From an uncultured Prevotella sp. (GTDB lineage Bacteria > Bacteroidota > Bacteroidia > Bacteroidales > Bacteroidaceae): a stretch of DNA of 64,000 nucleotides. The notes below the pieces were generated by a model. That model did no database searches and was not told the origin of the DNA. It saw only the letters and a list, made by a program, of their open reading frames with translations. A program made the position numbers and the translations under genes. The stretch covers positions 6,856 through 70,855 of the forward strand of contig CALDMD010000103.1 of the NCBI GenBank assembly GCA_937914865.1, given 5' to 3'. This document shows, in pieces, positions 1 to 64,000 of the stretch (its first letter is position 1; each line of letters begins with the position of its first letter).

Positions 1-714
1 TTATTTATTGTTCTTTTTCTGTCCGTAGTATGCGTTAGGCCCGTGCTTTCGGCAGAAATGCTTCTCTATGAGCAGCGGGTTCATGGTAGTCTGTGGGTTG
101 ACACTAAGCGACACGAAAGCCATCTTTGCCACTTGTTCCATCACCACAGCGTTGTATACGGCATTGTCGGGCGATGTGCCCCATGCGAATGGGCCGTGGT
201 TCTTCACCAGTACGCCGGGCGTGTGCATCGGGTTGATGTTGTCGCGCAAGAAACGTCTGACAATCACGTTGCCGGTCTCCAGTTCGTAGTCGCCCTTCAC
301 CTCAGCCTCCGTCATGTCGTCGGTGCACGGGATGTCGTCGTGGAAGTAGTCGGCATGTGTTGTTCCGATGTTTGGAATGTCCTTGCCAGCCTGCGCCCAT
401 GCCGTGGCGTAGGTGGAATGGGTGTGCACGATGCCCTGCACTTCGGGGAATGCGCGGTAGATGGCGAGATGTGTGGGAGTGTCTGACGAGGGGTTGAGAT
501 CGCCCTCTACGACCTTTCCCGTTTTCAGGTCGACCACCACCATGTCGTCTGCCGTCATCTTGTCGTAGGCCACGCCCGATGGTTTGATGACCACGAGTCC
601 GCTCTCACGGTCGATGCCCGACACGTTGCCCCATGTGAATATTACGAGATTGTGTCTCACCAAGTCGAGGTTGGCTTGAAACACAGATTTCTTGAGTTGT
701 GTTATATCTGTCAT
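1..714 (-). CDS. araD: L-ribulose-5-phosphate 4-epimerase
   Basis: 237-aa ORF with its stop at window positions 1-3. Collinear with AraD/class II aldolase proteins ([24 protein letters not shown] segments). Confidence 0.9.
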
Positions 715-726
715 ATCTTGAGTTCT

Positions 727-1911
727 TTATTTGTCAATATTGAAGTCTCCCGTCCAGAATCGGTAAGCCACGTGGCTGTGGTATTTCTCTCCCGGGCGCA
801 GAATTGGCGATGGCCAGTTATGCTTGTTTGGTGAGTCGGGATATTTCTGGCTTTCGAGGCACACTGACGCGTGTTTCGGGTATTTCACGCCGTGCTTGCA
901 ACTGATGCCCGTGCCCTGGAAGTTGGCAGTATATACCTGCACGCCCGGTTCGTTGGTGTACATCGACAGTCCAATCTTCGTCTCAGGCGACCAAAGCACG
1001 GCACACACACGGTTGTCGTTGCCCTTCCCGTCCTTGTAGGTGTTGAGGCACCAGTTGTGGTCATATCCCGTGGCGTTGCTTATCTGGTCGTAGTCGGTTC
1101 TGTCGATAGTCTCGGCTATGGCGTGTGGTCTGCGGAAGTCCATCGGAGTGTTGCCGACGGAGCGTATCTCGCCAGTTGTCATGTAGGTAGAGTCGGCAGG
1201 CGTGAACGAGTCGGCATTGACATAAAGCCACTGGTTGACGCCTTCTTTCGACGGGTCACCGTTGAGGTTGAAATAGCTATGGTTTGTCATGTTTACCACC
1301 GTCGGCTTGTCAGTCGTGGCATCGAAGGAGATGTCGAGGGTGTTGTTTGAAAGCACGCGGTAGGTGGCATGTGCGGTGACAGTGCCGGGGAAGTTGTTGT
1401 CGCCGTCGGGCGACACGATAGTCAGCACGAGCGTTGTGTCGTCGGGCTGCGCTGCGTCGTACACCTGATACTGCCATCCCGACGGACCGCCGTGCAGGCA
1501 GTGGCCGAAATTGTTGCGCGGCAGTTGATAGGTCTTTCCGTCGATAGTTAGCTTTCCGTCGGCGATGCGGTTGGCGTAGCGTCCGACAGTAGAGCCGAAG
1601 TCGCTTGGCGAGTTGACCGAATCGGCGTATTGCCGCAGGTTGTCGTAGCCGAGAACCACGTCGGTCGGTTTGCCGTCGGCATCGGGCACCACGAGCGACA
1701 CCACGCGTCCGCCGAAGTTGGTGATGCACACTTCCATGCCGTTGCTGTTTTTCAGCGTGTAGAGTGCCGTCTTTTTGTTGTTTATTATTGAGTCGAAGCG
1801 TGTCGGGTTGAGTCCAGATATTGTTTCGTTGTCAGCTTTGCCCGTTGTGCATGCCGTGAGGACGATGGCTGCAGCGGCAATGCCTATAGATACTGGTTTA
1901 AGGATGTTCAT
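727..1911 (-). CDS. galM: aldose 1-epimerase (galactose mutarotase), lipoprotein-type signal
   Basis: 394-aa ORF 12 nt upstream of araD. Signal ends in VLTAC. Mutarotase motifs GRYANRI and LHGGPSGW are present. Confidence 0.85.
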   Translation of the reverse strand: MNILKPVSIGIAAAAIVLTACTTGKADNETISGLNPTRFDSIINNKKTALYTLKNSNGMEVCITNFGGRVVSLVVPDADGKPTDVVLGYDNLRQYADSVNSPSDFGSTVGRYANRIADGKLTIDGKTYQLPRNNFGHCLHGGPSGWQYQVYDAAQPDDTTLVLTIVSPDGDNNFPGTVTAHATYRVLSNNTLDISFDATTDKPTVVNMTNHSYFNLNGDPSKEGVNQWLYVNADSFTPADSTYMTTGEIRSVGNTPMDFRRPHAIAETIDRTDYDQISNATGYDHNWCLNTYKDGKGNDNRVCAVLWSPETKIGLSMYTNEPGVQVYTANFQGTGISCKHGVKYPKHASVCLESQKYPDSPNKHNWPSPILRPGEKYHSHVAYRFWTGDFNIDK

Positions 1912-1938
1912 AGTTACATCGTTTTTTGTCGTATGTTT

Positions 1939-3921
1939 TTACAGGCTGTTGACGATGCTGCCTCCCATTGGCTGCATCACGATTTTTAGTTTTCCGTCTT
2001 TCCCGACCTTCGTATTCTTTACCGCTGATTTAGGCCACAGACTCTTCTTGTCGGCAGTCTCATAATAATGTTTCACGTTCTTGCCGGCGAGCATTGGCAG
2101 CGAGATGTTGAGCGAGAGAGGCTTGTCGGTGCCGTTGAGAGCAGCCACGTACCATTGTGAGCCATGTCTGCGAGCAATGACAGCATATTTGCCGGGATAT
2201 CCGTCGATGAATCGCGTCTCGTCCCATGTTGTCGGCACCTGCTTGAGGAAGTCGAGCTCGTGTTCAGGCAGTTCGTTGAGGTTGTTCGGGTAGATGGCGA
2301 TGCATTGTATGCTTGCCTGGTTGACAATGGCGGCAGCCATCTCAAACACGTCTGACGTGTAGCGGCGGTGGCGGCTCTTGTTGTCGCGCGACATGTATCG
2401 GTTCATGATAGTGCCGCCCCAGTCCATTGCCGCCACTGCATTGCGGCAGAACGGGTGCATGGTAAGCTCGAAGCCCTCGCGCTTTGCATGATGCTCCTGG
2501 AAGAACACGTTCTCCGAGGCGAGCACAGCCTCGCTCGACACGTAGTTGGGGAACATGCGTTCCCATCCGCGTGGCAGTGTGCATCCGTGGAATATCACCT
2601 GCAGTCCGTAGTCGTTGGCGTCGCTGAGAATATCCTCGTAGAGTTGCATGACATGCTGCTTGTCGCCTCCGAAGAAGTCCACCTTAATGCCTTTCACGCC
2701 GATAGACTGCATCCAGGCCATCTCGCGCTTGCGTGCAATGGCAGTGTTCATGCAGTTGCGCGGTGTCTGCGGAGCCTCGTTGGCAGTGCCGTTGCTGTTG
2801 TACCACAGCATCAGGCTCACTCCTTTCTGCTGGGCGTAGCGGCTGAGTTCGGCGATGCGCTCTCGTCCAGTCTGCTGGTCCCAGAGTCCGTCGACGAGCA
2901 CATACTCATATCCCATAGCCGCGGCGAGGTCAACCATCTGTCGCTGGTCGTCGTAGTTGGCAGAGTTGTCCTGCCAGATGAGCCAGCTCCATGTGTAGCG
3001 TCCCGGCTTGTAGTCGTATTTCGCCTCGTAGAGCGGGTCTACCACATCGTAGCTGACAGTAGTCTCGACGATAGGCTTCAGCGTCGTTCCGACGGTGATG
3101 GTGCGCCAAGGCGTAGCTCCCGGCAGTGGAAACGCAGCGTTGGAGGCGCCGCGTCCGTCGCACTCGCCCTGCATTGGGAAGGCAATGGAGTAGCCCTTTT
3201 GAGCGTCGTAGTCGCTCAGTCGGCATCCCGGATAGTTGCCGTGTGTACCAGTCTCGCTGACGAGCACCCATCCGTCGTTGCCCACGCGGAATAGGCAAGG
3301 GAAGGTGTAGCCCTGTCCGTATTTCGATTTTGCCGTCATGGGCGCGTCGGCAGTGTACTCCTCCTCATAGCTTGGCTTGGAGCGTTTCCATCCAATCATA
3401 GGGTCGCTTTGCGGTGAAAGGAAAGTGGTGGTTTGTGAGGGGAAAAGAAAAGCAGTCTTTTCCTCGTCAATAATAATGTGTGTATGTTCGGGTACATTGC
3501 CGAACTCGTAGCGGAATGCGATGTCATTGTCCGACACGTTGAACCTGACGGTCATCGTGTGGTGGTCGACATTCTCGTAGACCACGCTCAGTTGGTTGGC
3601 ACGATAAGCCACTTGCGCAGTCTTGGTGGTGCGCATGGAGTAGTCCTTAGCCACTTCTTTCGTGTCGGCAGATTTGAATGTAAGCTGACGGCTGAAGTCG
3701 CCGGTGTTGGCTATGACTCCGAGCTGTGACGGTTTTATCATCTGTCGTCCGTCGTAGGCGACGCTATAATAAAGCAGTCCGTCGCGGTCTTCCACGCTGA
3801 CGGTGAGATGTCCGTCGGGCGATACTATCTTGTTCTCTTTTGCTTGCGAGCCGATGGCTATGGCTGCAAGGATTAGTGATGTGAGTGATGTGCGTAGTGC
3901 AAGGTTCATAAATTTGTGCAT
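1939..3921 (-). CDS. glycoside hydrolase family 97 (alpha-glucosidase/alpha-galactosidase type)
   Basis: 660-aa ORF with a signal peptide. N-terminus VSPDGHLTVSV..YYSVAYDG and a central GIKVDFFGGD block resemble SusB/BtGH97b-like proteins. The size fits the shorter alpha-galactosidase-type GH97. Confidence 0.75.
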   Translation of the reverse strand: MHKFMNLALRTSLTSLILAAIAIGSQAKENKIVSPDGHLTVSVEDRDGLLYYSVAYDGRQMIKPSQLGVIANTGDFSRQLTFKSADTKEVAKDYSMRTTKTAQVAYRANQLSVVYENVDHHTMTVRFNVSDNDIAFRYEFGNVPEHTHIIIDEEKTAFLFPSQTTTFLSPQSDPMIGWKRSKPSYEEEYTADAPMTAKSKYGQGYTFPCLFRVGNDGWVLVSETGTHGNYPGCRLSDYDAQKGYSIAFPMQGECDGRGASNAAFPLPGATPWRTITVGTTLKPIVETTVSYDVVDPLYEAKYDYKPGRYTWSWLIWQDNSANYDDQRQMVDLAAAMGYEYVLVDGLWDQQTGRERIAELSRYAQQKGVSLMLWYNSNGTANEAPQTPRNCMNTAIARKREMAWMQSIGVKGIKVDFFGGDKQHVMQLYEDILSDANDYGLQVIFHGCTLPRGWERMFPNYVSSEAVLASENVFFQEHHAKREGFELTMHPFCRNAVAAMDWGGTIMNRYMSRDNKSRHRRYTSDVFEMAAAIVNQASIQCIAIYPNNLNELPEHELDFLKQVPTTWDETRFIDGYPGKYAVIARRHGSQWYVAALNGTDKPLSLNISLPMLAGKNVKHYYETADKKSLWPKSAVKNTKVGKDGKLKIVMQPMGGSIVNSL

Positions 3922-3940
3922 TTAAGAATAAATTGATGCG

Positions 3941-3948
3941 CAAATTTA
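3941..3948 (-). promoter_or_regulatory. Bacteroidetes -7 box (TAAATTTG) upstream of the GH97 gene
   Basis: Reverse complement reads TAAATTTG about 20 nt upstream of the ATG at 3921. This matches the TAnnTTTG consensus. Confidence 0.45.
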
Positions 3949-4011
3949 TGAACAATAGCACATACGGACGTATCTAAATCAATAAAAAAGGGGTACTAAT
4001 CGTTAAAATCC

Positions 4012-7000
4012 TTATTCTTTCATTTGTTCCACATATTCCTTCACTGTCATACCGAATTCTTTCTTAAAACACTGCGAGAAATAGCGTGGTGTAGAGAAGC
4101 CTACACGGAAGGACAGTTCGTTGATGCGAATGTCGGGTTGCTGCCGCAGGATGCGGCAAGCCTCCTTTAGTCGTATTGAGCTGATGAACGATGTGATGTT
4201 CTGTCCGGTGGTGGCACGTAGCTTGTTGTAGAGCGACGACGAGCTGATGCACATGTCGGCGGCAAGCTGCTCGCGTCCATAGTCGCTGTCGGTGATATGC
4301 TCCATAATTTTGGCAATGACATTCTCCACGAATATTTTCTCCGGACTGCTGTAGTGTTGCTCCTCGATGTCGAAGTCGGTCTGCTGCTGGAACCATTGGC
4401 GTATTCGCTCGCGGTTCTTTATTATGTTTTCGACGCGCAGCCGCAAGTCGTCGAGGTTGAACGGCTTGGTCAGATAGGCATCGGCACCAGCCCGGTAGCC
4501 CTCGTTGCGGTCGTCGCCCTGAGTCTTGGCAGTGAGCATGATGACGGGCAGTTGTGCGTAGTCCTCGCTCTGCTTTATCCAGCGTGTCAGCTCGATGCCG
4601 TCCATCACCGGCATCATCACGTCTGTAACAACGATGTCGAGTGCTGTCTTTTCTATTAAGCGTTGTGCCCGCTCACCGTTGGCAGCCGTATGCACCTTGA
4701 AGTAAGGTGTCAGTAGCGACGACATCAGCTGTAGCAGTTCGCTGTTGTCCTCGACAAGCAATATGGAGTATTCCTTGCTCTCGTTGGTAGCTGCTGGCTG
4801 CATAGGCGCAGAGCTTGTGGCTGGTGTGGATTGTGTGGCAGATGCTGCCGCCTGCGCAGCCTGAACGGATGAGCCTGATGGCTCGACGGTCATGTCTGTT
4901 GTATTCTTCGCTATTTCCTCATCGTTGTAGCTGTTGCGGTCTATAGGCATTGTTATGGTGAACTTAGTTCCCTTGCCCACCTCGCTCTCGCAGTCGATAT
5001 GTCCGTGGTGCAGCTTCACGAGGTCGCGCACCAGCGACAGTCCGATGCCGGTGCCCATGGTGTTCATGCGTCGGTAGTCGCCGTCGAGGAATCTTGAGTA
5101 GAGGTGGCGCATCTTTTCTTTAGATATACCTATTCCCGTGTCGGCAACGATGATAGTGGCTTTATTGCCGTCAATGTCTACATTTATGGTCACACTACCG
5201 CCTTCGTTTGAATATTTCACGGCGTTTGACAGCAGGTTGTAGATTATTTTCTCTATTTTGTCGCTGTCAAACCATGCTGTTGTTCCGAGGCAGTTGATGT
5301 GCTGGTTGAATGTCAGTCGCTTCTGGCTAAAGATAGGCACAATGCTCTCGCATGTCTCTTTGCAGAAGTCGCCGAGCTTTCCCTCGCTCACCTTCAGTTG
5401 CAGTTTGCCTGCCTGTGCCTTTCTCACCTCCAGAATCTGTCGCAGCATACGTGTCAGCCGGTTTATGTTGTTGTGTATGAGCGATGTGCGGTCTTTCAGC
5501 TCTGGATGCTCCCCTTCTATACTGTCAGCCGAAGCCGATATGACGGTGAGCGGAGTGAGCAGTTCGTGTGTGATATTAGTGAACACCACAGCCATCTGCA
5601 GACGGTTCTTCGTGCGCAGTCGGTCGCGGTACCACAGTATTGCGGCATATATGCCACCGATGATTATACATATATATATAAGGTATGCCCAAGGCGACGC
5701 GTACCATGGTGGCAGCACGTGTATGGATATAGAGTAGGGCAGCTCTGTCCAGCGTCCGTAGCTGTCGGATGCCTTCAGATGCAGTTTGTATGTGCCTGAT
5801 GGAATGTTCTCGAACGAAGCCTGTCGCACATCGGCGTCGACGTAGTGCCAGTCGCGGTCGTAGCCTTCGAGGAAATAGGCATACTTACATTTGTCCGTGT
5901 TTATGTAGCTCAGCAGTGCAAACTCCACGGCAAACTTTCCCACCGATGCAGGAATGGTAAGCTTGCGTGCATATTGTGGTGTGGCGTCGCCTAGTCGTTG
6001 CTGCATTGTAGAGTCGAGATCGGCATATCGCTCGCCGTCAATGATGATGCTCGTCACTATCATGTTAGGCAAGGCAAGCTTGTTGTCGTCATTGACCATG
6101 CTTGAGTTCACGCTAATGATGTTGCGGCCAGCCCCGAAATACAGCATGTTGCCCAGGCGGAAGCATGAGCTTGGCATGAAAATCATGTCGCCGAGTCCAT
6201 TCTCCGATGTGAACGTCGTATAGTGTGCCTTGCCTTTCTTGTCGAGCGACAGGCACACGAGAGCGTCGTCGGTGGTGAGCCACAGACGGTGTTGCAGGTC
6301 TTCCTTGATGGAGAATACGCGGTCCAAGTCCCAGTGCAGCTCGTCGTTCATGTTGTCGAAGCTTTGGGTCTTGCTGTTGAGGCGGAACAGTCCGCCGCTA
6401 TTTGATGTCGCCCATACTCGATGTTGTGAGTCCTCAAACACGTAGATAGCGTCGTTCACAACGAAATTGGCGTGTTGTGGGTTGAAATATTCCTTCTTCA
6501 GTGTCGCCGGACGCGTGAAGTCGCCGCTCAGGCGTATTATGCCGCAGTTCTCCGTAGCCACCCAGATATTACCCTTGCTGTCCTCGCTGATGCCGCTCAC
6601 TTCGATGTCTTTGCCGAGGCTGAATGTCAGTCCGCCAGGAGTGATCCAATTGAGGTGGTGGCGTTCGCCTACGAACATTATTCCTCGGCGTGTCCGGCAT
6701 AGTGCCTTCACGAAGTTGTCTTTCACAAACTTGCAGTTTGTTATGTCATACGTGTGTGTATTGCCGTCCTTCCACACCGTTATGCCGTAGCTGTTGTTGG
6801 CAAACCATAGGCTGCCGTCGTTGGCCATTGCTATCGACGACATGTGTGAGTTGATGGCAGAGGTAGGCAATGCGGCCATGCCTGGTATGTCGGTGTTGAA
6901 GAGTGTGCGTCCGGTCTGCGCGTTGTATGTAGCGATGCCCGCCGGTGCGAGTGTAAGCCAGAAGTTGTTGCCGTCGTTGGTGTATATGGAGCGTATACGG

Positions 7001-8112
7001 TTGGCAATGATGTTGGCAGGCAGTATGAGTGTCTTTTTGAACAGCGGTGTCTGTGTGTTGATATGGAAGATGCCGTTGTTGAACGTCTGCGCCCAGATAT
7101 TGCCCTTGCCGTCGGTGCGTATGTCGGTTACGTTTTTCAGTATATAGCTCTTGTCGGTGTCGCCGATGGTGTTGTAGTAAGTGAAGCCCGCTTTCATGTC
7201 TTTCTCGTCGAGCACTCCGATTCCGTAGCGCGAGCACGTCCATATCGTGTGTGTCACCGGGTCGTGTATGACTCGGTAGTTGATGTCGGTGTTCTTGTCG
7301 CCGTTGTTCATGTCGACGAGTCCCGGTTCGCGTTGGCTCATCGGGCGGGTCATGCACTTTATGCCTCCGCCCCAAGTGCTTATCCATAGCCGTCCGTGCG
7401 GGTCGAACATCAGCTCATAGGTTTTCACCGACTGGTCGTTGACGGGCAGGTCGTATTTGTACATAGTGTGCCGGCGTCGGTCGAATCGGTAGAGCGATTT
7501 CGACCATGTGCCGATGAATATGTTGCCGTGCTTATCCTCGGCAAACGACTTGGCTTTGATATCTTCCCATCGTATGCGCTTGCCGTCGGTACCTACAATG
7601 GTGGTGTTCTTCTTGCCGTAGTATGTGAATTGCCGCGTCTTGGGGTCGACGCTCTTCACTCCGTCGTCGGTGCCTATCCACACCGTTCCGTCGCGGGATG
7701 TGAACAGGGCGTAAATCTCGCGGCTGTGCTCGGTCTTCAGGTGATAGGTGTTGAAGTGTCCGCGTCGCTTGTCCATGCACACCAGTCCGTTGCGTGTGCC
7801 TATCCACAGACAGTTGTCATGGTCTTCGGTCATCGACAGCACCGCGTTGTTTGGCAGTATGTTTGGCGTTGTCGCGTCGCTGCGGTAGGATGTGAACCGG
7901 TAGCCGTCGTATGACTTCACGCCGGAGTTGGTGCCCATCCACAGCAGTCCCTGGCTGTCGATGAGCATGCATTTCTGCTCTACCGAAGCCGGCGGCATGA
8001 TGGTGTTGATTAACCGGATATTAGGAACCGCAGCTGTTGCATAGACAGCTGTCATGAGCAAAATGCCGTTAAAAAATATTCGTCTAAATAAATTGATTCT
8101 ATTTGGTTTCAT
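4012..8112 (-). CDS. hybrid two-component system sensor kinase/response regulator with AraC-type HTH (HTCS)
   Basis: 1366 aa. N-terminal signal/TM, then a long periplasmic beta-propeller-like repeat region and a TM. H-box ITHELLTPL, HATPase GTGIGLS, receiver LLVEDN..DVMMPVMDG, and a C-terminal AraC HTH. Divergent from susC. Confidence 0.92.
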   Translation of the reverse strand: MKPNRINLFRRIFFNGILLMTAVYATAAVPNIRLINTIMPPASVEQKCMLIDSQGLLWMGTNSGVKSYDGYRFTSYRSDATTPNILPNNAVLSMTEDHDNCLWIGTRNGLVCMDKRRGHFNTYHLKTEHSREIYALFTSRDGTVWIGTDDGVKSVDPKTRQFTYYGKKNTTIVGTDGKRIRWEDIKAKSFAEDKHGNIFIGTWSKSLYRFDRRRHTMYKYDLPVNDQSVKTYELMFDPHGRLWISTWGGGIKCMTRPMSQREPGLVDMNNGDKNTDINYRVIHDPVTHTIWTCSRYGIGVLDEKDMKAGFTYYNTIGDTDKSYILKNVTDIRTDGKGNIWAQTFNNGIFHINTQTPLFKKTLILPANIIANRIRSIYTNDGNNFWLTLAPAGIATYNAQTGRTLFNTDIPGMAALPTSAINSHMSSIAMANDGSLWFANNSYGITVWKDGNTHTYDITNCKFVKDNFVKALCRTRRGIMFVGERHHLNWITPGGLTFSLGKDIEVSGISEDSKGNIWVATENCGIIRLSGDFTRPATLKKEYFNPQHANFVVNDAIYVFEDSQHRVWATSNSGGLFRLNSKTQSFDNMNDELHWDLDRVFSIKEDLQHRLWLTTDDALVCLSLDKKGKAHYTTFTSENGLGDMIFMPSSCFRLGNMLYFGAGRNIISVNSSMVNDDNKLALPNMIVTSIIIDGERYADLDSTMQQRLGDATPQYARKLTIPASVGKFAVEFALLSYINTDKCKYAYFLEGYDRDWHYVDADVRQASFENIPSGTYKLHLKASDSYGRWTELPYSISIHVLPPWYASPWAYLIYICIIIGGIYAAILWYRDRLRTKNRLQMAVVFTNITHELLTPLTVISASADSIEGEHPELKDRTSLIHNNINRLTRMLRQILEVRKAQAGKLQLKVSEGKLGDFCKETCESIVPIFSQKRLTFNQHINCLGTTAWFDSDKIEKIIYNLLSNAVKYSNEGGSVTINVDIDGNKATIIVADTGIGISKEKMRHLYSRFLDGDYRRMNTMGTGIGLSLVRDLVKLHHGHIDCESEVGKGTKFTITMPIDRNSYNDEEIAKNTTDMTVEPSGSSVQAAQAAASATQSTPATSSAPMQPAATNESKEYSILLVEDNSELLQLMSSLLTPYFKVHTAANGERAQRLIEKTALDIVVTDVMMPVMDGIELTRWIKQSEDYAQLPVIMLTAKTQGDDRNEGYRAGADAYLTKPFNLDDLRLRVENIIKNRERIRQWFQQQTDFDIEEQHYSSPEKIFVENVIAKIMEHITDSDYGREQLAADMCISSSSLYNKLRATTGQNITSFISSIRLKEACRILRQQPDIRINELSFRVGFSTPRYFSQCFKKEFGMTVKEYVEQMKE

Positions 8113-8132
8113 GTTAATTTAGGTTTGCGTTG

Positions 8133-8140
8133 CAAAGTTA
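8133..8140 (-). promoter_or_regulatory. -7 box (TAACTTTG) for the HTCS gene
   Basis: Reverse complement of tgcaaagtta gives TAACTTTGCA, about 21 nt upstream of the ATG at 8112. Confidence 0.45.
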
Positions 8141-8239
8141 ATGAAAAATTGTTTTTTATGAAAATTTTATAAAAACGAGATTATATTGTAATTTATATAA
8201 ATAAGTAGTTGCGCAAATTTATCTTTACATATATTTAGA

Positions 8240-8316
8240 GGGTATGGCATCCCTGCCATACCCACTGAATGGGCAGAACTTTATGGCGGAGTGGGTATGG
8301 CAAGGATGCCATACCC
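8240..8316. promoter_or_regulatory. twin 24-nt hairpin palindromes in the HTCS-susC divergent intergenic region
   Basis: gggtatggca-tccc-tgccataccc (8240-8263) and gggtatggca-agga-tgccataccc (8293-8316). Both have identical 10-bp stems and their starts are 53 bp apart. Confidence 0.6.
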
Positions 8317-8448
8317 TTCTACTATGTGATGTCTGCTTTTTATGTATCTTTATCGTTAATTATGTGCAAAATATATTATTTCATATACTTATGGCGATAC
8401 TTTTACCCCAAATCACGTTGTGTGTACGTACGAATATTAAACGTTTCT

Positions 8449-8456
8449 TAATTTTG
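8449..8456 (+). promoter_or_regulatory. -7 box (TAATTTTG) upstream of susC
   Basis: TAATTTTGCG lies about 50 nt upstream of the susC ATG at 8506. Confidence 0.5.
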
Positions 8457-8505
8457 CGACAGATATCTTAAACGAAGCAAAATAGTAACTAAATACCGAA
8501 TCATC

Positions 8506-11500
8506 ATGGAACAAACGTTCTTATTGACAGCTGCGCGGAAAGCAATGCTTGTCGGGTTCTTGACAGCAGTTCCCGCATTCAGTCTACCGTCAGTGGCAGA
8601 CACACTTCAGTCTTCAAACATCCAGCAACAGTCTGGCAAAGTTAAGGGTAAGGTTTTCGACTCAAATGGCGAGGCCGTTATCGGTGCTTCTGTCAAGATT
8701 GTAGGACAGAAGAACAGTGGCACCATCACCGACATCGACGGCAACTTCACCATCGACGCGAAGAATGGTCAGACCCTCGAAATCTCATATATAGGTTATA
8801 AGCCGAAAACCGTAAAGGTGAACGGTGCCAGCCTCACCGTAAAGCTTGAGGACGACGCACAACTCCTCAACGACGTGGTGGTTGTAGGCTACGGCACCAT
8901 GCGCAAGAAAGATCTCACCGGTAGCGTGTTGCAGATCAACCCCGAGAAGTTTGCTAACGAGAATCCCGGAACCGTGCAGGATCTTCTTCGTGGCACACCG
9001 GGTTTGAACGTAGGCTACAGTGCCGACGCTAAGGGCGGTGGCTCGATGCAGATTCGTGGTCAGCGTTCTGTTTATACCGACGGCGGCCACAACGACCCGC
9101 TCATCATCCTCGACGGTATGGCTTTCTACGGCGAGCTCTCGGAAATCAATCCTGACGACATCGGTCAGATTGACGTATTGAAGGATGCTTCTGCAGCAGC
9201 CGTATACGGTGCAAAGGCTGCCAACGGCGTTATCATCGTCACTACTAAGAAAGGTAAGCTTGGCAAGCCGACCGTCAACGTGAGCGCAAACCTCGGTATC
9301 AACACCAAGAGCGACTACACAATGGACGTGTACAGTCCGTCGGGCTACATGAAGTTCCGCGAGGACTGGTACAAGGCCACAACCTACGGTATGGGCGACG
9401 ACGGTGTGTATGGCGCATACAAGGGAAAAGACGGCAAGGGTAACCTTATACAGCAGCCTGGCTATTATGACACTGCCGAGAACGCACAGCGTCTGTATGG
9501 CGTCGACCAGGCCACATGGGCAGCATACAGCAAGAATGCCGACGGCGAGTCGATGGCAAGCATCTACGCACAGCGTCTCGGACTGCGCGACAACGTGCTG
9601 CAGAACTATCTCGACGGCAACACTGTCGACTGGTGGGACAAGACATTCCGCACGGGTATCAACCAGGACTACAACGCAAGCATCTCGGGTGCAAGCGAGA
9701 CAATGAATTACTATATGTCGGCTGGCTTCCTGCGCAACGAGGGTGCCGTGAAGGGTAACGAATATCGCTCGATACGTGCCAACATGAAAGTGTCGGGCAA
9801 GGTCACAAAGTGGCTTGAGATTGGTGCCAACGTCAACTTCCAGGACCGCTCTGACGGTGACATCTCCGTAGGTCTCGGCACCAACTACTGGGACAACAAC
9901 CAGCTGCGCAACTCGCCATTCTCTACCTACCGCAACGAGGACGGCACGCTGGCACAGTATCCTATGAACCAGAACGATTACGGTGGCTACAGCTACGACT
10001 TCGAGCGTCAGTATCTCGACCTTGAGAAGGGCTACCAGGTGCTCAATACTATCTTCAACGCCAAGGTTACGCTGCCGTTCGGCATCACCTACGCTTTCAA
10101 TGCGTCGCCGCGCTACCAATATTACTACAACCGCTACTTCATGTCTGCCGACCGTCCTAACACCAACGCTCAGGACCGTGGCGTAGACCGTGGATGGGGC
10201 AAGCGCTTCGACTGGTCGCTCAACAACACCATCACTTGGGACCACACCTTCGCAAAGAAGCATCACGTCATCCTCACCCTCGTGCAGGAGGCAGAGGAGC
10301 GCCGCTACTGGAGCGATAATATCTCGGCACGCGAGATTCTTCCGTCCGATGCTCTTGGATTCCACAACACGCAGAACGCGACACTCGAGAAGAGTAGCTT
10401 CTCTACAAACGACACCCACCAGACTGCCGATGCTCTTCTCGCACGCTTGTTCTATAGCTACGACGACCGCTACATGATTACAGCTTCCGTACGTCGCGAC
10501 GGCTACTCGGCATTCGGTAACAACAACCCATACGCCACATTCCCGTCAGTGGCTCTCGGATGGTCGTTCACCAACGAGAAGTTCTGGAAGTGGAGCGACA
10601 TAATGAACACCGGTAAGCTGCGCCTCTCTTGGGGTAAGAACGGTAACCGCTCGCTCTCAGACCCGTATGTGGCTCTTGCCGATCTCGCTTCGGGCACAGG
10701 CAAGACAATGAACTACCTCACCGGCGGCAACATCGTCGACATGAAGTACCTCAGCGTGAACCGCTTGGCAAATCCTAACCTCCAGTGGGAGAAGACAGAG
10801 GCCATCAACGTAGGTCTCGACTTCGGATTCCTCAACGACCGCATCACAGGTAGCATCGACTATTACCACATGATGACCAAGGACATGATTATGAACCAGC
10901 GTCTGCCGGGATTCACTGGCTTCGGAAGCATCACCACCAACTTGGGACAGGTGAACAACGACGGTCTTGAGGTTTCTATCAACTCGCTCAATATCAAGGA
11001 GAAGAACTTCGAGTGGCGCACAAGCTTCGGTCTCTCTTGGAACAAGAATACCATCAAGAAGCTCTACGGCACCTACGAGGACGTGCTCGACAAGAACGGC
11101 AACGTAGTAGGACGCAAGGAGTCGGACGACCTCACCAACGGTTGGTTCATTGGCAAGTCTATCGGCACCATCTGGAACTATGAAGTGACTGGCATCTGGC
11201 AGACCGACGAGTATGAGGAGGCAGCCAAGTACGGACAGCGTCCGGGCGACCCGAAGGTATGGAACAACCCTGACAACGACCAGTACAACGAGGATGGAAC
11301 TGTGAAGAAGATTGTATACGGCAACGAGGACAAGAAGTTCCTCGGACAGACCACTCCGAAGGTGCGCTGGAGCCTGCGCAACGACTTCACCATCTTCAAG
11401 AACTGGAGCATCGGCATCAGCATGTACTCGCTCATGGGACACAAGAGTCTCTCAGGCTGGTATCTCAACAACGACAACGGCGGCTCGCTCGTCACAAAGC

Positions 11501-11820
11501 AGTGCAACACATGGGTGAAGGGCTACTGGACACCGGAGAACCCGACCAACAAGTACGCTCGTCTTGACGCACAGGGACCGACCGGAGCAACCGGAGCACA
11601 GAAGCTCATCAACCGCTCGTTCGTTCGTTTCGACAACCTCTCTGTTGCCTACACCTTCCCGAAGGAGTGGCTCGCCTCTACAGGCATCAGCCGTCTGAAG
11701 CTGTTCTTCAACATCAAGAACCTCGGCACTATCCACTCTTCCGACTGGGAGTATGGCGACCCCGAGACAGCAGGTCTCGCAACACGCACCTACACCTTCG
11801 GTATGAACATAACGCTCTAA
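8506..11820 (+). CDS. susC: SusC/RagA-family TonB-dependent outer-membrane glycan transporter
   Basis: 1104 aa. Signal peptide, carboxypeptidase-regulatory-like domain (GKVFDSNGEAVIGASVKIVG..TDIDGNFTI), a plug region (VVVGYGTMRKKDLTGSV) and a long beta-barrel. It is followed 31 nt later by a SusD-like gene. Confidence 0.95.
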   Translation: MEQTFLLTAARKAMLVGFLTAVPAFSLPSVADTLQSSNIQQQSGKVKGKVFDSNGEAVIGASVKIVGQKNSGTITDIDGNFTIDAKNGQTLEISYIGYKPKTVKVNGASLTVKLEDDAQLLNDVVVVGYGTMRKKDLTGSVLQINPEKFANENPGTVQDLLRGTPGLNVGYSADAKGGGSMQIRGQRSVYTDGGHNDPLIILDGMAFYGELSEINPDDIGQIDVLKDASAAAVYGAKAANGVIIVTTKKGKLGKPTVNVSANLGINTKSDYTMDVYSPSGYMKFREDWYKATTYGMGDDGVYGAYKGKDGKGNLIQQPGYYDTAENAQRLYGVDQATWAAYSKNADGESMASIYAQRLGLRDNVLQNYLDGNTVDWWDKTFRTGINQDYNASISGASETMNYYMSAGFLRNEGAVKGNEYRSIRANMKVSGKVTKWLEIGANVNFQDRSDGDISVGLGTNYWDNNQLRNSPFSTYRNEDGTLAQYPMNQNDYGGYSYDFERQYLDLEKGYQVLNTIFNAKVTLPFGITYAFNASPRYQYYYNRYFMSADRPNTNAQDRGVDRGWGKRFDWSLNNTITWDHTFAKKHHVILTLVQEAEERRYWSDNISAREILPSDALGFHNTQNATLEKSSFSTNDTHQTADALLARLFYSYDDRYMITASVRRDGYSAFGNNNPYATFPSVALGWSFTNEKFWKWSDIMNTGKLRLSWGKNGNRSLSDPYVALADLASGTGKTMNYLTGGNIVDMKYLSVNRLANPNLQWEKTEAINVGLDFGFLNDRITGSIDYYHMMTKDMIMNQRLPGFTGFGSITTNLGQVNNDGLEVSINSLNIKEKNFEWRTSFGLSWNKNTIKKLYGTYEDVLDKNGNVVGRKESDDLTNGWFIGKSIGTIWNYEVTGIWQTDEYEEAAKYGQRPGDPKVWNNPDNDQYNEDGTVKKIVYGNEDKKFLGQTTPKVRWSLRNDFTIFKNWSIGISMYSLMGHKSLSGWYLNNDNGGSLVTKQCNTWVKGYWTPENPTNKYARLDAQGPTGATGAQKLINRSFVRFDNLSVAYTFPKEWLASTGISRLKLFFNIKNLGTIHSSDWEYGDPETAGLATRTYTFGMNITL

Positions 11821-11851
11821 ACCAATAACTCAATTTAAAAGCATATTCATT

Positions 11852-13849
11852 ATGAAAACCAATATAGTTAAGCATATAGCAATGGGACTCGCCGTGGTAG
11901 CCGGAATGTCTACAATGTCAAGCTGCTCGCGCGACTTCCTCGACCCGGATCCTCTGTCAATATATGAGCCTGGCAAGACATTCTCCACAGAGTCTGGCCT
12001 GCAGGCTGCGCTCGCAATGGCCGACCGCTCGCTCTGCAACAACTACACATACTACAACAACAAGAACCTCTCTTGTCCGATCGCCACGGAGTATATGATG
12101 TCCGACCTCATGGTATACGGCAAGACAGACCAGGGCGGCGGCATCTGGGACGATATCAACAAGAAGCTCACGCCTACCAGTGGTATGCAGGAGAACGACA
12201 ACAACTACATTATGTTCTACTGGGACCAGGGCTACACAGGCATCAAGTATGCCAACACCGTGCTGTCTTACATCGACGGTGTGCAGGGACTCTCCGAGGA
12301 GAAGAAGAACGAGTATAAGGGTCGTGCTCTGTTCCACCGTGCCTATCGCTACTACAACCTCTGTTGGCAGTGGGGCGACGTGCCATTGGTGACGAAGATC
12401 CTTGAGGTGCCTAAGCAGAACTACAAGTCGACAAAGCGCGATGCCATCCTCCGTATGTGTGTGCACGACATGGAGCAGGCTGTAGAGTGGGTTCCGTCGC
12501 AGAAGCAGATGTCTACCATCGGTATGGTCAACAAGGAGGCTTGCCGTATGCTCCTCGCCAAGCTCTATCTGTCTGTAGGCGAGTGGAAGAAGGCTGAGCA
12601 GCAGTGCGACGAGCTTATCAACAACTCGGGCCTCGCTCTTATGCAGCAGCCTTTCGGCAGCGCTGAGGATGCCGAGGGCGGCGAGCCTGAGACATGGAAG
12701 ATCACACGCAACGTCATCTGGGACCTTCACCGTCCGGTGAACAAGTATCGTTCGGACAACACCGAGACCATTCTCGCCATGCTCAACATCAGCGACCAGC
12801 GCCATGTCGACTATCTCACAATGCGTATCTTCGGTCCGAGCTGGAGCGACGACAAGCGCTTGAAGACTCCCGACGGCATGAGAGCAGGTATCAACTATGC
12901 CCGCAACGACTCTAAGTACCGCAAGGACCACGACCTTCTGCGTGCCTTCGGACGCGGCATCGGTGTGTTCCGTCCCACAGCATGGTCGCAGCACACCATG
13001 TGGGAAGTGAACGGCGTGGAGGACAACGAGGATCTTCGCCACAACTCTAAGGTGGGCAACTGGGTTCACATGACCGACCTGAAGTATAACAACGAGGGCT
13101 CTGAGTACGACGGCAAACCATTCCAACTCTTCGATGAGAACGGGACATGTCTCAGCTCCGACACCATCCGCAACTGGTATGACTTCCCTCTCTACAAGAT
13201 TTACTTCAAGGACGCTTCTGCCGAGCAGAATCTTGGCGCAACACAGTTCAACGGCTGTACGAAGGGTACTGACGGCACTCTCTATCTCTACCGTCTTGCC
13301 GAGGCTTATCTCGTACGTGCCGAAGCCAAACTCTATCAGGGCGATGCCACTGGCGCAGCCGAGGATGTGAACACTATACGTAGACGTGCCAACTGCTCAC
13401 AGCTCTACACTACTGTCAACATTGGCGACATCATGAACGAGCGTGCCCGCGAGCTTTACCTTGAGGAGTGGCGCAACGTGGAGCTGACACGTGTCAGCTA
13501 CGACCTCGCACTCAGCGGCAAGCCCGACGAGTGGGGCAACACCTACGACGTGAACACATGGGACAAGCAGGAAGGTACAGAGCTTACCGGCGGTAGCTAC
13601 TGGTATCAGCGTTGCGTGAACTATTCTTACTATAACCAGCCTTACGGACACAACATCAAGAGCGGTCCTGCAACTCTCAACTACACCATGAACAAGAACA
13701 ACGTGTTCTGGCCGATACCTGACGGCGCTATCACAGCCAACCGCTATGGCAAGCTCATGCAGAACTACGGCTACTCTGGCTACGACCCGTCTGTACAGGA
13801 GTGGGACAATTGGGAGGATGCCGTTGCCGATGAGGACAAGACAGAGTAA
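11852..13849 (+). CDS. susD: SusD/RagB-family glycan-binding lipoprotein
   Basis: 665 aa with a lipoprotein signal (..STMSSCS). Position directly after susC. C-terminal RAELYLEEWR-type TPR-like region typical of SusD. Confidence 0.9.
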   Translation: MKTNIVKHIAMGLAVVAGMSTMSSCSRDFLDPDPLSIYEPGKTFSTESGLQAALAMADRSLCNNYTYYNNKNLSCPIATEYMMSDLMVYGKTDQGGGIWDDINKKLTPTSGMQENDNNYIMFYWDQGYTGIKYANTVLSYIDGVQGLSEEKKNEYKGRALFHRAYRYYNLCWQWGDVPLVTKILEVPKQNYKSTKRDAILRMCVHDMEQAVEWVPSQKQMSTIGMVNKEACRMLLAKLYLSVGEWKKAEQQCDELINNSGLALMQQPFGSAEDAEGGEPETWKITRNVIWDLHRPVNKYRSDNTETILAMLNISDQRHVDYLTMRIFGPSWSDDKRLKTPDGMRAGINYARNDSKYRKDHDLLRAFGRGIGVFRPTAWSQHTMWEVNGVEDNEDLRHNSKVGNWVHMTDLKYNNEGSEYDGKPFQLFDENGTCLSSDTIRNWYDFPLYKIYFKDASAEQNLGATQFNGCTKGTDGTLYLYRLAEAYLVRAEAKLYQGDATGAAEDVNTIRRRANCSQLYTTVNIGDIMNERARELYLEEWRNVELTRVSYDLALSGKPDEWGNTYDVNTWDKQEGTELTGGSYWYQRCVNYSYYNQPYGHNIKSGPATLNYTMNKNNVFWPIPDGAITANRYGKLMQNYGYSGYDPSVQEWDNWEDAVADEDKTE

Positions 13850-13910
13850 GAGCTATTTGTAGGAGGTACGGTCTCCGAACCGTACCATGCAAATTTGACA
13901 CATCAATCAT

Positions 13911-13960
13911 AAAAAATCCGCAACTGGTAGACTTAAACATATACTGGTTGCGGATTTTTT
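13911..13960 (+). terminator. hairpin plus T-run after susD
   Basis: aaaaaatccgcaac ... gttgcggatttttt. The stem is followed by a T-run. Confidence 0.55.
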
Positions 13961-14046
13961 GTTTGAATGTCTTTACAACTCTTCCAATTTCACGATTAAT
14001 CCTCTTTTTATCACGATTAGTCTCCTTTGTTATATGAGGATTTTAA

Positions 14047-14054
14047 TAACTTTG
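14047..14054 (+). promoter_or_regulatory. -7 box (TAACTTTG) upstream of the tandem GH43 gene
   Basis: TAACTTTGAC lies about 40 nt upstream of the ATG at 14095. Confidence 0.45.
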
Positions 14055-14094
14055 ACATACCGATAAGTAATATAACTTAAAAACCAAACAATAG

Positions 14095-15990
14095 ATGAAA
14101 AAAACTATTTTCTCAGTTGCACTTGCAGTACTTTCCATGTGTCATGTGCCTGCACTCGCGCAGCAGAATCCGATACTCCCCGGCTTCCATGCCGACCCCG
14201 AGATTGTGTACAGCAACCTCACCCACCGCTATTATATCTACTCTACGACCGACGGCACACCCGGTTGGGGCGGCTACACCTACCGTTGCTTCTCGTCTGC
14301 CGACCTGAAGGAGTGGCGCGACGAGGGCGACGTGCTCAACGCAAAGAACGGACAGATACCCTGGGCCAACGGCAACCTCTGGGCGCCTGCCATACAGGAG
14401 GTGAAGACAGGAAAGAACCGATACAAGTATTATCTCTACTACAGCGCCAATCCCAAGGCAGGAGGCGGCAAGCAGATAGGCGTGGCTGTGAGCGACAAGC
14501 CTACAGGCCCGTTTGTCGACTTCGGCAAGTCGATTGTCAACACCGCTCCCAAAGGCTGCCGCGGACAACAGATTGACGTTGACGTGTTTGTCGACCCGCG
14601 CTCGAAGAAACCCTATCTCTACTGGGGCAACGGCTATATGGCTGGTGCCGAACTGCAGAAGAGCATGACCGAAATAAAACCGCAGACCTTGAAGGTGCTC
14701 ACTCCCGAGGGCGGCACACTGAAGGACTACGCCTATCGCGAGGCACCTTACGTGTTCTATCGCAAGGGAACGTACTATTTCATGTGGTCGGTCGACGACA
14801 CCGGGTCTGCCAACTACCATGTGGCATACGGCACAGCCAAGTCGCCGCTCGGTCCTATCACCGTGGCGCGTGAGCCGATAGTGCTGCAGCAAGACCCGTC
14901 GAAGAACATCTACGGCACTGCCCACAACTCTGTCATCAACATTCCCGGCACCGACGACTGGTACATCGTCTACCACCGCATCAACCGCCTCTTCATCAAT
15001 GCCGACGAGAAGCCCGGCATACACCGTGAGGTGTGCATCGACCGACTGGAGTTCAACGCCGACGGCACTATAAAGCCGGTGCAGCCCACTCATGCCGTGA
15101 CCAATCGCGACGGTTCGCTCGACCTCATTGCCAACGGCAATCCTCTCTTCCGCAATGTCCACACCGCCGACCCTGCTGCCTATGTAGAGGGCGACACACT
15201 CTGGCTCTTTGCCGGACACGATGCCGACGACGCTACAGCCACGGGCTACAAGATGACCGACTGGCTCGCCTTCTCCACCACCGACCTCAAGCACTGGCGT
15301 CAACATCCCGTGCCGCTCGACATCAGCGCCTTCAAGTGGGCGACGAGCAAGCAGGCTTTTGCCGGACACGTGGCGAAGCGCAACGGCAAGTACTACTGGT
15401 TTGTGTCGACCAACTGGTGTGGCATAGGCGTTGCCGAGAGCGACAACATTGCCGGACCATACAAGGACGCGATAGGCAAACCGCTGCTCACCAACAAGGA
15501 CTGCCGTGGCTCGCGCCATAGCTGGGCGTGCATCGACCCTGCAATATTCATCGACGACGACAACACTCCTTATATCGTATGGGGCAACCGCCAGTGCTAC
15601 ATCGCCCGTCTGAAAGACAACATGACCGAGATTGACGGCGACATCCACCAGATCGACCTCGGCGACAAATACACCTTCACCGAGGCTCCGTGGATTCACA
15701 AGCGCGGCGGCAAGTACTATCTCACCTATGCCACTGGCTGGCCAGAAAAGATTGCTTACGCCATGAGCGACAACATTCTCGGCCCTTGGCAGCCCGTGGG
15801 ACTGCTCGACGGCATTGCCGGCAACAGCAACACCACCCATCCCGCCATCGTTGAGTTCAAGGGCAAGTGGCTCTATTTCTCACACAACGGCGGACTGCCC
15901 GACGGACATTCCTTCAAGCGCAGCGTAGTGATGAAGCCGCTCGAATACAATGCCGACGGCACAATGAAGCTTGTTGAGACAGACAAGTAA
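14095..15990 (+). CDS. tandem GH43-GH43 glycoside hydrolase (arabinofuranosidase/arabinanase/xylosidase-type)
   Basis: 631 aa with a signal peptide. Two successive five-bladed-propeller-like halves each open with the GH43 N-terminal signature (NPILPGFHADPEI.. and NGNPLFRNVHTADPAAY..). Confidence 0.85.
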   Translation: MKKTIFSVALAVLSMCHVPALAQQNPILPGFHADPEIVYSNLTHRYYIYSTTDGTPGWGGYTYRCFSSADLKEWRDEGDVLNAKNGQIPWANGNLWAPAIQEVKTGKNRYKYYLYYSANPKAGGGKQIGVAVSDKPTGPFVDFGKSIVNTAPKGCRGQQIDVDVFVDPRSKKPYLYWGNGYMAGAELQKSMTEIKPQTLKVLTPEGGTLKDYAYREAPYVFYRKGTYYFMWSVDDTGSANYHVAYGTAKSPLGPITVAREPIVLQQDPSKNIYGTAHNSVINIPGTDDWYIVYHRINRLFINADEKPGIHREVCIDRLEFNADGTIKPVQPTHAVTNRDGSLDLIANGNPLFRNVHTADPAAYVEGDTLWLFAGHDADDATATGYKMTDWLAFSTTDLKHWRQHPVPLDISAFKWATSKQAFAGHVAKRNGKYYWFVSTNWCGIGVAESDNIAGPYKDAIGKPLLTNKDCRGSRHSWACIDPAIFIDDDNTPYIVWGNRQCYIARLKDNMTEIDGDIHQIDLGDKYTFTEAPWIHKRGGKYYLTYATGWPEKIAYAMSDNILGPWQPVGLLDGIAGNSNTTHPAIVEFKGKWLYFSHNGGLPDGHSFKRSVVMKPLEYNADGTMKLVETDK

Positions 15991-16031
15991 GCCCGTTTTG
16001 TTGATGCAAATGACCGATCTTGTTGGTTTCT

Positions 16032-16119
16032 CACGGCTGTGGCGAGCATGAGCCACGGCCGTGGCTGACGCTTGCCACGGGCGTGACGCGTGCTCACCAC
16101 GGGCGTGGCACGACGACAT
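16032..16119. repeat. 4 x 22-bp phased GC-rich repeat (CACGGnCGTGrC core)
   Basis: Cores start at 16032, 16054, 16076 and 16098. The second core, ccacggccgtgg, is a perfect 12-bp palindrome. Confidence 0.75.
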
Positions 16120-16227
16120 TCGAGTGAGAATGACATGACATTCCTCCTTGTTAACTTGTCTACTCGTTTACTGACAGCATGTCTAAGACATGCGAAACTT
16201 CAATACTTAATTTAAACTTCAAAATAA

Positions 16228-18309
16228 ATGAAATCGTTCATTTTATCTGCCGCTCTCATCGTTGCCGTTTCATTCCCGGCAGCCGCAAAGACATCCAAGA
16301 ATGCTACAATAGCCAACGGCTATCCCTATACTCAGGTGCCGTTCACAAGTGTGAAAATAGCCCACGATTCGTTCTGGGGCGCACGCCTGAAGGCTGCGCG
16401 CGAGGTGACGGTGCCGCTCGCCTTCTCGAAGTGCGAGAGCGAGCACCGCTACAAGAACTTCGACATGGCAGCCTACACGCTGAAGCATCCGGGTCATGCC
16501 GGACTGCAGACGCCCGAGTGGGACGTGTCGAAGATTATGGGCTACTCGTTCGACGACACCGATGTCTACAAGACCATCGAGGGCGCGAGCTACATACTCC
16601 AGACCTATCCCGACAACAAGCTCAAGGCTTATATCGACAGTGTGCTCACCGTTGTCGGTGCGGCACAGGAGGCCGACGGCTACCTCTACACGGCACGCAC
16701 CATCAATCCTGAGCATCCCCACCAGTGGTCGGGCGCGAAGCGCTGGACAAAGGAGGAGGACTTGAGTCATGAGCTGTACAATCTCGGTCACATGGTCGAT
16801 GCTGCCTGCGCTCATTATCAGGCAACGGGCAGCCATAAATTTCTCGACATCGCCCGCCGCTATGCCGACTGCGTGTGCCGCGAGGTGGGAGCGGGCAGCG
16901 GACAGGCAACTGTCGTGCCGGGCCATCAGATTGCCGAGATGGCTCTTGCGCGTCTCTACACGCTGACTGGCGAGAAGCGCTATCTCGACGAGGCTAAGTA
17001 TCTGCTCGACTTCCGTGGCAAGACCCACATACGCCAGGAATACTCGCAGAGCCACAAGCCCATCCTCGAGCAGACGGAGGCTGTTGGTCATGCCGTGCGT
17101 GCGGGATATATGTATTCAGGAATAGCCGACGTGGCTGCCCTCACACACGACTCTGCCTACATAAAGGTAATCGACCGCATCTGGCAGAACATCTACGGCA
17201 AGAAGGTGTATCTCACAGGTGGAGTGGGGGCGCGCCACTGGGGCGAGGCTTTCGGTGCCAACTATGAGCTTCCCAACAAGACTGCCTACAACGAGACGTG
17301 CGCCGCCATCTCTATGGTATACCTCAACGAGCGCATGTTCCTGCTTCACGGCGAGAGCAAGTATATCGACTGCTTGGAGCGCACATTGTATAATGGTGTG
17401 ATTTCGGGAATGAGCATGGACGGAGGTCGCTTCTTCTATCCCAACCCGTTGTCGAGCGACGGCAAGTATGCTTTCAATGCCGACAACACCCTGACGCGCC
17501 AGCCGTGGTTTGGCTGTGCCTGCTGCCCGAGCAACCTGAGCCGTTTCATCCCGTCGGTGCCGGGCTATCTCTATGGCGTGAGAAACAACGACATCTATGT
17601 GAACCTCTTTGCCGCCAATACATCAACAATAAGTGTGGACGGCAAGGACGTGGTGCTTGAGCAGACCACACAGTATCCTTGGGATGGCGACATACGGATA
17701 AAGGTGATGAAGTCGGCTGCGAAGAATGTCAACCTGCTTGTGCGCATACCCGGTTGGGTGCGCAACAATGTGTTGCCGAGCGACCTCTATGCCTACAGCG
17801 ACTCGGAGCATCCTGCCTATGCAGTGACGGTGAACGGCAAGAAGGTTGATGCCGACCTCGTCGCCAACAAGGGCTATCTGCCGGTGAAGGGCATCAAGCG
17901 TGGCGACATCATACGCGTTCATTTCGACATGCCGGTGCGCACGGTTGTCGCCAACAAGAATGTGAAGGACGACGAGGGACGTGTGGCTGTGGAGCGCGGT
18001 CCGATAGTCTACTGCGCTGAGGCTGCCGACAACCAGGGCGAGCCCATTCTGCGTGCTGTGATGAACAAGCGTCCGACATTTGCGGTTGCCGACAACTACC
18101 GTGTTCAGAACACAGAGACAAAGGGTGCCCAGCCGTTCGCCGTCAAGGCCATCACCACCGAGGCACAGATGCTTGAGGAGCAGGCCGACGGCAAGGTGGG
18201 CGTGAAGAACCAGAAACTCACCCTCATTCCCTACTACGCATGGAACCATCGCGGAGCGGGCGAGATGAACGTGTGGTTTGTGCAGTCGCTGACAATGCTT
18301 GACAAGTAG
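16228..18309 (+). CDS. glycoside hydrolase family 127 (beta-L-arabinofuranosidase, DUF1680)
   Basis: 693 aa with a signal peptide. FGCACCPSNLSRF cysteine motif, NETCA and YPNPL segments as in HypBA1-type enzymes. Confidence 0.85.
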   Translation: MKSFILSAALIVAVSFPAAAKTSKNATIANGYPYTQVPFTSVKIAHDSFWGARLKAAREVTVPLAFSKCESEHRYKNFDMAAYTLKHPGHAGLQTPEWDVSKIMGYSFDDTDVYKTIEGASYILQTYPDNKLKAYIDSVLTVVGAAQEADGYLYTARTINPEHPHQWSGAKRWTKEEDLSHELYNLGHMVDAACAHYQATGSHKFLDIARRYADCVCREVGAGSGQATVVPGHQIAEMALARLYTLTGEKRYLDEAKYLLDFRGKTHIRQEYSQSHKPILEQTEAVGHAVRAGYMYSGIADVAALTHDSAYIKVIDRIWQNIYGKKVYLTGGVGARHWGEAFGANYELPNKTAYNETCAAISMVYLNERMFLLHGESKYIDCLERTLYNGVISGMSMDGGRFFYPNPLSSDGKYAFNADNTLTRQPWFGCACCPSNLSRFIPSVPGYLYGVRNNDIYVNLFAANTSTISVDGKDVVLEQTTQYPWDGDIRIKVMKSAAKNVNLLVRIPGWVRNNVLPSDLYAYSDSEHPAYAVTVNGKKVDADLVANKGYLPVKGIKRGDIIRVHFDMPVRTVVANKNVKDDEGRVAVERGPIVYCAEAADNQGEPILRAVMNKRPTFAVADNYRVQNTETKGAQPFAVKAITTEAQMLEEQADGKVGVKNQKLTLIPYYAWNHRGAGEMNVWFVQSLTMLDK

Positions 18310-18365
18310 TTGATTTTTATGTTAAGATAATTATGCACATTTGCTTAACCTTATATATAAATACT

Positions 18366-18789
18366 CAAGTTTTGGATTTAGATTTTCATTGAAGCGTCCA
18401 CCGCCTACGGCGAGTGGACTCGGGTCAAAAGAACACTGATAACACCGAGATGCACAGATCGGTCTTTTTCACGGATTTTGACCCGTGCTGAAATTTGATT
18501 TATTGCGCCTACGGCGCCGATTTAAAAGGATTTTGCGAGCAAGCTCGCCTCGGTGTTATATGCCATTGCTTGAAGAGAGCACTTCTAATATTATGATGCG
18601 GAGCAGGACGCTTTAGCGTCCAAAATCCTTTTATAATCTGCGCCGCAGGCGCATAAAATCCAAAAGTGTAGGTCTAAGGAAATCAGTGAATGACCAATCT
18701 GTGTATCTCGGTGTTATCTGTGTTCCTTAGACCATTTCTCAGTAGCCGAAGGCTCTGAGAACCAACTTCGCACTTAAATCCGAAACTTG
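18366..18789. repeat. about 424-bp imperfect palindrome (two diverged inverted arms, each a chain of small GC hairpins); MITE-like element or structured RNA
   Basis: Termini are caagttttggatttag (18366-18381) and cttaaatccgaaacttg (18773-18789). An inner arm match at 18431-18464 versus the reverse complement of 18702-18735 scores 31/34. Confidence 0.7.
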
Positions 18790-18873
18790 AATTCATAATA
18801 TATTACATACGGCTTTAACTTCTGTAACTTCTTTATTTACTTTAAATTCCACAAATCCGAAACTTCAATAAAT

Positions 18874-20760
18874 ATGTATCTACGCAGAATATTATTGTTG
18901 ATAGCGATGGTCGGGGCGTTTGCCGGCGCAGTCGCCCAAGAGCGCTTCTCACCGTTTCCCGACGCATCGTCCTCCTATTGGCGCAAACATATTCCCCGTG
19001 CCATGCGTGATGACTACATTCGTTTGGGGCGTGAGAACGTGGCGCAGCCGTGGACGAGAATACCCGACAACGTGTTTGCCGAGTTCCGCACAACGGGCAA
19101 CCGCATCAACTATGAGGACAAGTGTTTCGCCGTGCGTCGACGCCTGGCTTGCCTTGTCATGGCAGAGATAATGGAGCATCGCGGCAGGTTCATGCCTTCG
19201 ATAGCCAAAGGACTCCACTATTTCCTCGACGACGAACCTTGGTGGGGGCTGCCAGCCCACTATCCCAAGGCGCAGCCCGACTCTGCAGTGCAGGTGGTCG
19301 ATCTCTTCAATGCCGAGACTTCGTCGATGCTCGCATGGACAATCTACATGCTTGGCGATGAAATAAACCGCACGGAAGCGGGACTGGCAGGGCGTGTGCG
19401 CGGTGAGATAGTGAGACGGTTCATACGTCCCACGCTCAACGAACGTCAGGGATGGATGCAGAATGCCAACAACTGGAACACGTGGATAACGAGCAACTTC
19501 CTTGAATGTTCACTCCTTTGTCTTGAAAGCGGAACCCGTGAGCGCGGTGCTGCTCTTCGCACGGTCGAGGCATGTATGCGCCTGTTTCTTAAAGGCTATC
19601 CCGACGACGGCGGATGCGAGGAGGGCGTAGGCTACTGGGACAGGGCAGGGGCATCGTTCTTCGAGTCGTTGTGGATGCTGCGTGCTGCCGAGCCGTCGCT
19701 CACCGCGACCGACCACCGATACGTTCTCACTACGGCTGAACAGGAAAAGGTGGCTGCCATGGGACGGTTCATCACCACGATGCACATCAGCGACCTCTCG
19801 TTCGTAAACTTCTCCGACGCACAGGTGCACAATGTGCCGAACATAAACATCCTTTTCCCCTATGGAACGTGGATTGGCGACAACGGCATGAAGGAGTTTG
19901 CTGCCTATATAGCCAAGAAGTACGACTATTTCGGCAAGCCATCGACACTCTTCCTGCAGTCGGGCAACTGGCCTACGCTCAACCGTGAGCTGATGCTCCT
20001 CTCCATGCTCCCGCAACTGCGCGATGCCAAGGCTGCGCAGCCGACAACGCGCGACGCATGGCTCGCCAACTCGCAGGTGATGGTGGCACGCAATGCCGAC
20101 TGGCTTGTAGCTGCCAAGGGCGGCACCAACGGCGAGAGCCACAACCACAACGACATCGGCAACTTCATTGTCTATCACAACTCCCAGCCCGTCGTCATCG
20201 ACCTCGGACGCGATACCTACACGTCGCAGACATTCAGCCAGCGACGCTTCGAGCTGATGAACAACCGTTCCATGTATCATAATGTGCCGCTCGTAAACGG
20301 TTTTGAGCAACACGACGGACGGCAGTATCGCGCCTCGGGAGTGTGGCACAACGCCAACGACACCGCCTCCGTCTTCTCCCTCGACATTGCCAAGGCTTAT
20401 CCCGAAGAGGCAGGCGTAGACAAGTGGCGACGCACCATAACGCTCAACCGCAAGCGTGACTGTGTGGAAATCGCAGAGGATTGTGCCACTGGCGACGGTT
20501 GCAACCAAGCGGTGCTAATGTGCTATGGCAAACCAGATTTGCTTTTGCCAGGCCGTGTGGCGCTTGCTGACGGCAGCGTCACGCTGGTATACGATGCCGG
20601 CAAGGCTGTGGTGTCGTGGGAGAAGGTGGCAATGAACGACGGCATAATGAAGACGCAGTGGAAAGACAATGTATACAGGATTGTGCTGACTGTCAACGGT
20701 GGTGTGGCATTGTTTGACTACAGGTTTGAGCAGCCGCTTATCTCACAGAAAAGGAATTGA
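18874..20760 (+). CDS. heparinase II/III-like protein (candidate polysaccharide lyase)
   Basis: 628 aa with a signal peptide. N-terminal alpha/alpha-toroid-like half and a C-terminal segment GGTNGESHNHNDIGNFIVY typical of the Hepar_II_III family. Confidence 0.7.
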   Translation: MYLRRILLLIAMVGAFAGAVAQERFSPFPDASSSYWRKHIPRAMRDDYIRLGRENVAQPWTRIPDNVFAEFRTTGNRINYEDKCFAVRRRLACLVMAEIMEHRGRFMPSIAKGLHYFLDDEPWWGLPAHYPKAQPDSAVQVVDLFNAETSSMLAWTIYMLGDEINRTEAGLAGRVRGEIVRRFIRPTLNERQGWMQNANNWNTWITSNFLECSLLCLESGTRERGAALRTVEACMRLFLKGYPDDGGCEEGVGYWDRAGASFFESLWMLRAAEPSLTATDHRYVLTTAEQEKVAAMGRFITTMHISDLSFVNFSDAQVHNVPNINILFPYGTWIGDNGMKEFAAYIAKKYDYFGKPSTLFLQSGNWPTLNRELMLLSMLPQLRDAKAAQPTTRDAWLANSQVMVARNADWLVAAKGGTNGESHNHNDIGNFIVYHNSQPVVIDLGRDTYTSQTFSQRRFELMNNRSMYHNVPLVNGFEQHDGRQYRASGVWHNANDTASVFSLDIAKAYPEEAGVDKWRRTITLNRKRDCVEIAEDCATGDGCNQAVLMCYGKPDLLLPGRVALADGSVTLVYDAGKAVVSWEKVAMNDGIMKTQWKDNVYRIVLTVNGGVALFDYRFEQPLISQKRN

Positions 20761-20982
20761 GAAGTCTGGAAAAGTATTGGAATCAGTAAGAGGCACAGCC
20801 TCCTACTGATTATATATGATTAATTCTGAGCGATTACTTATGAAAAAACAGTCAGAAAAGGTCAATATAATACTAGAAGAAGAAACATAAAATGATTACT
20901 TATGTGTGCGCCAGCGAGACCGACGTGCGCGTCGTGGCTGATTTTGAGTTGAAGTAAATCCGTCAACAAATTATAAAGAAAA

Positions 20983-21024
20983 CTGCGATTTGAATGGCAA
21001 GAAACATTCAAATCGCAGTTTTTT
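20983..21024 (+). terminator. rho-independent terminator
   Basis: ctgcgatttgaatg-gcaagaaa-cattcaaatcgcag followed by tttttt. Confidence 0.75.
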
Positions 21025-21122
21025 ATTGTTATAATACATGTATTAAACTACCATTTATCGACCATTATTGATAATTACCTATTTTTTACTGATAATAGTC
21101 AGTTGCAGGATTTATTAGTTGG

Positions 21123-21130
21123 TAAATTTG
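21123..21130 (+). promoter_or_regulatory. -7 box (TAAATTTG) upstream of the GH43 gene at 21181
   Basis: TAAATTTGCA lies about 50 nt upstream of the ATG. Confidence 0.45.
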
Positions 21131-21180
21131 CATTAACTGATAACTAAAGAAATATATAATAACTAAACAATAAATATTCT

Positions 21181-22299
21181 ATGAAGAAAATTTTCGCCGC
21201 GCTCTTCGCGCTGCAACTCTCTTGTATGCCGCTCCTCGCTCAGGCTCCTATGGATGGAGGCGTGTGGAAGGACAACACGGGCAAGCATATCAATGCCCAT
21301 GGTGGTAGTATATTCAACTACAAAGGCACGTATTACTGGTATGGCGAAAGCCGCTCCGACGACGGCAAGCCATACAGCTCGCTTGGCGTGAGTTGCTTCA
21401 CTTCGAAGAATCTGAAGGATTGGACTAATCACGGACTTGTACTCCCCGTTTCTAAGGAGCAGGGTAGCGACATCGAGGGCGGTTGCATCATAGAGCGTCC
21501 GAAGGTGCTATACAATGCGAAGACAAAGAAATTCGTCATGTGGTTTCATCTGGAGCTGAAAGGACAAGGCTATGTTGCGGCACGCGCTGCCGTGGCTGTG
21601 AGCGACACTCCGTTCGGCCCGTTCCGCTTTGTGCGCTCGGGTCGTGTTAATGCCGGATTGTATCCCATAGGCTTCGCAAAGCCCGACACTACCGACCTGC
21701 GCCACCAGCTTCTCTATCCCGAGCTGAAGAAGTGGTGGACTCCCGAATGGCGCACGCAGATAGAGCGCGGCATGTTCTTCATGCGCGACCTTGACGGCGG
21801 ACAGATGGCACGCGACATGACCGTGTTCGTAGACGACGACGGCAAGGCTTACCACATATTCTCTTCGGAGGACAACCTGACAATACAGATCGCACAGCTC
21901 ACCGACGACTACATGCAGCACAACGGATCGTTCGTGCGCGTGGCTGCCGGAGGACAGAACGAGGCTCCGACCATCTTCAAGAAAGACGGCACCTACTGGA
22001 TGATCACCAGCGGTTGCACCGGTTGGGCACCAAATGCCGCCCGCATGTTCCGCGCGAAGAACATCTTCGGTCCGTGGGAGCAACTGCCCAACCCATGTCG
22101 TGGCGAGGGTGCCGACAAGACGTTCGGCGCACAAGGCACATATATTTATAAGGTGGAGACAGCCGCGCAGAAGAAGATGTTCCATGGCGCCGACTATGTG
22201 TTCATGGCTGATATGTGGAACCCGAAGCACTTGAGCGACAGCCGCCATCTGTGGATTCCTATTGTGTTTGAGAATGGAATGCCGGTGTTGAAAAAGTAA
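21181..22299 (+). CDS. GH43 glycoside hydrolase (possibly subfamily 24, exo-beta-1,3-galactanase-like)
   Basis: 372 aa with a signal peptide. N-terminal WKDNTGKHINAHGGSI..GTYYWYGE. The subfamily call is from memory of the AHGG/YYWYGE signature and is unverified. Confidence 0.75.
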   Translation: MKKIFAALFALQLSCMPLLAQAPMDGGVWKDNTGKHINAHGGSIFNYKGTYYWYGESRSDDGKPYSSLGVSCFTSKNLKDWTNHGLVLPVSKEQGSDIEGGCIIERPKVLYNAKTKKFVMWFHLELKGQGYVAARAAVAVSDTPFGPFRFVRSGRVNAGLYPIGFAKPDTTDLRHQLLYPELKKWWTPEWRTQIERGMFFMRDLDGGQMARDMTVFVDDDGKAYHIFSSEDNLTIQIAQLTDDYMQHNGSFVRVAAGGQNEAPTIFKKDGTYWMITSGCTGWAPNAARMFRAKNIFGPWEQLPNPCRGEGADKTFGAQGTYIYKVETAAQKKMFHGADYVFMADMWNPKHLSDSRHLWIPIVFENGMPVLKK

Positions 22300-22306
22300 A
22301 TAAAAA

Positions 22307-23578
22307 ATGAAAAGAATACTGAGATCTATTATTCTTGCCGTTGTCATTCTCGTTGCACCATTGTCGGTGTCGGCAGCCAAGAAGAAAACCCCACAGCAAA
22401 GCGACCGCCAGTATTGGTGCTCGCTTGCCTACCGCATGGCGCAGCCCGTGCTTGAGAACATGTCGAAGGGCGAACTGCAGAAGAACATGCAGACAGAGTT
22501 CAGCCCGAGTTTCGACAACCGCAACCGCAAGGTGCTCTATATGGAGTGCTTCGGAAGACTCATGGCGGGCATAGCCCCGTGGCTGACCCTGCCCGACGAC
22601 AACACCGCTGAGGGCAAACAGCGCAAGCAACTCAGAGAGTGGGCGCTGCAGTCGTACAAGAATGCCGTAGACCCCCAGAGTCCCGACTATCTCTGCTGGG
22701 GCATTGGCGGACAGAACCTTGTCGATGCTGCCTACATAGCCGAGAGTTTCCTCCGTGCCTACGACACACTGTGGATGCCGCTCGACAACGAGACCAAGCA
22801 ACGCTACTTCGCGGAGTTTCGCAAGCTGCGCAAAATCGACCCTCCCTATACCAACTGGCTGCTCTTCTCGTCGACAATAGAGAGCTTCATGGCGAAGGCA
22901 GGTGGCGAATACGACGAGTATCGCGTCAACTCGGCTTGCCGCAAGATGGAGGAGTGGTACGTTGGCGACGGATGGTATTCCGACGGCCCCTCGTTTGCCT
23001 TCGACTACTACAGTTCATACGTGTTCCATCCCATGTATCTTGAGACACTGCAGGCAATGGTCGACGCCAAGGCAAACACACGTATTGACTATAAGAAATA
23101 CTATGACCGAGAGCTGAAGCGTTGCCAGAAATATGCCATCGTGCTTGAGCGTTTCATCGCTCCCGACGGCACATTCCCCGTGTTCGGTCGCAGCATACCC
23201 TACCGCATGGCGGCAATGCAGCCGCTGGCTCTCATGGCTTGGTATCAGACTCTGCCGAAGGATCTGGGCAATGGGCAGGTGCGTGCGGTTCTCACGAAGT
23301 CGCTCCATCGCATGTTCGACCATCAGCAGAACTTCAATGAGGGTGGCTATCTCACTATCGGCTTCTGCGGACATCAGCCCAACATAGCCGACTGGTACAC
23401 CAACAACGGTTCGCTCTACATGACCACGCTCGCCTTCATGCCGCTCGCACTGCCTGCCGACCATCCTTTCTGGACCGACGCACCGCAGCCCTGGACTCAG
23501 GTGAAGGCATGGAACGGCGAGGCGTTCCCGAAGGATCACCATTGGAGCGACGACATTCAGACTAAGGACAAGTGGTGA
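22307..23578 (+). CDS. DUF2264-like periplasmic protein (possible GH154-type uronidase)
   Basis: 423 aa with a signal peptide, 7 nt after the GH43 stop. Overall resemblance to DUF2264 proteins of Bacteroides PULs. The family name is recalled, not searched. Confidence 0.5.
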   Translation: MKRILRSIILAVVILVAPLSVSAAKKKTPQQSDRQYWCSLAYRMAQPVLENMSKGELQKNMQTEFSPSFDNRNRKVLYMECFGRLMAGIAPWLTLPDDNTAEGKQRKQLREWALQSYKNAVDPQSPDYLCWGIGGQNLVDAAYIAESFLRAYDTLWMPLDNETKQRYFAEFRKLRKIDPPYTNWLLFSSTIESFMAKAGGEYDEYRVNSACRKMEEWYVGDGWYSDGPSFAFDYYSSYVFHPMYLETLQAMVDAKANTRIDYKKYYDRELKRCQKYAIVLERFIAPDGTFPVFGRSIPYRMAAMQPLALMAWYQTLPKDLGNGQVRAVLTKSLHRMFDHQQNFNEGGYLTIGFCGHQPNIADWYTNNGSLYMTTLAFMPLALPADHPFWTDAPQPWTQVKAWNGEAFPKDHHWSDDIQTKDKW

Positions 23579-23610
23579 CTGGGATAGGGGGCGCCCTCGC
23601 CCCCGACATT
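23578..23610. repeat. solo copy of the REP-like element that is arrayed at 44.0-44.3 kb
   Basis: actgggatagggggcgccctcgcccccgacat contains the same palindromic core, gggggcg-ccc-tcgccccc. Confidence 0.8.
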
Positions 23611-23650
23611 TATTCAGAATACATACAAAAAAGATTGATACATAATCACA

Positions 23651-24793
23651 ATGAAGAAGATATTTCTATTTATCATATCTCTGTTGGCGGTTCTCCCGTC
23701 AATGGCCAAGACTTGGACTCCCGACCAGGTGAAGGAGCTCATAGCACGTGTGAACACCTACTGGCAGCAGAACAACAAGGTTGAGGTGCGCTCCTTCTGG
23801 GACAACGCAGCCTATCATACGGGCAACATGGAAGCCTACAAACTATTGAAGGACGACAAGCAGCTCGACTATTCGCTGCGCTGGGCATACTACAACAACT
23901 GGAGCGGAGCCACCGAGGCCGACCCGCGCCGCTGGAAGTATGCCACATACGGCGAAGGCAAGGACTTCGTGCTCTTCGGCGACTGGCAGGTTTGCTTTCA
24001 AACTTATATCGACCTCTACAACCTCGCTCTTGCCAACGGCGGCACCGATGCCGACAACTCTTTCATGGTGAAGCGTGCCAAGGAGGTGATGCACTACGAG
24101 GCTTACTCGAAGAACAACGACTACTGGTGGTGGAGCGATGCTCTCTACATGGTGATGCCGGTGATGACAAAGATGTACAAGCTCACGGGTGATGCGCGGT
24201 ATCTCGACAAACTATATGAGAACCTGCTCTATTCCGACAGCATAATGCTCGACGCTGAGACGGGCTTTTATTATCGCGACGCTCGCTACGTCTATCCCAA
24301 GCACAAGAGCGTGAACGGCAAGAAGGATTTCTGGGCACGTGGCGACGGATGGGTGCTCGCCGGACTCGCCAAGGTGCTCCAGGATATGCCGAAGGACTAC
24401 AAGCACTACCAATTCTTTGTTGACAAGTTCCGCCGCCTTGCCGACATTGTGGCAAAGACACAGCAGAAGGAGGGCTACTGGACTCGCTCCATTATGGATG
24501 CCAACCATGCTCCCGGACCTGAGACAAGCGGTACGGCTTTCTTCACCTACGGCATCCTCTGGGGTGTGAACAACGGCTTCCTTGCAAAGAAGGACTACAA
24601 GAAATGTATCGACCGCGCATGGCAGTACATCTCCGAGACAGCGGTACAGGCCGACGGCAAGGTGGGCTACGTGCAGCCTATCGGCGACCGTGCCATCCCT
24701 GGACAGACTGTCGATGCCAACTCACAGGCCAACTTCGGAGTGGGTGCTGTGCTTCTTGCTTCCTGCGAGTATTACAGATACATTGCCAAGTAA
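23651..24793 (+). CDS. GH105 unsaturated rhamnogalacturonyl/glucuronyl hydrolase (YteR-like)
   Basis: 380 aa with a signal peptide. FWARGDGWVLAGL motif and (alpha/alpha)6-type sequence typical of GH105/GH88. Confidence 0.8.
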   Translation: MKKIFLFIISLLAVLPSMAKTWTPDQVKELIARVNTYWQQNNKVEVRSFWDNAAYHTGNMEAYKLLKDDKQLDYSLRWAYYNNWSGATEADPRRWKYATYGEGKDFVLFGDWQVCFQTYIDLYNLALANGGTDADNSFMVKRAKEVMHYEAYSKNNDYWWWSDALYMVMPVMTKMYKLTGDARYLDKLYENLLYSDSIMLDAETGFYYRDARYVYPKHKSVNGKKDFWARGDGWVLAGLAKVLQDMPKDYKHYQFFVDKFRRLADIVAKTQQKEGYWTRSIMDANHAPGPETSGTAFFTYGILWGVNNGFLAKKDYKKCIDRAWQYISETAVQADGKVGYVQPIGDRAIPGQTVDANSQANFGVGAVLLASCEYYRYIAK

Positions 24794-24853
24794 AAAACAG
24801 AAGTTTGTCTTTTGCGGATAATTACAGCTTTAGTAAATAAAAGCAATAACGAA

Positions 24854-26080
24854 ATGTTGAAAAATATCAAATCACTTCTTGTCATATTCTCCCTGTTTTG
24901 TGCAGAGGAACTTCCTGCCAAAGTTGTGTTGTCGGCTACCAACACGTCTGCTGTGCAGCGTAATGAGGTGGTAGCTTTTGATGCTGCAGATGTGATGAAG
25001 CGTCTCGGTACAGCATCGCTCTCACAGATTGTGGTGAAGGATTCGTACAACCAGCCTGTTGCCTATCAGCTCACTCACGACGGAAAGTTGCTTGTCGAAG
25101 CCAGTGTGCGTCCTCATGGGGTGGCGCATTTTGTGGTGGAGCCGGGCATTAAGCAGCAGTTTCGCAGTTATGTCGACGGATATTTCTCACACTGGCGTGC
25201 CGATGATTTCACTTGGGAGAACGACCTTTGTGCCTACCGTGCCTATGGTCCTGCCCTTCAGCGTAGCGGAGAGAAGGCGTTTGGGTTTGACGTATGGATG
25301 AAGTCGACCTCCGAACTTGACGTGCGCCGCCGCTACCAGTTGCATCGCGAGGCTTGCGAGGAGCGTGATGAGCTGCGCCGACAGGGACGACAGTCGGAAG
25401 TGGATTCTCTGTTTGACACAAAATCGTTCCATGTAGACCACGGACGCGGGCTCGACTGCTACAGTGTCGGTCCGAGTCTTGGCTGCGGTACACCGGCAAT
25501 AATGCTTGGCGACAGTATTGTAATGCCTTGGGCATTCAAGGACTATAAGGTCTTGGACAACGGTCCGCTGCGCATCACATTCGAACTTGTCTATCCGGAA
25601 GTGGATATAAATGGCCAACATGTGACGGAACATCGTGTGATAACTCTTGACAAGGGCTCACATTTTAACAAACTTACTGTTTGGTATGATGGTCTCACAC
25701 ATCCCGCAACAGTTTGCAGTGGAATGGTTATGCATACAGAAGAATCTGCCGACCTCACTCTTGCCAAGGATTATGTGGCTTATTGCGACCCGACCGATTC
25801 GCCCGACCGGCACAACTTCCAAATTTATGTCGCTACGGTTTATCCCGGCGGTGTGGACAAAACACGCACGGTTAAAGATGCCTTGCACAGAAAGCAGGGC
25901 ATAGTAGGCAATGCCGTCGGCATCAAGCGCGGATTGAAGGGCGGTGAGCAATGGACTTACTGGTTTGGCGCATCATGGTGCAAGAGTGCGACAGCCGACA
26001 AGGCGGCATGGCTTCAGCAAATCCGTACATTTATAGACAACAGCAAGGCACCAATACAGACTGCTGTCCTGCAAGAGTGA
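24854..26080 (+). CDS. DUF4861-like protein (pectin/uronate-cluster associated)
   Basis: ORF 24812-26080. The likely start is MLKNIKSLLVIFSLF.. at 24854, which gives a signal peptide. The family name is recalled from frequent co-location with kduI/kduD in Bacteroidota. Confidence 0.5.
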   Translation: MLKNIKSLLVIFSLFCAEELPAKVVLSATNTSAVQRNEVVAFDAADVMKRLGTASLSQIVVKDSYNQPVAYQLTHDGKLLVEASVRPHGVAHFVVEPGIKQQFRSYVDGYFSHWRADDFTWENDLCAYRAYGPALQRSGEKAFGFDVWMKSTSELDVRRRYQLHREACEERDELRRQGRQSEVDSLFDTKSFHVDHGRGLDCYSVGPSLGCGTPAIMLGDSIVMPWAFKDYKVLDNGPLRITFELVYPEVDINGQHVTEHRVITLDKGSHFNKLTVWYDGLTHPATVCSGMVMHTEESADLTLAKDYVAYCDPTDSPDRHNFQIYVATVYPGGVDKTRTVKDALHRKQGIVGNAVGIKRGLKGGEQWTYWFGASWCKSATADKAAWLQQIRTFIDNSKAPIQTAVLQE

Positions 26081-26132
26081 AAGACTGTAAGTAAGTGACT
26101 ATATATAGAAACATATAAAAAACAATATAATT

Positions 26133-27155
26133 ATGGCAAAGATTATAACACTTGGCGAGATAATGCTCCGCCTTTCACCCGACGGCAACGACCGTTTCAT
26201 CCAGACCGACCATTTCCGCATTATTCCCGGAGGTGGTGAGGCAAACGTGGCTGTGAGTCTCGCTAACTACGGCCATAACGCCTATTTCGTGAGCAAACTC
26301 CCGAAACATGAGATAGGGCAGATCGCCGTCAACGCATTGCGTCGCTATGGTGTCGACACACGATACATAGCTCGTGGCGGCAACCGTATCGGACTCTATT
26401 ATGCCGAGACGGGGGCGTCGATGCGTCCATCAAAGGTTATCTACGACCGTGCCAACTCGTCTATCGCTGAGGCTGATCCATCCGACTTCGATTTCGACGC
26501 CATTATGGATGGCGCACAGTGGTTTCACTGGAGTGGCATAACACCTGCAATAAGCGACAAGGCAGCACTGCTCGTCAAGTTGGCTTGCGAGGCAGCCAAG
26601 CGCCACGGCGTGACGGTGAGCGTCGACCTCAACTTCCGCAAGAAACTGTGGACATCGGAGAAGGCTATCTCTGTGATGCGCCCGCTGATGCAGTATGTCG
26701 ACGTGTGCATAGGCAACGAAGAGGATGCGCAGCTCTGCCTCGGCTTCAAGCCCGATGCCGATGTGGAGGGAGGAAAGACCGACGCGAGCGGCTATCACAA
26801 GATTTTTGAGCAGATGCAGCGTGAGTTCGGCTTCAAGTATGTTGTCTCAACATTGCGCGAGAGCCATTCTGCCACACACAACGGCTGGAAGGCACTTATA
26901 TATAATGGTAAAGACTTCTACGAGAGCCGCCACTACGACATCATGCCTATCGTCGACCGTGTGGGTGGTGGCGACTCGTTCTCAGGCGGACTTATCCATG
27001 GACTCCTTACGAAGGAGACGCAAGGCGAGGCCCTGGAGTTTGCTGTGGCTGCCTCGGCATTGAAGCATACAGTCAACGGCGACTTCAATCTTGTCTCGGC
27101 TGATGAGGTTGAGGCTTTGGCGGCAGGCAATGCCAACGGCAGGGTGCAGAGATAA
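26133..27155 (+). CDS. kdgK: 2-dehydro-3-deoxygluconokinase (PfkB family)
   Basis: 340 aa. PfkB N-terminal GGGEANVA and C-terminal DRVGGGDSF motifs. Sits beside eda. Confidence 0.85.
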   Translation: MAKIITLGEIMLRLSPDGNDRFIQTDHFRIIPGGGEANVAVSLANYGHNAYFVSKLPKHEIGQIAVNALRRYGVDTRYIARGGNRIGLYYAETGASMRPSKVIYDRANSSIAEADPSDFDFDAIMDGAQWFHWSGITPAISDKAALLVKLACEAAKRHGVTVSVDLNFRKKLWTSEKAISVMRPLMQYVDVCIGNEEDAQLCLGFKPDADVEGGKTDASGYHKIFEQMQREFGFKYVVSTLRESHSATHNGWKALIYNGKDFYESRHYDIMPIVDRVGGGDSFSGGLIHGLLTKETQGEALEFAVAASALKHTVNGDFNLVSADEVEALAAGNANGRVQR

Positions 27156-27188
27156 TTTTTGAAACATATTTTAATACTGAATTTGATT

Positions 27189-27857
27189 ATGGCAAGATTC
27201 AACAAACAGCAGGTACTCTCGAAGATTGTTTCCACCGGAATGGTGCCTGTGTTCTATAATAAAGATGTCGAGACAGCCAAGCGCGTTGTCAAGGCTTGTT
27301 ACGACGGTGGAGTGCGTGCATTTGAGTTTACCAACCGTGGCGACTTTGCCCATGAGGTGTTTGCCGAGGTGGTGAAGTTTGCAGCCGTGGAGTGTCCCGA
27401 CTTGGCAATGGGTGTGGGCAGCGTTGTCGATGCCCCGACGGCAAGTCTGTACATACAGCTTGGGGCTTGCTTTGTTGTCGGTCCGTTGTTCAATCCTGAT
27501 GTGGCAAAGGTGTGCAACCGCCGCCTTGTGCCTTACACGCCGGGATGCGGTTCGGTGACAGAGGTGGGCATGGCCCAGGAAGTGGGCTGCGACCTTTGCA
27601 AGGTGTTCCCCGGCGATGTACTCGGCCCGAAGTTCGTAAAGGGATTGAAGGCTCCAATGCCATGGTCGCTCATCATGGTGACGGGTGGCGTGTCGCCCGA
27701 CGAGGAAAACCTCACGGCATGGATCAAGGCTGGTGCCACATGTGTGGGCATGGGCTCCAAGCTGTTCCCAAAGGATGTCGTGGCTGCCGGCGACTGGCAG
27801 AAAGTGAGCGACAAGTGTCGTGAGGCTCTTGGCTATATAGCCAAGGCACGTGGGTAG
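27189..27857 (+). CDS. eda: KDPG / 4-hydroxy-2-oxoglutarate aldolase
   Basis: ORF 27159-27857, with probable start MARFNKQQ at 27189. Eda-like segments: [23 protein letters not shown]. Confidence 0.85.
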
Positions 27858-27881
27858 AGAAACATGCAAAAAAGATAATAA

Positions 27882-29246
27882 ATGGAACATGTTTTCAGTT
27901 ATATAATCAGTCTTGGAGCGCCCGTGATGATGCCTATTCTGTTCACAGTAATAGGTCTGTGCATAGGCTTGGGCTTCGGGCGCTCGCTCAAGTCGGGACT
28001 CTATGTCGGTGTGGGCTTCGTCGGACTGGGTCTCGTTACTGCCCTGCTGACCAACCACTTTGGCGACCCGCTGGCAGAGATATCCGAGATATACAGTCTC
28101 CAGCTCAAGGTGTTCGACATGGGGTGGCCGGCGGCGGCATCCGTAGCATACAACACGGCGGTGGGTGCGCTCATCATTCCCGTGTGCCTCGGCATCAATT
28201 TCCTGATGCTTGTCACGAAGACCACGCGCACCGTCAACATCGACCTTTGGAACTACTGGCACTATGCCTTCATTGGTGCAGTGGCGTATTTCGTCATGGG
28301 CAACAGTCTGGCATGGGGATATTTCGCAGCCATCGTGTGCTACATCATCACACTCGTCATGGCAGACCTCACAGCCGAGCGCTTTCAGGGTTATTACAAA
28401 AACCTTGACGGCATATCCATACCGCAGCCGTTCTGCCAGAGTTTCGTGCCGTTTGCCGAGGTGATATGCCGCCTGCTCGACCGCATACCGGGCTTCTCGC
28501 GCCTCGACATCGATGCCGAAGGCTTGAAGCGCAAGTTTGGCGTGCTTGGCGAGCCGCTTGTGCTTGGCGTGATAGTGGGCGTACTGATAGGAGCACTGGC
28601 ATGTCTCGACGTGAAGCAGATACTGTCGCTTGGCGTGACGATGGGAGCCGTCATGGAGCTCATTCCGCGCATCACGCGCCTCTTCATCGACGGCCTGATG
28701 CCCGTGTCGGAAAAGACAAAGGAAGTGGTTGCACGCCACTTCAAGGGCAAGAAGGTGTTCATCGGCATGAGTCCGGCATTGGTGATAGGTCATCCCACGA
28801 CACTTGTCGTGTCGCTCCTGCTCATCCCCGTGATGCTCGGGCTTGCCGTAGTGCTGCCCGGCAACCAGTTCTTGCCGCTTGCCTCGCTTGCCGGCATGTT
28901 CTATGTGTTTCCGATGGTGTTGCCGGTGACAAAGGGCAATGTCGTAAAGACATTCACCGTAGGTCTTGTGGCACTCGCGATAGGACTCTATTTCGTCACC
29001 GACATGGCTCCCGATTTCACCCTCGCTGCCAATGCCGTGTACGACGCCACGCAGGATGCGGCAGCCAACATTCCCGACGATTTTGACGGCGGCGCACTCG
29101 ATTTTGCCTCGTCGCTTCTCGGATGGAGCATCTACAAGCTCGTGTGCTATGGCAAGTATGTCGGCGCAGCTGTGCTTGTGGTAGTGACACTGGGCTTGAT
29201 GGCATACAACAGAAAGAAGATAATAGAAGAAGAAAAACAACAGTAA
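27882..29246 (+). CDS. PTS galactitol-type EIIC (GatC-family) integral membrane permease, stand-alone
   Basis: 454 aa and polytopic. Collinear with E. coli GatC as recalled (ILxLGAPVMxPI, VDxGWP, NIDxWNxWH, KFGxxGEP, GxxPALxxGH blocks). No EIIA/EIIB/HPr/EI gene is present in the window. Confidence 0.8.
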
Positions 29247-29250
29247 AGAC

Positions 29251-30168
29251 ATGAAAAAGATATTCATCACAGCCGCTATGGCGATAATGTCGCTGACGGC
29301 AATGGCTCAGACCACCAATTTCCAGGTGCGCTGGGCCAATCATCCGGAGGACGCTAAGCACTATGACACGAGCCGTCTGCGCAAGGAGTTTCTCATCGAG
29401 AAGGTGTTTGCCCCCAACGAGGTGAACTGGACCTACACCATGTACGACCGCTTCCTGATAGGTGGTGCCGAGCCGGTGGACGCTCCCATAGAGCTGAACC
29501 CTATTGAGCCGCTGCGTGCCAAGACCCTGCTTGAGAACCGCGAGCTTGGCATCATCAATATCGGTGGTCCCGGCATCGTCTCTATCGACGGCAAGGACTA
29601 CGACCTCGGCTTCGAGGAGGGAATATACGTGGGACGCTCCACAGAGAAGAACCCCAACCGTGTGGTGCTCAAGAGCAAGGATGCGAAAAATCCTGCTAAG
29701 TTCTATATGAACAGTGCCACTGCCCACATGTCGTATCCCGTGAAGCGCGTCACGCTGAAGGAGGCAAAGAACATCAAGGCTGGCAGCCAAGCCGAGAGCA
29801 ACGACCGCGTCATCCATCAGCTCATCATCAACGGTGTGGCAGGTGTACGCACATGCCAGCTTCAGATGGGTGTGACGGAACTGAAGACGGGCTCGGTGTG
29901 GAACACGATGCCTGCGCACACCCACTTGCGCCGCATGGAGACCTATCTCTACTTCAATGTGCCCGACGGACAGCGCATCTGCCACATCATGGGTGAGCCG
30001 CAGGAGACACGCCCGATGTGGATGAGCAACGAGCAGGCTGTCATCTCGCCGCAATGGTCGATACATTGTGCCGCCGGAACAAGCAACTACACGTTCATCT
30101 GGGGTATGGCGGGAGAGAATCTCGACTATGGCGACATGCAGGTGGTGAAGACCACCGACCTGAAGTAA
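29251..30168 (+). CDS. kduI: 5-dehydro-4-deoxy-D-glucuronate isomerase (KduI); start ambiguous (29251 or 29302)
   Basis: Collinear with E. coli KduI from residue about 24 to the end ([11 protein letters not shown] .. WNTMPAHTH .. YTFIWGM). The first 20 codons read like a signal peptide. Confidence 0.9.
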
Positions 30169-30255
30169 GCGGTACTTTATGCCATACCCTCCTACAGATT
30201 GCCGCTCATATTTAAAGATAATTCAGAACAAATACCCATAAATATAAATAAAAAT

Positions 30256-31056
30256 ATGGACATGGACAAAATGTTTTCGCTTGAGGGCAAGGTAGCCCTC
30301 GTGACGGGTGCCGCCTACGGCATCGGTTTCGCAATGGCTGAGGCTCTGCACAACGCTGGTGCAAAGATCGCCTTCAACTGTCGCTCGCAGCACCACATGG
30401 ATCAGGCTCTCGCCGACTACAAGGCAAAGGGCATCGACGCGCGTGGATACATCTGCGACGTGACCGACGAGGTTCAGGTGAAGAAGATGGTGGCAGACAT
30501 CGAGAAGGAACTTGGCGTGATAGACATCCTCGTCAACAACGCCGGCATCATCAAGCGTATTCCGATGGAAGAGATGAGCGTGGAGGACTTCCGAGAGGTG
30601 GTGGACATCGACCTCAACGCTCCGTTCATCGTGTCGAAGGCTGTCATCCCCGGAATGAAGAAGAAGGGACATGGCAAGATTATCAACATCTGCTCTATGA
30701 TGTCGGAACTTGGACGCGAGACAGTATCGGCATACGCAGCCGCAAAGGGAGGACTGAAGATGCTCACGCGCAACATCTGCTCGGAGTTCGGCGAGTACAA
30801 CATACAGTGCAACGGCATCGGCCCGGGCTACATCGCCACTCCACAGACAGCTCCGCTGCGTGAACGCCAGGCCGACGGTAGCCGTCATCCGTTCGACAGT
30901 TTCATCGTGGCAAAGACTCCGGCGGCTCGCTGGGGTACGCCTGAGGACCTGATGGGACCGGTTGTCTTCCTCGCGAGCGATGCCTCCAACTTCGTCAACG
31001 GACATATTCTTTATGTCGACGGTGGCATACTTGCATATATCGGCAAGCAACCTTAA
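30256..31056 (+). CDS. kduD: SDR oxidoreductase, KduD / gluconate-5-dehydrogenase type
   Basis: ORF 30199-31056, with probable start MDMDKMFSLEGK at 30256. TGAAYGIG Rossmann motif, NNAG, and YAAAK catalytic motif. Confidence 0.85.
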   Translation: MDMDKMFSLEGKVALVTGAAYGIGFAMAEALHNAGAKIAFNCRSQHHMDQALADYKAKGIDARGYICDVTDEVQVKKMVADIEKELGVIDILVNNAGIIKRIPMEEMSVEDFREVVDIDLNAPFIVSKAVIPGMKKKGHGKIINICSMMSELGRETVSAYAAAKGGLKMLTRNICSEFGEYNIQCNGIGPGYIATPQTAPLRERQADGSRHPFDSFIVAKTPAARWGTPEDLMGPVVFLASDASNFVNGHILYVDGGILAYIGKQP

Positions 31057-31074
31057 TAGATAATGTATAAATAT

Positions 31075-31139
31075 CGTTCAAAAGGGGTGATTTTTTATTC
31101 AAAACAGCTATTTGATAAAAAATTACCTCTTTTTGAACG
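31075..31139 (+). terminator. long AT-rich hairpin after kduD
   Basis: cgttcaaaaggggtgatttttt ... aaaaaattacctctttttgaacg, with about 19 of 22 bases paired. Confidence 0.5.
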
Positions 31140-31170
31140 TATTTTGACACTCGATTAAGCTACATAGTTG

Positions 31171-31178
31171 TAATTTTG
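31171..31178 (+). promoter_or_regulatory. -7 box (TAATTTTG) with no ORF downstream
   Basis: TAATTTTGCG is the same decamer as the box at 31624 that precedes the next gene. Confidence 0.45.
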
Positions 31179-31185
31179 CGTCAGA

Positions 31186-31567
31186 AAAACAAAGCACACG
31201 GTGCTGATATATATCGACATCGTCACGACAAAGCTTCAAATAGCAGAGGGTATGAGTCTTTTCTGCTTAGGTATAAAAGGTTGTTTTCTTAGGATGATTT
31301 CTATTGATTATTAGAAGAAAGCAATGTTAGTAGATAGCAAAGAGAAAGTTCTAAGTGATATATGAAAGTAAAGAGAGTGATAGAAAATATTTGATTGTTT
31401 TTGATATAGTAAATTAAGTAAGTAGTTAGTTAGGTTTTTAAACATTAGGTAATTGTTTTTAAATTAGTAGTTAGGTTTTAGGTTATTTATAGGTTAGTTG
31501 ATTAGGTATAAAAACACAGTTAAGGTTTGTTGGAGAGGTGTATGCTGTGACAGCATACACCTTTTTT
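31186..31567 (+). ncRNA. candidate about 380-nt non-coding RNA (C-depleted, TTAGG-rich, terminator-capped)
   Basis: A promoter box lies upstream. No ORF longer than about 20 codons. Only 10 C in 31261-31540. Ends in the 11-bp stem ggtgtatgctg/cagcatacacc plus TTTTTT (31537-31567). Confidence 0.4.
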
Positions 31568-31623
31568 ATTAAAAAGTATACTTTTTAGACTGATTTTTGT
31601 ACCTGATGTTCGTGTTTATAGTG

Positions 31624-31631
31624 TAATTTTG
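31624..31631 (+). promoter_or_regulatory. -7 box (TAATTTTG) upstream of the GH43 gene at 31677
   Basis: TAATTTTGCGG lies about 45 nt upstream of the ATG. Confidence 0.5.
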
Positions 31632-31676
31632 CGGATGCTTAGTAGAATGTAAAAACCTAAAAAATACGACAAGACA

Positions 31677-32663
31677 ATGAACATCTGCCAAAAATTAAAA
31701 TGTATGTTTCTGCTTGCCGCCATGCTGTTGGTGTGCAAGTCGGGCGAAGCACGCAACAAGTATCTTTTCGTTTATTTCACCGGCAATGCTCCCGAGCAGG
31801 AGCAGATAATGTATGCCGTGAGCGACGACGGTTTCAACTACACGCCGCTCAACGGTGGCCGTCCGGTTGTCGCATCCGACTCCATCGCACGCACCGGTTG
31901 CGTGCGCGACCCGCATATTCTGCGTACCAAGAAAGGCGAATATCTGATGGTGGCAACCGATATGCGCTCATCGCTCGGCTGGTCGAGCAACCGCGGCATA
32001 GTGCTGATGAAGTCGCGCGACCTTGTGCATTGGGAGCACCATACGGTGCATTTCCCGGAGAAGTATGCCGGCTCCAATCTTGCCAATGTCACGCGAGTGT
32101 GGGCTCCGCAGACTATCTACGACGAGAAGGCAAAGAAATATATGGTGTACTTCTCGCTGCTCACCAACGACGGCACTATTCCCTACGACCGCGTCTACTG
32201 GGCATACGCCAACGACGACTTCACCGACCTTGCCACCACTCCGCAAGTACTCTTCGACTTCCATGCCCCTGCCATCGATACCGACATCGTGCAGGACAAG
32301 ACCGGCGAGTATCACCTCTTCTTCAAGACCGAGCAGGACGGCGCCCACAAGGGCATACGCCAGTATACATTCCGCGATATCCACAACCCGCAGTCGTGGA
32401 CGCTGCTCGATGGATTCTGCGAGCAGACAAAGGATAATGTGGAGGGCGCAGGAGTGTTCCCGCTCATCGACGGCGGCTGGTGTCTGATGTACGACTGCTA
32501 TATGTCGGGACACTATCAGTTCACACGCTCGGAAGACTTGCGCTCGTTCAAGTGGATGGCGGACACTAAGACGTCGGGCGCGTTCACGCCACGCCACGGC
32601 ACCGTGATTCAAATCACGCCGAAGGAGTACAAGAGACTGATGAAATGGTTTGGCAGCAAATGA
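31677..32663 (+). CDS. GH43-like five-bladed propeller glycoside hydrolase
   Basis: 328 aa with a signal peptide. VRDPHIL, ATDM and WAPQ segments fit the GH43 Asp/Glu blades. Subfamily not assigned. Confidence 0.7.
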   Translation: MNICQKLKCMFLLAAMLLVCKSGEARNKYLFVYFTGNAPEQEQIMYAVSDDGFNYTPLNGGRPVVASDSIARTGCVRDPHILRTKKGEYLMVATDMRSSLGWSSNRGIVLMKSRDLVHWEHHTVHFPEKYAGSNLANVTRVWAPQTIYDEKAKKYMVYFSLLTNDGTIPYDRVYWAYANDDFTDLATTPQVLFDFHAPAIDTDIVQDKTGEYHLFFKTEQDGAHKGIRQYTFRDIHNPQSWTLLDGFCEQTKDNVEGAGVFPLIDGGWCLMYDCYMSGHYQFTRSEDLRSFKWMADTKTSGAFTPRHGTVIQITPKEYKRLMKWFGSK

Positions 32664-32774
32664 CTGCGCAATCATCATAAAATAAAGCATATCATAGGGT
32701 GTACATGTCTCCGGACCGACAACCAATAAAAAGAACTTTTGTGTAATAAATTTTGTGTTGTCGCGTATTTAGAC

Positions 32775-32782
32775 TAACTTTG
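32775..32782 (+). promoter_or_regulatory. -7 box (TAACTTTG) upstream of lptB
   Basis: TAACTTTGCG lies about 30 nt upstream of the ATG at 32812. Confidence 0.45.
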
Positions 32783-32811
32783 CGTGTCTAATCCGACAAT
32801 ATGAAAATGAT

Positions 32812-33636
32812 ATGGATAAAAACGAAATAACCGACAAACCGCACTGCATGGTGCTCCGCACCGAGGGACTGGTCAAGCGCTACGGCAAGCGTACCGTCGT
32901 CAACGACGTGTCTATCAACGTGCGTCAGGGTGAGATTGTGGGACTGCTCGGACCTAACGGTGCGGGCAAGACCACATCGTTCTATATGACCACTGGCCTT
33001 ATCGTGCCAAACGCTGGTCACATCTACCTCGACGACCACGACATCACCGACTATCCCGTCTACAAACGTGCACGTGCCGGCATCGGCTACCTGCCACAGG
33101 AGGCGAGCGTGTTTCGCAAACTCAGCGTGGAGGACAATATCATGGCGGTGCTTGAGATGACACAGCTGCCACGCAAGACGCAGCTTGAGAAACTTGAGAG
33201 CCTCATTGCCGACTTCAACCTCGGCAAGGTGCGCAAGAACATGGGTGACCAACTCTCCGGTGGAGAGCGACGCCGCACGGAGATAGCGCGTTGCCTTGCC
33301 ATCGACCCTAAGTTCATCATGCTCGACGAGCCGTTTGCCGGTGTCGACCCTATCGCCGTGGAGGAGATACAGCACGTGGTGTGGCGACTGAAATATCGCA
33401 ACATCGGCATCCTCATTACCGACCACAACGTGCAGGAGACACTCACCATCACCGACCGTGCCTATCTGCTCTTCGAGGGACGCATACTCTTCCAAGGCAA
33501 CCCGGAGCAGCTCGCCGAGAACCAGATAGTGCGTGAGAAATACCTCGGCTCGCAGTTCGAACTCAAGAAGAAGGATTTCCAACTCGTCGACGAGCAAAAG
33601 CGTAAGCGCGACATGGAACGCGAACTGCAGGATTAG
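32812..33636 (+). CDS. lptB: LPS export ABC transporter ATP-binding protein
   Basis: 274 aa. Walker [10 protein letters not shown], signature LSGGERRR, Walker B IMLDEP, and the LptB-type C-terminal extension. Confidence 0.9.
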
Positions 33637-33762
33637 GAGTTTTGAATTTTGAGTTTTGAGTTGTTCTCGGGCTTCGCCCTGCGATTTGGAATTTTGAATT
33701 TTGAGTTTTGAGTTGTTCTCGGGCTTCGCCCTGCGATTTGGAATTTTGAATTTTGAATTTTT
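33637..33762. repeat. 2 x 52-bp tandem repeat built from GA(A/G)TTTT heptads plus a GC-rich spacer
   Basis: Units at 33651-33702 and 33703-33754 are identical, flanked by partial heptad runs. Confidence 0.85.
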
Positions 33763-33795
33763 AATTCAACGCAAAATTAAACATTAAACATTAAA

Positions 33796-34338
33796 ATGAA
33801 GTACCTTCTCGTTTCCGACATACACGGTTGTCTGCCCACGCTGCAGCGTGTTCTCGACTTCTACGACCGTGAGAACTACGATATGTTATTCATCCTCGGC
33901 GACATCCTCAACTACGGGCCTCGCAACCGCATACCCGAGGGTATCGACCCCAAAGGCATCGTCGAACTGCTCAATGCACGCAAGGACTCAATCGTCGCCG
34001 TACGCGGCAACTGCGACGCAGAGGTCGACCAGATGCTCCTCGACTTCCCAATCATGGCCGACTACGCCCTCGTCGTCGACGGCACGCGCCGCATCTTCCT
34101 CACACATGGTCATGTGTATAACGAGCAGAACCGTCCGTGCCTAAGCAACGACATATTCTGTTATGGCCACACCCATCTGTGGAAACTCGAGAAGGACACC
34201 GACGGTAGGGTAGTGTGCAACCTCGGTTCCATAACCTTCCCAAAGGGCGGCAACGAGCCCACCTTCGCCACCTACGATAACGGCACGTTGCGAGTGCGCA
34301 GCATGGACGGAAGCATCGTCAAAAGCCTGTCATTATGA
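33796..34338 (+). CDS. yfcE: YfcE-type metallophosphoesterase (MJ0936 family)
   Basis: 180 aa. SDIHG, LGDILNYGPRN, VRGNCD, LTHGH and GHTH motifs, collinear with E. coli YfcE. Confidence 0.85.
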   Translation: MKYLLVSDIHGCLPTLQRVLDFYDRENYDMLFILGDILNYGPRNRIPEGIDPKGIVELLNARKDSIVAVRGNCDAEVDQMLLDFPIMADYALVVDGTRRIFLTHGHVYNEQNRPCLSNDIFCYGHTHLWKLEKDTDGRVVCNLGSITFPKGGNEPTFATYDNGTLRVRSMDGSIVKSLSL

Positions 34339-34401
34339 CAATAAAAAGTAGCTGCTCAAATTAATTTTAGTTTTATTTTATTATTACCGCCCCATTATTT
34401 A

Positions 34402-34474
34402 ACTCAAGTTTCTCTAAGTTTGCAGAGGATTGCGACGAAGTCGCAATCCTCTGCAAACTTAGAGAAACTTGAGT
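34402..34474. repeat. 73-nt perfect palindrome (35-bp stem, 3-nt loop)
   Basis: actcaagtttctctaagtttgcagaggattgcgac-gaa-gtcgcaatcctctgcaaacttagagaaacttgagt. No T-run follows. Confidence 0.9.
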
Positions 34475-34627
34475 ATTAATAAAAAGCCTCTAATTATTTG
34501 TTCGTTGTATAAAAAAACAATATATTTGCAAAGCGAAACCTAATAGATACTATAACAATCAACTCTCTGACACCATATAACTATGAAAACGTAGCCTTCA
34601 GTTTGTCGGTCTACTTTTAATTTCATT

Positions 34628-34911
34628 ACCAGTTGTCAGCTTGCAACCATCTGATGCAATAAAAAGTAGAGTATTAGAGGAATTGTGGACGGATAGTCTT
34701 GCTCATAGATCAAAGAGTACAACAAATTCTCGCTCTTTTGTTGTCCGTGTATTAGAAGCAGAATCATATTTCTGCTAATACGGCCATCCGACTTCCTACT
34801 ATGCCTGTTGGAAGAAAAGACGAATATGGCGTTTGGGGTGACCATTATGGTTATGGCTTGGTTAATGCCTATGGAGCTGTATTAGAAACAATTAAGTATA
34901 AGCAACAATAA
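34628..34911 (+). pseudogene. relic of the 3' end of a subtilase (S8) gene
   Basis: 34756-34911 translates to NTAIRLPTMPVGRKDEYGVWGDHYGYGLVNAYGAVLETIKYKQQ*. Upstream stops and frame changes are present. The 5' limit is uncertain. Confidence 0.55.
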
Positions 34912-34924
34912 TATTTTGATTACT

Positions 34925-36232
34925 ATGAAGAAAAATTTTAAATCAATTATAGTTTTTGTTTTTTTATTGTGTTCTGTAAACAATTTGTTTGCTGAAGATA
35001 AAGAAACACTAAAAGTGTTTTATACAATTATAGGCGGACCAAATACATACGCGCGCAATTTTGACAACACCTCTACTAATGTTTATGGCTTAGTTACCAC
35101 AGTTGTCTTTCGTTTTTATGAAAATGTACAGGAGGAGTCTAAGCCTGTCTATTGTAGTCTTATGTGTGGTGATGATGTTATAGCAAAAGCCGAGATTTCT
35201 AAAATCAAAGTTTCGAATGACGCATGCTTCTTGTTTGATGATTTGATACTTCCCAAAGGAAAATCGTATAAACTTGTAGTTCCTGAAGGAGCCTTATGCA
35301 GTGTGGATAATCCGGATCTGAAGTCTGGCGAACTTGTTATTGACTTTAATGTGGATGATTTCTATGCAAGAAATACTCCTGAGCAGACTTTAAGTCAAGC
35401 CGGTTCTTACCAATTCGGATTTGCAATCAACACTATTAATTGTGATACGGGTAAAATTGTTCTTTGCCGTGAAGACAAACCAATTATGGAATACCCTTTG
35501 ATTTTTACTTATCAAGATTTTGATATAGGGGCTGCAACTTGTACATTTCCCCAAACTCTAAATTTTGAGGACAACATAAGATACACGTTCATTCTACCTA
35601 AGGGTAGCGTTCACTCGCTTGATCGTGACGATATCGTCAATTATGAGGCTCGTCATAAGTTGGTAGGTACTTGCGGGCGCACGTTTGCTCCTATAGAATA
35701 TTCCGCGTGCAGCGTTGAGGGTAGGGCAAATCTGACCGAGCTTGGCGTTGTCACAGTGGATTATTCCACTCCAGTGCAACTTGCTCCTGGCGCTCGTCTC
35801 CAACTCGTGGATAGCGACGGAGTTGTGCAGAAAGAGACTGAGGCTACGCTTTCCGACAATGGTAAGATATGGACTGTATCGGCTGATTTCAGTGGCTGCG
35901 TGGTAAATGGTGGCTTTTCTCTGTGTATTCCCGAGGCTACTGTTGTCGGCACCGGTTCGGACATAACGGTTAACCGTCGCACACTTATTGCGCTCGATGG
36001 CAGTGTCTCGTCGGTAACAGGATTGACGCACCTACAGTCTACCGTTTCATTGAATGGCTCTTTGCTTACCATCAACGGAGTGGAGCCTGGCGACCATGTC
36101 GCTATATACGATGCAACGGGTAAACTTTACCTTCGTACTACATCTACAGCTAACTCGTTAACAGTAGACTTGCCTTCTAAAGGAGTATATATAGTGAAGA
36201 CCAACGGTAGTGTCGTAAAAGTTGGAATGTAA
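34925..36232 (+). CDS. T9SS-sorted surface protein with three Ig-like (SbsA_Ig/Big-type) repeats, copy A
   Basis: 435 aa from the ATG at 34925. Signal peptide ..NNLFAEDKETLK. Repeated Y[KT]x[VI]LP[EK]G[AS]x motif. C-terminal T9SS tail ..VAIYDATGKLY..GVYIVKTNGSVVKVGM. Confidence 0.8.
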   Translation: MKKNFKSIIVFVFLLCSVNNLFAEDKETLKVFYTIIGGPNTYARNFDNTSTNVYGLVTTVVFRFYENVQEESKPVYCSLMCGDDVIAKAEISKIKVSNDACFLFDDLILPKGKSYKLVVPEGALCSVDNPDLKSGELVIDFNVDDFYARNTPEQTLSQAGSYQFGFAINTINCDTGKIVLCREDKPIMEYPLIFTYQDFDIGAATCTFPQTLNFEDNIRYTFILPKGSVHSLDRDDIVNYEARHKLVGTCGRTFAPIEYSACSVEGRANLTELGVVTVDYSTPVQLAPGARLQLVDSDGVVQKETEATLSDNGKIWTVSADFSGCVVNGGFSLCIPEATVVGTGSDITVNRRTLIALDGSVSSVTGLTHLQSTVSLNGSLLTINGVEPGDHVAIYDATGKLYLRTTSTANSLTVDLPSKGVYIVKTNGSVVKVGM

Positions 36233-36243
36233 GTAGGGCTACT
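35672..36243 (+). repeat. 572-bp direct repeat, copy 1 (3' part of gene A plus 11 nt)
   Basis: Identical to 37211-37782 except C/T at 35710/37249 (synonymous Cys codon). Period 1539 bp. Confidence 0.95.
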
Positions 36244-36448
36244 CCGCATGTATCAGGTATTGTAGCCTTGATGCTTGAACGTAACCCAAACCTTAAGGCA
36301 AGTCAAGTTATAGAAATTTTAGCAAAAACAGCTACTAGGCTCCCAACAATGCCTGTTGGAATAAAAAATATTTCGGGTTATGGGATGCTATGGCTTGGTC
36401 AATGCATATGCAGCTGTAATGAAAGCAATTGAATACAAACAAAAATAA
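36238..36448 (+). pseudogene. relic of a subtilase (S8) 3' region, frameshifted
   Basis: Translates to ATPHVSGIVALMLERNPNLKASQVIEILAKTATRLPTMPVG..GYG. A 10-nt insertion (gatgctatgg) then shifts the frame. The restored frame reads LVNAYAAVMKAIEYKQK*. Confidence 0.7.
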
Positions 36449-36454
36449 ATCATT

Positions 36455-37771
36455 ATGAGAAATATACAAAAAAAATCTGTAATATTGTTTTTTATTGTGT
36501 TTTTTAATATCTCTGTATTTGCAGAGTCAAATGAAACGTTAAAGCCATACCGGTATCTAATAAGTGGTAATGACTGGAGTACATCCGATTTCCAAAATAA
36601 ACTGACAGTACATGGACTGGTATGGTTAGTAAGTCTGTATTTTAACGAAGAATTGGCAGTACGTGAAAAAGTCAAGGGGTATATAACCAAAGATGGTGAG
36701 GTGCTGGCCGAGACAGAATTGAAAAATGAAAATAGTACAACGAATAGAGTGCTAATGATGTTTAAAGAATCATTCAAGTTTCCCATAGGCAAAAATTATA
36801 AAGCCGTTTTCCCAGCATCTTCTGTTTACAGTTTGTCAGATCCTTCTAAAACATTTGATGAGACAATTGTTGTATTTGATGTGGAAAAATATTTTTACTA
36901 TACCCGTTTTCATGGTGGATTCAATGGCGATTACAAACGCTTGCAGTTTTATTTCGACTTGAATGTTAAAAGTTTTGATGATTCTAAAATTTTGATTTGC
37001 CGTGAGGGTATCCCAGTTCTTGAATATCCAGTAGATGGAAATGACTGTTTTAGCGATTTTGACATAGGTCGTGCGACATGTGGTTTGGATCATGATTTGA
37101 ATTTTGAAGATGGCATAAAGTATACCGTTGTCCTTCCTGAAGGCAGTGTCCATTCAGTTGAACGTGACGACATTGTCAATGCCGAGGCACAGTATAACAT
37201 CGAAAAGTCATGCGGGCGCACGTTTGCTCCTATAGAATATTCCGCGTGTAGCGTTGAGGGTAGGGCAAATCTGACCGAGCTTGGCGTTGTCACAGTGGAT
37301 TATTCCACTCCAGTGCAACTTGCTCCTGGCGCTCGTCTCCAACTCGTGGATAGCGACGGAGTTGTGCAGAAAGAGACTGAGGCTACGCTTTCCGACAATG
37401 GTAAGATATGGACTGTATCGGCTGATTTCAGTGGCTGCGTGGTAAATGGTGGCTTTTCTCTGTGTATTCCCGAGGCTACTGTTGTCGGCACCGGTTCGGA
37501 CATAACGGTTAACCGTCGCACACTTATTGCGCTCGATGGCAGTGTCTCGTCGGTAACAGGATTGACGCACCTACAGTCTACCGTTTCATTGAATGGCTCT
37601 TTGCTTACCATCAACGGAGTGGAGCCTGGCGACCATGTCGCTATATACGATGCAACGGGTAAACTTTACCTTCGTACTACATCTACAGCTAACTCGTTAA
37701 CAGTAGACTTGCCTTCTAAAGGAGTATATATAGTGAAGACCAACGGTAGTGTCGTAAAAGTTGGAATGTAA
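36455..37771 (+). CDS. T9SS-sorted surface protein with Ig-like repeats, copy B
   Basis: 438 aa. Signal peptide ..ISVFAESNETLK. The N-terminal 250 aa or so are only loosely similar to copy A. The C-terminal 187 aa are identical to copy A. Confidence 0.8.
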   Translation: MRNIQKKSVILFFIVFFNISVFAESNETLKPYRYLISGNDWSTSDFQNKLTVHGLVWLVSLYFNEELAVREKVKGYITKDGEVLAETELKNENSTTNRVLMMFKESFKFPIGKNYKAVFPASSVYSLSDPSKTFDETIVVFDVEKYFYYTRFHGGFNGDYKRLQFYFDLNVKSFDDSKILICREGIPVLEYPVDGNDCFSDFDIGRATCGLDHDLNFEDGIKYTVVLPEGSVHSVERDDIVNAEAQYNIEKSCGRTFAPIEYSACSVEGRANLTELGVVTVDYSTPVQLAPGARLQLVDSDGVVQKETEATLSDNGKIWTVSADFSGCVVNGGFSLCIPEATVVGTGSDITVNRRTLIALDGSVSSVTGLTHLQSTVSLNGSLLTINGVEPGDHVAIYDATGKLYLRTTSTANSLTVDLPSKGVYIVKTNGSVVKVGM

Positions 37772-37782
37772 GTAGGGCTACT
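37211..37782 (+). repeat. 572-bp direct repeat, copy 2
   Basis: See copy 1. Identity begins abruptly inside the ORF and ends 11 nt after the stop codon. Confidence 0.95.
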
Positions 37783-37880
37783 TTACAGGTTTTGTTATGC
37801 AAACGCCATACTGAAGGGGCTGCTCTCGTTAAAAAAACAAATTTTTAGCTTATATATTCTGATTTTACATTATTAATGTG

Positions 37881-37888
37881 TAATTTTG
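37881..37888 (+). promoter_or_regulatory. -7 box (TAATTTTG) upstream of tig
   Basis: TAATTTTGCA lies about 105 nt upstream of the ATG at 37995. Confidence 0.45.
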
Positions 37889-37994
37889 CACTTCCGTGGA
37901 GTAGCCCTAATCGTGCCGAGCACAAAAACGCACGGTAAGGCATCTCAGAAACAGAATATAATAAGTAAAAACAATAAATACAAACAACGAAGAA

Positions 37995-39362
37995 ATGAAC
38001 ATTTCATTTGAAAATCCCGACAAAGTGAATGGTCTGTTGACTATCACAGTCGAAGAAGCAGATTTCAAGGACTCTGTCGAGAAGACTCTCAAGGACTATC
38101 GTAAAAGAGCTAACATCCCGGGCTTCCGTCCTGGTCAGGCTCCTATGGGTATGATCAAGCGTCAGTTTGGCGCTTCTGTACGCTACGACGCTGTAAACAA
38201 GTTCGTTGGCGAGCAGCTCTACAAATACATTAAGGACAACAACATCCAGATGCTCGGAGAGCCCCTCCCTTCAGAGAAGCAGGAGACACCTGCCGACATC
38301 GAGAAGCCGGCTCCTTACACCTTCGTGTTCGACATCGCTGTCGCTCCGGAGATCAACATCGAGCTCAACGGCCGCAACAAGATTGACTACTACACAATCA
38401 AGGCTGACGACAAGCTCGTAAACGAGCAGATCGAGATGTACCAGGGCCGTGCAGGCAAGTACGAGAAGGCAGAGGAGTATGATCCGGAGCAGAACGACCT
38501 CCTCAAGGGCGACCTCCGCGAGCTCGATGCAGAGGGCAACACTAAGGAAGGCGGCATCACCGTTGAGGGTGCTGTGCTTATGCCTTCTTATATCAAGGTG
38601 GACGAGCAGAAGGACCTCTTCAAGGGTGCCAAGCTCGGCGACATCATCACCTTCAATCCCCGCAAGGCTTATCCGGAGGGCGAGGCAGAGATTTCTTCTC
38701 TCCTCAAGATCGACCGCGAGCAGGCCAAGACCCTCGAGTCGAACTTCAGCTATCAGATTACCGAGATTCAGCGCTTCAAGAAGGCTGAGCTGGGTCAGGA
38801 GCTTTTCGACCAGGTGTTCGGCAAGGACGAGGTGAAGAGCGAGGAGGAATTCCGCAACAAGATCGTGGAGAGCCTCAAGCCGCAGCTCGAGACCAACTCC
38901 GACTATAAGTTCATGCTCGACGTGCGTGCATACTGCGAGAAGAAGGTGGGCGAGCTCACATGGCCTGACGCTCTTCTCAAGCGCGTTATGCTCCTCAACA
39001 ACAAGGACAAGGGTGAGGACTTCGTGGAGAAGAACTACGCAGAGAGCATCAAGCAGCTCGAGTGGCACCTCATCAAGGAGCAGCTCGTGAAGGCACAGAA
39101 CATCAAGGTTGACGACAACGACATCCGCGAGGCTGCCAAGGAGATGGCCCGTATGCAGTTCGCTCAGTACGGCATGACAAGCGTGCCCGAGGAGTACATT
39201 GACAACTACGCTGGCGAGCTTCTCAAGAAGCGCGAGGCTGTCGACAACTTCGTAGAGCGTGCCATTGACGTGAAACTCGCCGCCGCCCTCAAGGCAGCTG
39301 TTACGCTCAACAACAAGGAGGTGACACTCGACGAGTTCAACGAGATGATGAAGGAGAAGTAA
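37995..39362 (+). CDS. tig: trigger factor
   Basis: 455 aa. N-terminal ribosome-binding region with GFRPGQAPMGMIK (GFRxGxxP motif). Acidic C-terminal arm. Sits upstream of clpP-clpX. Confidence 0.9.
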   Translation: MNISFENPDKVNGLLTITVEEADFKDSVEKTLKDYRKRANIPGFRPGQAPMGMIKRQFGASVRYDAVNKFVGEQLYKYIKDNNIQMLGEPLPSEKQETPADIEKPAPYTFVFDIAVAPEINIELNGRNKIDYYTIKADDKLVNEQIEMYQGRAGKYEKAEEYDPEQNDLLKGDLRELDAEGNTKEGGITVEGAVLMPSYIKVDEQKDLFKGAKLGDIITFNPRKAYPEGEAEISSLLKIDREQAKTLESNFSYQITEIQRFKKAELGQELFDQVFGKDEVKSEEEFRNKIVESLKPQLETNSDYKFMLDVRAYCEKKVGELTWPDALLKRVMLLNNKDKGEDFVEKNYAESIKQLEWHLIKEQLVKAQNIKVDDNDIREAAKEMARMQFAQYGMTSVPEEYIDNYAGELLKKREAVDNFVERAIDVKLAAALKAAVTLNNKEVTLDEFNEMMKEK

Positions 39363-39432
39363 AAAAACGAAGGCGTGTCAAGACTTCCTTTTGGCACACA
39401 CTCTCGTTTTCAGAGTTTTATAAATAGTACAG

Positions 39433-39476
39433 GCCGCCTGCAGGTGAATAAGAAAATCACTTGCAGGCGGCTTTTT
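39433..39476 (+). terminator. rho-independent terminator after tig
   Basis: gccgcctgca ... tgcaggcggc followed by ttttt. Confidence 0.75.
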
Positions 39477-39523
39477 CTTGCAGAAAAATGCCTGCAGATA
39501 ACGACAGTTTTCCACTTTTTTTG

Positions 39524-39531
39524 TATCTTTG
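39524..39531 (+). promoter_or_regulatory. -7 box (TATCTTTG) upstream of clpP
   Basis: TATCTTTGTA lies about 50 nt upstream of the ATG at 39583. Confidence 0.45.
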
Positions 39532-39582
39532 TAAATAGATACACTTTTTCCGAACAGAAATAAATACATTTAGAACAAAAAT

Positions 39583-40245
39583 ATGAACGACTTCAGAAAA
39601 TTTGCAACAAGCCGAGGCGTCAGTGGAATGGTGCTCGACGACGTTATAAAGGCACAGGCGCAGTACCTCAACCCCTACATCCTTGAGGAACGCCAGCTCA
39701 ACGTCACGCAGATGGACGTCTTCTCGCGCCTCATGATGGACCGCATCATCTTCCTCGGCACCGAGATCAACGACTACACCGCCAACACCCTCTCCGCACA
39801 GCTCCTCTACCTCGACTCCGTAGACCCGGGCAAGGACATCTCCATCTACATCAACTCTCCCGGCGGAAGCGTGACAGCAGGTCTTGGCATATACGACACC
39901 ATGCAGTTTATCACCTCCGACGTGGCGACGATGTGTACGGGCATGGCGGCGTCTATGGCTGCCGTGTTGCTCGTGGCAGGACAGGAAGGCAAGCGCTCCG
40001 CTCTCAAGCATAGCCGCGTCATGATACACCAGCCTCTCGGTGGCGTGCAGGGCCAGGCGTCAGACATCGAGATTGAGGCACGCGAGATACAGAAGTTCAA
40101 GAAGGAACTCTACACCATCATCTCCGAACACTCGCACACGCCGTTCGACAAGGTGTGGGCAGACTCCGACCGCAACTACTGGATGACAGCAGAGGAGGCA
40201 AAGGAGTACGGAATGATCGACCAAGTAATGATCAGAAAGAAATAA
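39583..40245 (+). CDS. clpP: ATP-dependent Clp protease proteolytic subunit
   Basis: 220 aa. INSPGGSV, the catalytic GMAASMAA context, and IHQPLGG. Confidence 0.95.
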
Positions 40246-40262
40246 AATTCCAAGAGAATAAA

Positions 40263-41498
40263 ATGCCAAAGAAAGTATGCAGCTTCTGTGGAAGAAGCGA
40301 GAAAGACGTCAACTTCCTCATCACCGGTCTCAACGGCTTCATCTGCGACCAGTGCGCACAGCAGGCTTATCAGATCGTGCTTGAGGCAGGCTTCGGACCC
40401 GAAGGGACGCGCAAGAACGACGACAAGTTTGCCCTCTCACTCACCGACGTGCCAAAGCCTACTGAGATAAAGAAATACCTCGACGAGTACATCATCGGGC
40501 AGGACGACGCCAAGAAATACCTCTCTGTAGCCGTCTACAACCACTACAAGCGTCTCCAGCAGCACTCCGACGGCAAGGACGACGACGGCGTGGAGATTGA
40601 GAAGAGCAACATCATCATGGTGGGCTCCACCGGAACCGGCAAGACCCTCCTCGCACGCACAATTGCCAAACTGCTGAAAGTGCCGTTCACCATCGTCGAC
40701 GCCACCGTCTTCACCGAGGCTGGCTACGTGGGCGAGGACGTGGAGAGCATCCTCTCGCGACTGCTCCAAGTGGCCGACTACGACGTGGCTGCCGCCGAGC
40801 GCGGCATCGTCTTCATCGACGAGATCGACAAGATTGCACGCAAGGCCGACAATCCGAGCATCACGCGCGACGTGAGCGGCGAGGGCGTGCAGCAAGGCTT
40901 GCTCAAGCTCCTTGAGGGCACGATGGTCAACGTGCCGCCAAAGGGAGGACGCAAGCACCCCGACCAGGACTACATCCATGTCGACACGCGCAACATCCTC
41001 TTCATCTGTGGCGGAGCCTTCGACGGCATCGAGCGCAAGATTGCACAGCGACTGAACACGCACGTCGTAGGATTCAACTCCGTGCAGAACGTGCGCCATC
41101 TCGACAAGGGCAACCTCATGAAGTATATCCTTCCGCAAGACCTCAAGTCGTTTGGCCTCATTCCTGAAATCATCGGTCGCCTTCCGGTGCTCACCTATCT
41201 CAACCCGCTCGACCGCGACGCCCTTAGGCGCATTCTTGTCGAGCCGAAGAACTCTATCATCAAGCAATACTGCAAACTGTTCGAGATGGACGGCATAAAG
41301 CTTGAGTTCACCCCAGAGACCTACGACTTCATCGTCGACAAGGCCGTAGAGTACAAACTCGGTGCGCGCGGACTGCGCTCCATTGTGGAGTCGATTGTTA
41401 TGGACGCCATGTTCGAGGCTCCTTCGGAGAAAATCGACACCTTCACCGTTACTCTCGACTACGCCAAGAAACAGCTTGAGAAGGCAAACCTGAAATAA
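40263..41498 (+). CDS. clpX: ATP-dependent Clp protease ATP-binding subunit ClpX
   Basis: ORF 40155-41498. The real start is [11 protein letters not shown] (zinc-finger CSFCG..CDQC) at 40263. Walker A GSTGTGKT, and IVFIDEIDK. Confidence 0.95.
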
Positions 41499-41625
41499 AA
41501 GTATATTGGAGTTGATGGAACTTATTGGTAGTTAGCCTGCATACGACAGGCACGAAGATGGCGGACGCGAGCGTAGCGGGCTAACTTCCATTAACTTCTG
41601 TATATCCAAGAAAAATCTTATTACT

Positions 41626-43800
41626 ATGACTGGGACAATTAACCTCAACGAAAAACTCAAACACTACTTCGGCTTCGACTCTTTCAAGGGCGAGCAGGAA
41701 GCCATCATACGCAATCTTCTTGACGGCAACGACACCTTTGTGCTCATGCCGACAGGAGGAGGAAAGAGCTTGTGCTATCAGTTGCCGTCACTCATTATGG
41801 ACGGCACGGCAATTGTCGTGTCGCCGCTCATAGCGCTGATGAAGAACCAGGTGGATGTCGTCAATTCGCTCACGGAGGAAAACGGACTTGCCCACTATCT
41901 CAACTCATCGCTCAACAAGGCTGCCGTGCAGCAGGTGTACAACGACGTGCACAGCGGACGCACCAAACTGCTCTACGTGGCGCCGGAGTCGCTCAACAAG
42001 GAGGAGAATCTCGCGTTCTTCCAGTCGTTCCCAATCTCTTTCTATGCCGTTGATGAGGCTCATTGCATCTCCGAATGGGGACACGACTTCCGTCCGGAAT
42101 ACCGCAACATACGCCCGACCATCAACAAGATAGGCAACGCCCCGGTCATAGCTCTCACCGCTACCGCCACCGACAAGGTGCGCATGGACATAAAGAAAAG
42201 CCTCGGCATCACCGATGCGCGGGAGTTTAAAAGCTCCTTCAACCGTCCCAACCTCTACTACGAGGTACGCCAGAAGACGAAGGACATCGACCGACAAATC
42301 ATAAAGTTCATCAAACAGCATCCCGGAAAGAGCGGCATCATCTACTGCATCTCGCGCAAGAAGGTGGAGGAACTCGCTGCCGTGCTCAAGGCCAACGAGA
42401 TAAAGGCGGCGCCCTATCACGCCGGACTCGACTCTGCCACGCGCTCGCAGACGCAGGACGACTTCCTCATGGAGCGCATCGACGTCATCGTCGCCACCAT
42501 TGCTTTCGGCATGGGCATCGACAAGCCCGACGTGCGATTCGTAATCCATTACGACATTCCGAAGAGCCTTGAGGGCTACTATCAGGAGACGGGTCGCGCC
42601 GGACGCGACGGCGGAGAGGGTATCTGCCTGGCGTTCTACGCCTACAAGGACTTGCAGAAACTGGAGAAGTTCATGGAAGGAAAACCCGTGGCTGAGCAGG
42701 ACATCGGACGCCAGCTCCTGCAGGAGACGGCAGCCTACGCTGAGTCGTCGGTGTGCCGCCGCAAGGTGCTCCTCCACTATTTCGGAGAGGAATATCCCCA
42801 CGACAACTGTGGCAACTGCGACAACTGCAAGCACCCGAAGGTGAAGCGCGACGGCAAGGAGGCTCTGCTCATCGTACTGCGCTCCATCATCGCCGTCAAG
42901 GAGGCGTTCAGGCAAGACTACATCATAGACTTCGTGAAGGGACGCGCCACTGACGACATCGTCTCCCACCATCATGACAAGCTTGAGGACTTCGGAGCCG
43001 GCGAGGACATGCCGGCAAAGATGTGGAACCCCGTGATACGCCAGGGTATGATAGCTGGCTATATCCACAAGGACATCGAGAGCTACGGATTGCTGAAGGT
43101 GACGGCGGCAGGCAGACGCTACCTTAAGAATCCCGTTGACTTCACATACGTTGAGGACACTGACTTCAGCGAAGCCGCCGACGATGAGACGGAGACAACG
43201 GTCTCTGCCCTCGACCCTACACTCTATTCAATGCTCGTCGACCTGCGCAAGCGCGTGGCACACAAGCAGAACCTCCCTGCCTACGTCATCTTCCAGGACG
43301 TGTCGCTTGAGCAGATGGCGACGATGTATCCCGTCTCCGTTGAAGACCTGCGCAACATTCAGGGGGTTGGCGTGGGAAAGGCCAACAGATATGGCAAGCC
43401 TTTCTGCGAACTTATCAGCCGCTACTGCAAGGAGAACGAGATAGAGCGGCCTGAGGAGCTCTTCGTGCGCACTGTAGCAAAGGACTCCATGAAAAAGGTA
43501 AAGATAATACAATACATCGACCGGCGTATGCCGCTCGACGACATCGCTTCCGCGCTCAATCTTGACTTCGACGAACTGCTTGGCGACCTTGACTCTATCG
43601 TCTATAGCGGCACGAAACTCAACATCGACTACTTCCTTGAGGATGTTATGGACGACGACCAGATAGATGACATCTACGAGTACTTCCGCGAGTCGGACAC
43701 GGACAGTATAGAAGCTGCCGTGGAAGAGCTTGGTGGTGACTATGAGGAGAACGAGATTAGGCTTGTGAGGATAAAGTTCCTCTCGGAGCAGGCCAACTAA
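41626..43800 (+). CDS. recQ: ATP-dependent DNA helicase RecQ
   Basis: 724 aa. PTGGGKSLCYQ, DEAHCISEWGHDFRP, RecQ zinc-binding CRRK..CGNCDNC, RQC and HRDC regions. Confidence 0.95.
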   Translation: MTGTINLNEKLKHYFGFDSFKGEQEAIIRNLLDGNDTFVLMPTGGGKSLCYQLPSLIMDGTAIVVSPLIALMKNQVDVVNSLTEENGLAHYLNSSLNKAAVQQVYNDVHSGRTKLLYVAPESLNKEENLAFFQSFPISFYAVDEAHCISEWGHDFRPEYRNIRPTINKIGNAPVIALTATATDKVRMDIKKSLGITDAREFKSSFNRPNLYYEVRQKTKDIDRQIIKFIKQHPGKSGIIYCISRKKVEELAAVLKANEIKAAPYHAGLDSATRSQTQDDFLMERIDVIVATIAFGMGIDKPDVRFVIHYDIPKSLEGYYQETGRAGRDGGEGICLAFYAYKDLQKLEKFMEGKPVAEQDIGRQLLQETAAYAESSVCRRKVLLHYFGEEYPHDNCGNCDNCKHPKVKRDGKEALLIVLRSIIAVKEAFRQDYIIDFVKGRATDDIVSHHHDKLEDFGAGEDMPAKMWNPVIRQGMIAGYIHKDIESYGLLKVTAAGRRYLKNPVDFTYVEDTDFSEAADDETETTVSALDPTLYSMLVDLRKRVAHKQNLPAYVIFQDVSLEQMATMYPVSVEDLRNIQGVGVGKANRYGKPFCELISRYCKENEIERPEELFVRTVAKDSMKKVKIIQYIDRRMPLDDIASALNLDFDELLGDLDSIVYSGTKLNIDYFLEDVMDDDQIDDIYEYFRESDTDSIEAAVEELGGDYEENEIRLVRIKFLSEQAN

Positions 43801-43878
43801 TCCTCCTCAACTGCAATAAACGTTTATGCGGGCTGTAAGCGCAGCCTACTCTTCATATTGGGGTATACGGTAATGACG

Positions 43879-43942
43879 CAACGCGCCCTGCAAGGGCAAA
43901 AGCTTAAACCAATTAATGCTTTTGCCCTTGCAGGGCGCGTTG
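43879..43942. terminator. 25-bp perfect-stem hairpin between convergent genes
   Basis: caacgcgccctgcaagggcaaaagc - 14-nt loop - gcttttgcccttgcagggcgcgttg. Confidence 0.6.
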
Positions 43943-44003
43943 TTTGATATGACCTTTATTCCCAGGGCGATGCCTTGGGCTATGGGCTTATTGGGCTTTC
44001 AGC

Positions 44004-44034
44004 CCGTGGCGGAGGTCTCCGGCCTCCGCCACGG
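44004..44034. repeat. 12-bp-stem GC hairpin; its left arm recurs at 44298-44314
   Basis: ccgtggcggagg-tctccgg-cctccgccacgg. A second ccgtggcggaggtctcc lies at about 44298. Confidence 0.7.
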
Positions 44035-44262
44035 ATAACTGGGAGAGGGGGCGCCCTCGCCCCCGATATACTCAAGTAGCTATAACTGGGAGAGGGGGCG
44101 CCCTCGCCCCCGATATACTCAAGTAGCTATAACTGGGAGAGGGGGCGCCCTCGCCCCCGACATACTCAAGTAGCTATAACTGGGAGAGGGGGCGCCCTCG
44201 CCCCCGACATACTCAAGCAGCTATAACTGGGAGAGGGGGCGCCCTCGCCCCCGACATATAAA
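44035..44262. repeat. 5 x 47-bp tandem REP-like array
   Basis: The unit is ataactgggagagggggcgccctcgcccccga[t/c]atactcaag[t/c]agct. Copies start at 44035, 44082, 44129, 44176 and 44223 (the last is truncated). Each holds the palindrome gggggcg-ccc-tcgccccc. Confidence 0.9.
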
Positions 44263-44328
44263 ACAATAACCAATGCGGGGGACAAAATACAAAATTGCCC
44301 TTTTATCCGTGGCGGAGGTCTCCCAATT

Positions 44329-44367
44329 ATGTATGTCGGGGGTGATGGCGCCCCCTCTCCCAGTTAG
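44329..44367. repeat. inverted, diverged copy of the 47-bp REP-like unit
   Basis: The reverse complement reads ctaactgggagagggggcgccatcacccccgacatacat. Confidence 0.8.
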
Positions 44368-44380
44368 TGTATGAAAGAGT

Positions 44381-44422
44381 AAGCCCCGAAATCCATGCCT
44401 TGCGGCTCGGATTTCGGGGCTT
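44381..44422 (-). terminator. 14-bp-stem hairpin downstream of the 1058-aa gene
   Basis: aagccccgaaatcc ... ggatttcggggctt lies 43 nt past the stop at 44465. The T-run is weak. Confidence 0.5.
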
Positions 44423-44464
44423 ACCGATTTTATGTGCATTAGGGCTTTATGTCCCTAAGCAGCC

Positions 44465-47400
44465 TTATTTCTCAATCTGAATCTTGCGTGTGACAGTCTC
44501 GCCGTTGACAACAGCCTTCACGACATAGACACCTGCGCTTACGCCGTCGAGCGAAACGGTGTTGCCCTTGGCTGAGGCTACAGTAGCACCGGCTGCCGAT
44601 ACGAGGTCAACAGACGTTACGCCGTCGCCATTGACGGTAATCTCGTTGTTGCCCTGGCGCACCTCGATGCGTGCGATGGTGTTGTCGCTGATGCCCGTTG
44701 TGCCGAGATAGAAGCGCGTGGCGTTGCCGCTGACAGCCTTCGAGGGCTGTACGGTGTAGTAGGCGTCGACGCTGATGGTGTGCTCCTTGGCGTCAGAAGT
44801 GCCGAAGTCGTAGTCGAACGAAGTAGTGGTCAGCATCTGCGTGTTCTTCTTCACACCGTCAACCTTCACGTCGTAACCATCGATAGGCATGCTGACGCCA
44901 GTAGGCGATGCAAGGCAGATGCCAATCATCCAGTTGGCGTAGGTGCCGTTGGAAGAAAGCGGATTCCATGATTCGCCGTCGAGAGAGTAGATGTCGGAGT
45001 ATCCAGACACCGGGTTGTTGCAGTCGATGGCGAGGGCAGGACTCTTCGGTGTCACGTCGTAGCAGTCGACAACAAGCTGGTATTGCGACTTCGAGTCGAC
45101 GGTGACAGGAGTGGTGAGCTCCACCTCGTTCCATTTGTTGAGCGTGTAGTCGTTCACCTCAGTCTCGCTCACGAGCTCACCGTCCTTGTAGATGTCGATG
45201 GTGAACGTGGCGTCAGAGAGCGGATAGAAGCGGGCGGCGCGTATAACGTAGCCGTTGCGGCCGCGGAATGTCTTCTGCGGATAGATGGCTCCAGCCTTGA
45301 TACCGTAGTTGTTTTCGGCAGGAGCTACGACTGCGCTGGTAGAAGGAGCGCCCGAGCAGTATTCCAGTTCCACGTTGTCGCGCACCTCAGGTGCCTTCCA
45401 TGTGGCTTTGACGGCAGTCTCGCTTGTGGCGTTCACGTTGACGCTGTTGACGCCGCTGAGCTGTGATTCGTCAGGCGTGACGGAGAGCTGCTTCTGGCTC
45501 TGCTCCGACTCGCTGCCGTTGTTGTACACTGCGCTCACGCCGATGGTGTGAGTACCCTCGGAAAGTCCGCTGACGATGTAGGAGAGATCGTTGGTGGTGC
45601 CGGAGAGCTTGTTGTCTGTGTAGACATTGTAGTTCTTGATGTCGTCCTTGCTGAGGTCGGCGCCGACGGGAGAGATAGTAGCGTCGATGATCCACGTAGC
45701 CTCGTAGAGGTAGTTCTCAGCCTGGAAGAGCTGTCCGGCAGAAGAGAAGTCGGGGTCGGACGTGTCGCGGAGCAGGTCGGAGTAGCCTTCAACAGCTCTA
45801 CCGTAGTCGAGGGCGTTGATGCTCATGGAAGCCTGTGTGACAGCCACCTCGGTGGCGATGATGAGATCGCCGTCGGGGAGATCCTGCGGAGTATTCAGCT
45901 TCACGACGTTGTGGGAGCCGTAGTTAAGCTCCTGCGTGACGGGCTGTGAATAGAGCAGCTTGAGTTTGCCTGCGTTGTCGTAGGTGTAGAGATTTATCTT
46001 CCATCCGCCCTGCTTCTCCATAGGGTAGAAGCCAACGGACGTGATTTTCTGTCCCTTGTAGGCAGCCACCTGCGTCTTGTCGAAGCGTATTGCCGTCTCG
46101 TAGCTGGCGTCTGTCGTGCCGAGACCGAATGTCTCGATGTCGGCGTCCTCCGAGTTGTAGTAAGTCAGCGAGCTGAAGTTGGTGGCTGGCTTAGTCCATT
46201 CAACGTAGGCGGAGTTGTAGCCGTGCTGCTGCGTGAAGATACCCTCCGGAGTGGAGAGCTTTTGGGCTGCCACCGTTGTTGTCACCTCGGCGCTCTTCTC
46301 GCTCTCTGTTGAGCCGTATACGGCGCTGACGGTGTAGGTGTGGCTGCCGTTGCTGACGTTAGAGTCGACGAACGATTCGTCGGTTACGACGGCGGAGTTC
46401 ACCTTGTTGCCGTCGCGGAAGACATTGTAGCCCGTAATGCCTTGCGCCATTACGTTAGGCTTCCATGCAACGAGCACAGAGTTTTGACCTGACAGCTGCG
46501 ACGCCTTCACGCTAACTGGGCAGAGGCCCGACGTGGCTTGGTTGAACTTCACTACCATTGACTGCATGGAGATGGAGTACTGGCCGTTTGCGTCCTTGTC
46601 GTCGTTGTAGTACTGGAATCCCATCACGTTGTCGTCGGCGGACACTGTGGAGGCACGCGAAATCTGATAGAGCGTGTTGCCGTCGCTGTCGGTGGTGTTG
46701 TTTGGGTCGACGAAGATGTGGTGGGTGGAGAGGTCGATGCCCTTATCCTTCAGGTATTTGTAGGCGTAGGAGCACTTGCCGTCCTGATAGATGTAGCCCA
46801 GCTCGCCCAGTTCGCACATGATGGTGCCCTTGTTGCTGATATCAAAGAAGTCGAAGTTCTCCTCGGTGTCGGGTACCACCACTTTGTGAGTGCCGGAGGC
46901 GAGGTCGTAGACGGCTCTTGCTCCGTATTGGTCGCCCTGCTGCTCCCATCCGCCGAAGTAGAGTAGGCTCTTGCCGTCGGGCGAGAACTTGCGTACCGAG
47001 CTGAACGGTGACTCGTAGTCGGTGATGGTGGTGTACTTGCCGTCGCTACCCCAGTAGCAAGCCTGGCGGTTCTGGTCCATAATCCATCCGCCTACGTACT
47101 GTCCGTCGGGCGAGATGGCGTAAGGCATAGAGACGCCGTTCTTGGCTTCAAGAACGCGGTTGATCTTGCCGTCCTTCCACACGTAGCCGATGTACTGGCC
47201 GTTCTCCTCGACGTGTCCCGTGATGTAGTGGCCGTCGGGGGTGATGCTGCTGGCTCCCGACTGCGACACGGTGGAGGTAGGCATCTCAAGGCGGTTCCAC
47301 TTGTGGTTGGCCCAATAGCCTGCAAGCGTCACGGAAGCGCCGTTGGAACGGTAGGTGTTGTCGGAGAACTCTCCGACAACGACGCCGTCGTTAGAGACGC

Positions 47401-47641
47401 CGTATGCCAAAGAAGGCGACGACGGATTGAGCAACTCGATTTCGCCGCTCTCAAGGTTCCAGAGGAAGCCGTAGCGTTCGTCGCCGTAGTCGGCGTAGAC
47501 TCCACATGCCCACTTGCCGTTTGGCGAGGCTGCGATGATGCGGTACTCGTTGGGGGATGACATTACGAATGGGGGAACGGCGGTCTGTGCCCAAGCCGCG
47601 CCACTCATAAGCAATGATGCGAGAATAACTTTCTTTCTCAT
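44465..47641 (-). CDS. large T9SS-sorted surface protein (N-terminal [ST]P[DN]G-repeat propeller-like region, FN3-like domains, beta-sandwich modules)
   Basis: 1058 aa. Signal peptide ..GAAWAQ. Repeats SPNGKW / SNDGVV / TPDGHY / SPDGQY / SPDGKS. C-terminal T9SS tail ..GVYVVKAVVNGETVTRKIQIEK. Confidence 0.8.
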   Translation of the reverse strand: MRKKVILASLLMSGAAWAQTAVPPFVMSSPNEYRIIAASPNGKWACGVYADYGDERYGFLWNLESGEIELLNPSSPSLAYGVSNDGVVVGEFSDNTYRSNGASVTLAGYWANHKWNRLEMPTSTVSQSGASSITPDGHYITGHVEENGQYIGYVWKDGKINRVLEAKNGVSMPYAISPDGQYVGGWIMDQNRQACYWGSDGKYTTITDYESPFSSVRKFSPDGKSLLYFGGWEQQGDQYGARAVYDLASGTHKVVVPDTEENFDFFDISNKGTIMCELGELGYIYQDGKCSYAYKYLKDKGIDLSTHHIFVDPNNTTDSDGNTLYQISRASTVSADDNVMGFQYYNDDKDANGQYSISMQSMVVKFNQATSGLCPVSVKASQLSGQNSVLVAWKPNVMAQGITGYNVFRDGNKVNSAVVTDESFVDSNVSNGSHTYTVSAVYGSTESEKSAEVTTTVAAQKLSTPEGIFTQQHGYNSAYVEWTKPATNFSSLTYYNSEDADIETFGLGTTDASYETAIRFDKTQVAAYKGQKITSVGFYPMEKQGGWKINLYTYDNAGKLKLLYSQPVTQELNYGSHNVVKLNTPQDLPDGDLIIATEVAVTQASMSINALDYGRAVEGYSDLLRDTSDPDFSSAGQLFQAENYLYEATWIIDATISPVGADLSKDDIKNYNVYTDNKLSGTTNDLSYIVSGLSEGTHTIGVSAVYNNGSESEQSQKQLSVTPDESQLSGVNSVNVNATSETAVKATWKAPEVRDNVELEYCSGAPSTSAVVAPAENNYGIKAGAIYPQKTFRGRNGYVIRAARFYPLSDATFTIDIYKDGELVSETEVNDYTLNKWNEVELTTPVTVDSKSQYQLVVDCYDVTPKSPALAIDCNNPVSGYSDIYSLDGESWNPLSSNGTYANWMIGICLASPTGVSMPIDGYDVKVDGVKKNTQMLTTTSFDYDFGTSDAKEHTISVDAYYTVQPSKAVSGNATRFYLGTTGISDNTIARIEVRQGNNEITVNGDGVTSVDLVSAAGATVASAKGNTVSLDGVSAGVYVVKAVVNGETVTRKIQIEK

Positions 47642-47738
47642 ATTCTTGTTTTTCGGTTGTTGTATTCTTTCTGTTTAGATGTAGACAGGACTCCCACACT
47701 CTTGCGGAAGTCCTGCGCTTGTTGTTTTCTATTCTACT

Positions 47739-50348
47739 TTATTCTACTCTGTACTTGTAGCCGCTCACCTTGCCGTTCTTCTCCACACATATAATATATG
47801 TGGCAGCGGGCAGGTTGCCGAGAGCCACGTTGTCAGTGTTGTCCTTGGCATACACTTTCTGTCCGTTGGCGGCGAACACTGATACGTTGGCAGGCTCGCT
47901 GAGCGTCAAGACGTTGTTGCTGAACGTTGCTCCAACGACTCCATTGACTGTGACAGCCTCTACGCCAGTGGCGAGATTCTTCACGTCATTAAGCTTAATG
48001 TCGATGGTGTCGGAGATGGCCTTGCCGAGCTTGTAGCTCGTGACGATGTAGGCACTTGCGTCCTCGTCGTAGAGCATCACTTCCGCATTGTGTGCATCTA
48101 CATTTGTGGTGTCGAGTTCGGCAACACCGGCGCCAGTGAAGTAGATACTGTTCTTTATGAAGCCGTACTTGTCCATGTCCTCAGGGTTCTTCCATGAGAG
48201 GTCGGCATAGTAGGTAGTACGCTTGCTGATGAGAGAGCCAGTAGTCTCAGCCCTGCCGCCTACGAGTGTGAGGTCGGTAGCCTTCGGCAGTTCGGTATAA
48301 ACGTTCACAACCATCGGGTTGGTAGAGTAGTAGCCAGTCCATTGAGTCTCAGACGGGCCTTCAATGCCCGACTCGTCGAACGGCTCAAACTCGCTGTTGG
48401 CGGTGAAGATAGGCTGGAGGAAGTAGGTGTAAGTGCCGTTCTTCACGTTCTTGTCCTTGTAGATGCAAGTTTGGGTATCATCGTTGAAGGCGTCGAGCAG
48501 GCTTACTGTGTCGATAGGCAAGCAGTCGCGGTAGATGATGACGCTGCATGTCTGTGAGATGGCAAGCTCCGGTACGGAGAATTCGATGTCAACAGTGTTG
48601 GGAACATCGGGGTCGGGCTCTGCCATTGCCTCCATCTTTGTCATCTCCGCCATGTCGGTGAAGTCGCCGTAGATGCAGCGCTTGGGGAAGTTGCCTCTGT
48701 ACCATGTGCCGTTGCTGTAGGTGGAGTCGGCTACGGCGATGTCGTTGATGTTGCCGTCAACGGGGGTGTAGACGGTCTTGCCGGTTGGAACCTGCTCGCC
48801 GTTGTCGTCGAATGAGAACTTCTCGTCGAGTGAGAGGATACCGTCTTTGTAAGTCCATTGCTCGAGGCTTTTCGGCTTGTTGATAGTCTCACCTGGCATA
48901 TTTGGGTCTTCAACCACAGTGTAGGTGTATTCCTCTACCTTGTTGCCATCCTCGTCGTACATCAGTTCTGCCTCGTAGTTGTAGGAGTCGTAGGCTCCGG
49001 TGGAAGAGATGTGGAGCGCATTGCCGTTCTCATCGTAGTTGCTGTAGGTGAGGGTCTGCATTGCGTTCTTCTTGTTGTATCTCGTCCAGTTCTCCTTCTT
49101 GGCGAGAGTGCCGTCGGGATTGTATGTGTAGACGTTGAAGTCGTAGGATGTGGAGTCGGAAGTAAGCTGGTTGTTGTCGTTGTAGACATAAGTCTCATAG
49201 TTCTTAGTCTTCTTCCAGGCGAAATCGTCGAAGTCGTAGACACCCCATTGGTAGACATCCTTTTTCGTGATGTTGCCATTGTCGTCAAAGGAGTACTTGG
49301 TGATGTTGGTAGGTGTGAAGACATCGCTATAACCAGAATCGCCGTATCCGCGTCCGGTCTCTGCGCTGCCAACCAGCTTGCCGTCGGTGTTGTAGTAGAA
49401 ATATTCGCGCTTTGCATCTACAGTTTCCGGAATGTCGCCCATGGAGTTGCCGTAGTTGAGCGTCTTGATGAGGAAACGTGCCTTCTTGGCGGGCTTGCCC
49501 GGCTTCGTGGCTGCAGTGCCGTCGGCTGAAGACTTGCCGTAGGAGATGCCGCAAACGTTGTCGGACAGCTTGCCCTTGAGGCTCACGGCCTTTTTGTCGA
49601 GGTCGAAGGTAAAGACGCTACTGTTCTCTACGAGATACACCGTCTTGCCGTCGTCGCTGGCAACCATGCTGTTGTTGCTTGACCATCTCGTGGAGGAGAC
49701 AGTGTTGTTGCTTATGACCTGCACGGGGTCGGATGTTGGCGATGCCTTGTAGAGGTTGGGGTAGTAATTGTTGTCGTCGGTGGCATTCTGGAGGAGATAG
49801 AAGCCGCCATTGTTGTCGGAAGCAATAGCATGGTACTCTCCTGCCCAACTTCTCACTTCCGTCATGTTTCCGTCAGTAGGTTCCATGGCGTAGAGTTTAG
49901 TGACGTACTCGTCCTTGGCGTTGATTCCTATTTCCGTGACGTACACAATGCCGGAGTTCTTGTCGTAGGTCATTGATGAGGCGTTGTAGCCAGGCTCGCC
50001 GTAGTCGTAGGAGAAATTGTTCACAACGACCATGTTGCCGTTGGTGAAGTTGAGCGTGACGAGAGCCGTCACCTCATCGTATGTGGTTGGGTCCTGATAG
50101 TCGACGAAGGCGTAGTATTTGTCGCCCACGGTCACGCCGCACTTGACTTCCCTCACTTCTTCGAAAGTGTATTCTGATGTTAATGAAGTTGTCGCTGAGG
50201 CGTTGACTCCTCCGATGTCGAATGATGTTGTTTTGGCTCCGAATGAGTATGAAGGAATGAGTCCATACACAACGTTTTCAGCCCAAGCTGCTGAAAATAC
50301 AAGGGTCAAAACCAATAATGTTAATGAACGAAGTAAACACTTTTTCAT
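47739..50348 (-). CDS. T9SS-sorted protein with a central YD (RHS-type) repeat block
   Basis: ORF 47739-50429. The likely start is MKKCLLRSLTLLVLTL at 50348 (869 aa). About 7 YD-type repeats (YYNTDGKL, FDDNGNI, YTYNPDGTL, YDENGNA, YDEDGNK, FDDNGEQ). C-terminal tail ..ATYIICVEKNGKVSGYKYRVE. Confidence 0.8.
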   Translation of the reverse strand: MKKCLLRSLTLLVLTLVFSAAWAENVVYGLIPSYSFGAKTTSFDIGGVNASATTSLTSEYTFEEVREVKCGVTVGDKYYAFVDYQDPTTYDEVTALVTLNFTNGNMVVVNNFSYDYGEPGYNASSMTYDKNSGIVYVTEIGINAKDEYVTKLYAMEPTDGNMTEVRSWAGEYHAIASDNNGGFYLLQNATDDNNYYPNLYKASPTSDPVQVISNNTVSSTRWSSNNSMVASDDGKTVYLVENSSVFTFDLDKKAVSLKGKLSDNVCGISYGKSSADGTAATKPGKPAKKARFLIKTLNYGNSMGDIPETVDAKREYFYYNTDGKLVGSAETGRGYGDSGYSDVFTPTNITKYSFDDNGNITKKDVYQWGVYDFDDFAWKKTKNYETYVYNDNNQLTSDSTSYDFNVYTYNPDGTLAKKENWTRYNKKNAMQTLTYSNYDENGNALHISSTGAYDSYNYEAELMYDEDGNKVEEYTYTVVEDPNMPGETINKPKSLEQWTYKDGILSLDEKFSFDDNGEQVPTGKTVYTPVDGNINDIAVADSTYSNGTWYRGNFPKRCIYGDFTDMAEMTKMEAMAEPDPDVPNTVDIEFSVPELAISQTCSVIIYRDCLPIDTVSLLDAFNDDTQTCIYKDKNVKNGTYTYFLQPIFTANSEFEPFDESGIEGPSETQWTGYYSTNPMVVNVYTELPKATDLTLVGGRAETTGSLISKRTTYYADLSWKNPEDMDKYGFIKNSIYFTGAGVAELDTTNVDAHNAEVMLYDEDASAYIVTSYKLGKAISDTIDIKLNDVKNLATGVEAVTVNGVVGATFSNNVLTLSEPANVSVFAANGQKVYAKDNTDNVALGNLPAATYIICVEKNGKVSGYKYRVE

Positions 50349-50478
50349 AATAATTGCGTTTTGATGTTTAACTTTAAATACTCTCTTATTTTTTTGCAAA
50401 GGTACACATTTCCTTTGAAAGGCGAACAAATCTTAAATAAAAATGCAAAGTCTTTATTGCAAATACGTGGAAAATAAG

Positions 50479-50486
50479 TAATTTTG
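50479..50486 (+). promoter_or_regulatory. -7 box (TAATTTTG) upstream of the 644-aa gene
   Basis: TAATTTTGCA lies about 95 nt upstream of the ATG at 50582. Confidence 0.45.
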
Positions 50487-50581
50487 CAACGGAAAAGAGA
50501 TTTTAGCTTTCGATTTGACATATTTAATAAATAAAAATACATCTGTAATATTGAATATTAATATTTAACAATAAGAGATAT

Positions 50582-52516
50582 ATGAGAAAATTTACACTGG
50601 CAGTAGCGTCGCTTCTCCTTTTAAATATAGGTAGTGCCGACGCAGTGACCATTGGTTACTCGAAAGAAACAATCAACCGCAACATCTTCCGACTCGGTTC
50701 TTCCACGACGCAGGGTCAGGCCATACGCCTTAGCAAGGCGAAACTCCAGGCTCTGAAGGGCAAGACGATAGACTTCGTGGAGATTGCTGTCGGCTCGAAG
50801 AACACTACGGACAATAAGCTGAACACATTCATATCCACATCTCTCGACGGCACTCCGCTTGTGGAGGGCACGCTGAAAGTGTCGAGAGCATACTCCAAAG
50901 CCAAATGGACTCTCCCCACGCCGTACACCATCACGGGCGATGAGGAATGTCTCTACATCGGCTACACGGCAGAGATACCCTCTACCTACAATATGCTTCT
51001 TTCCGACGGTTCGTACGACATCAGCGGCTGCAACTTCGCCTATAAGGACGGTGAGTGGGTGGACACGTACGGAATGGGCAAGGGTAGCGCCTACATCTTT
51101 GTTAATGTTGACGGAGCAGCCGACTACACCGACGCCATCATGGGCAGAAACAATTTCGACGGATATTTCAAGGCAGGCAACGACTACGACTTCTCGGCGC
51201 GCTTCCTCAATGCAGGCACGACCACTATCAACGCTTTCGATGCTATTGTTACGGTGGGCGGCAAAACCACCACTCAGCACTTCGACGGGCTTGCCATTAA
51301 GCCAAAGGAAGGCTACAGCTTCAAGCTCTCAGGCTTGAACAGCAACAACGAGGGCAATCAGGATGTGAACGTGGAACTTGCCAACGTCAACGGCAAGGGA
51401 GTGGAGGTGGACCCCTCCGACAACTCTTCGTCGGGCTCTCTCTTCTTCTATCCGCACGACATGGAGCGCTCGCTGCTTGTGGAGAGCTTCACGGGCCAGG
51501 ACTGCACGCAGTGTCCCTCAGGTCACGTCACTATTGACGGTGCGCTGGAGGCTTATCAAAATGTGTCTGAGGACAGTATCATCGAACTTACCCACCATGC
51601 CGGCTACTATCCAGATATGTTCACCATGGAAGAGGACGATTTCAGCCGCTTCTTCTATAGCAATCCAGGCAGCACTTTCGCACCAGCCGTGATGGTGAAC
51701 CGCAACGCCGACAGTTCTGTTGGCATGGCTCCGGTCGTCAATGTAGACTACGGCGACATCATCACTCTCCTCAGTCATGCCGCTTCTGCAAAGCCCTACG
51801 TGTCGCTCAATCTGGAGACAGCGCTCGACAAGAGTACGCGCGAGCTGACCGTCAAGCTGCAGGTGAAGCCTCATACGGATATGCCTTCCGACAAAGTACT
51901 CTTCAACGTCTATCTCGTGCAGGACGGCATCAAGGCATATCAGGCAAATGGCGGCACCAATTATACGCACAGCCGCGTGTCGAGAGGCACAGTGACGGGC
52001 AACAACTGGGGTATCAGCTGCGAACTTGAGGATGGCAAGACCATGACATGGACGAAGACCATCACCATTCCCGACAGCATCCACTCTTCCTACTGGATTG
52101 ACGACTACATCGACAACGACGGAATGTACAGCGGCAAGTACAATCCCTCGCAGACCAACATAAAGGCTGTGCTTGAGAATATGTCGGTTGTGGCATACGT
52201 CGGGGAATATGATGCGGACGACAATACGAAGAACATCATCTTCAATAGCTGTGAGGCGAAGCTCGGCGAGTCGCACATGCAGAAGGGCTTTGGTACGTCG
52301 ACAGACGTGGAGAGCGTGGAGCAGCAGCCGGCGACAGAGCCTGCTGTGCGCGTGGCTGACGGCAGGATAAGCGTCAGCGGCGACTGCGAGCGTGTGGACG
52401 TATACAGCATTGCGGGCGGAAAAGTGAATGTCGACTCGCGCCTTGCCAACGGCGTCTACATCGTGAAGCTGCTGTCGAACGGCAAGCTGACAACGAAGAA
52501 AGTGCTTGTAAAATAA
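50582..52516 (+). CDS. T9SS-sorted Omp28-related / thioredoxin-like CxxC protein
   Basis: 644 aa with a signal peptide. ESFTGQDCTQCPSGH motif. C-terminal tail ..VDVYSIAGGKV..GVYIVKLLSNGKLTTKKVLVK. The Omp28 family name is recalled, not searched. Confidence 0.7.
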   Translation: MRKFTLAVASLLLLNIGSADAVTIGYSKETINRNIFRLGSSTTQGQAIRLSKAKLQALKGKTIDFVEIAVGSKNTTDNKLNTFISTSLDGTPLVEGTLKVSRAYSKAKWTLPTPYTITGDEECLYIGYTAEIPSTYNMLLSDGSYDISGCNFAYKDGEWVDTYGMGKGSAYIFVNVDGAADYTDAIMGRNNFDGYFKAGNDYDFSARFLNAGTTTINAFDAIVTVGGKTTTQHFDGLAIKPKEGYSFKLSGLNSNNEGNQDVNVELANVNGKGVEVDPSDNSSSGSLFFYPHDMERSLLVESFTGQDCTQCPSGHVTIDGALEAYQNVSEDSIIELTHHAGYYPDMFTMEEDDFSRFFYSNPGSTFAPAVMVNRNADSSVGMAPVVNVDYGDIITLLSHAASAKPYVSLNLETALDKSTRELTVKLQVKPHTDMPSDKVLFNVYLVQDGIKAYQANGGTNYTHSRVSRGTVTGNNWGISCELEDGKTMTWTKTITIPDSIHSSYWIDDYIDNDGMYSGKYNPSQTNIKAVLENMSVVAYVGEYDADDNTKNIIFNSCEAKLGESHMQKGFGTSTDVESVEQQPATEPAVRVADGRISVSGDCERVDVYSIAGGKVNVDSRLANGVYIVKLLSNGKLTTKKVLVK

Positions 52517-52518
52517 CA

Positions 52519-54711
52519 ATGCCGCAGGTAAGAAATAGTCATATTATGAGAATACCTTATATATATATAATAGGTATGGCAATGTCTCTGTTCCCAGCCG
52601 TAGGTTGGGGACAGGGTGTTTTGTCGCCCAAGGCTGCCATTGCCTTGTCGGACAATGGCGGCAGCAATAAGCTAAAGGGAGTGGAGCACTCGGAGCGTAG
52701 ATTCTCAGCCTATGTCACCATCAATCCCTCCACGACATCGTGGCAGCAACTCGACGTGGTGCCAACGGCGCAGTATGGCAACACCGCTGTCGTGCGGCTT
52801 TCTATGGGAGAGCTGCGCGACTTGGCGACCAAAGACGGCGTGGAATACGTGCAACTCGCTTCCGGCGTAAGCCAGATGCTCGACGTGGCACGTCAGGAGG
52901 CAGGCACCGACGCCATTCATAAGGGCACGTCGCTGCCACATGCCTACACGGGAAAAGGTGTGGTTGTGGGCATTGTGGACGCAGGCTTCGACTATCTCCA
53001 CAGCGCTTTCCGCAATCCCGTTGACGGCACGTTGCGCATCAAGCGTGTGTGGGAGCAGGAGACGACCTCGTTTTCCGGAGCTTCCGCTCCTGCAAAGTAC
53101 GGCTATGGAGTGGAACTCAACACTCCCGAACTTATTGCCGCATCACAGGGCGATAGCGACTCCAACTCACATGGTACGCACGTCGCAGCGATAGCCACGG
53201 GTAGCGACGACTACAAGGACGGCGCCTACGTGGGCAACGCCCCCGACGCCGACATTGTGCTCGTGGCACTCGACCTCTCGAAATGCAGCAGTGCCGACAT
53301 CTGCAATGCCGTGCAGTACATTTTCGACTATGCCGACGAGGTGGGGGAGCCATGTGTAGTAAATCTCAGTCTCGGCAACCATGAGGGTCCGCACGACGGC
53401 ACGTCGACGTTCGACACGATGACCGACGCCATGCAGAAGGCAGGACGTCTTATCGTTGGCGCGGCTGGCAACCACCGCACGGACAAATTCCACATCGACC
53501 ACTCCTTCTCTTCTTCTTCCGATGCCCCACTGAAGACCTTCGTCAAGTACAAGAGCGGGCCGTCAGCCTCGAAGACCGGCGGCACGATAGAGATATGGGG
53601 CGAGAAGGGTACGGAATTCACCGTAGACCTTGCAGCATACAGCACGTTCAACAAGAAAGACGCCAACTCCACGACAGTCTATCCTGCCGACGGCGTCACT
53701 GAGGCGTCGTTCGGACGCTACGCCACGGGCACGTGGAAGGTGGCGTCGGAGACGAGTCCGCTCAATGGCAAGCCCCACGTGGTGCTGACCTCCGCTCTTA
53801 CCAACCTCCGCTCCAATTACGCCATCGCGCTCACCATCACTCCAAAGGGGGCTGGGCGTGTCAACGTGTGGGCTGACAACTCCTATCTCGGACTCGAGTC
53901 GCTCGGCATCGACGGATATTCCGACCCGGACGCTTCCTCGTCCACACTCGCGGAAATTGGCGGAACGGGCAAGCGCATACTGACCGTCGGCTCCTACACA
54001 ACACGCAACGAATACACTACCAACAGTGGCACGAAGGCTACGCTTGACGAGACCATAGGAGACATTAGCTCCTTCTCAAGCTATGGTCCTACTGCCGACG
54101 GGCGCATAAAACCGGACATCGCCGCTCCAGGATGTCTCATCATCTCAGCCGTGTCCACCAATGACGCGTCGAGCACACTGATGTATGCCGACTACAACGA
54201 GAAGTACGGGCGCAACAATCTCTATGGCTACATGCAGGGCACTTCTATGGCGTCGCCTTTCGTGGCAGGCATCGTGGCCACATGGCTGCAGGCTTATCCC
54301 GAGCTTACACCGGAAGAACTGCATCAGATCGTGGAGACAACCGCACGCAAGGACAACTTCACGTCTGCCGAGGCAGACAACAATTGGGGCTATGGCAAAA
54401 TCAACGCCATGGACGGTCTGCGAAAGTGTCTTGAGATGGAGGAGGCAGGATGTCAGTCGCTGCAAGTAGCGTTCGACGGCACTGTAGCTATTGCTTCAGG
54501 ACAGGCCGTTGTCAGTTTCCCGCGTGACACTCGTGCGGCTGCCGTTACGCTTTGCGACCTCTACGGTCATCTGCTTCTTAGCGAAAAACTTGGCAACAGG
54601 CGTGCAGGCGAGTCCGTCAGTGTCAGTCTGCCGTCGCTCTCCAAGGGCGTCTACGTGTTGTCGGTGAAGACCGACACCGCAAACAAACCGTATAAGTTCG
54701 TCTGTCAATAA
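52519..54711 (+). CDS. subtilisin-like serine peptidase (S8) with T9SS C-terminal domain
   Basis: 730 aa, with an alternative start at 52546. Catalytic triad contexts VGIVDAGFD, HGTHVAAIATG and GTSMASPFVAG. Tail ..GVYVLSVKTDTANKPYKFVCQ. Starts 2 nt after the upstream stop codon. Confidence 0.9.
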   Translation: MPQVRNSHIMRIPYIYIIGMAMSLFPAVGWGQGVLSPKAAIALSDNGGSNKLKGVEHSERRFSAYVTINPSTTSWQQLDVVPTAQYGNTAVVRLSMGELRDLATKDGVEYVQLASGVSQMLDVARQEAGTDAIHKGTSLPHAYTGKGVVVGIVDAGFDYLHSAFRNPVDGTLRIKRVWEQETTSFSGASAPAKYGYGVELNTPELIAASQGDSDSNSHGTHVAAIATGSDDYKDGAYVGNAPDADIVLVALDLSKCSSADICNAVQYIFDYADEVGEPCVVNLSLGNHEGPHDGTSTFDTMTDAMQKAGRLIVGAAGNHRTDKFHIDHSFSSSSDAPLKTFVKYKSGPSASKTGGTIEIWGEKGTEFTVDLAAYSTFNKKDANSTTVYPADGVTEASFGRYATGTWKVASETSPLNGKPHVVLTSALTNLRSNYAIALTITPKGAGRVNVWADNSYLGLESLGIDGYSDPDASSSTLAEIGGTGKRILTVGSYTTRNEYTTNSGTKATLDETIGDISSFSSYGPTADGRIKPDIAAPGCLIISAVSTNDASSTLMYADYNEKYGRNNLYGYMQGTSMASPFVAGIVATWLQAYPELTPEELHQIVETTARKDNFTSAEADNNWGYGKINAMDGLRKCLEMEEAGCQSLQVAFDGTVAIASGQAVVSFPRDTRAAAVTLCDLYGHLLLSEKLGNRRAGESVSVSLPSLSKGVYVLSVKTDTANKPYKFVCQ

Positions 54712-54720
54712 GGAGGAACA

Positions 54721-54745
54721 GGCAGGCGGTCTTTCGCCGCCTGCC
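54721..54745 (+). terminator. GC hairpin after the S8 gene
   Basis: ggcaggcgg-tctttcg-ccgcctgcc. Confidence 0.6.
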
Positions 54746-54806
54746 GCCTTTCAGACGCTAATTAGGCGTTAATTACCTTTAACAAGGAAAATAAAAATCC
54801 GTTTAA

Positions 54807-56342
<1,536 letters not shown>

Positions 56343-56497
56343 AGGGAAGCGCTGAGTCGGAAATAGGAGTTAGAACATAGAAATTTGAATTTGTAAAGGT
56401 AAAAAGAAGCAATGGCTCGGACCTGCACCCGATAAGGGGCGAGCCCGGACCATTGCTTAACCTATTTTATAAACATTAGCATTACTGTAAACGAAAA

Positions 56498-57922
56498 ATG
56501 AAGTTTAAATCACTGTTGGTGGCACTGCTTGCCGTGGCAGGCAGCGTGTCGGCACAGACATCCGACCCCACAATTATGACTATTGGCGGGCATGCTGTGC
56601 CGCGCTCCGAATTCGAATATTCATACAACAAGAACAACTCCGAGACCGTGGTCGACAAGAAGGACGTAAAGGACTATGTGGACCTCTTCGTCAACTATAA
56701 GCTGAAGGTGCTTGCTGCTGAGGCGGCAGGCATCGACACGACAAAGGCATTCCGCGACGAGTTTCTGATGTATCGCGACCAACAGGTGCGTCCGTCGTTC
56801 ATCAACGACGCTGACGTGGAGCGCGAGGCACGTCGCATCTATGACGAGACGCGTCTCCGCATTGACGGCAACGGCGGCTTGGTACATCCGCTGCATATCC
56901 TTGTGCTCTTGCCGCAGCACTCTACGAAAATCCAACAGGACTCTGCACTCGTGCGTGCCGACTCCATCTACAACGCCTTGAAGAAGGGTGCCGACTTCCG
57001 CGATCTTGCGCGCCGTTGCTCTGACGACCGTGCATCGGCTGTACGCGGCGGCGATCTCTCATGGGTGCAGCGCGGACAGATGGTGAAGGAATTTGAGAAC
57101 ACTATCTTCTCCATGAAGCCGGGAGAGACATCGAAGCCGTTCCTCTCACCTTATGGCTACCATATCGTGCGTCTTGAGGGTAAGCAAAACTTCTTCCCCT
57201 ACGACACCGTGCGTGCCGACATCCGCCGCTTCATCGAGCAACGTGGACTTCGCGAGCGCATCATCTCGCAAAAGATTGACTCCATAGCAAAGGCCTCCGT
57301 GCCTCCTTGCAATCCTGAGGACATCGTCGACAGCCGCGCAGCAGAGATGGCTGCAGCCGACCCTGCTCTCGCCAATCTTATCAAGGAGTATCACGACGGA
57401 CTCCTTCTCTACGAAATCTCCAACCGCAATGTATGGCAGAAAGCGGCAAAGGACGAGAAAGGACTTGAAAAGTTCTTCAAGAAGAACCGCAAGAAATATC
57501 GCTGGGACGCTCCGCGCTTTAAGGGCATCGCCTATTGGGTGAAGACCCAGGATGACATCGATGCCGTGAAAAACGCCGTGAAGAACGTGCCGTTCAACCT
57601 TTGGGCCGACAGTTTGCGCAAGGAGTTCAACGACTCCACAATACGCATCAAGGTCGTGAAGGGTATCTTCCGTGAGGGCGACAATGCTCTCATCGACAAG
57701 ATTGAGTTCGGAAAGGACACCACAGTGGCTGCCGTGAAGGACTTCCCGCTCACTGCTACCTATGGCAAACTGCTCAAGGCTCCGCAGAGCTATGAGGACG
57801 TGCGCGAGCTCGTGGTGAGCGATTATCAGGACCAGCTTGAGAAAGACTGGATCGCCGATTTGCGCAAGCGCTACGCCGTGAATGTGGACAACGCCGTGCT
57901 TGAAACCGTTAACAAGCACTAA
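56498..57922 (+). CDS. parvulin-type peptidyl-prolyl isomerase (periplasmic chaperone-like)
   Basis: 474 aa with a signal peptide. Parvulin core HILV..GGDLSWVQRGQMVKEFE..PYGYHIV. Confidence 0.8.
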   Translation: MKFKSLLVALLAVAGSVSAQTSDPTIMTIGGHAVPRSEFEYSYNKNNSETVVDKKDVKDYVDLFVNYKLKVLAAEAAGIDTTKAFRDEFLMYRDQQVRPSFINDADVEREARRIYDETRLRIDGNGGLVHPLHILVLLPQHSTKIQQDSALVRADSIYNALKKGADFRDLARRCSDDRASAVRGGDLSWVQRGQMVKEFENTIFSMKPGETSKPFLSPYGYHIVRLEGKQNFFPYDTVRADIRRFIEQRGLRERIISQKIDSIAKASVPPCNPEDIVDSRAAEMAAADPALANLIKEYHDGLLLYEISNRNVWQKAAKDEKGLEKFFKKNRKKYRWDAPRFKGIAYWVKTQDDIDAVKNAVKNVPFNLWADSLRKEFNDSTIRIKVVKGIFREGDNALIDKIEFGKDTTVAAVKDFPLTATYGKLLKAPQSYEDVRELVVSDYQDQLEKDWIADLRKRYAVNVDNAVLETVNKH

Positions 57923-57977
57923 TGCTCACGACTCCACAAAAAAGAAAGAAACAGACATACACACACAATATACATAG

Positions 57978-59462
57978 ATGACAAAGAGTTTAAACATATC
58001 TTTAGTGGCTCTCGCCCTTGCTGCTTTTGCAGCTGTGGGCGTCAGTGCGAGCCGCACTTCGGCAAGCGCCTCACTTTTTGCCGCTGACACTACAGCATCG
58101 AAGAATGGGGCTGTAACCTTGCCTGATACCTCGGAGAGCCGCCCCGTCGTGACCGACCAGCCCGTACCTGAGCATAGCATTGTCGACGAGGTGATGTGGG
58201 TTGTCGGCGACGAGCCAATCCTGAAGTCTGACGTGGAGATGATGAAGCTCCAGGGTGAGATGGAAGGCGTGACGTGGCATGGCGATCCCGACTGTGCCAT
58301 CCCGGAGCAGATTGCAGTGCAGAAACTGTTCCTCCACCAGGCGGAGATCGACTCCATCAAGGTCACTGAGTCGGAGATTGCGCAGAACATTGACATGCAG
58401 ATCAACCGCTGGATACAGCAGGCAGGCTCGCGTGAGAAACTGGAGGAGTACAAGAAGATGACCGTGTCGCAGATGCGACAGCAGCTGCATGATGACTTCC
58501 GCAACAACCAGCTCATTCAGCAGATGCGCGAGAAGCTTGTCAGCGACATATCGGTGACGCCGTCTGACGTGCGCAACTATTTCCGTGGCTTGCCGGAGGA
58601 CAGCGTGCCGTTCGTGCCTACAGAGGTGGAGGTGGAGATTATCACCAAGCAACCGAAAATCTCGCAAGACGAGATCAACCGCGTGAAGAACGACCTGCGC
58701 GACTACACCGACCGCATCAACAAGGGTGAGGCTTCGTTTGCCACGCTTGCACGCCTCTATTCTGACGACCCGGGCTCTTCGCGCCAGGGTGGCGAGATGG
58801 ATTATGTGGGCCGCGGAATGCTCGACCCTGCCTTTGCGGCTGTGGCGTTCAACCTCACCGACCCGAAGAAGATTTCGAAGATTGTGGAGTCGGAGTACGG
58901 CTTCCACATCATACAGCTCATTGATAAGCGCGGCGACAAGATAAAGGTGCGCCACATCTTGCGTGTGCCTAAAGTGTCGCAGGAGGCCACCGACTCCATG
59001 CGTGTACGCCTCGACTCCGTGGCTGTTGACATTCGTGACGGAAAGTTCTCCTTTGAGGAGGCTGCGACGGTGATGTCTGACGATAAGGACACGCGCAACA
59101 ATCACGGCTTGATGTCATATAACGGTGATGACGGCCGCACTTCGAAGTTCCAGATGAAGGATCTGCCGACGGAGGTGGCTCGTAAGGTGGAGACTATGGA
59201 GGTCGGCAACGTGTCCGATGCTTTCCAGATGGTCAACGAAAAGGGTAAGCAGGTTGTGGCAATCGTGAAACTGAAGAGCCGCACTCCTGCCCATCGCGCC
59301 ACCATAACCGAGGACTATCAGGTGATGAAGAATGTCGTGCTGCAAAAGATGCGTGCCGACTTCTTGCATCAATGGGTTGTCAACAAGATTAAAACCACCT
59401 ACGTGCGAATGGCTGACAGATGTAAGTCGTGCAAGTTCGAGTACGAGGGATGGATTAAATAG
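57978..59462 (+). CDS. surA: SurA-like peptidyl-prolyl isomerase
   Basis: 494 aa with a signal peptide. SurA-N-like chaperone region plus parvulin core GGEMDYVGRGMLDPAF..EYGFHIIQL. Confidence 0.75.
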   Translation: MTKSLNISLVALALAAFAAVGVSASRTSASASLFAADTTASKNGAVTLPDTSESRPVVTDQPVPEHSIVDEVMWVVGDEPILKSDVEMMKLQGEMEGVTWHGDPDCAIPEQIAVQKLFLHQAEIDSIKVTESEIAQNIDMQINRWIQQAGSREKLEEYKKMTVSQMRQQLHDDFRNNQLIQQMREKLVSDISVTPSDVRNYFRGLPEDSVPFVPTEVEVEIITKQPKISQDEINRVKNDLRDYTDRINKGEASFATLARLYSDDPGSSRQGGEMDYVGRGMLDPAFAAVAFNLTDPKKISKIVESEYGFHIIQLIDKRGDKIKVRHILRVPKVSQEATDSMRVRLDSVAVDIRDGKFSFEEAATVMSDDKDTRNNHGLMSYNGDDGRTSKFQMKDLPTEVARKVETMEVGNVSDAFQMVNEKGKQVVAIVKLKSRTPAHRATITEDYQVMKNVVLQKMRADFLHQWVVNKIKTTYVRMADRCKSCKFEYEGWIK

Positions 59463-59588
59463 AATTAGGAGTTAGGAATTAGGAGTTAGGAGTTAGGAAT
59501 TAGGAATTAGGAATTAGGAGTTAGGAGTTAGGAGTTAGGAATTAGGAGTTAGGAATTAGGAGTTAGGAGTTAGGAATTAGGAGTTAGG
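59463..59588. repeat. 18 x 7-bp microsatellite (A[A/G]TTAGG)
   Basis: Begins 1 nt after the surA-like stop. 18 uninterrupted heptads, with A or G at position 2 in an irregular order. Confidence 0.95.
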
Positions 59589-59733
59589 ATTTCTTCAATC
59601 TCGAATTTCTCGTTCTGAATCTTTCAATCCAAAGTTTCTTGTTCTGATTTCTTCAATCCAGAATTTCTCATTCAGATTTCTTTAATCTTGAGTTTCTTGT
59701 TCTGATTCCTTTAATTCTGAGTTTCTCATTCTG
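59589..59733. repeat. 5 x 28-30-bp degenerate tandem repeat (atttcttcaatc.gaatttctc.ttctg)
   Basis: Units start at 59589, 59619, 59647, 59676 and 59705. The array abuts the heptad run and ends 30 nt before the OstA-like ATG. Confidence 0.85.
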
Positions 59734-59763
59734 AGTTTTTTAATTAGGAATTTTGAGTTTTGA

Positions 59764-61416
59764 ATGGAAAAGAAAAATTCCCCGATTACATATAGATGGC
59801 ATAGAACGGCTTTGCTTGCCGTTCTATGCTTTTTTGGCTTTTGCCTAATGTGGGCAATGGCTGCGCCAAAGTCAAAGAAGCGCAAGAAGACCGACGAGCG
59901 TGTTTATCTCGTTCACGCCGACGAACTACGTTATGATATTTACAGTGCCGTGCCTGACGCGCAGATTCTCAAAGGCAAGGTTCACTTCACGCACGCCGGT
60001 GCGCAGCTGTGGTGTGACAGCGCCTACTTCTATCAGGAGGCCAACTCTGTTGAGGCTTTCGGTCACGTGCACTTCAAACAGGGCGACACGCTCTCGCTCA
60101 CGTGTGAGTATGCCGACTACATCGGTGCCGACCAGATGATGCACGCGCGCCGCGACGTGGTGCTCAAGCATCGCACGCAGACTCTCTACACCGACTCGCT
60201 CGACTACGACCGCCTCTACGACAATGCCTACTTCTTTGAGGGCGGCAAGTTGGTGGACGGCAAGGATCGCCTCGTCAGCGACTGGGGCGAGTACAACACT
60301 GCCACGCGTAAGGCGGCGTTCTTCTACGGAGTGAAGATGCACAGTGCCGACAACATTATCAACACCGATTCGCTCTACTACGACACGCGCACACGCATCG
60401 CCCACGTTACCGGACCTTCCACTATCCATACGAAAGGCACCGTCATCCACACCACTGATGCCTACACCAACAGCCGCACCAACCGCTCGCAGCTCTTCGG
60501 ACGCTCTACGGTGGTTGACGGCGAGAAGACCATCACTGGCGACTCGCTCTATCATGACAGCTCCAACGGCAACAACGAGGGCTTCGGCAATGTTGTCTTT
60601 GTCGACAAGAAGAACAAGAACGAACTGCGCTGCGGACGACTGTTCTACAACGACACTGTCGGCTACGGCTATGCCACGAAGCGCGCCCTCATGCTCGACT
60701 ATTCGCAGAAGGACACGCTCTACATGCACGCCGACTCCATGAAGCTCTACACGTTCAACATAAAAACCGACTCCGTCTACCGTAAGGTACATGCCTTCCG
60801 CCATGTGCGTGCTTTCCGCAACGACGTGCAGGCAGTGTGCGACTCGCTGGTGTTCAACTCCGCCGACTCGTGCATGACGATGTATCGCGACCCTATCGCA
60901 TGGAATCTCGGGCGCCAGCTTCTCGGTGAGGAGATACGTGTCTACATGAACGATTCAACGGTGCGCAAGGCGGAAATCATCGGTCAGGCTCTCTCCGTGG
61001 AGAAGGTGGACGAGCAAAACCATTTCAATCAGGTTTCGTCGAAGCGCATGGATGCTTATTTCATCGATGGCGCAGTGAGGCGTGCCGATGCCACGGGCAA
61101 TGTGAAGTCGGTCTACTACAATGCCGACTCGCGCGACTCTACTCTCACCGAACTCAACTATCTTGAGACCGACACGCTCCGCATGTATGTCTCGGCAGAG
61201 CGTAAGCTGCAGAAGATGTGGGCATCGAAGTCGATAGGCACGATGTACCCCATCACGCAGATACCGCCCGAGAGGTATAAGCTGCCGGAGTTCGCGTGGT
61301 TCGACTATATTCGTCCGCTCGACAAGAACGACGTCTTCAACTGGCGCGGCAAGGCGGCAGGCACCGAACTGCGTGAGCAGCGTCGGCGCGAGGCTCCGCT
61401 GCAGACGCTGGAGTAG
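59764..61416 (+). CDS. OstA-like (LptA/LptD N-terminal-type) repeat protein
   Basis: 550 aa. N-terminal TM/signal segment. Repeated beta-jellyroll-like segments (VHFTHAGAQLWCDSAYFY.., VVLKHRTQTLYTDSLDYD..) typical of Bacteroidota OstA-like proteins. Confidence 0.7.
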   Translation: MEKKNSPITYRWHRTALLAVLCFFGFCLMWAMAAPKSKKRKKTDERVYLVHADELRYDIYSAVPDAQILKGKVHFTHAGAQLWCDSAYFYQEANSVEAFGHVHFKQGDTLSLTCEYADYIGADQMMHARRDVVLKHRTQTLYTDSLDYDRLYDNAYFFEGGKLVDGKDRLVSDWGEYNTATRKAAFFYGVKMHSADNIINTDSLYYDTRTRIAHVTGPSTIHTKGTVIHTTDAYTNSRTNRSQLFGRSTVVDGEKTITGDSLYHDSSNGNNEGFGNVVFVDKKNKNELRCGRLFYNDTVGYGYATKRALMLDYSQKDTLYMHADSMKLYTFNIKTDSVYRKVHAFRHVRAFRNDVQAVCDSLVFNSADSCMTMYRDPIAWNLGRQLLGEEIRVYMNDSTVRKAEIIGQALSVEKVDEQNHFNQVSSKRMDAYFIDGAVRRADATGNVKSVYYNADSRDSTLTELNYLETDTLRMYVSAERKLQKMWASKSIGTMYPITQIPPERYKLPEFAWFDYIRPLDKNDVFNWRGKAAGTELREQRRREAPLQTLE

Positions 61417-61441
61417 GGCGTTGAAATAATCTTAAATCACT

Positions 61442-61690
61442 ATGTATTTCGGCAATCGCCGCCCACGCGGCTTTCATCATACGTTTCGTTTTTCCGACGA
61501 GCGTCGCGACATTCTCGACGGCTTGCGTCGTGGCGTGTCGCCCGAGCAGTTGGCGGAGCAGTCGTTGGCTGATGCTTCTTCCAATGCAGGTGGGCGTCGC
61601 CGCAGTACGTCGCAGCCGCTCTTCAGATGGCTCCTTGCGGCAGCACTTGTGCTGCTGCTTGCCCTTCTCGTCGTGCTTTATTCCGTTTAA
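61442..61690 (+). CDS. small basic protein with a C-terminal transmembrane anchor (hypothetical)
   Basis: 82-aa ORF between the OstA-like gene and mutL. Arg-rich N-terminal region, then LLAAALVLLLALLVVLYSV. There is no family evidence. Confidence 0.35.
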   Translation: MYFGNRRPRGFHHTFRFSDERRDILDGLRRGVSPEQLAEQSLADASSNAGGRRRSTSQPLFRWLLAAALVLLLALLVVLYSV

Positions 61691-61723
61691 CATTGTATGT
61701 ATATATAAAAGGTATATATAGAC

Positions 61724-63700
61724 ATGAATGATATTATCCAACTTCTTCCCGACTCCGTTGCCAACCAGATAGCCGCCGGTGAGGTCATACAGCGTCCGGC
61801 GAGTGTCATCAAGGAGCTTGTTGAAAACTCCATCGACGCCGGGGCGACGGTGGTCAACGTGGTGTGTGTCGATTCGGGGCGCACGTCCATACAGGTCATC
61901 GACAACGGCAAGGGCATGTCGGAGACCGACGCCCGCCTGTCGTTTGAGCGTCATGCCACGTCGAAGATACGCCAGGCTGGCGATCTCTTCAATCTCCACA
62001 CCATGGGATTTCGCGGTGAGGCTCTCGCCTCCATAGCGGCAGTGGCGCAGGTGGAGTTGCGCACGCGCCGTCCCGACGACGACATTGGCACGTCCCTGAC
62101 GATAGCCGGCTCGCGCTTCGTCAGTCAGGAACCCGTGTCATGTCCTGTCGGCAGCAACTTCACGGTGAGCAATCTCTTCTACAACGTACCCGTGCGCCGC
62201 AAGTTTCTGAAGTCGAACACTACGGAGCTCAACAACATCGTGACCGCCTTCGAGCGCATCGCCCTTGTCTATCCCGAAATCTCATTCACGCTCTACAACA
62301 ACCAGAACGAGCTCTACAATCTCAAGGCGGGCGGTATGCGCCAGCGCATTGTCGACGTCTTCGGCAAGAAAATCAATCCGCAGCTCCTGCCCGTCGACGT
62401 CGACACCACTATGTGCCACATCAGCGGTTTCGTCGGCAAGCCAGAATCGGCGCGCAAGAAAGGGGCAAGGCAGTTCTTCTTCGTCAACGGGCGCTACATG
62501 AAGCACCTTTATTTCAACAAGGCCGTGATGACGGCGTACGAGCGTCTTGTGCCGGAAGGCGAGCAGGTGCCTTATTTTCTCTATTTCACCGTGGAGCCGC
62601 AGAACATCGACGTCAACATCCATCCGACGAAGACCGAGATAAAGTTTGAGAACGAGCAGACGATATGGCAGATTCTTGCTGCCGCCGTCAAGGATGCCGT
62701 CGGGATGTTCAATTCCGTCACGGCGATAGAGTTCGACACTGAGGGGCAGCCCGACATTCCATCCTTGTCTCCCGACGGGCCTTCCGAAGCACACGCCCCG
62801 AAGGTGCAGTACAATCCCGCCTACAATCCGTTCCATGAGCCACAGGCCCGCACGTCGTCTTCCGCCAACGAGTGGGAGAGTCTCTTTGCCGCCAATACCG
62901 GCGCTGCAAGACAGCCACGCCAGGCGACGCTCTTCGACGGCAGCGGCGAAGGGCAGGTGCTCCGTTCTCGCCGCTTTGCCGAGATGGCAGGCGACGACTC
63001 CGCTCCGTTTTCCTCCGCCGGGATGGATGCAGGCGGAGCGAAAGAAGGCTTTGACAATCCGTCGGATGAGATTGCTGTGTCATCGCTCTCGTCCGACATG
63101 GTGAGCGCGGCAGCGTCGGAAAGTCCGATAGAGGAGAAGTCGCCCGTACATTATCAATACAAGGGGCGCTACATCATGACCGCCGTGAAGTCCGGACTGA
63201 TGCTTGTCGATCAGCATCGCGCACATATCCGCATCCTCTATGAGGGCTACATCCGCCAGATGAGCCAGCACAAGCCATGCTCGCAGAAGCTACTGTTCCC
63301 GGAAAAGGTGGCGTTCAACCCTGCCGACAAGATAGTGGCTGAGGCAGTGATGCCGGAGATGCATGACTTGGGCTTCAGCCTTACGGCAAGCGGCGACGGC
63401 TATGACATCATTGCCGTGCCAGCCGGACTTGACGGTCTCGACTACGTGTCGCTTGTGCAGGATCTCGTGGCGTCGGCTCGCGACAAGTCGACGTCGGCAA
63501 TCGACGACATCAACCACTCCATAGCTTTGCAACTTGCGCGCAGTGCAGCCGTCACCTACGGGCAGGTGCTTTCCAACGACGAGATGGAGAACATCGTCAA
63601 CGACCTCTTCGCCTGTGCCAACTTCAATTACACGCCCGACGGCAAGAAGATACTCACCATCCTGCAGCAGTCGGAGATGGAGCGTCTGTTCGGTGTGTGA
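61724..63700 (+). CDS. mutL: DNA mismatch repair protein MutL
   Basis: 658 aa. GHKL ATPase N-terminus (IAAGEVIQRPASVIKELVENSIDAGA, DNGKGM, GFRGEAL). Disordered linker. C-terminal dimerisation domain. Confidence 0.95.
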   Translation: MNDIIQLLPDSVANQIAAGEVIQRPASVIKELVENSIDAGATVVNVVCVDSGRTSIQVIDNGKGMSETDARLSFERHATSKIRQAGDLFNLHTMGFRGEALASIAAVAQVELRTRRPDDDIGTSLTIAGSRFVSQEPVSCPVGSNFTVSNLFYNVPVRRKFLKSNTTELNNIVTAFERIALVYPEISFTLYNNQNELYNLKAGGMRQRIVDVFGKKINPQLLPVDVDTTMCHISGFVGKPESARKKGARQFFFVNGRYMKHLYFNKAVMTAYERLVPEGEQVPYFLYFTVEPQNIDVNIHPTKTEIKFENEQTIWQILAAAVKDAVGMFNSVTAIEFDTEGQPDIPSLSPDGPSEAHAPKVQYNPAYNPFHEPQARTSSSANEWESLFAANTGAARQPRQATLFDGSGEGQVLRSRRFAEMAGDDSAPFSSAGMDAGGAKEGFDNPSDEIAVSSLSSDMVSAAASESPIEEKSPVHYQYKGRYIMTAVKSGLMLVDQHRAHIRILYEGYIRQMSQHKPCSQKLLFPEKVAFNPADKIVAEAVMPEMHDLGFSLTASGDGYDIIAVPAGLDGLDYVSLVQDLVASARDKSTSAIDDINHSIALQLARSAAVTYGQVLSNDEMENIVNDLFACANFNYTPDGKKILTILQQSEMERLFGV

Positions 63701-63778
63701 GAAGGCGCAAACGGGTGAAAATAAGACCATTTAGTTAAGATTTTTTTTAAAAAAGTGTGCTTATTTAGTTTTTATTAT

Positions 63779-63786
63779 TAACTTTG
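63779..63786 (+). promoter_or_regulatory. -7 box (TAACTTTG)
   Basis: TAACTTTGCG lies about 10 nt upstream of a 39-codon small ORF and about 140 nt upstream of the last gene. Confidence 0.4.
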
Positions 63787-63923
63787 CGCTGAATTATGGG
63801 GGCGTATGCTTTCACTTGTCAACATTGTTGGGAGTGGCACATCGATGAGCCTTCACAAGGCGAGGAGCAAACGACTCTTCGCACGGGAAAAAGAAAAAAT
63901 TGATTGTTAAATAAAAAAGGTTA

Positions 63924-64000
63924 TGAAAAAGTTATTAATTGCATTGGCAATGTGTGGCTTGTCTATGGGCGCAATGGCTCAGGAGACAACTGATCCTGTA
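63924..64000 (+). CDS. 5' end of a secreted or outer-membrane protein (partial, runs off the window)
   Basis: MKKLLIALAMCGLSMGAMAQETTDPV is a classical signal peptide. The rest lies outside the window. Confidence 0.6.

Follow-up and report, generated by a model that had tools for sequence, protein, structure and literature searches.

The yfcE-tig site of an uncultured Prevotella sp. very probably holds a degenerate two-gene array from a small, Prevotellaceae-restricted family of operons with the gene order X-S8-cargo, where S8 is a subtilase-type peptidase. The site lies in a window of 64,000 nucleotides, which is the whole stretch of DNA analysed here. The features of the locus are as follows.

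34402-34474, no strand assigned: perfect palindrome of 73 nt just 3' of yfcE, with 35-nt arms and a 3-nt loop
34521-34528, plus strand: candidate Bacteroidetes -7 motif TAnnTTTG (TATATTTG) upstream of the X start, a motif match only
34583-34778, plus strand: 5' remnant of gene X, with a signal peptide and about 40 codons; stop at 34776-34778
34765-34911, plus strand: S8 remnant 1, the last ~49 codons and the stop, fused to the X remnant
34925-36232, plus strand: cargo gene 1, an ORF of 435 aa whose product has a putative signal peptide, then beta-sandwich domains D1, D2 and D3, a linker and, at its C-terminus, a type A T9SS sorting domain
35672-36243, plus strand: homogenised tract, copy 1, covering D3, the linker, the sorting domain and 11 nt of 3' UTR
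36233-36243, plus strand: cargo 3' UTR of 11 nt (GTAGGGCTACT), ending at the junction with S8 remnant 2
36244-36448, plus strand: S8 remnant 2, codons ~380-452, starting ..PHVSG, frameshifted and without the catalytic Ser
36455-37771, plus strand: cargo gene 2, an ORF of 438 aa with the architecture of gene 1 and a different head
37211-37782, plus strand: homogenised tract, copy 2, a 571/572 match to copy 1

The original prediction of two intact plus-strand ORFs with related putative signal peptides holds; their translations give putative signal peptide ends ..LFAEDKETLK for gene 1 and ..VFAESNETLK for gene 2. At a register of 1539 the near-identity of the tracts and its onset in mid-ORF were reproduced, and the sole mismatch (C vs T at 35710) is a synonymous third-position change in a Cys codon, TGC/TGT. 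The right edge of the tract at 36243 is 11 nt beyond the stop codon, and identity collapses at 36244; homology of copy 2 to copy 1 stops at 37782, where unique sequence toward tig starts. Upstream of the tract (to 35671) the same register gives 20-70% identity per 50-nt bin, and the comparison of the paralogues gives about 45-60% DNA identity there. At the protein level the heads (the first 250 residues) are, as predicted, only loosely similar (30% identity), and the tails are 100% identical. The tract begins at residue 250, the D2/D3 boundary predicted by the AlphaFold model. The block was also described as AT-richer than its surroundings, in agreement with a GC content of 33-38% in the heads and relics, about 50% in the tail and 54-58% in the flanks. 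An exact look-up of the two window proteins returned no record; identical database proteins were found via a cluster listing, P0029 for gene 2 and P0034 for gene 1. Both are listed with a longest contig of 85,554 bp and with the same sources (NCBI, ENA), and therefore they probably share one contig.

The predicted T9SS tail is present on both genes. Their products score 27.7 bits (gene 1) and 27.8 bits (gene 2) against TIGR04183, with a cutoff of 23, a match by which both are classed as putative T9SS type A cargo; the Pfam family PF18962 (Por_Secre_tail) scores 16.7-16.9 on the cargo tails, below its gathering threshold of 27. The AlphaFold model of gene 1 (pLDDT 80) has domains at about residues 30-145, 150-250, 255-358 and 371-435, the last of which is a beta-sandwich of its own preceded by a disordered linker. 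Residues 1-26 are modelled with low confidence; by eye, the cargo N-terminus has a basic start, a hydrophobic core and ..FA/E. Foldseek comparison of the model with PDB retrieved generic Ig/FN3-like strings only, and no specific function was found in this way. The cargo would thus consist of a signal peptide, a head of two variable beta-sandwich domains, and a tail of a third beta-sandwich plus the type A sorting domain, and it would probably be exported by Sec, pass through the T9SS and be displayed on the cell surface. Among the scanned window ORFs, none was identified as a por, sov or gld gene; the products of 50582-52516 and 52519-54711 in the same window also bear the CTD, and such further CTD-bearing proteins suggest that the organism uses a T9SS.

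A stub of an S8 peptidase does precede each cargo gene. An S8 profile made from intact relatives located remnant 1 at 34756-34908 (E 2e-17, profile positions 393-439) and remnant 2 at 36211-36429 (E 1e-17, profile positions 365-415); remnant 2, when frame-corrected, also passes PF00082 (30.5 bits, cutoff 21.8). Remnant 1 is a fusion of the ~66 first X codons and S8 codons ~404-452, and its S8 part is 76.6% identical to residues 406-452 of S8a from contig L007 (tblastn, E 2e-18). The upstream part of remnant 1 (34692-34778) was also considered as a highly diverged S8 segment 377-404 and rejected: the S8 profile falls short there, and the profile of the X N-terminus peaks there window-wide, with 34587-34775 as the best of 2052 six-frame window fragments (E 0.0055). 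The frameshift in the X remnant results from an A-run shorter by 2 nt, and the same X leader occurs in L006 as the ORF starting MKKRSLQFVGLLLISLPVVSLQPSDAIKSRVLEELW. Remnant 2 begins right after the catalytic Ser (..ATPHVSG). Its frameshift is a 10-nt deletion (GAGCATTATG) relative to both remnant 1 and the orthologous relic in L006, and not the 10-nt insertion in one fragment that had been proposed. Of about 450 codons only ~404-452 and ~380-452 are left, neither fragment has a complete Asp-His-Ser triad in an intact frame, and both are, judging from their sequences, dead remnants.

The same 11 nt follow the cargo stop codon in every allele. Within the junction, GGGCTACT resembles the S8 Ser-motif DNA TGGCTGCT, which precedes CCGCAT in intact S8 genes, and therefore the deletion junction sits at a microhomology. 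Instead of the decay suggested earlier, large deletions, at least one of them at microhomology, removed nearly all of X and both peptidases, leaving the promoter region, the X start, and the last 49-73 peptidase codons before each cargo gene.

The intact X-S8-cargo order was found in gut-metagenome contigs L010/L011, L012-L015 and L025. Two further contigs have longer arrays: end of X, S8, cargo, S8, cargo in L007, and S8, cargo, relic, cargo, S8, cargo in L040. X is a T9SS protein of ~520 aa (TIGR04183, 30.5 bits), and the intact S8 is a mycosin- or PrtP-like lipoprotein peptidase of ~450 aa without a sorting domain. The intact relatives (L010, L012, L025, L007 and L040) and locus L016 of Leyella stercorea encode homologous cargo with 35-77% identity and have the same head/tail switch point as the window. 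In the intact relatives the same S8 gene is directly upstream, with its stop codon 10-18 nt from the cargo start, whereas the window retains X and both S8 genes as remnants only. No remnant was detected at the orphan loci of Leyella stercorea tested (L016, L017, L031, L032). A scan of species-representative genomes found one locus, in Leyella stercorea, and a second metagenome scan found mostly orphan genes of the Leyella stercorea type and no further two-gene allele. The proteins of this family have neither names nor a Pfam family.

The proposed ancestral peptidase-plus-cargo module is thus borne out by the intact S8-cargo and S8-cargo-S8-cargo arrays of L007, L040, L010, L012 and L025, with the correction that the module has three genes. 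Its supposed surviving copy at 50582-54711 is an unrelated pair: an Omp28-like protein is followed by an S8 protein that itself bears a sorting domain, the order of the two genes is the opposite one, local identity between this S8 and the relic gene's intact relatives is only 27-38%, and this S8 gave no tblastn match to the relics.

The palindrome reported before the block was recovered; its arms are 100% complementary, and its RNA fold has an energy of -62.6 kcal/mol (z -16.7). It is confined to the two-gene lineage, with a short GC hairpin at this place in the single-gene strains, and its loop, GAA in the window, is TTC in 8 other assemblies. A terminator or an insulator hairpin is its probable role. 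Apart from a copy within the palindrome at 34415, the -7 motif at 34521 is the only plus-strand match from yfcE to the tig promoter site (37881); it is kept in L001 and L006, and relic 2 contains no plus-strand -7 motif. No terminator was found between the two cargo genes, the sole site from the terminator scan being on the minus strand, and sigma-70 promoter-like sites occur at chance level only. The inherited promoter would probably co-transcribe both cargo genes. No Rfam family matched anywhere in the window, and the repeat scan found the palindrome, weak AT-rich matches and nothing else.

Three alleles were observed at the yfcE-tig site: gene 1 only (L001-L005), gene 2 only (L006), and both genes (11 further contigs, all alike in structure and length). 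Strains with a single-gene allele have flanks that are 3-5% different. The gene-2-only allele did not arise from the two-gene allele by simple deletion: its junction AATGGCTGCT fits the S8 consensus, and the window has the UTR-derived GTAGGGCTACT at this place. Shared flanks, namely the X leader upstream and the tail and tig downstream, would permit allelic replacement and copy loss, with the outcome that a strain has head 1 alone, head 2 alone, or the two together.

Heads and tails of the cargo genes are related in conflicting ways. Gene 2 is 77% identical to P0002 and gene 1 is 47% identical to P0004 in the heads; the tails are 95% identical between P0002 and P0004 and 68% identical between lineages. 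The check proposed earlier, whether the 3' tract is closer within than between genomes, thus came out positive (100% and 95% vs 68%). The grouping of tails by genome is replicated in lineage 2, with both genes on L040, in two L010 paralogues (heads 16-50%, tails 85-95% identical), and in P0007 vs P0011 (heads 27%, tails 98%). In lineage 2 the tails on one contig have 22 differences and are 96% identical, and the heads are about 45% identical in DNA. Counted back from the end of the repeat unit, the switch point is at 572, 566 and 588 nt in three lineages, each time at the predicted D2/D3 boundary, and at exactly 572 nt when gene-1-only strains are compared with gene-2-only strains. Tail dS is about 0 within the window, 0.15 vs other strains and 1.2 vs lineage 2. 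A sharp-edged tract that includes synonymous sites and groups by genome, together with heads that group by orthologue, is the pattern of concerted evolution. Since heads group by type and tails by lineage, the sequences indicate concerted evolution or mosaic recombination behind the head/tail mosaic, and the predicted old duplication with a gene-conversion tract agrees with this incongruence and with the identity of the tail synonymous sites. The direct-orientation 572-nt tails would be kept near-identical by homologous recombination (gene conversion).

A part of the mosaic may stem from horizontal import of heads and not from tail conversion, since between lineages dS is 0.36 in head 2 and 1.14-1.24 in the tails. 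It is possible, although somewhat doubtful, that this was the main process, with imported AT-rich heads carrying upstream S8 3' ends and being joined to resident lineage-specific tails by recombination at D2/D3. GC3 points the same way, being 28-44% in heads and 39-72% in tails, which are closer to the host genome, in every family member; the idea that the tails are GC-richer solely through GC-biased gene conversion is not supported, as the single-copy module L012 has this shift too. The two-gene allele would then be the product of an illegitimate crossover, at GGCT(A/G)CT microhomology, between a gene-1-only allele and a gene-2-only one. This is consistent with the gene-2-only S8 remnant, whose first codon, 377, lies no more than about 3 codons ahead of the window junction, and with the tail of the two-gene lineage, which falls outside the tails of both single-gene strains (dS 0.155 vs 0.077). 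However, tails joined in this way come from different parents, and those of the present-day single-gene strains differ at 18/572 sites, so later conversion is still needed for 571/572. The head-1-then-head-2 order in lineage 2 (L040), with another relic breakpoint, favours an old tandem array. Head replacement and tail conversion are not mutually exclusive, and both can hold.

That one copy does not exist, or that a short-read assembler collapsed differing tails, is improbable. The only copy-specific difference, at 35710, does lie within 39 nt of unique sequence at the repeat edge, and tail sites 36038, 36061 and 36125 are alike in both copies in 11/11 two-gene assemblies, with five combinations that are incongruent with the flanking haplogroups; collapsed inter-copy differences would give this same-in-both-copies pattern. 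However, both heads and the unique 36243/36244 junction recur in the 11 further contigs, which were independently assembled from 11 samples. A mix of gene-1-only and gene-2-only strains cannot yield this junction, as the gene-2-only allele after the X leader reads AAATGGCTGCT followed by CCGCAT. Moreover, collapse needs sparse differences, which leaves the true identity at least about 98%, and the one-contig tails of lineage 2 keep their 22 differences and nevertheless remain far closer than their heads. The value of 571/572 could be partly an assembly effect, the true identity being slightly lower with a few differences hidden by short-read collapse.

Head dN/dS is 0.14-0.33, the same as in the tails, pointing to purifying selection on both halves; no positive selection on heads was seen in dN/dS, and the heads are old conserved types, contrary to the expectation that the exposed half diversifies. 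Because the site alleles differ and dN/dS is in this range, the variation at the population level lies in which old conserved head types are present and in what order, and not in fast head evolution. The suggested surface-variation cassette stands in that copy-number and head-choice alleles occupy the same site; nothing points to a programmed switch within a clone. An antigenic- or phase-variation device by which a single clone switches or shuffles heads at high frequency is very improbable. In its favour, RecA-dependent recombination between the 572-nt direct repeats could delete or amplify the 1539-bp unit, and the lineage 2 arrays (L007, L040, L008) vary in content and order. Against it, neither the genes within ±4 kb (lptB, yfcE, tig, clpP, clpX and recQ) nor the ten large window ORFs that were scanned, which are PUL and housekeeping genes, were seen to include a recombinase, invertase or reverse transcriptase. 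The promoter has no inverted repeats around it, there are no silent cassettes that lack a promoter, and the two genes are both complete. The two-gene assemblies are uniform, and the single-gene alleles are old and not switching products because the flanks of their carrier strains differ.

The locus documents T9SS surface-protein variation in the abundant gut Prevotellaceae: a constant secretion/anchor module is uniform in each genome, the outer domains segregate as one- or two-gene alleles at a fixed site, and the cargo is under purifying selection even after peptidase loss. In practical terms, short-read assemblies can collapse a repeat of this type, and the locus could be used as a strain marker. 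We speculate, with little confidence, that X-S8-cargo is an uncharacterised T9SS-dependent surface system in which the dedicated lipoprotein subtilase trims or matures the Ig-like proteins, the tail is a docking module and the heads are exchangeable cassettes. If so, the lineage-specific tail of D3 and sorting domain must match the host secretion or attachment machinery and would be homogenised in each genome for that reason; the AT-rich heads would be horizontally exchangeable and kept as alleles by frequency-dependent selection, e.g. by phage or secretory IgA; and the repeated peptidase loss that spares the last 25-75 codons would be the sign of an element, regulatory or translational, that the cargo gene requires. 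The locus reveals no new mechanism. The three-gene family is previously undescribed and unnamed, and this kind of surface-protein evolution is already known from other systems.

The KLIKK proteases of Tannerella forsythia are likewise encoded by clustered T9SS cargo genes with unrelated N-terminal parts and a near-identical C-terminal region including the sorting domain; every gene is directly 3' of a partner gene, and the array varies by presence and absence between close relatives (PMC4404884; PMC9890683). In contrast, KLIKK heads are peptidases of several classes and those of the window are predicted non-enzymatic Ig/FN3-like beta-sandwich domains; KLIKK genes have a potempin, a small inhibitory lipoprotein, as their upstream partner, and in the window that place is taken by an S8 lipoprotein peptidase, now a stub. 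No sequence relationship was found between the two, the likeness is one of organisation only, and the window genes do not form a KLIKK array. The T9SS surface proteins RgpA, Kgp and HagA of Porphyromonas gingivalis, although of a different family and genus, also have identical repeat segments between genes, adhesin modules with variants of one part unlinked to variants of another, and repeats that are hard for short-read assembly to resolve (PMC5266723). Their shared modules are haemagglutinin/adhesin domains (CAD, DUF2436) in dispersed genes, whereas the shared part in the window is the membrane-proximal D3 and sorting domain of tandem genes. Surface-protein diversity in P. gingivalis has been attributed to recombination, gene conversion and inter-strain allelic exchange (PMC5266723).

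The two cargo genes form a tandem pair with divergent heads and a shared tail, as originally noticed, and lie between the following neighbours.

33796-34338: yfcE-like metallophosphoesterase gene, flanking the cargo pair on one side
34925-36232, + strand: cargo gene 1, ORF of 435 aa
36455-37771, + strand: cargo gene 2, ORF of 438 aa
37995-39362: trigger factor gene (tig), flanking the cargo pair on the other side

At a register of 1539 nt, the DNA identity of the two genes is patchy and low up to 35671. From 35672 to 36243, 571 of 572 positions are identical to the copy at +1539, and the identity ends abruptly at 36244. The sole mismatch, at 35710, is synonymous (TGC/TGT), and the homogenised tract extends 11 nt beyond the stop codon of each gene. 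The heads and the S8 peptidase relics 5' of each gene have a GC content of 33-38%, the tail ~50% and the flanking genes 54-58%, in line with the AT-richer block noticed earlier. The perfect 73-nt palindrome reported there was found at 34402-34474.

The secretion tail has HMM support, since both cargo proteins pass the NCBIfam model TIGR04183 of the T9SS type A sorting domain (27.7 and 27.8 bits for genes 1 and 2, cutoff 23); both score under the threshold of the Pfam sorting-domain model. The AlphaFold model of the gene 1 product (17-sequence alignment, pLDDT 80) is all-beta, with predicted beta-sandwich domains D1 to D3 at residues ~30-145, 150-250 and 255-358; residues 359-370 are a disordered linker, and 371-435 fold into a C-terminal sandwich. 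A Foldseek search of the PDB with this model gave nothing beyond generic Ig/FN3 domain strings. The identity switch at residue 250 coincides with the predicted D2/D3 boundary, so homogenisation covers D3 together with the linker and sorting domain, plus 11 nt of the UTR. The cargo family is small: 15 clusters at 90% identity were found among 5.8 billion proteins, and none of them includes a named protein or a Pfam domain. The members come from gut metagenomes throughout, and the single match in species-representative genomes is Leyella stercorea (43% identity). In every family member, from the window and seven related loci (L007, L009, L010, L012, L016, L025 and L040), GC3 is 28-44% in the head and 39-72% in the tail, and this split into an AT-rich head and a GC-richer tail is present in the single-copy module too. 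Different residence times or biased conversion are possible explanations.

The ancestral arrangement is a three-gene operon of X, S8 peptidase and cargo, which recurs on contigs with cargo homologues. X (516-523 aa) itself bears a T9SS sorting domain (TIGR04183, 30.5 bits). The peptidase (448-453 aa) has a lipoprotein-type signal without a sorting domain, and its nearest models are mycosin and PrtP. The cargo gene starts 10-18 nt downstream of the S8 stop codon. Tandem versions with intact peptidases exist on contigs L007 (X end, S8a, cargo, S8b, cargo) and L040 (S8, cargo, relic, cargo, S8, cargo). The window itself was thought to retain an intact module at 50582-54711, but this is a different pair. 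The S8 peptidase encoded at 52519-54711 carries a sorting domain of its own, sits after an Omp28-like protein and shares only 27-38% local identity with intact relatives of the relic S8; it was therefore rejected as a surviving copy. The region is a separate T9SS pair, with a sorting domain on both proteins and no relationship to the relic S8 family.

The S8 profile of the intact relatives matches 34756-34908 (E 2e-17, profile positions 393-439) and 36211-36429 (E 1e-17, profile positions 365-415), which bears out the peptidase stubs predicted 5' of each cargo gene. Relic 1 aligns with the final 47 residues of L007 S8a at 76.6% identity. The segment 5' of it, 34583-34778, is a remnant of the start of X and the best match of the X N-terminal profile in six frames of the whole window (E 0.0055). 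Relic 1 is therefore X(1-~66) fused to S8(~404-452). The X leader has retained its ORF in L006, a related locus that carries gene 2 only. Relic 2 is the 11-nt cargo 3' UTR fused to S8(~380-452), with the junction at a microhomology between UTR GGGCTACT and the S8 serine motif TGGCTGCT. It starts immediately past the catalytic serine (..ATPHVSG) and, with the frame repaired, passes PF00082. What breaks its frame is a deletion of 10 nt that are present in relic 1 and the orthologous L006 relic, not a 10-nt insertion as was claimed.

Comparable remnants occur independently at other loci. The junction is X(1-87)::S8(383-448) in L009, UTR::S8(403-) in L040 and UTR::S8(404-) in L008, and L010 has an S8 remnant flanked by two cargo genes. 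Four orphan loci of Leyella stercorea (L016, L017, L031 and L032) were also tested, and no remnant was found there. Across the window, L006, L008, L009 and L040, the S8 deletion endpoints fall into two clusters, one in the serine motif (codons 377, 380 and 383) and one at codons 403, 404 and 404. The upstream fusion partner varies between X and the cargo UTR, and every remnant-bearing locus keeps the last 25 S8 codons or more. This pattern could reflect hotspots, or constraint on the sequence 5' of the cargo gene.

According to protein identity matrices, heads form orthology groups that span lineages, and tails group by lineage.

Protein identity of heads and tails between cargo proteins of the window and of lineage 2, a related group
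Gene 1 vs gene 2 (window): head 30%, tail 100%
Gene 2 vs P0002 (lineage 2): head 77%, tail 68%
Gene 1 vs P0004 (lineage 2): head 47%, tail 68%
P0002 vs P0004: head 30%, tail 95%

The comparison of tails within and between genomes thus favours the original prediction, with 100% and 95% inside the pairs vs 68% between lineages. The family members P0007 and P0011 have 27% identical heads and 98% identical tails, and two L010 paralogues show the same pattern. In lineage 2, P0054 and P0040 are both encoded on L040, and their tails retain 22 DNA differences, so that their similarity is not an assembly collapse. The distance from the switch point to the unit end is 572, 566 and 588 nt in three lineages, and a gene-1-only strain compared with a gene-2-only strain switches at exactly 572 nt. 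Synonymous divergence of the tail is ~0 inside the window, 0.15 vs further strains from its species-level group and 1.1-1.2 vs lineage 2; that of head 2 is 0.07 and 0.36 in the latter two comparisons, and that of head 1 is saturated between lineages. These differing values indicate three segments with three histories. The simplest reading is homogenisation of tails inside genomes, and it is likely that heads were partly imported horizontally as well. The dN/dS ratio is 0.14-0.33 in heads and tails alike. Purifying selection acts on both halves; instead of diversifying fast, the heads represent old types, contrary to the proposed diversification of the exposed half.

In all 11 two-gene sequences compared (the window and ten contigs carrying both tails), the tails of a pair differ at 35710 alone. 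With only 39 nt between it and the edge of the repeat, this site can be reached by a k-mer that has its anchor in unique sequence. Assemblies also differ at three further tail positions (36038, 36061 and 36125), where both copies always match; their five combinations do not track the two haplogroups defined by five sites in unique regions. The pattern reflects either frequent conversion or a few true copy differences collapsed by assemblers. As collapse can only happen where differences are sparse, tail identity is at least ~98% in both cases. The two-gene arrangement is not an artefact, because its junction cannot come from mixed single-gene alleles.

Three allelic forms of the yfcE-to-tig interval were seen, and the predicted variants in copy number and head choice therefore exist at the population level. 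The gene-1-only form was found on contigs of five assemblies (L001-L005), which read head 1, tail, then tig. In the gene-2-only form (L006), S8 codon 377 directly abuts the X leader, with GAATTGTGGA joined to AAATGGCTGCTCCGCAT; this junction is absent in the window. The two-gene form is present in the window and 11 further contigs from 11 samples. Flanks of single-gene strains diverge from the window by 3-5%, which identifies them as distinct strains and not recent switch products. Lineage-2 arrays vary in order and content: L007 is without head 2', the counterpart of head 2, and the order is head 1', relic, head 2' in L040 and head 2', relic, head 1' in L008.

The 34402-34474 palindrome is limited to the two-gene lineage; at this position, a short GC hairpin is present in single-gene strains. 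The 3-nt loop of the palindrome reads GAA in the window, and 8 other assemblies have its reverse complement, TTC, reflecting either loop flip or assembler ambiguity. Tandem repeats occur in the lptB-yfcE gap (52 nt, 2.5 copies, 33631-33761) and after recQ (a 47-nt GC-hairpin, 4.8 copies, 44035-44258). Their 32-39-nt relatives at 23578-23609 and 44331-44369 suggest a dispersed REP-like element. The inter-ORF stretch 31000-31800 is very AT-rich (GC 29-33%), and its GC skew is strongly positive; it has a weak 19-nt repeat at 31423-31480 and gave no Rfam match. A polysaccharide utilisation locus at 4012-20760 (hybrid two-component regulator, SusC/SusD pair, GH43, GH127 and a heparinase II/III-like protein) is typical of Prevotellaceae chromosomes.

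By analogy with known type A sorting domains, the cargo proteins would be exported by Sec, translocated by the T9SS, relieved of the sorting domain and attached to the surface, where D3 could serve as a stalk exposing D1-D2. On the + strand from yfcE to the tig promoter site at 37881, the motif TAnnTTTG is found only at 34521-34528, 5' of the X start, and in a copy at 34415, inside the palindrome. Relic 2 has no such motif on the + strand, and no terminator-like hairpin was found between the two cargo genes. From these motifs, an operon-inherited promoter probably drives transcription of both genes. The 572-nt direct repeats are substrates for RecA-dependent conversion, and unequal crossing-over between them would delete relic 2 and head 2. 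A programmed switch of heads is unlikely, as the neighbourhood of the pair showed neither a gene for a recombinase, invertase or reverse transcriptase nor a silent cassette.

The evolutionary scenario first proposed for this locus is largely right, except for the insertion, the survivor at 50582-54711 and the diversifying heads. The locus is of an already known kind, in which T9SS surface-protein paralogues are mosaic and their secretion tail is homogenised. Tannerella forsythia has the KLIKK proteases, T9SS cargo from clustered genes that combines disparate heads with a near-identical C-terminal region, and each protease gene sits after a partner gene (PMC4404884, PMC9890683). Surface proteins of Porphyromonas gingivalis share adhesin modules, and strains exchange alleles (PMC5266723). 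The cargo locus resembles both in organisation but involves another protein family, with non-enzymatic Ig-like heads. Unlike in both known systems, its partner gene is an S8 peptidase, here reduced to stubs.
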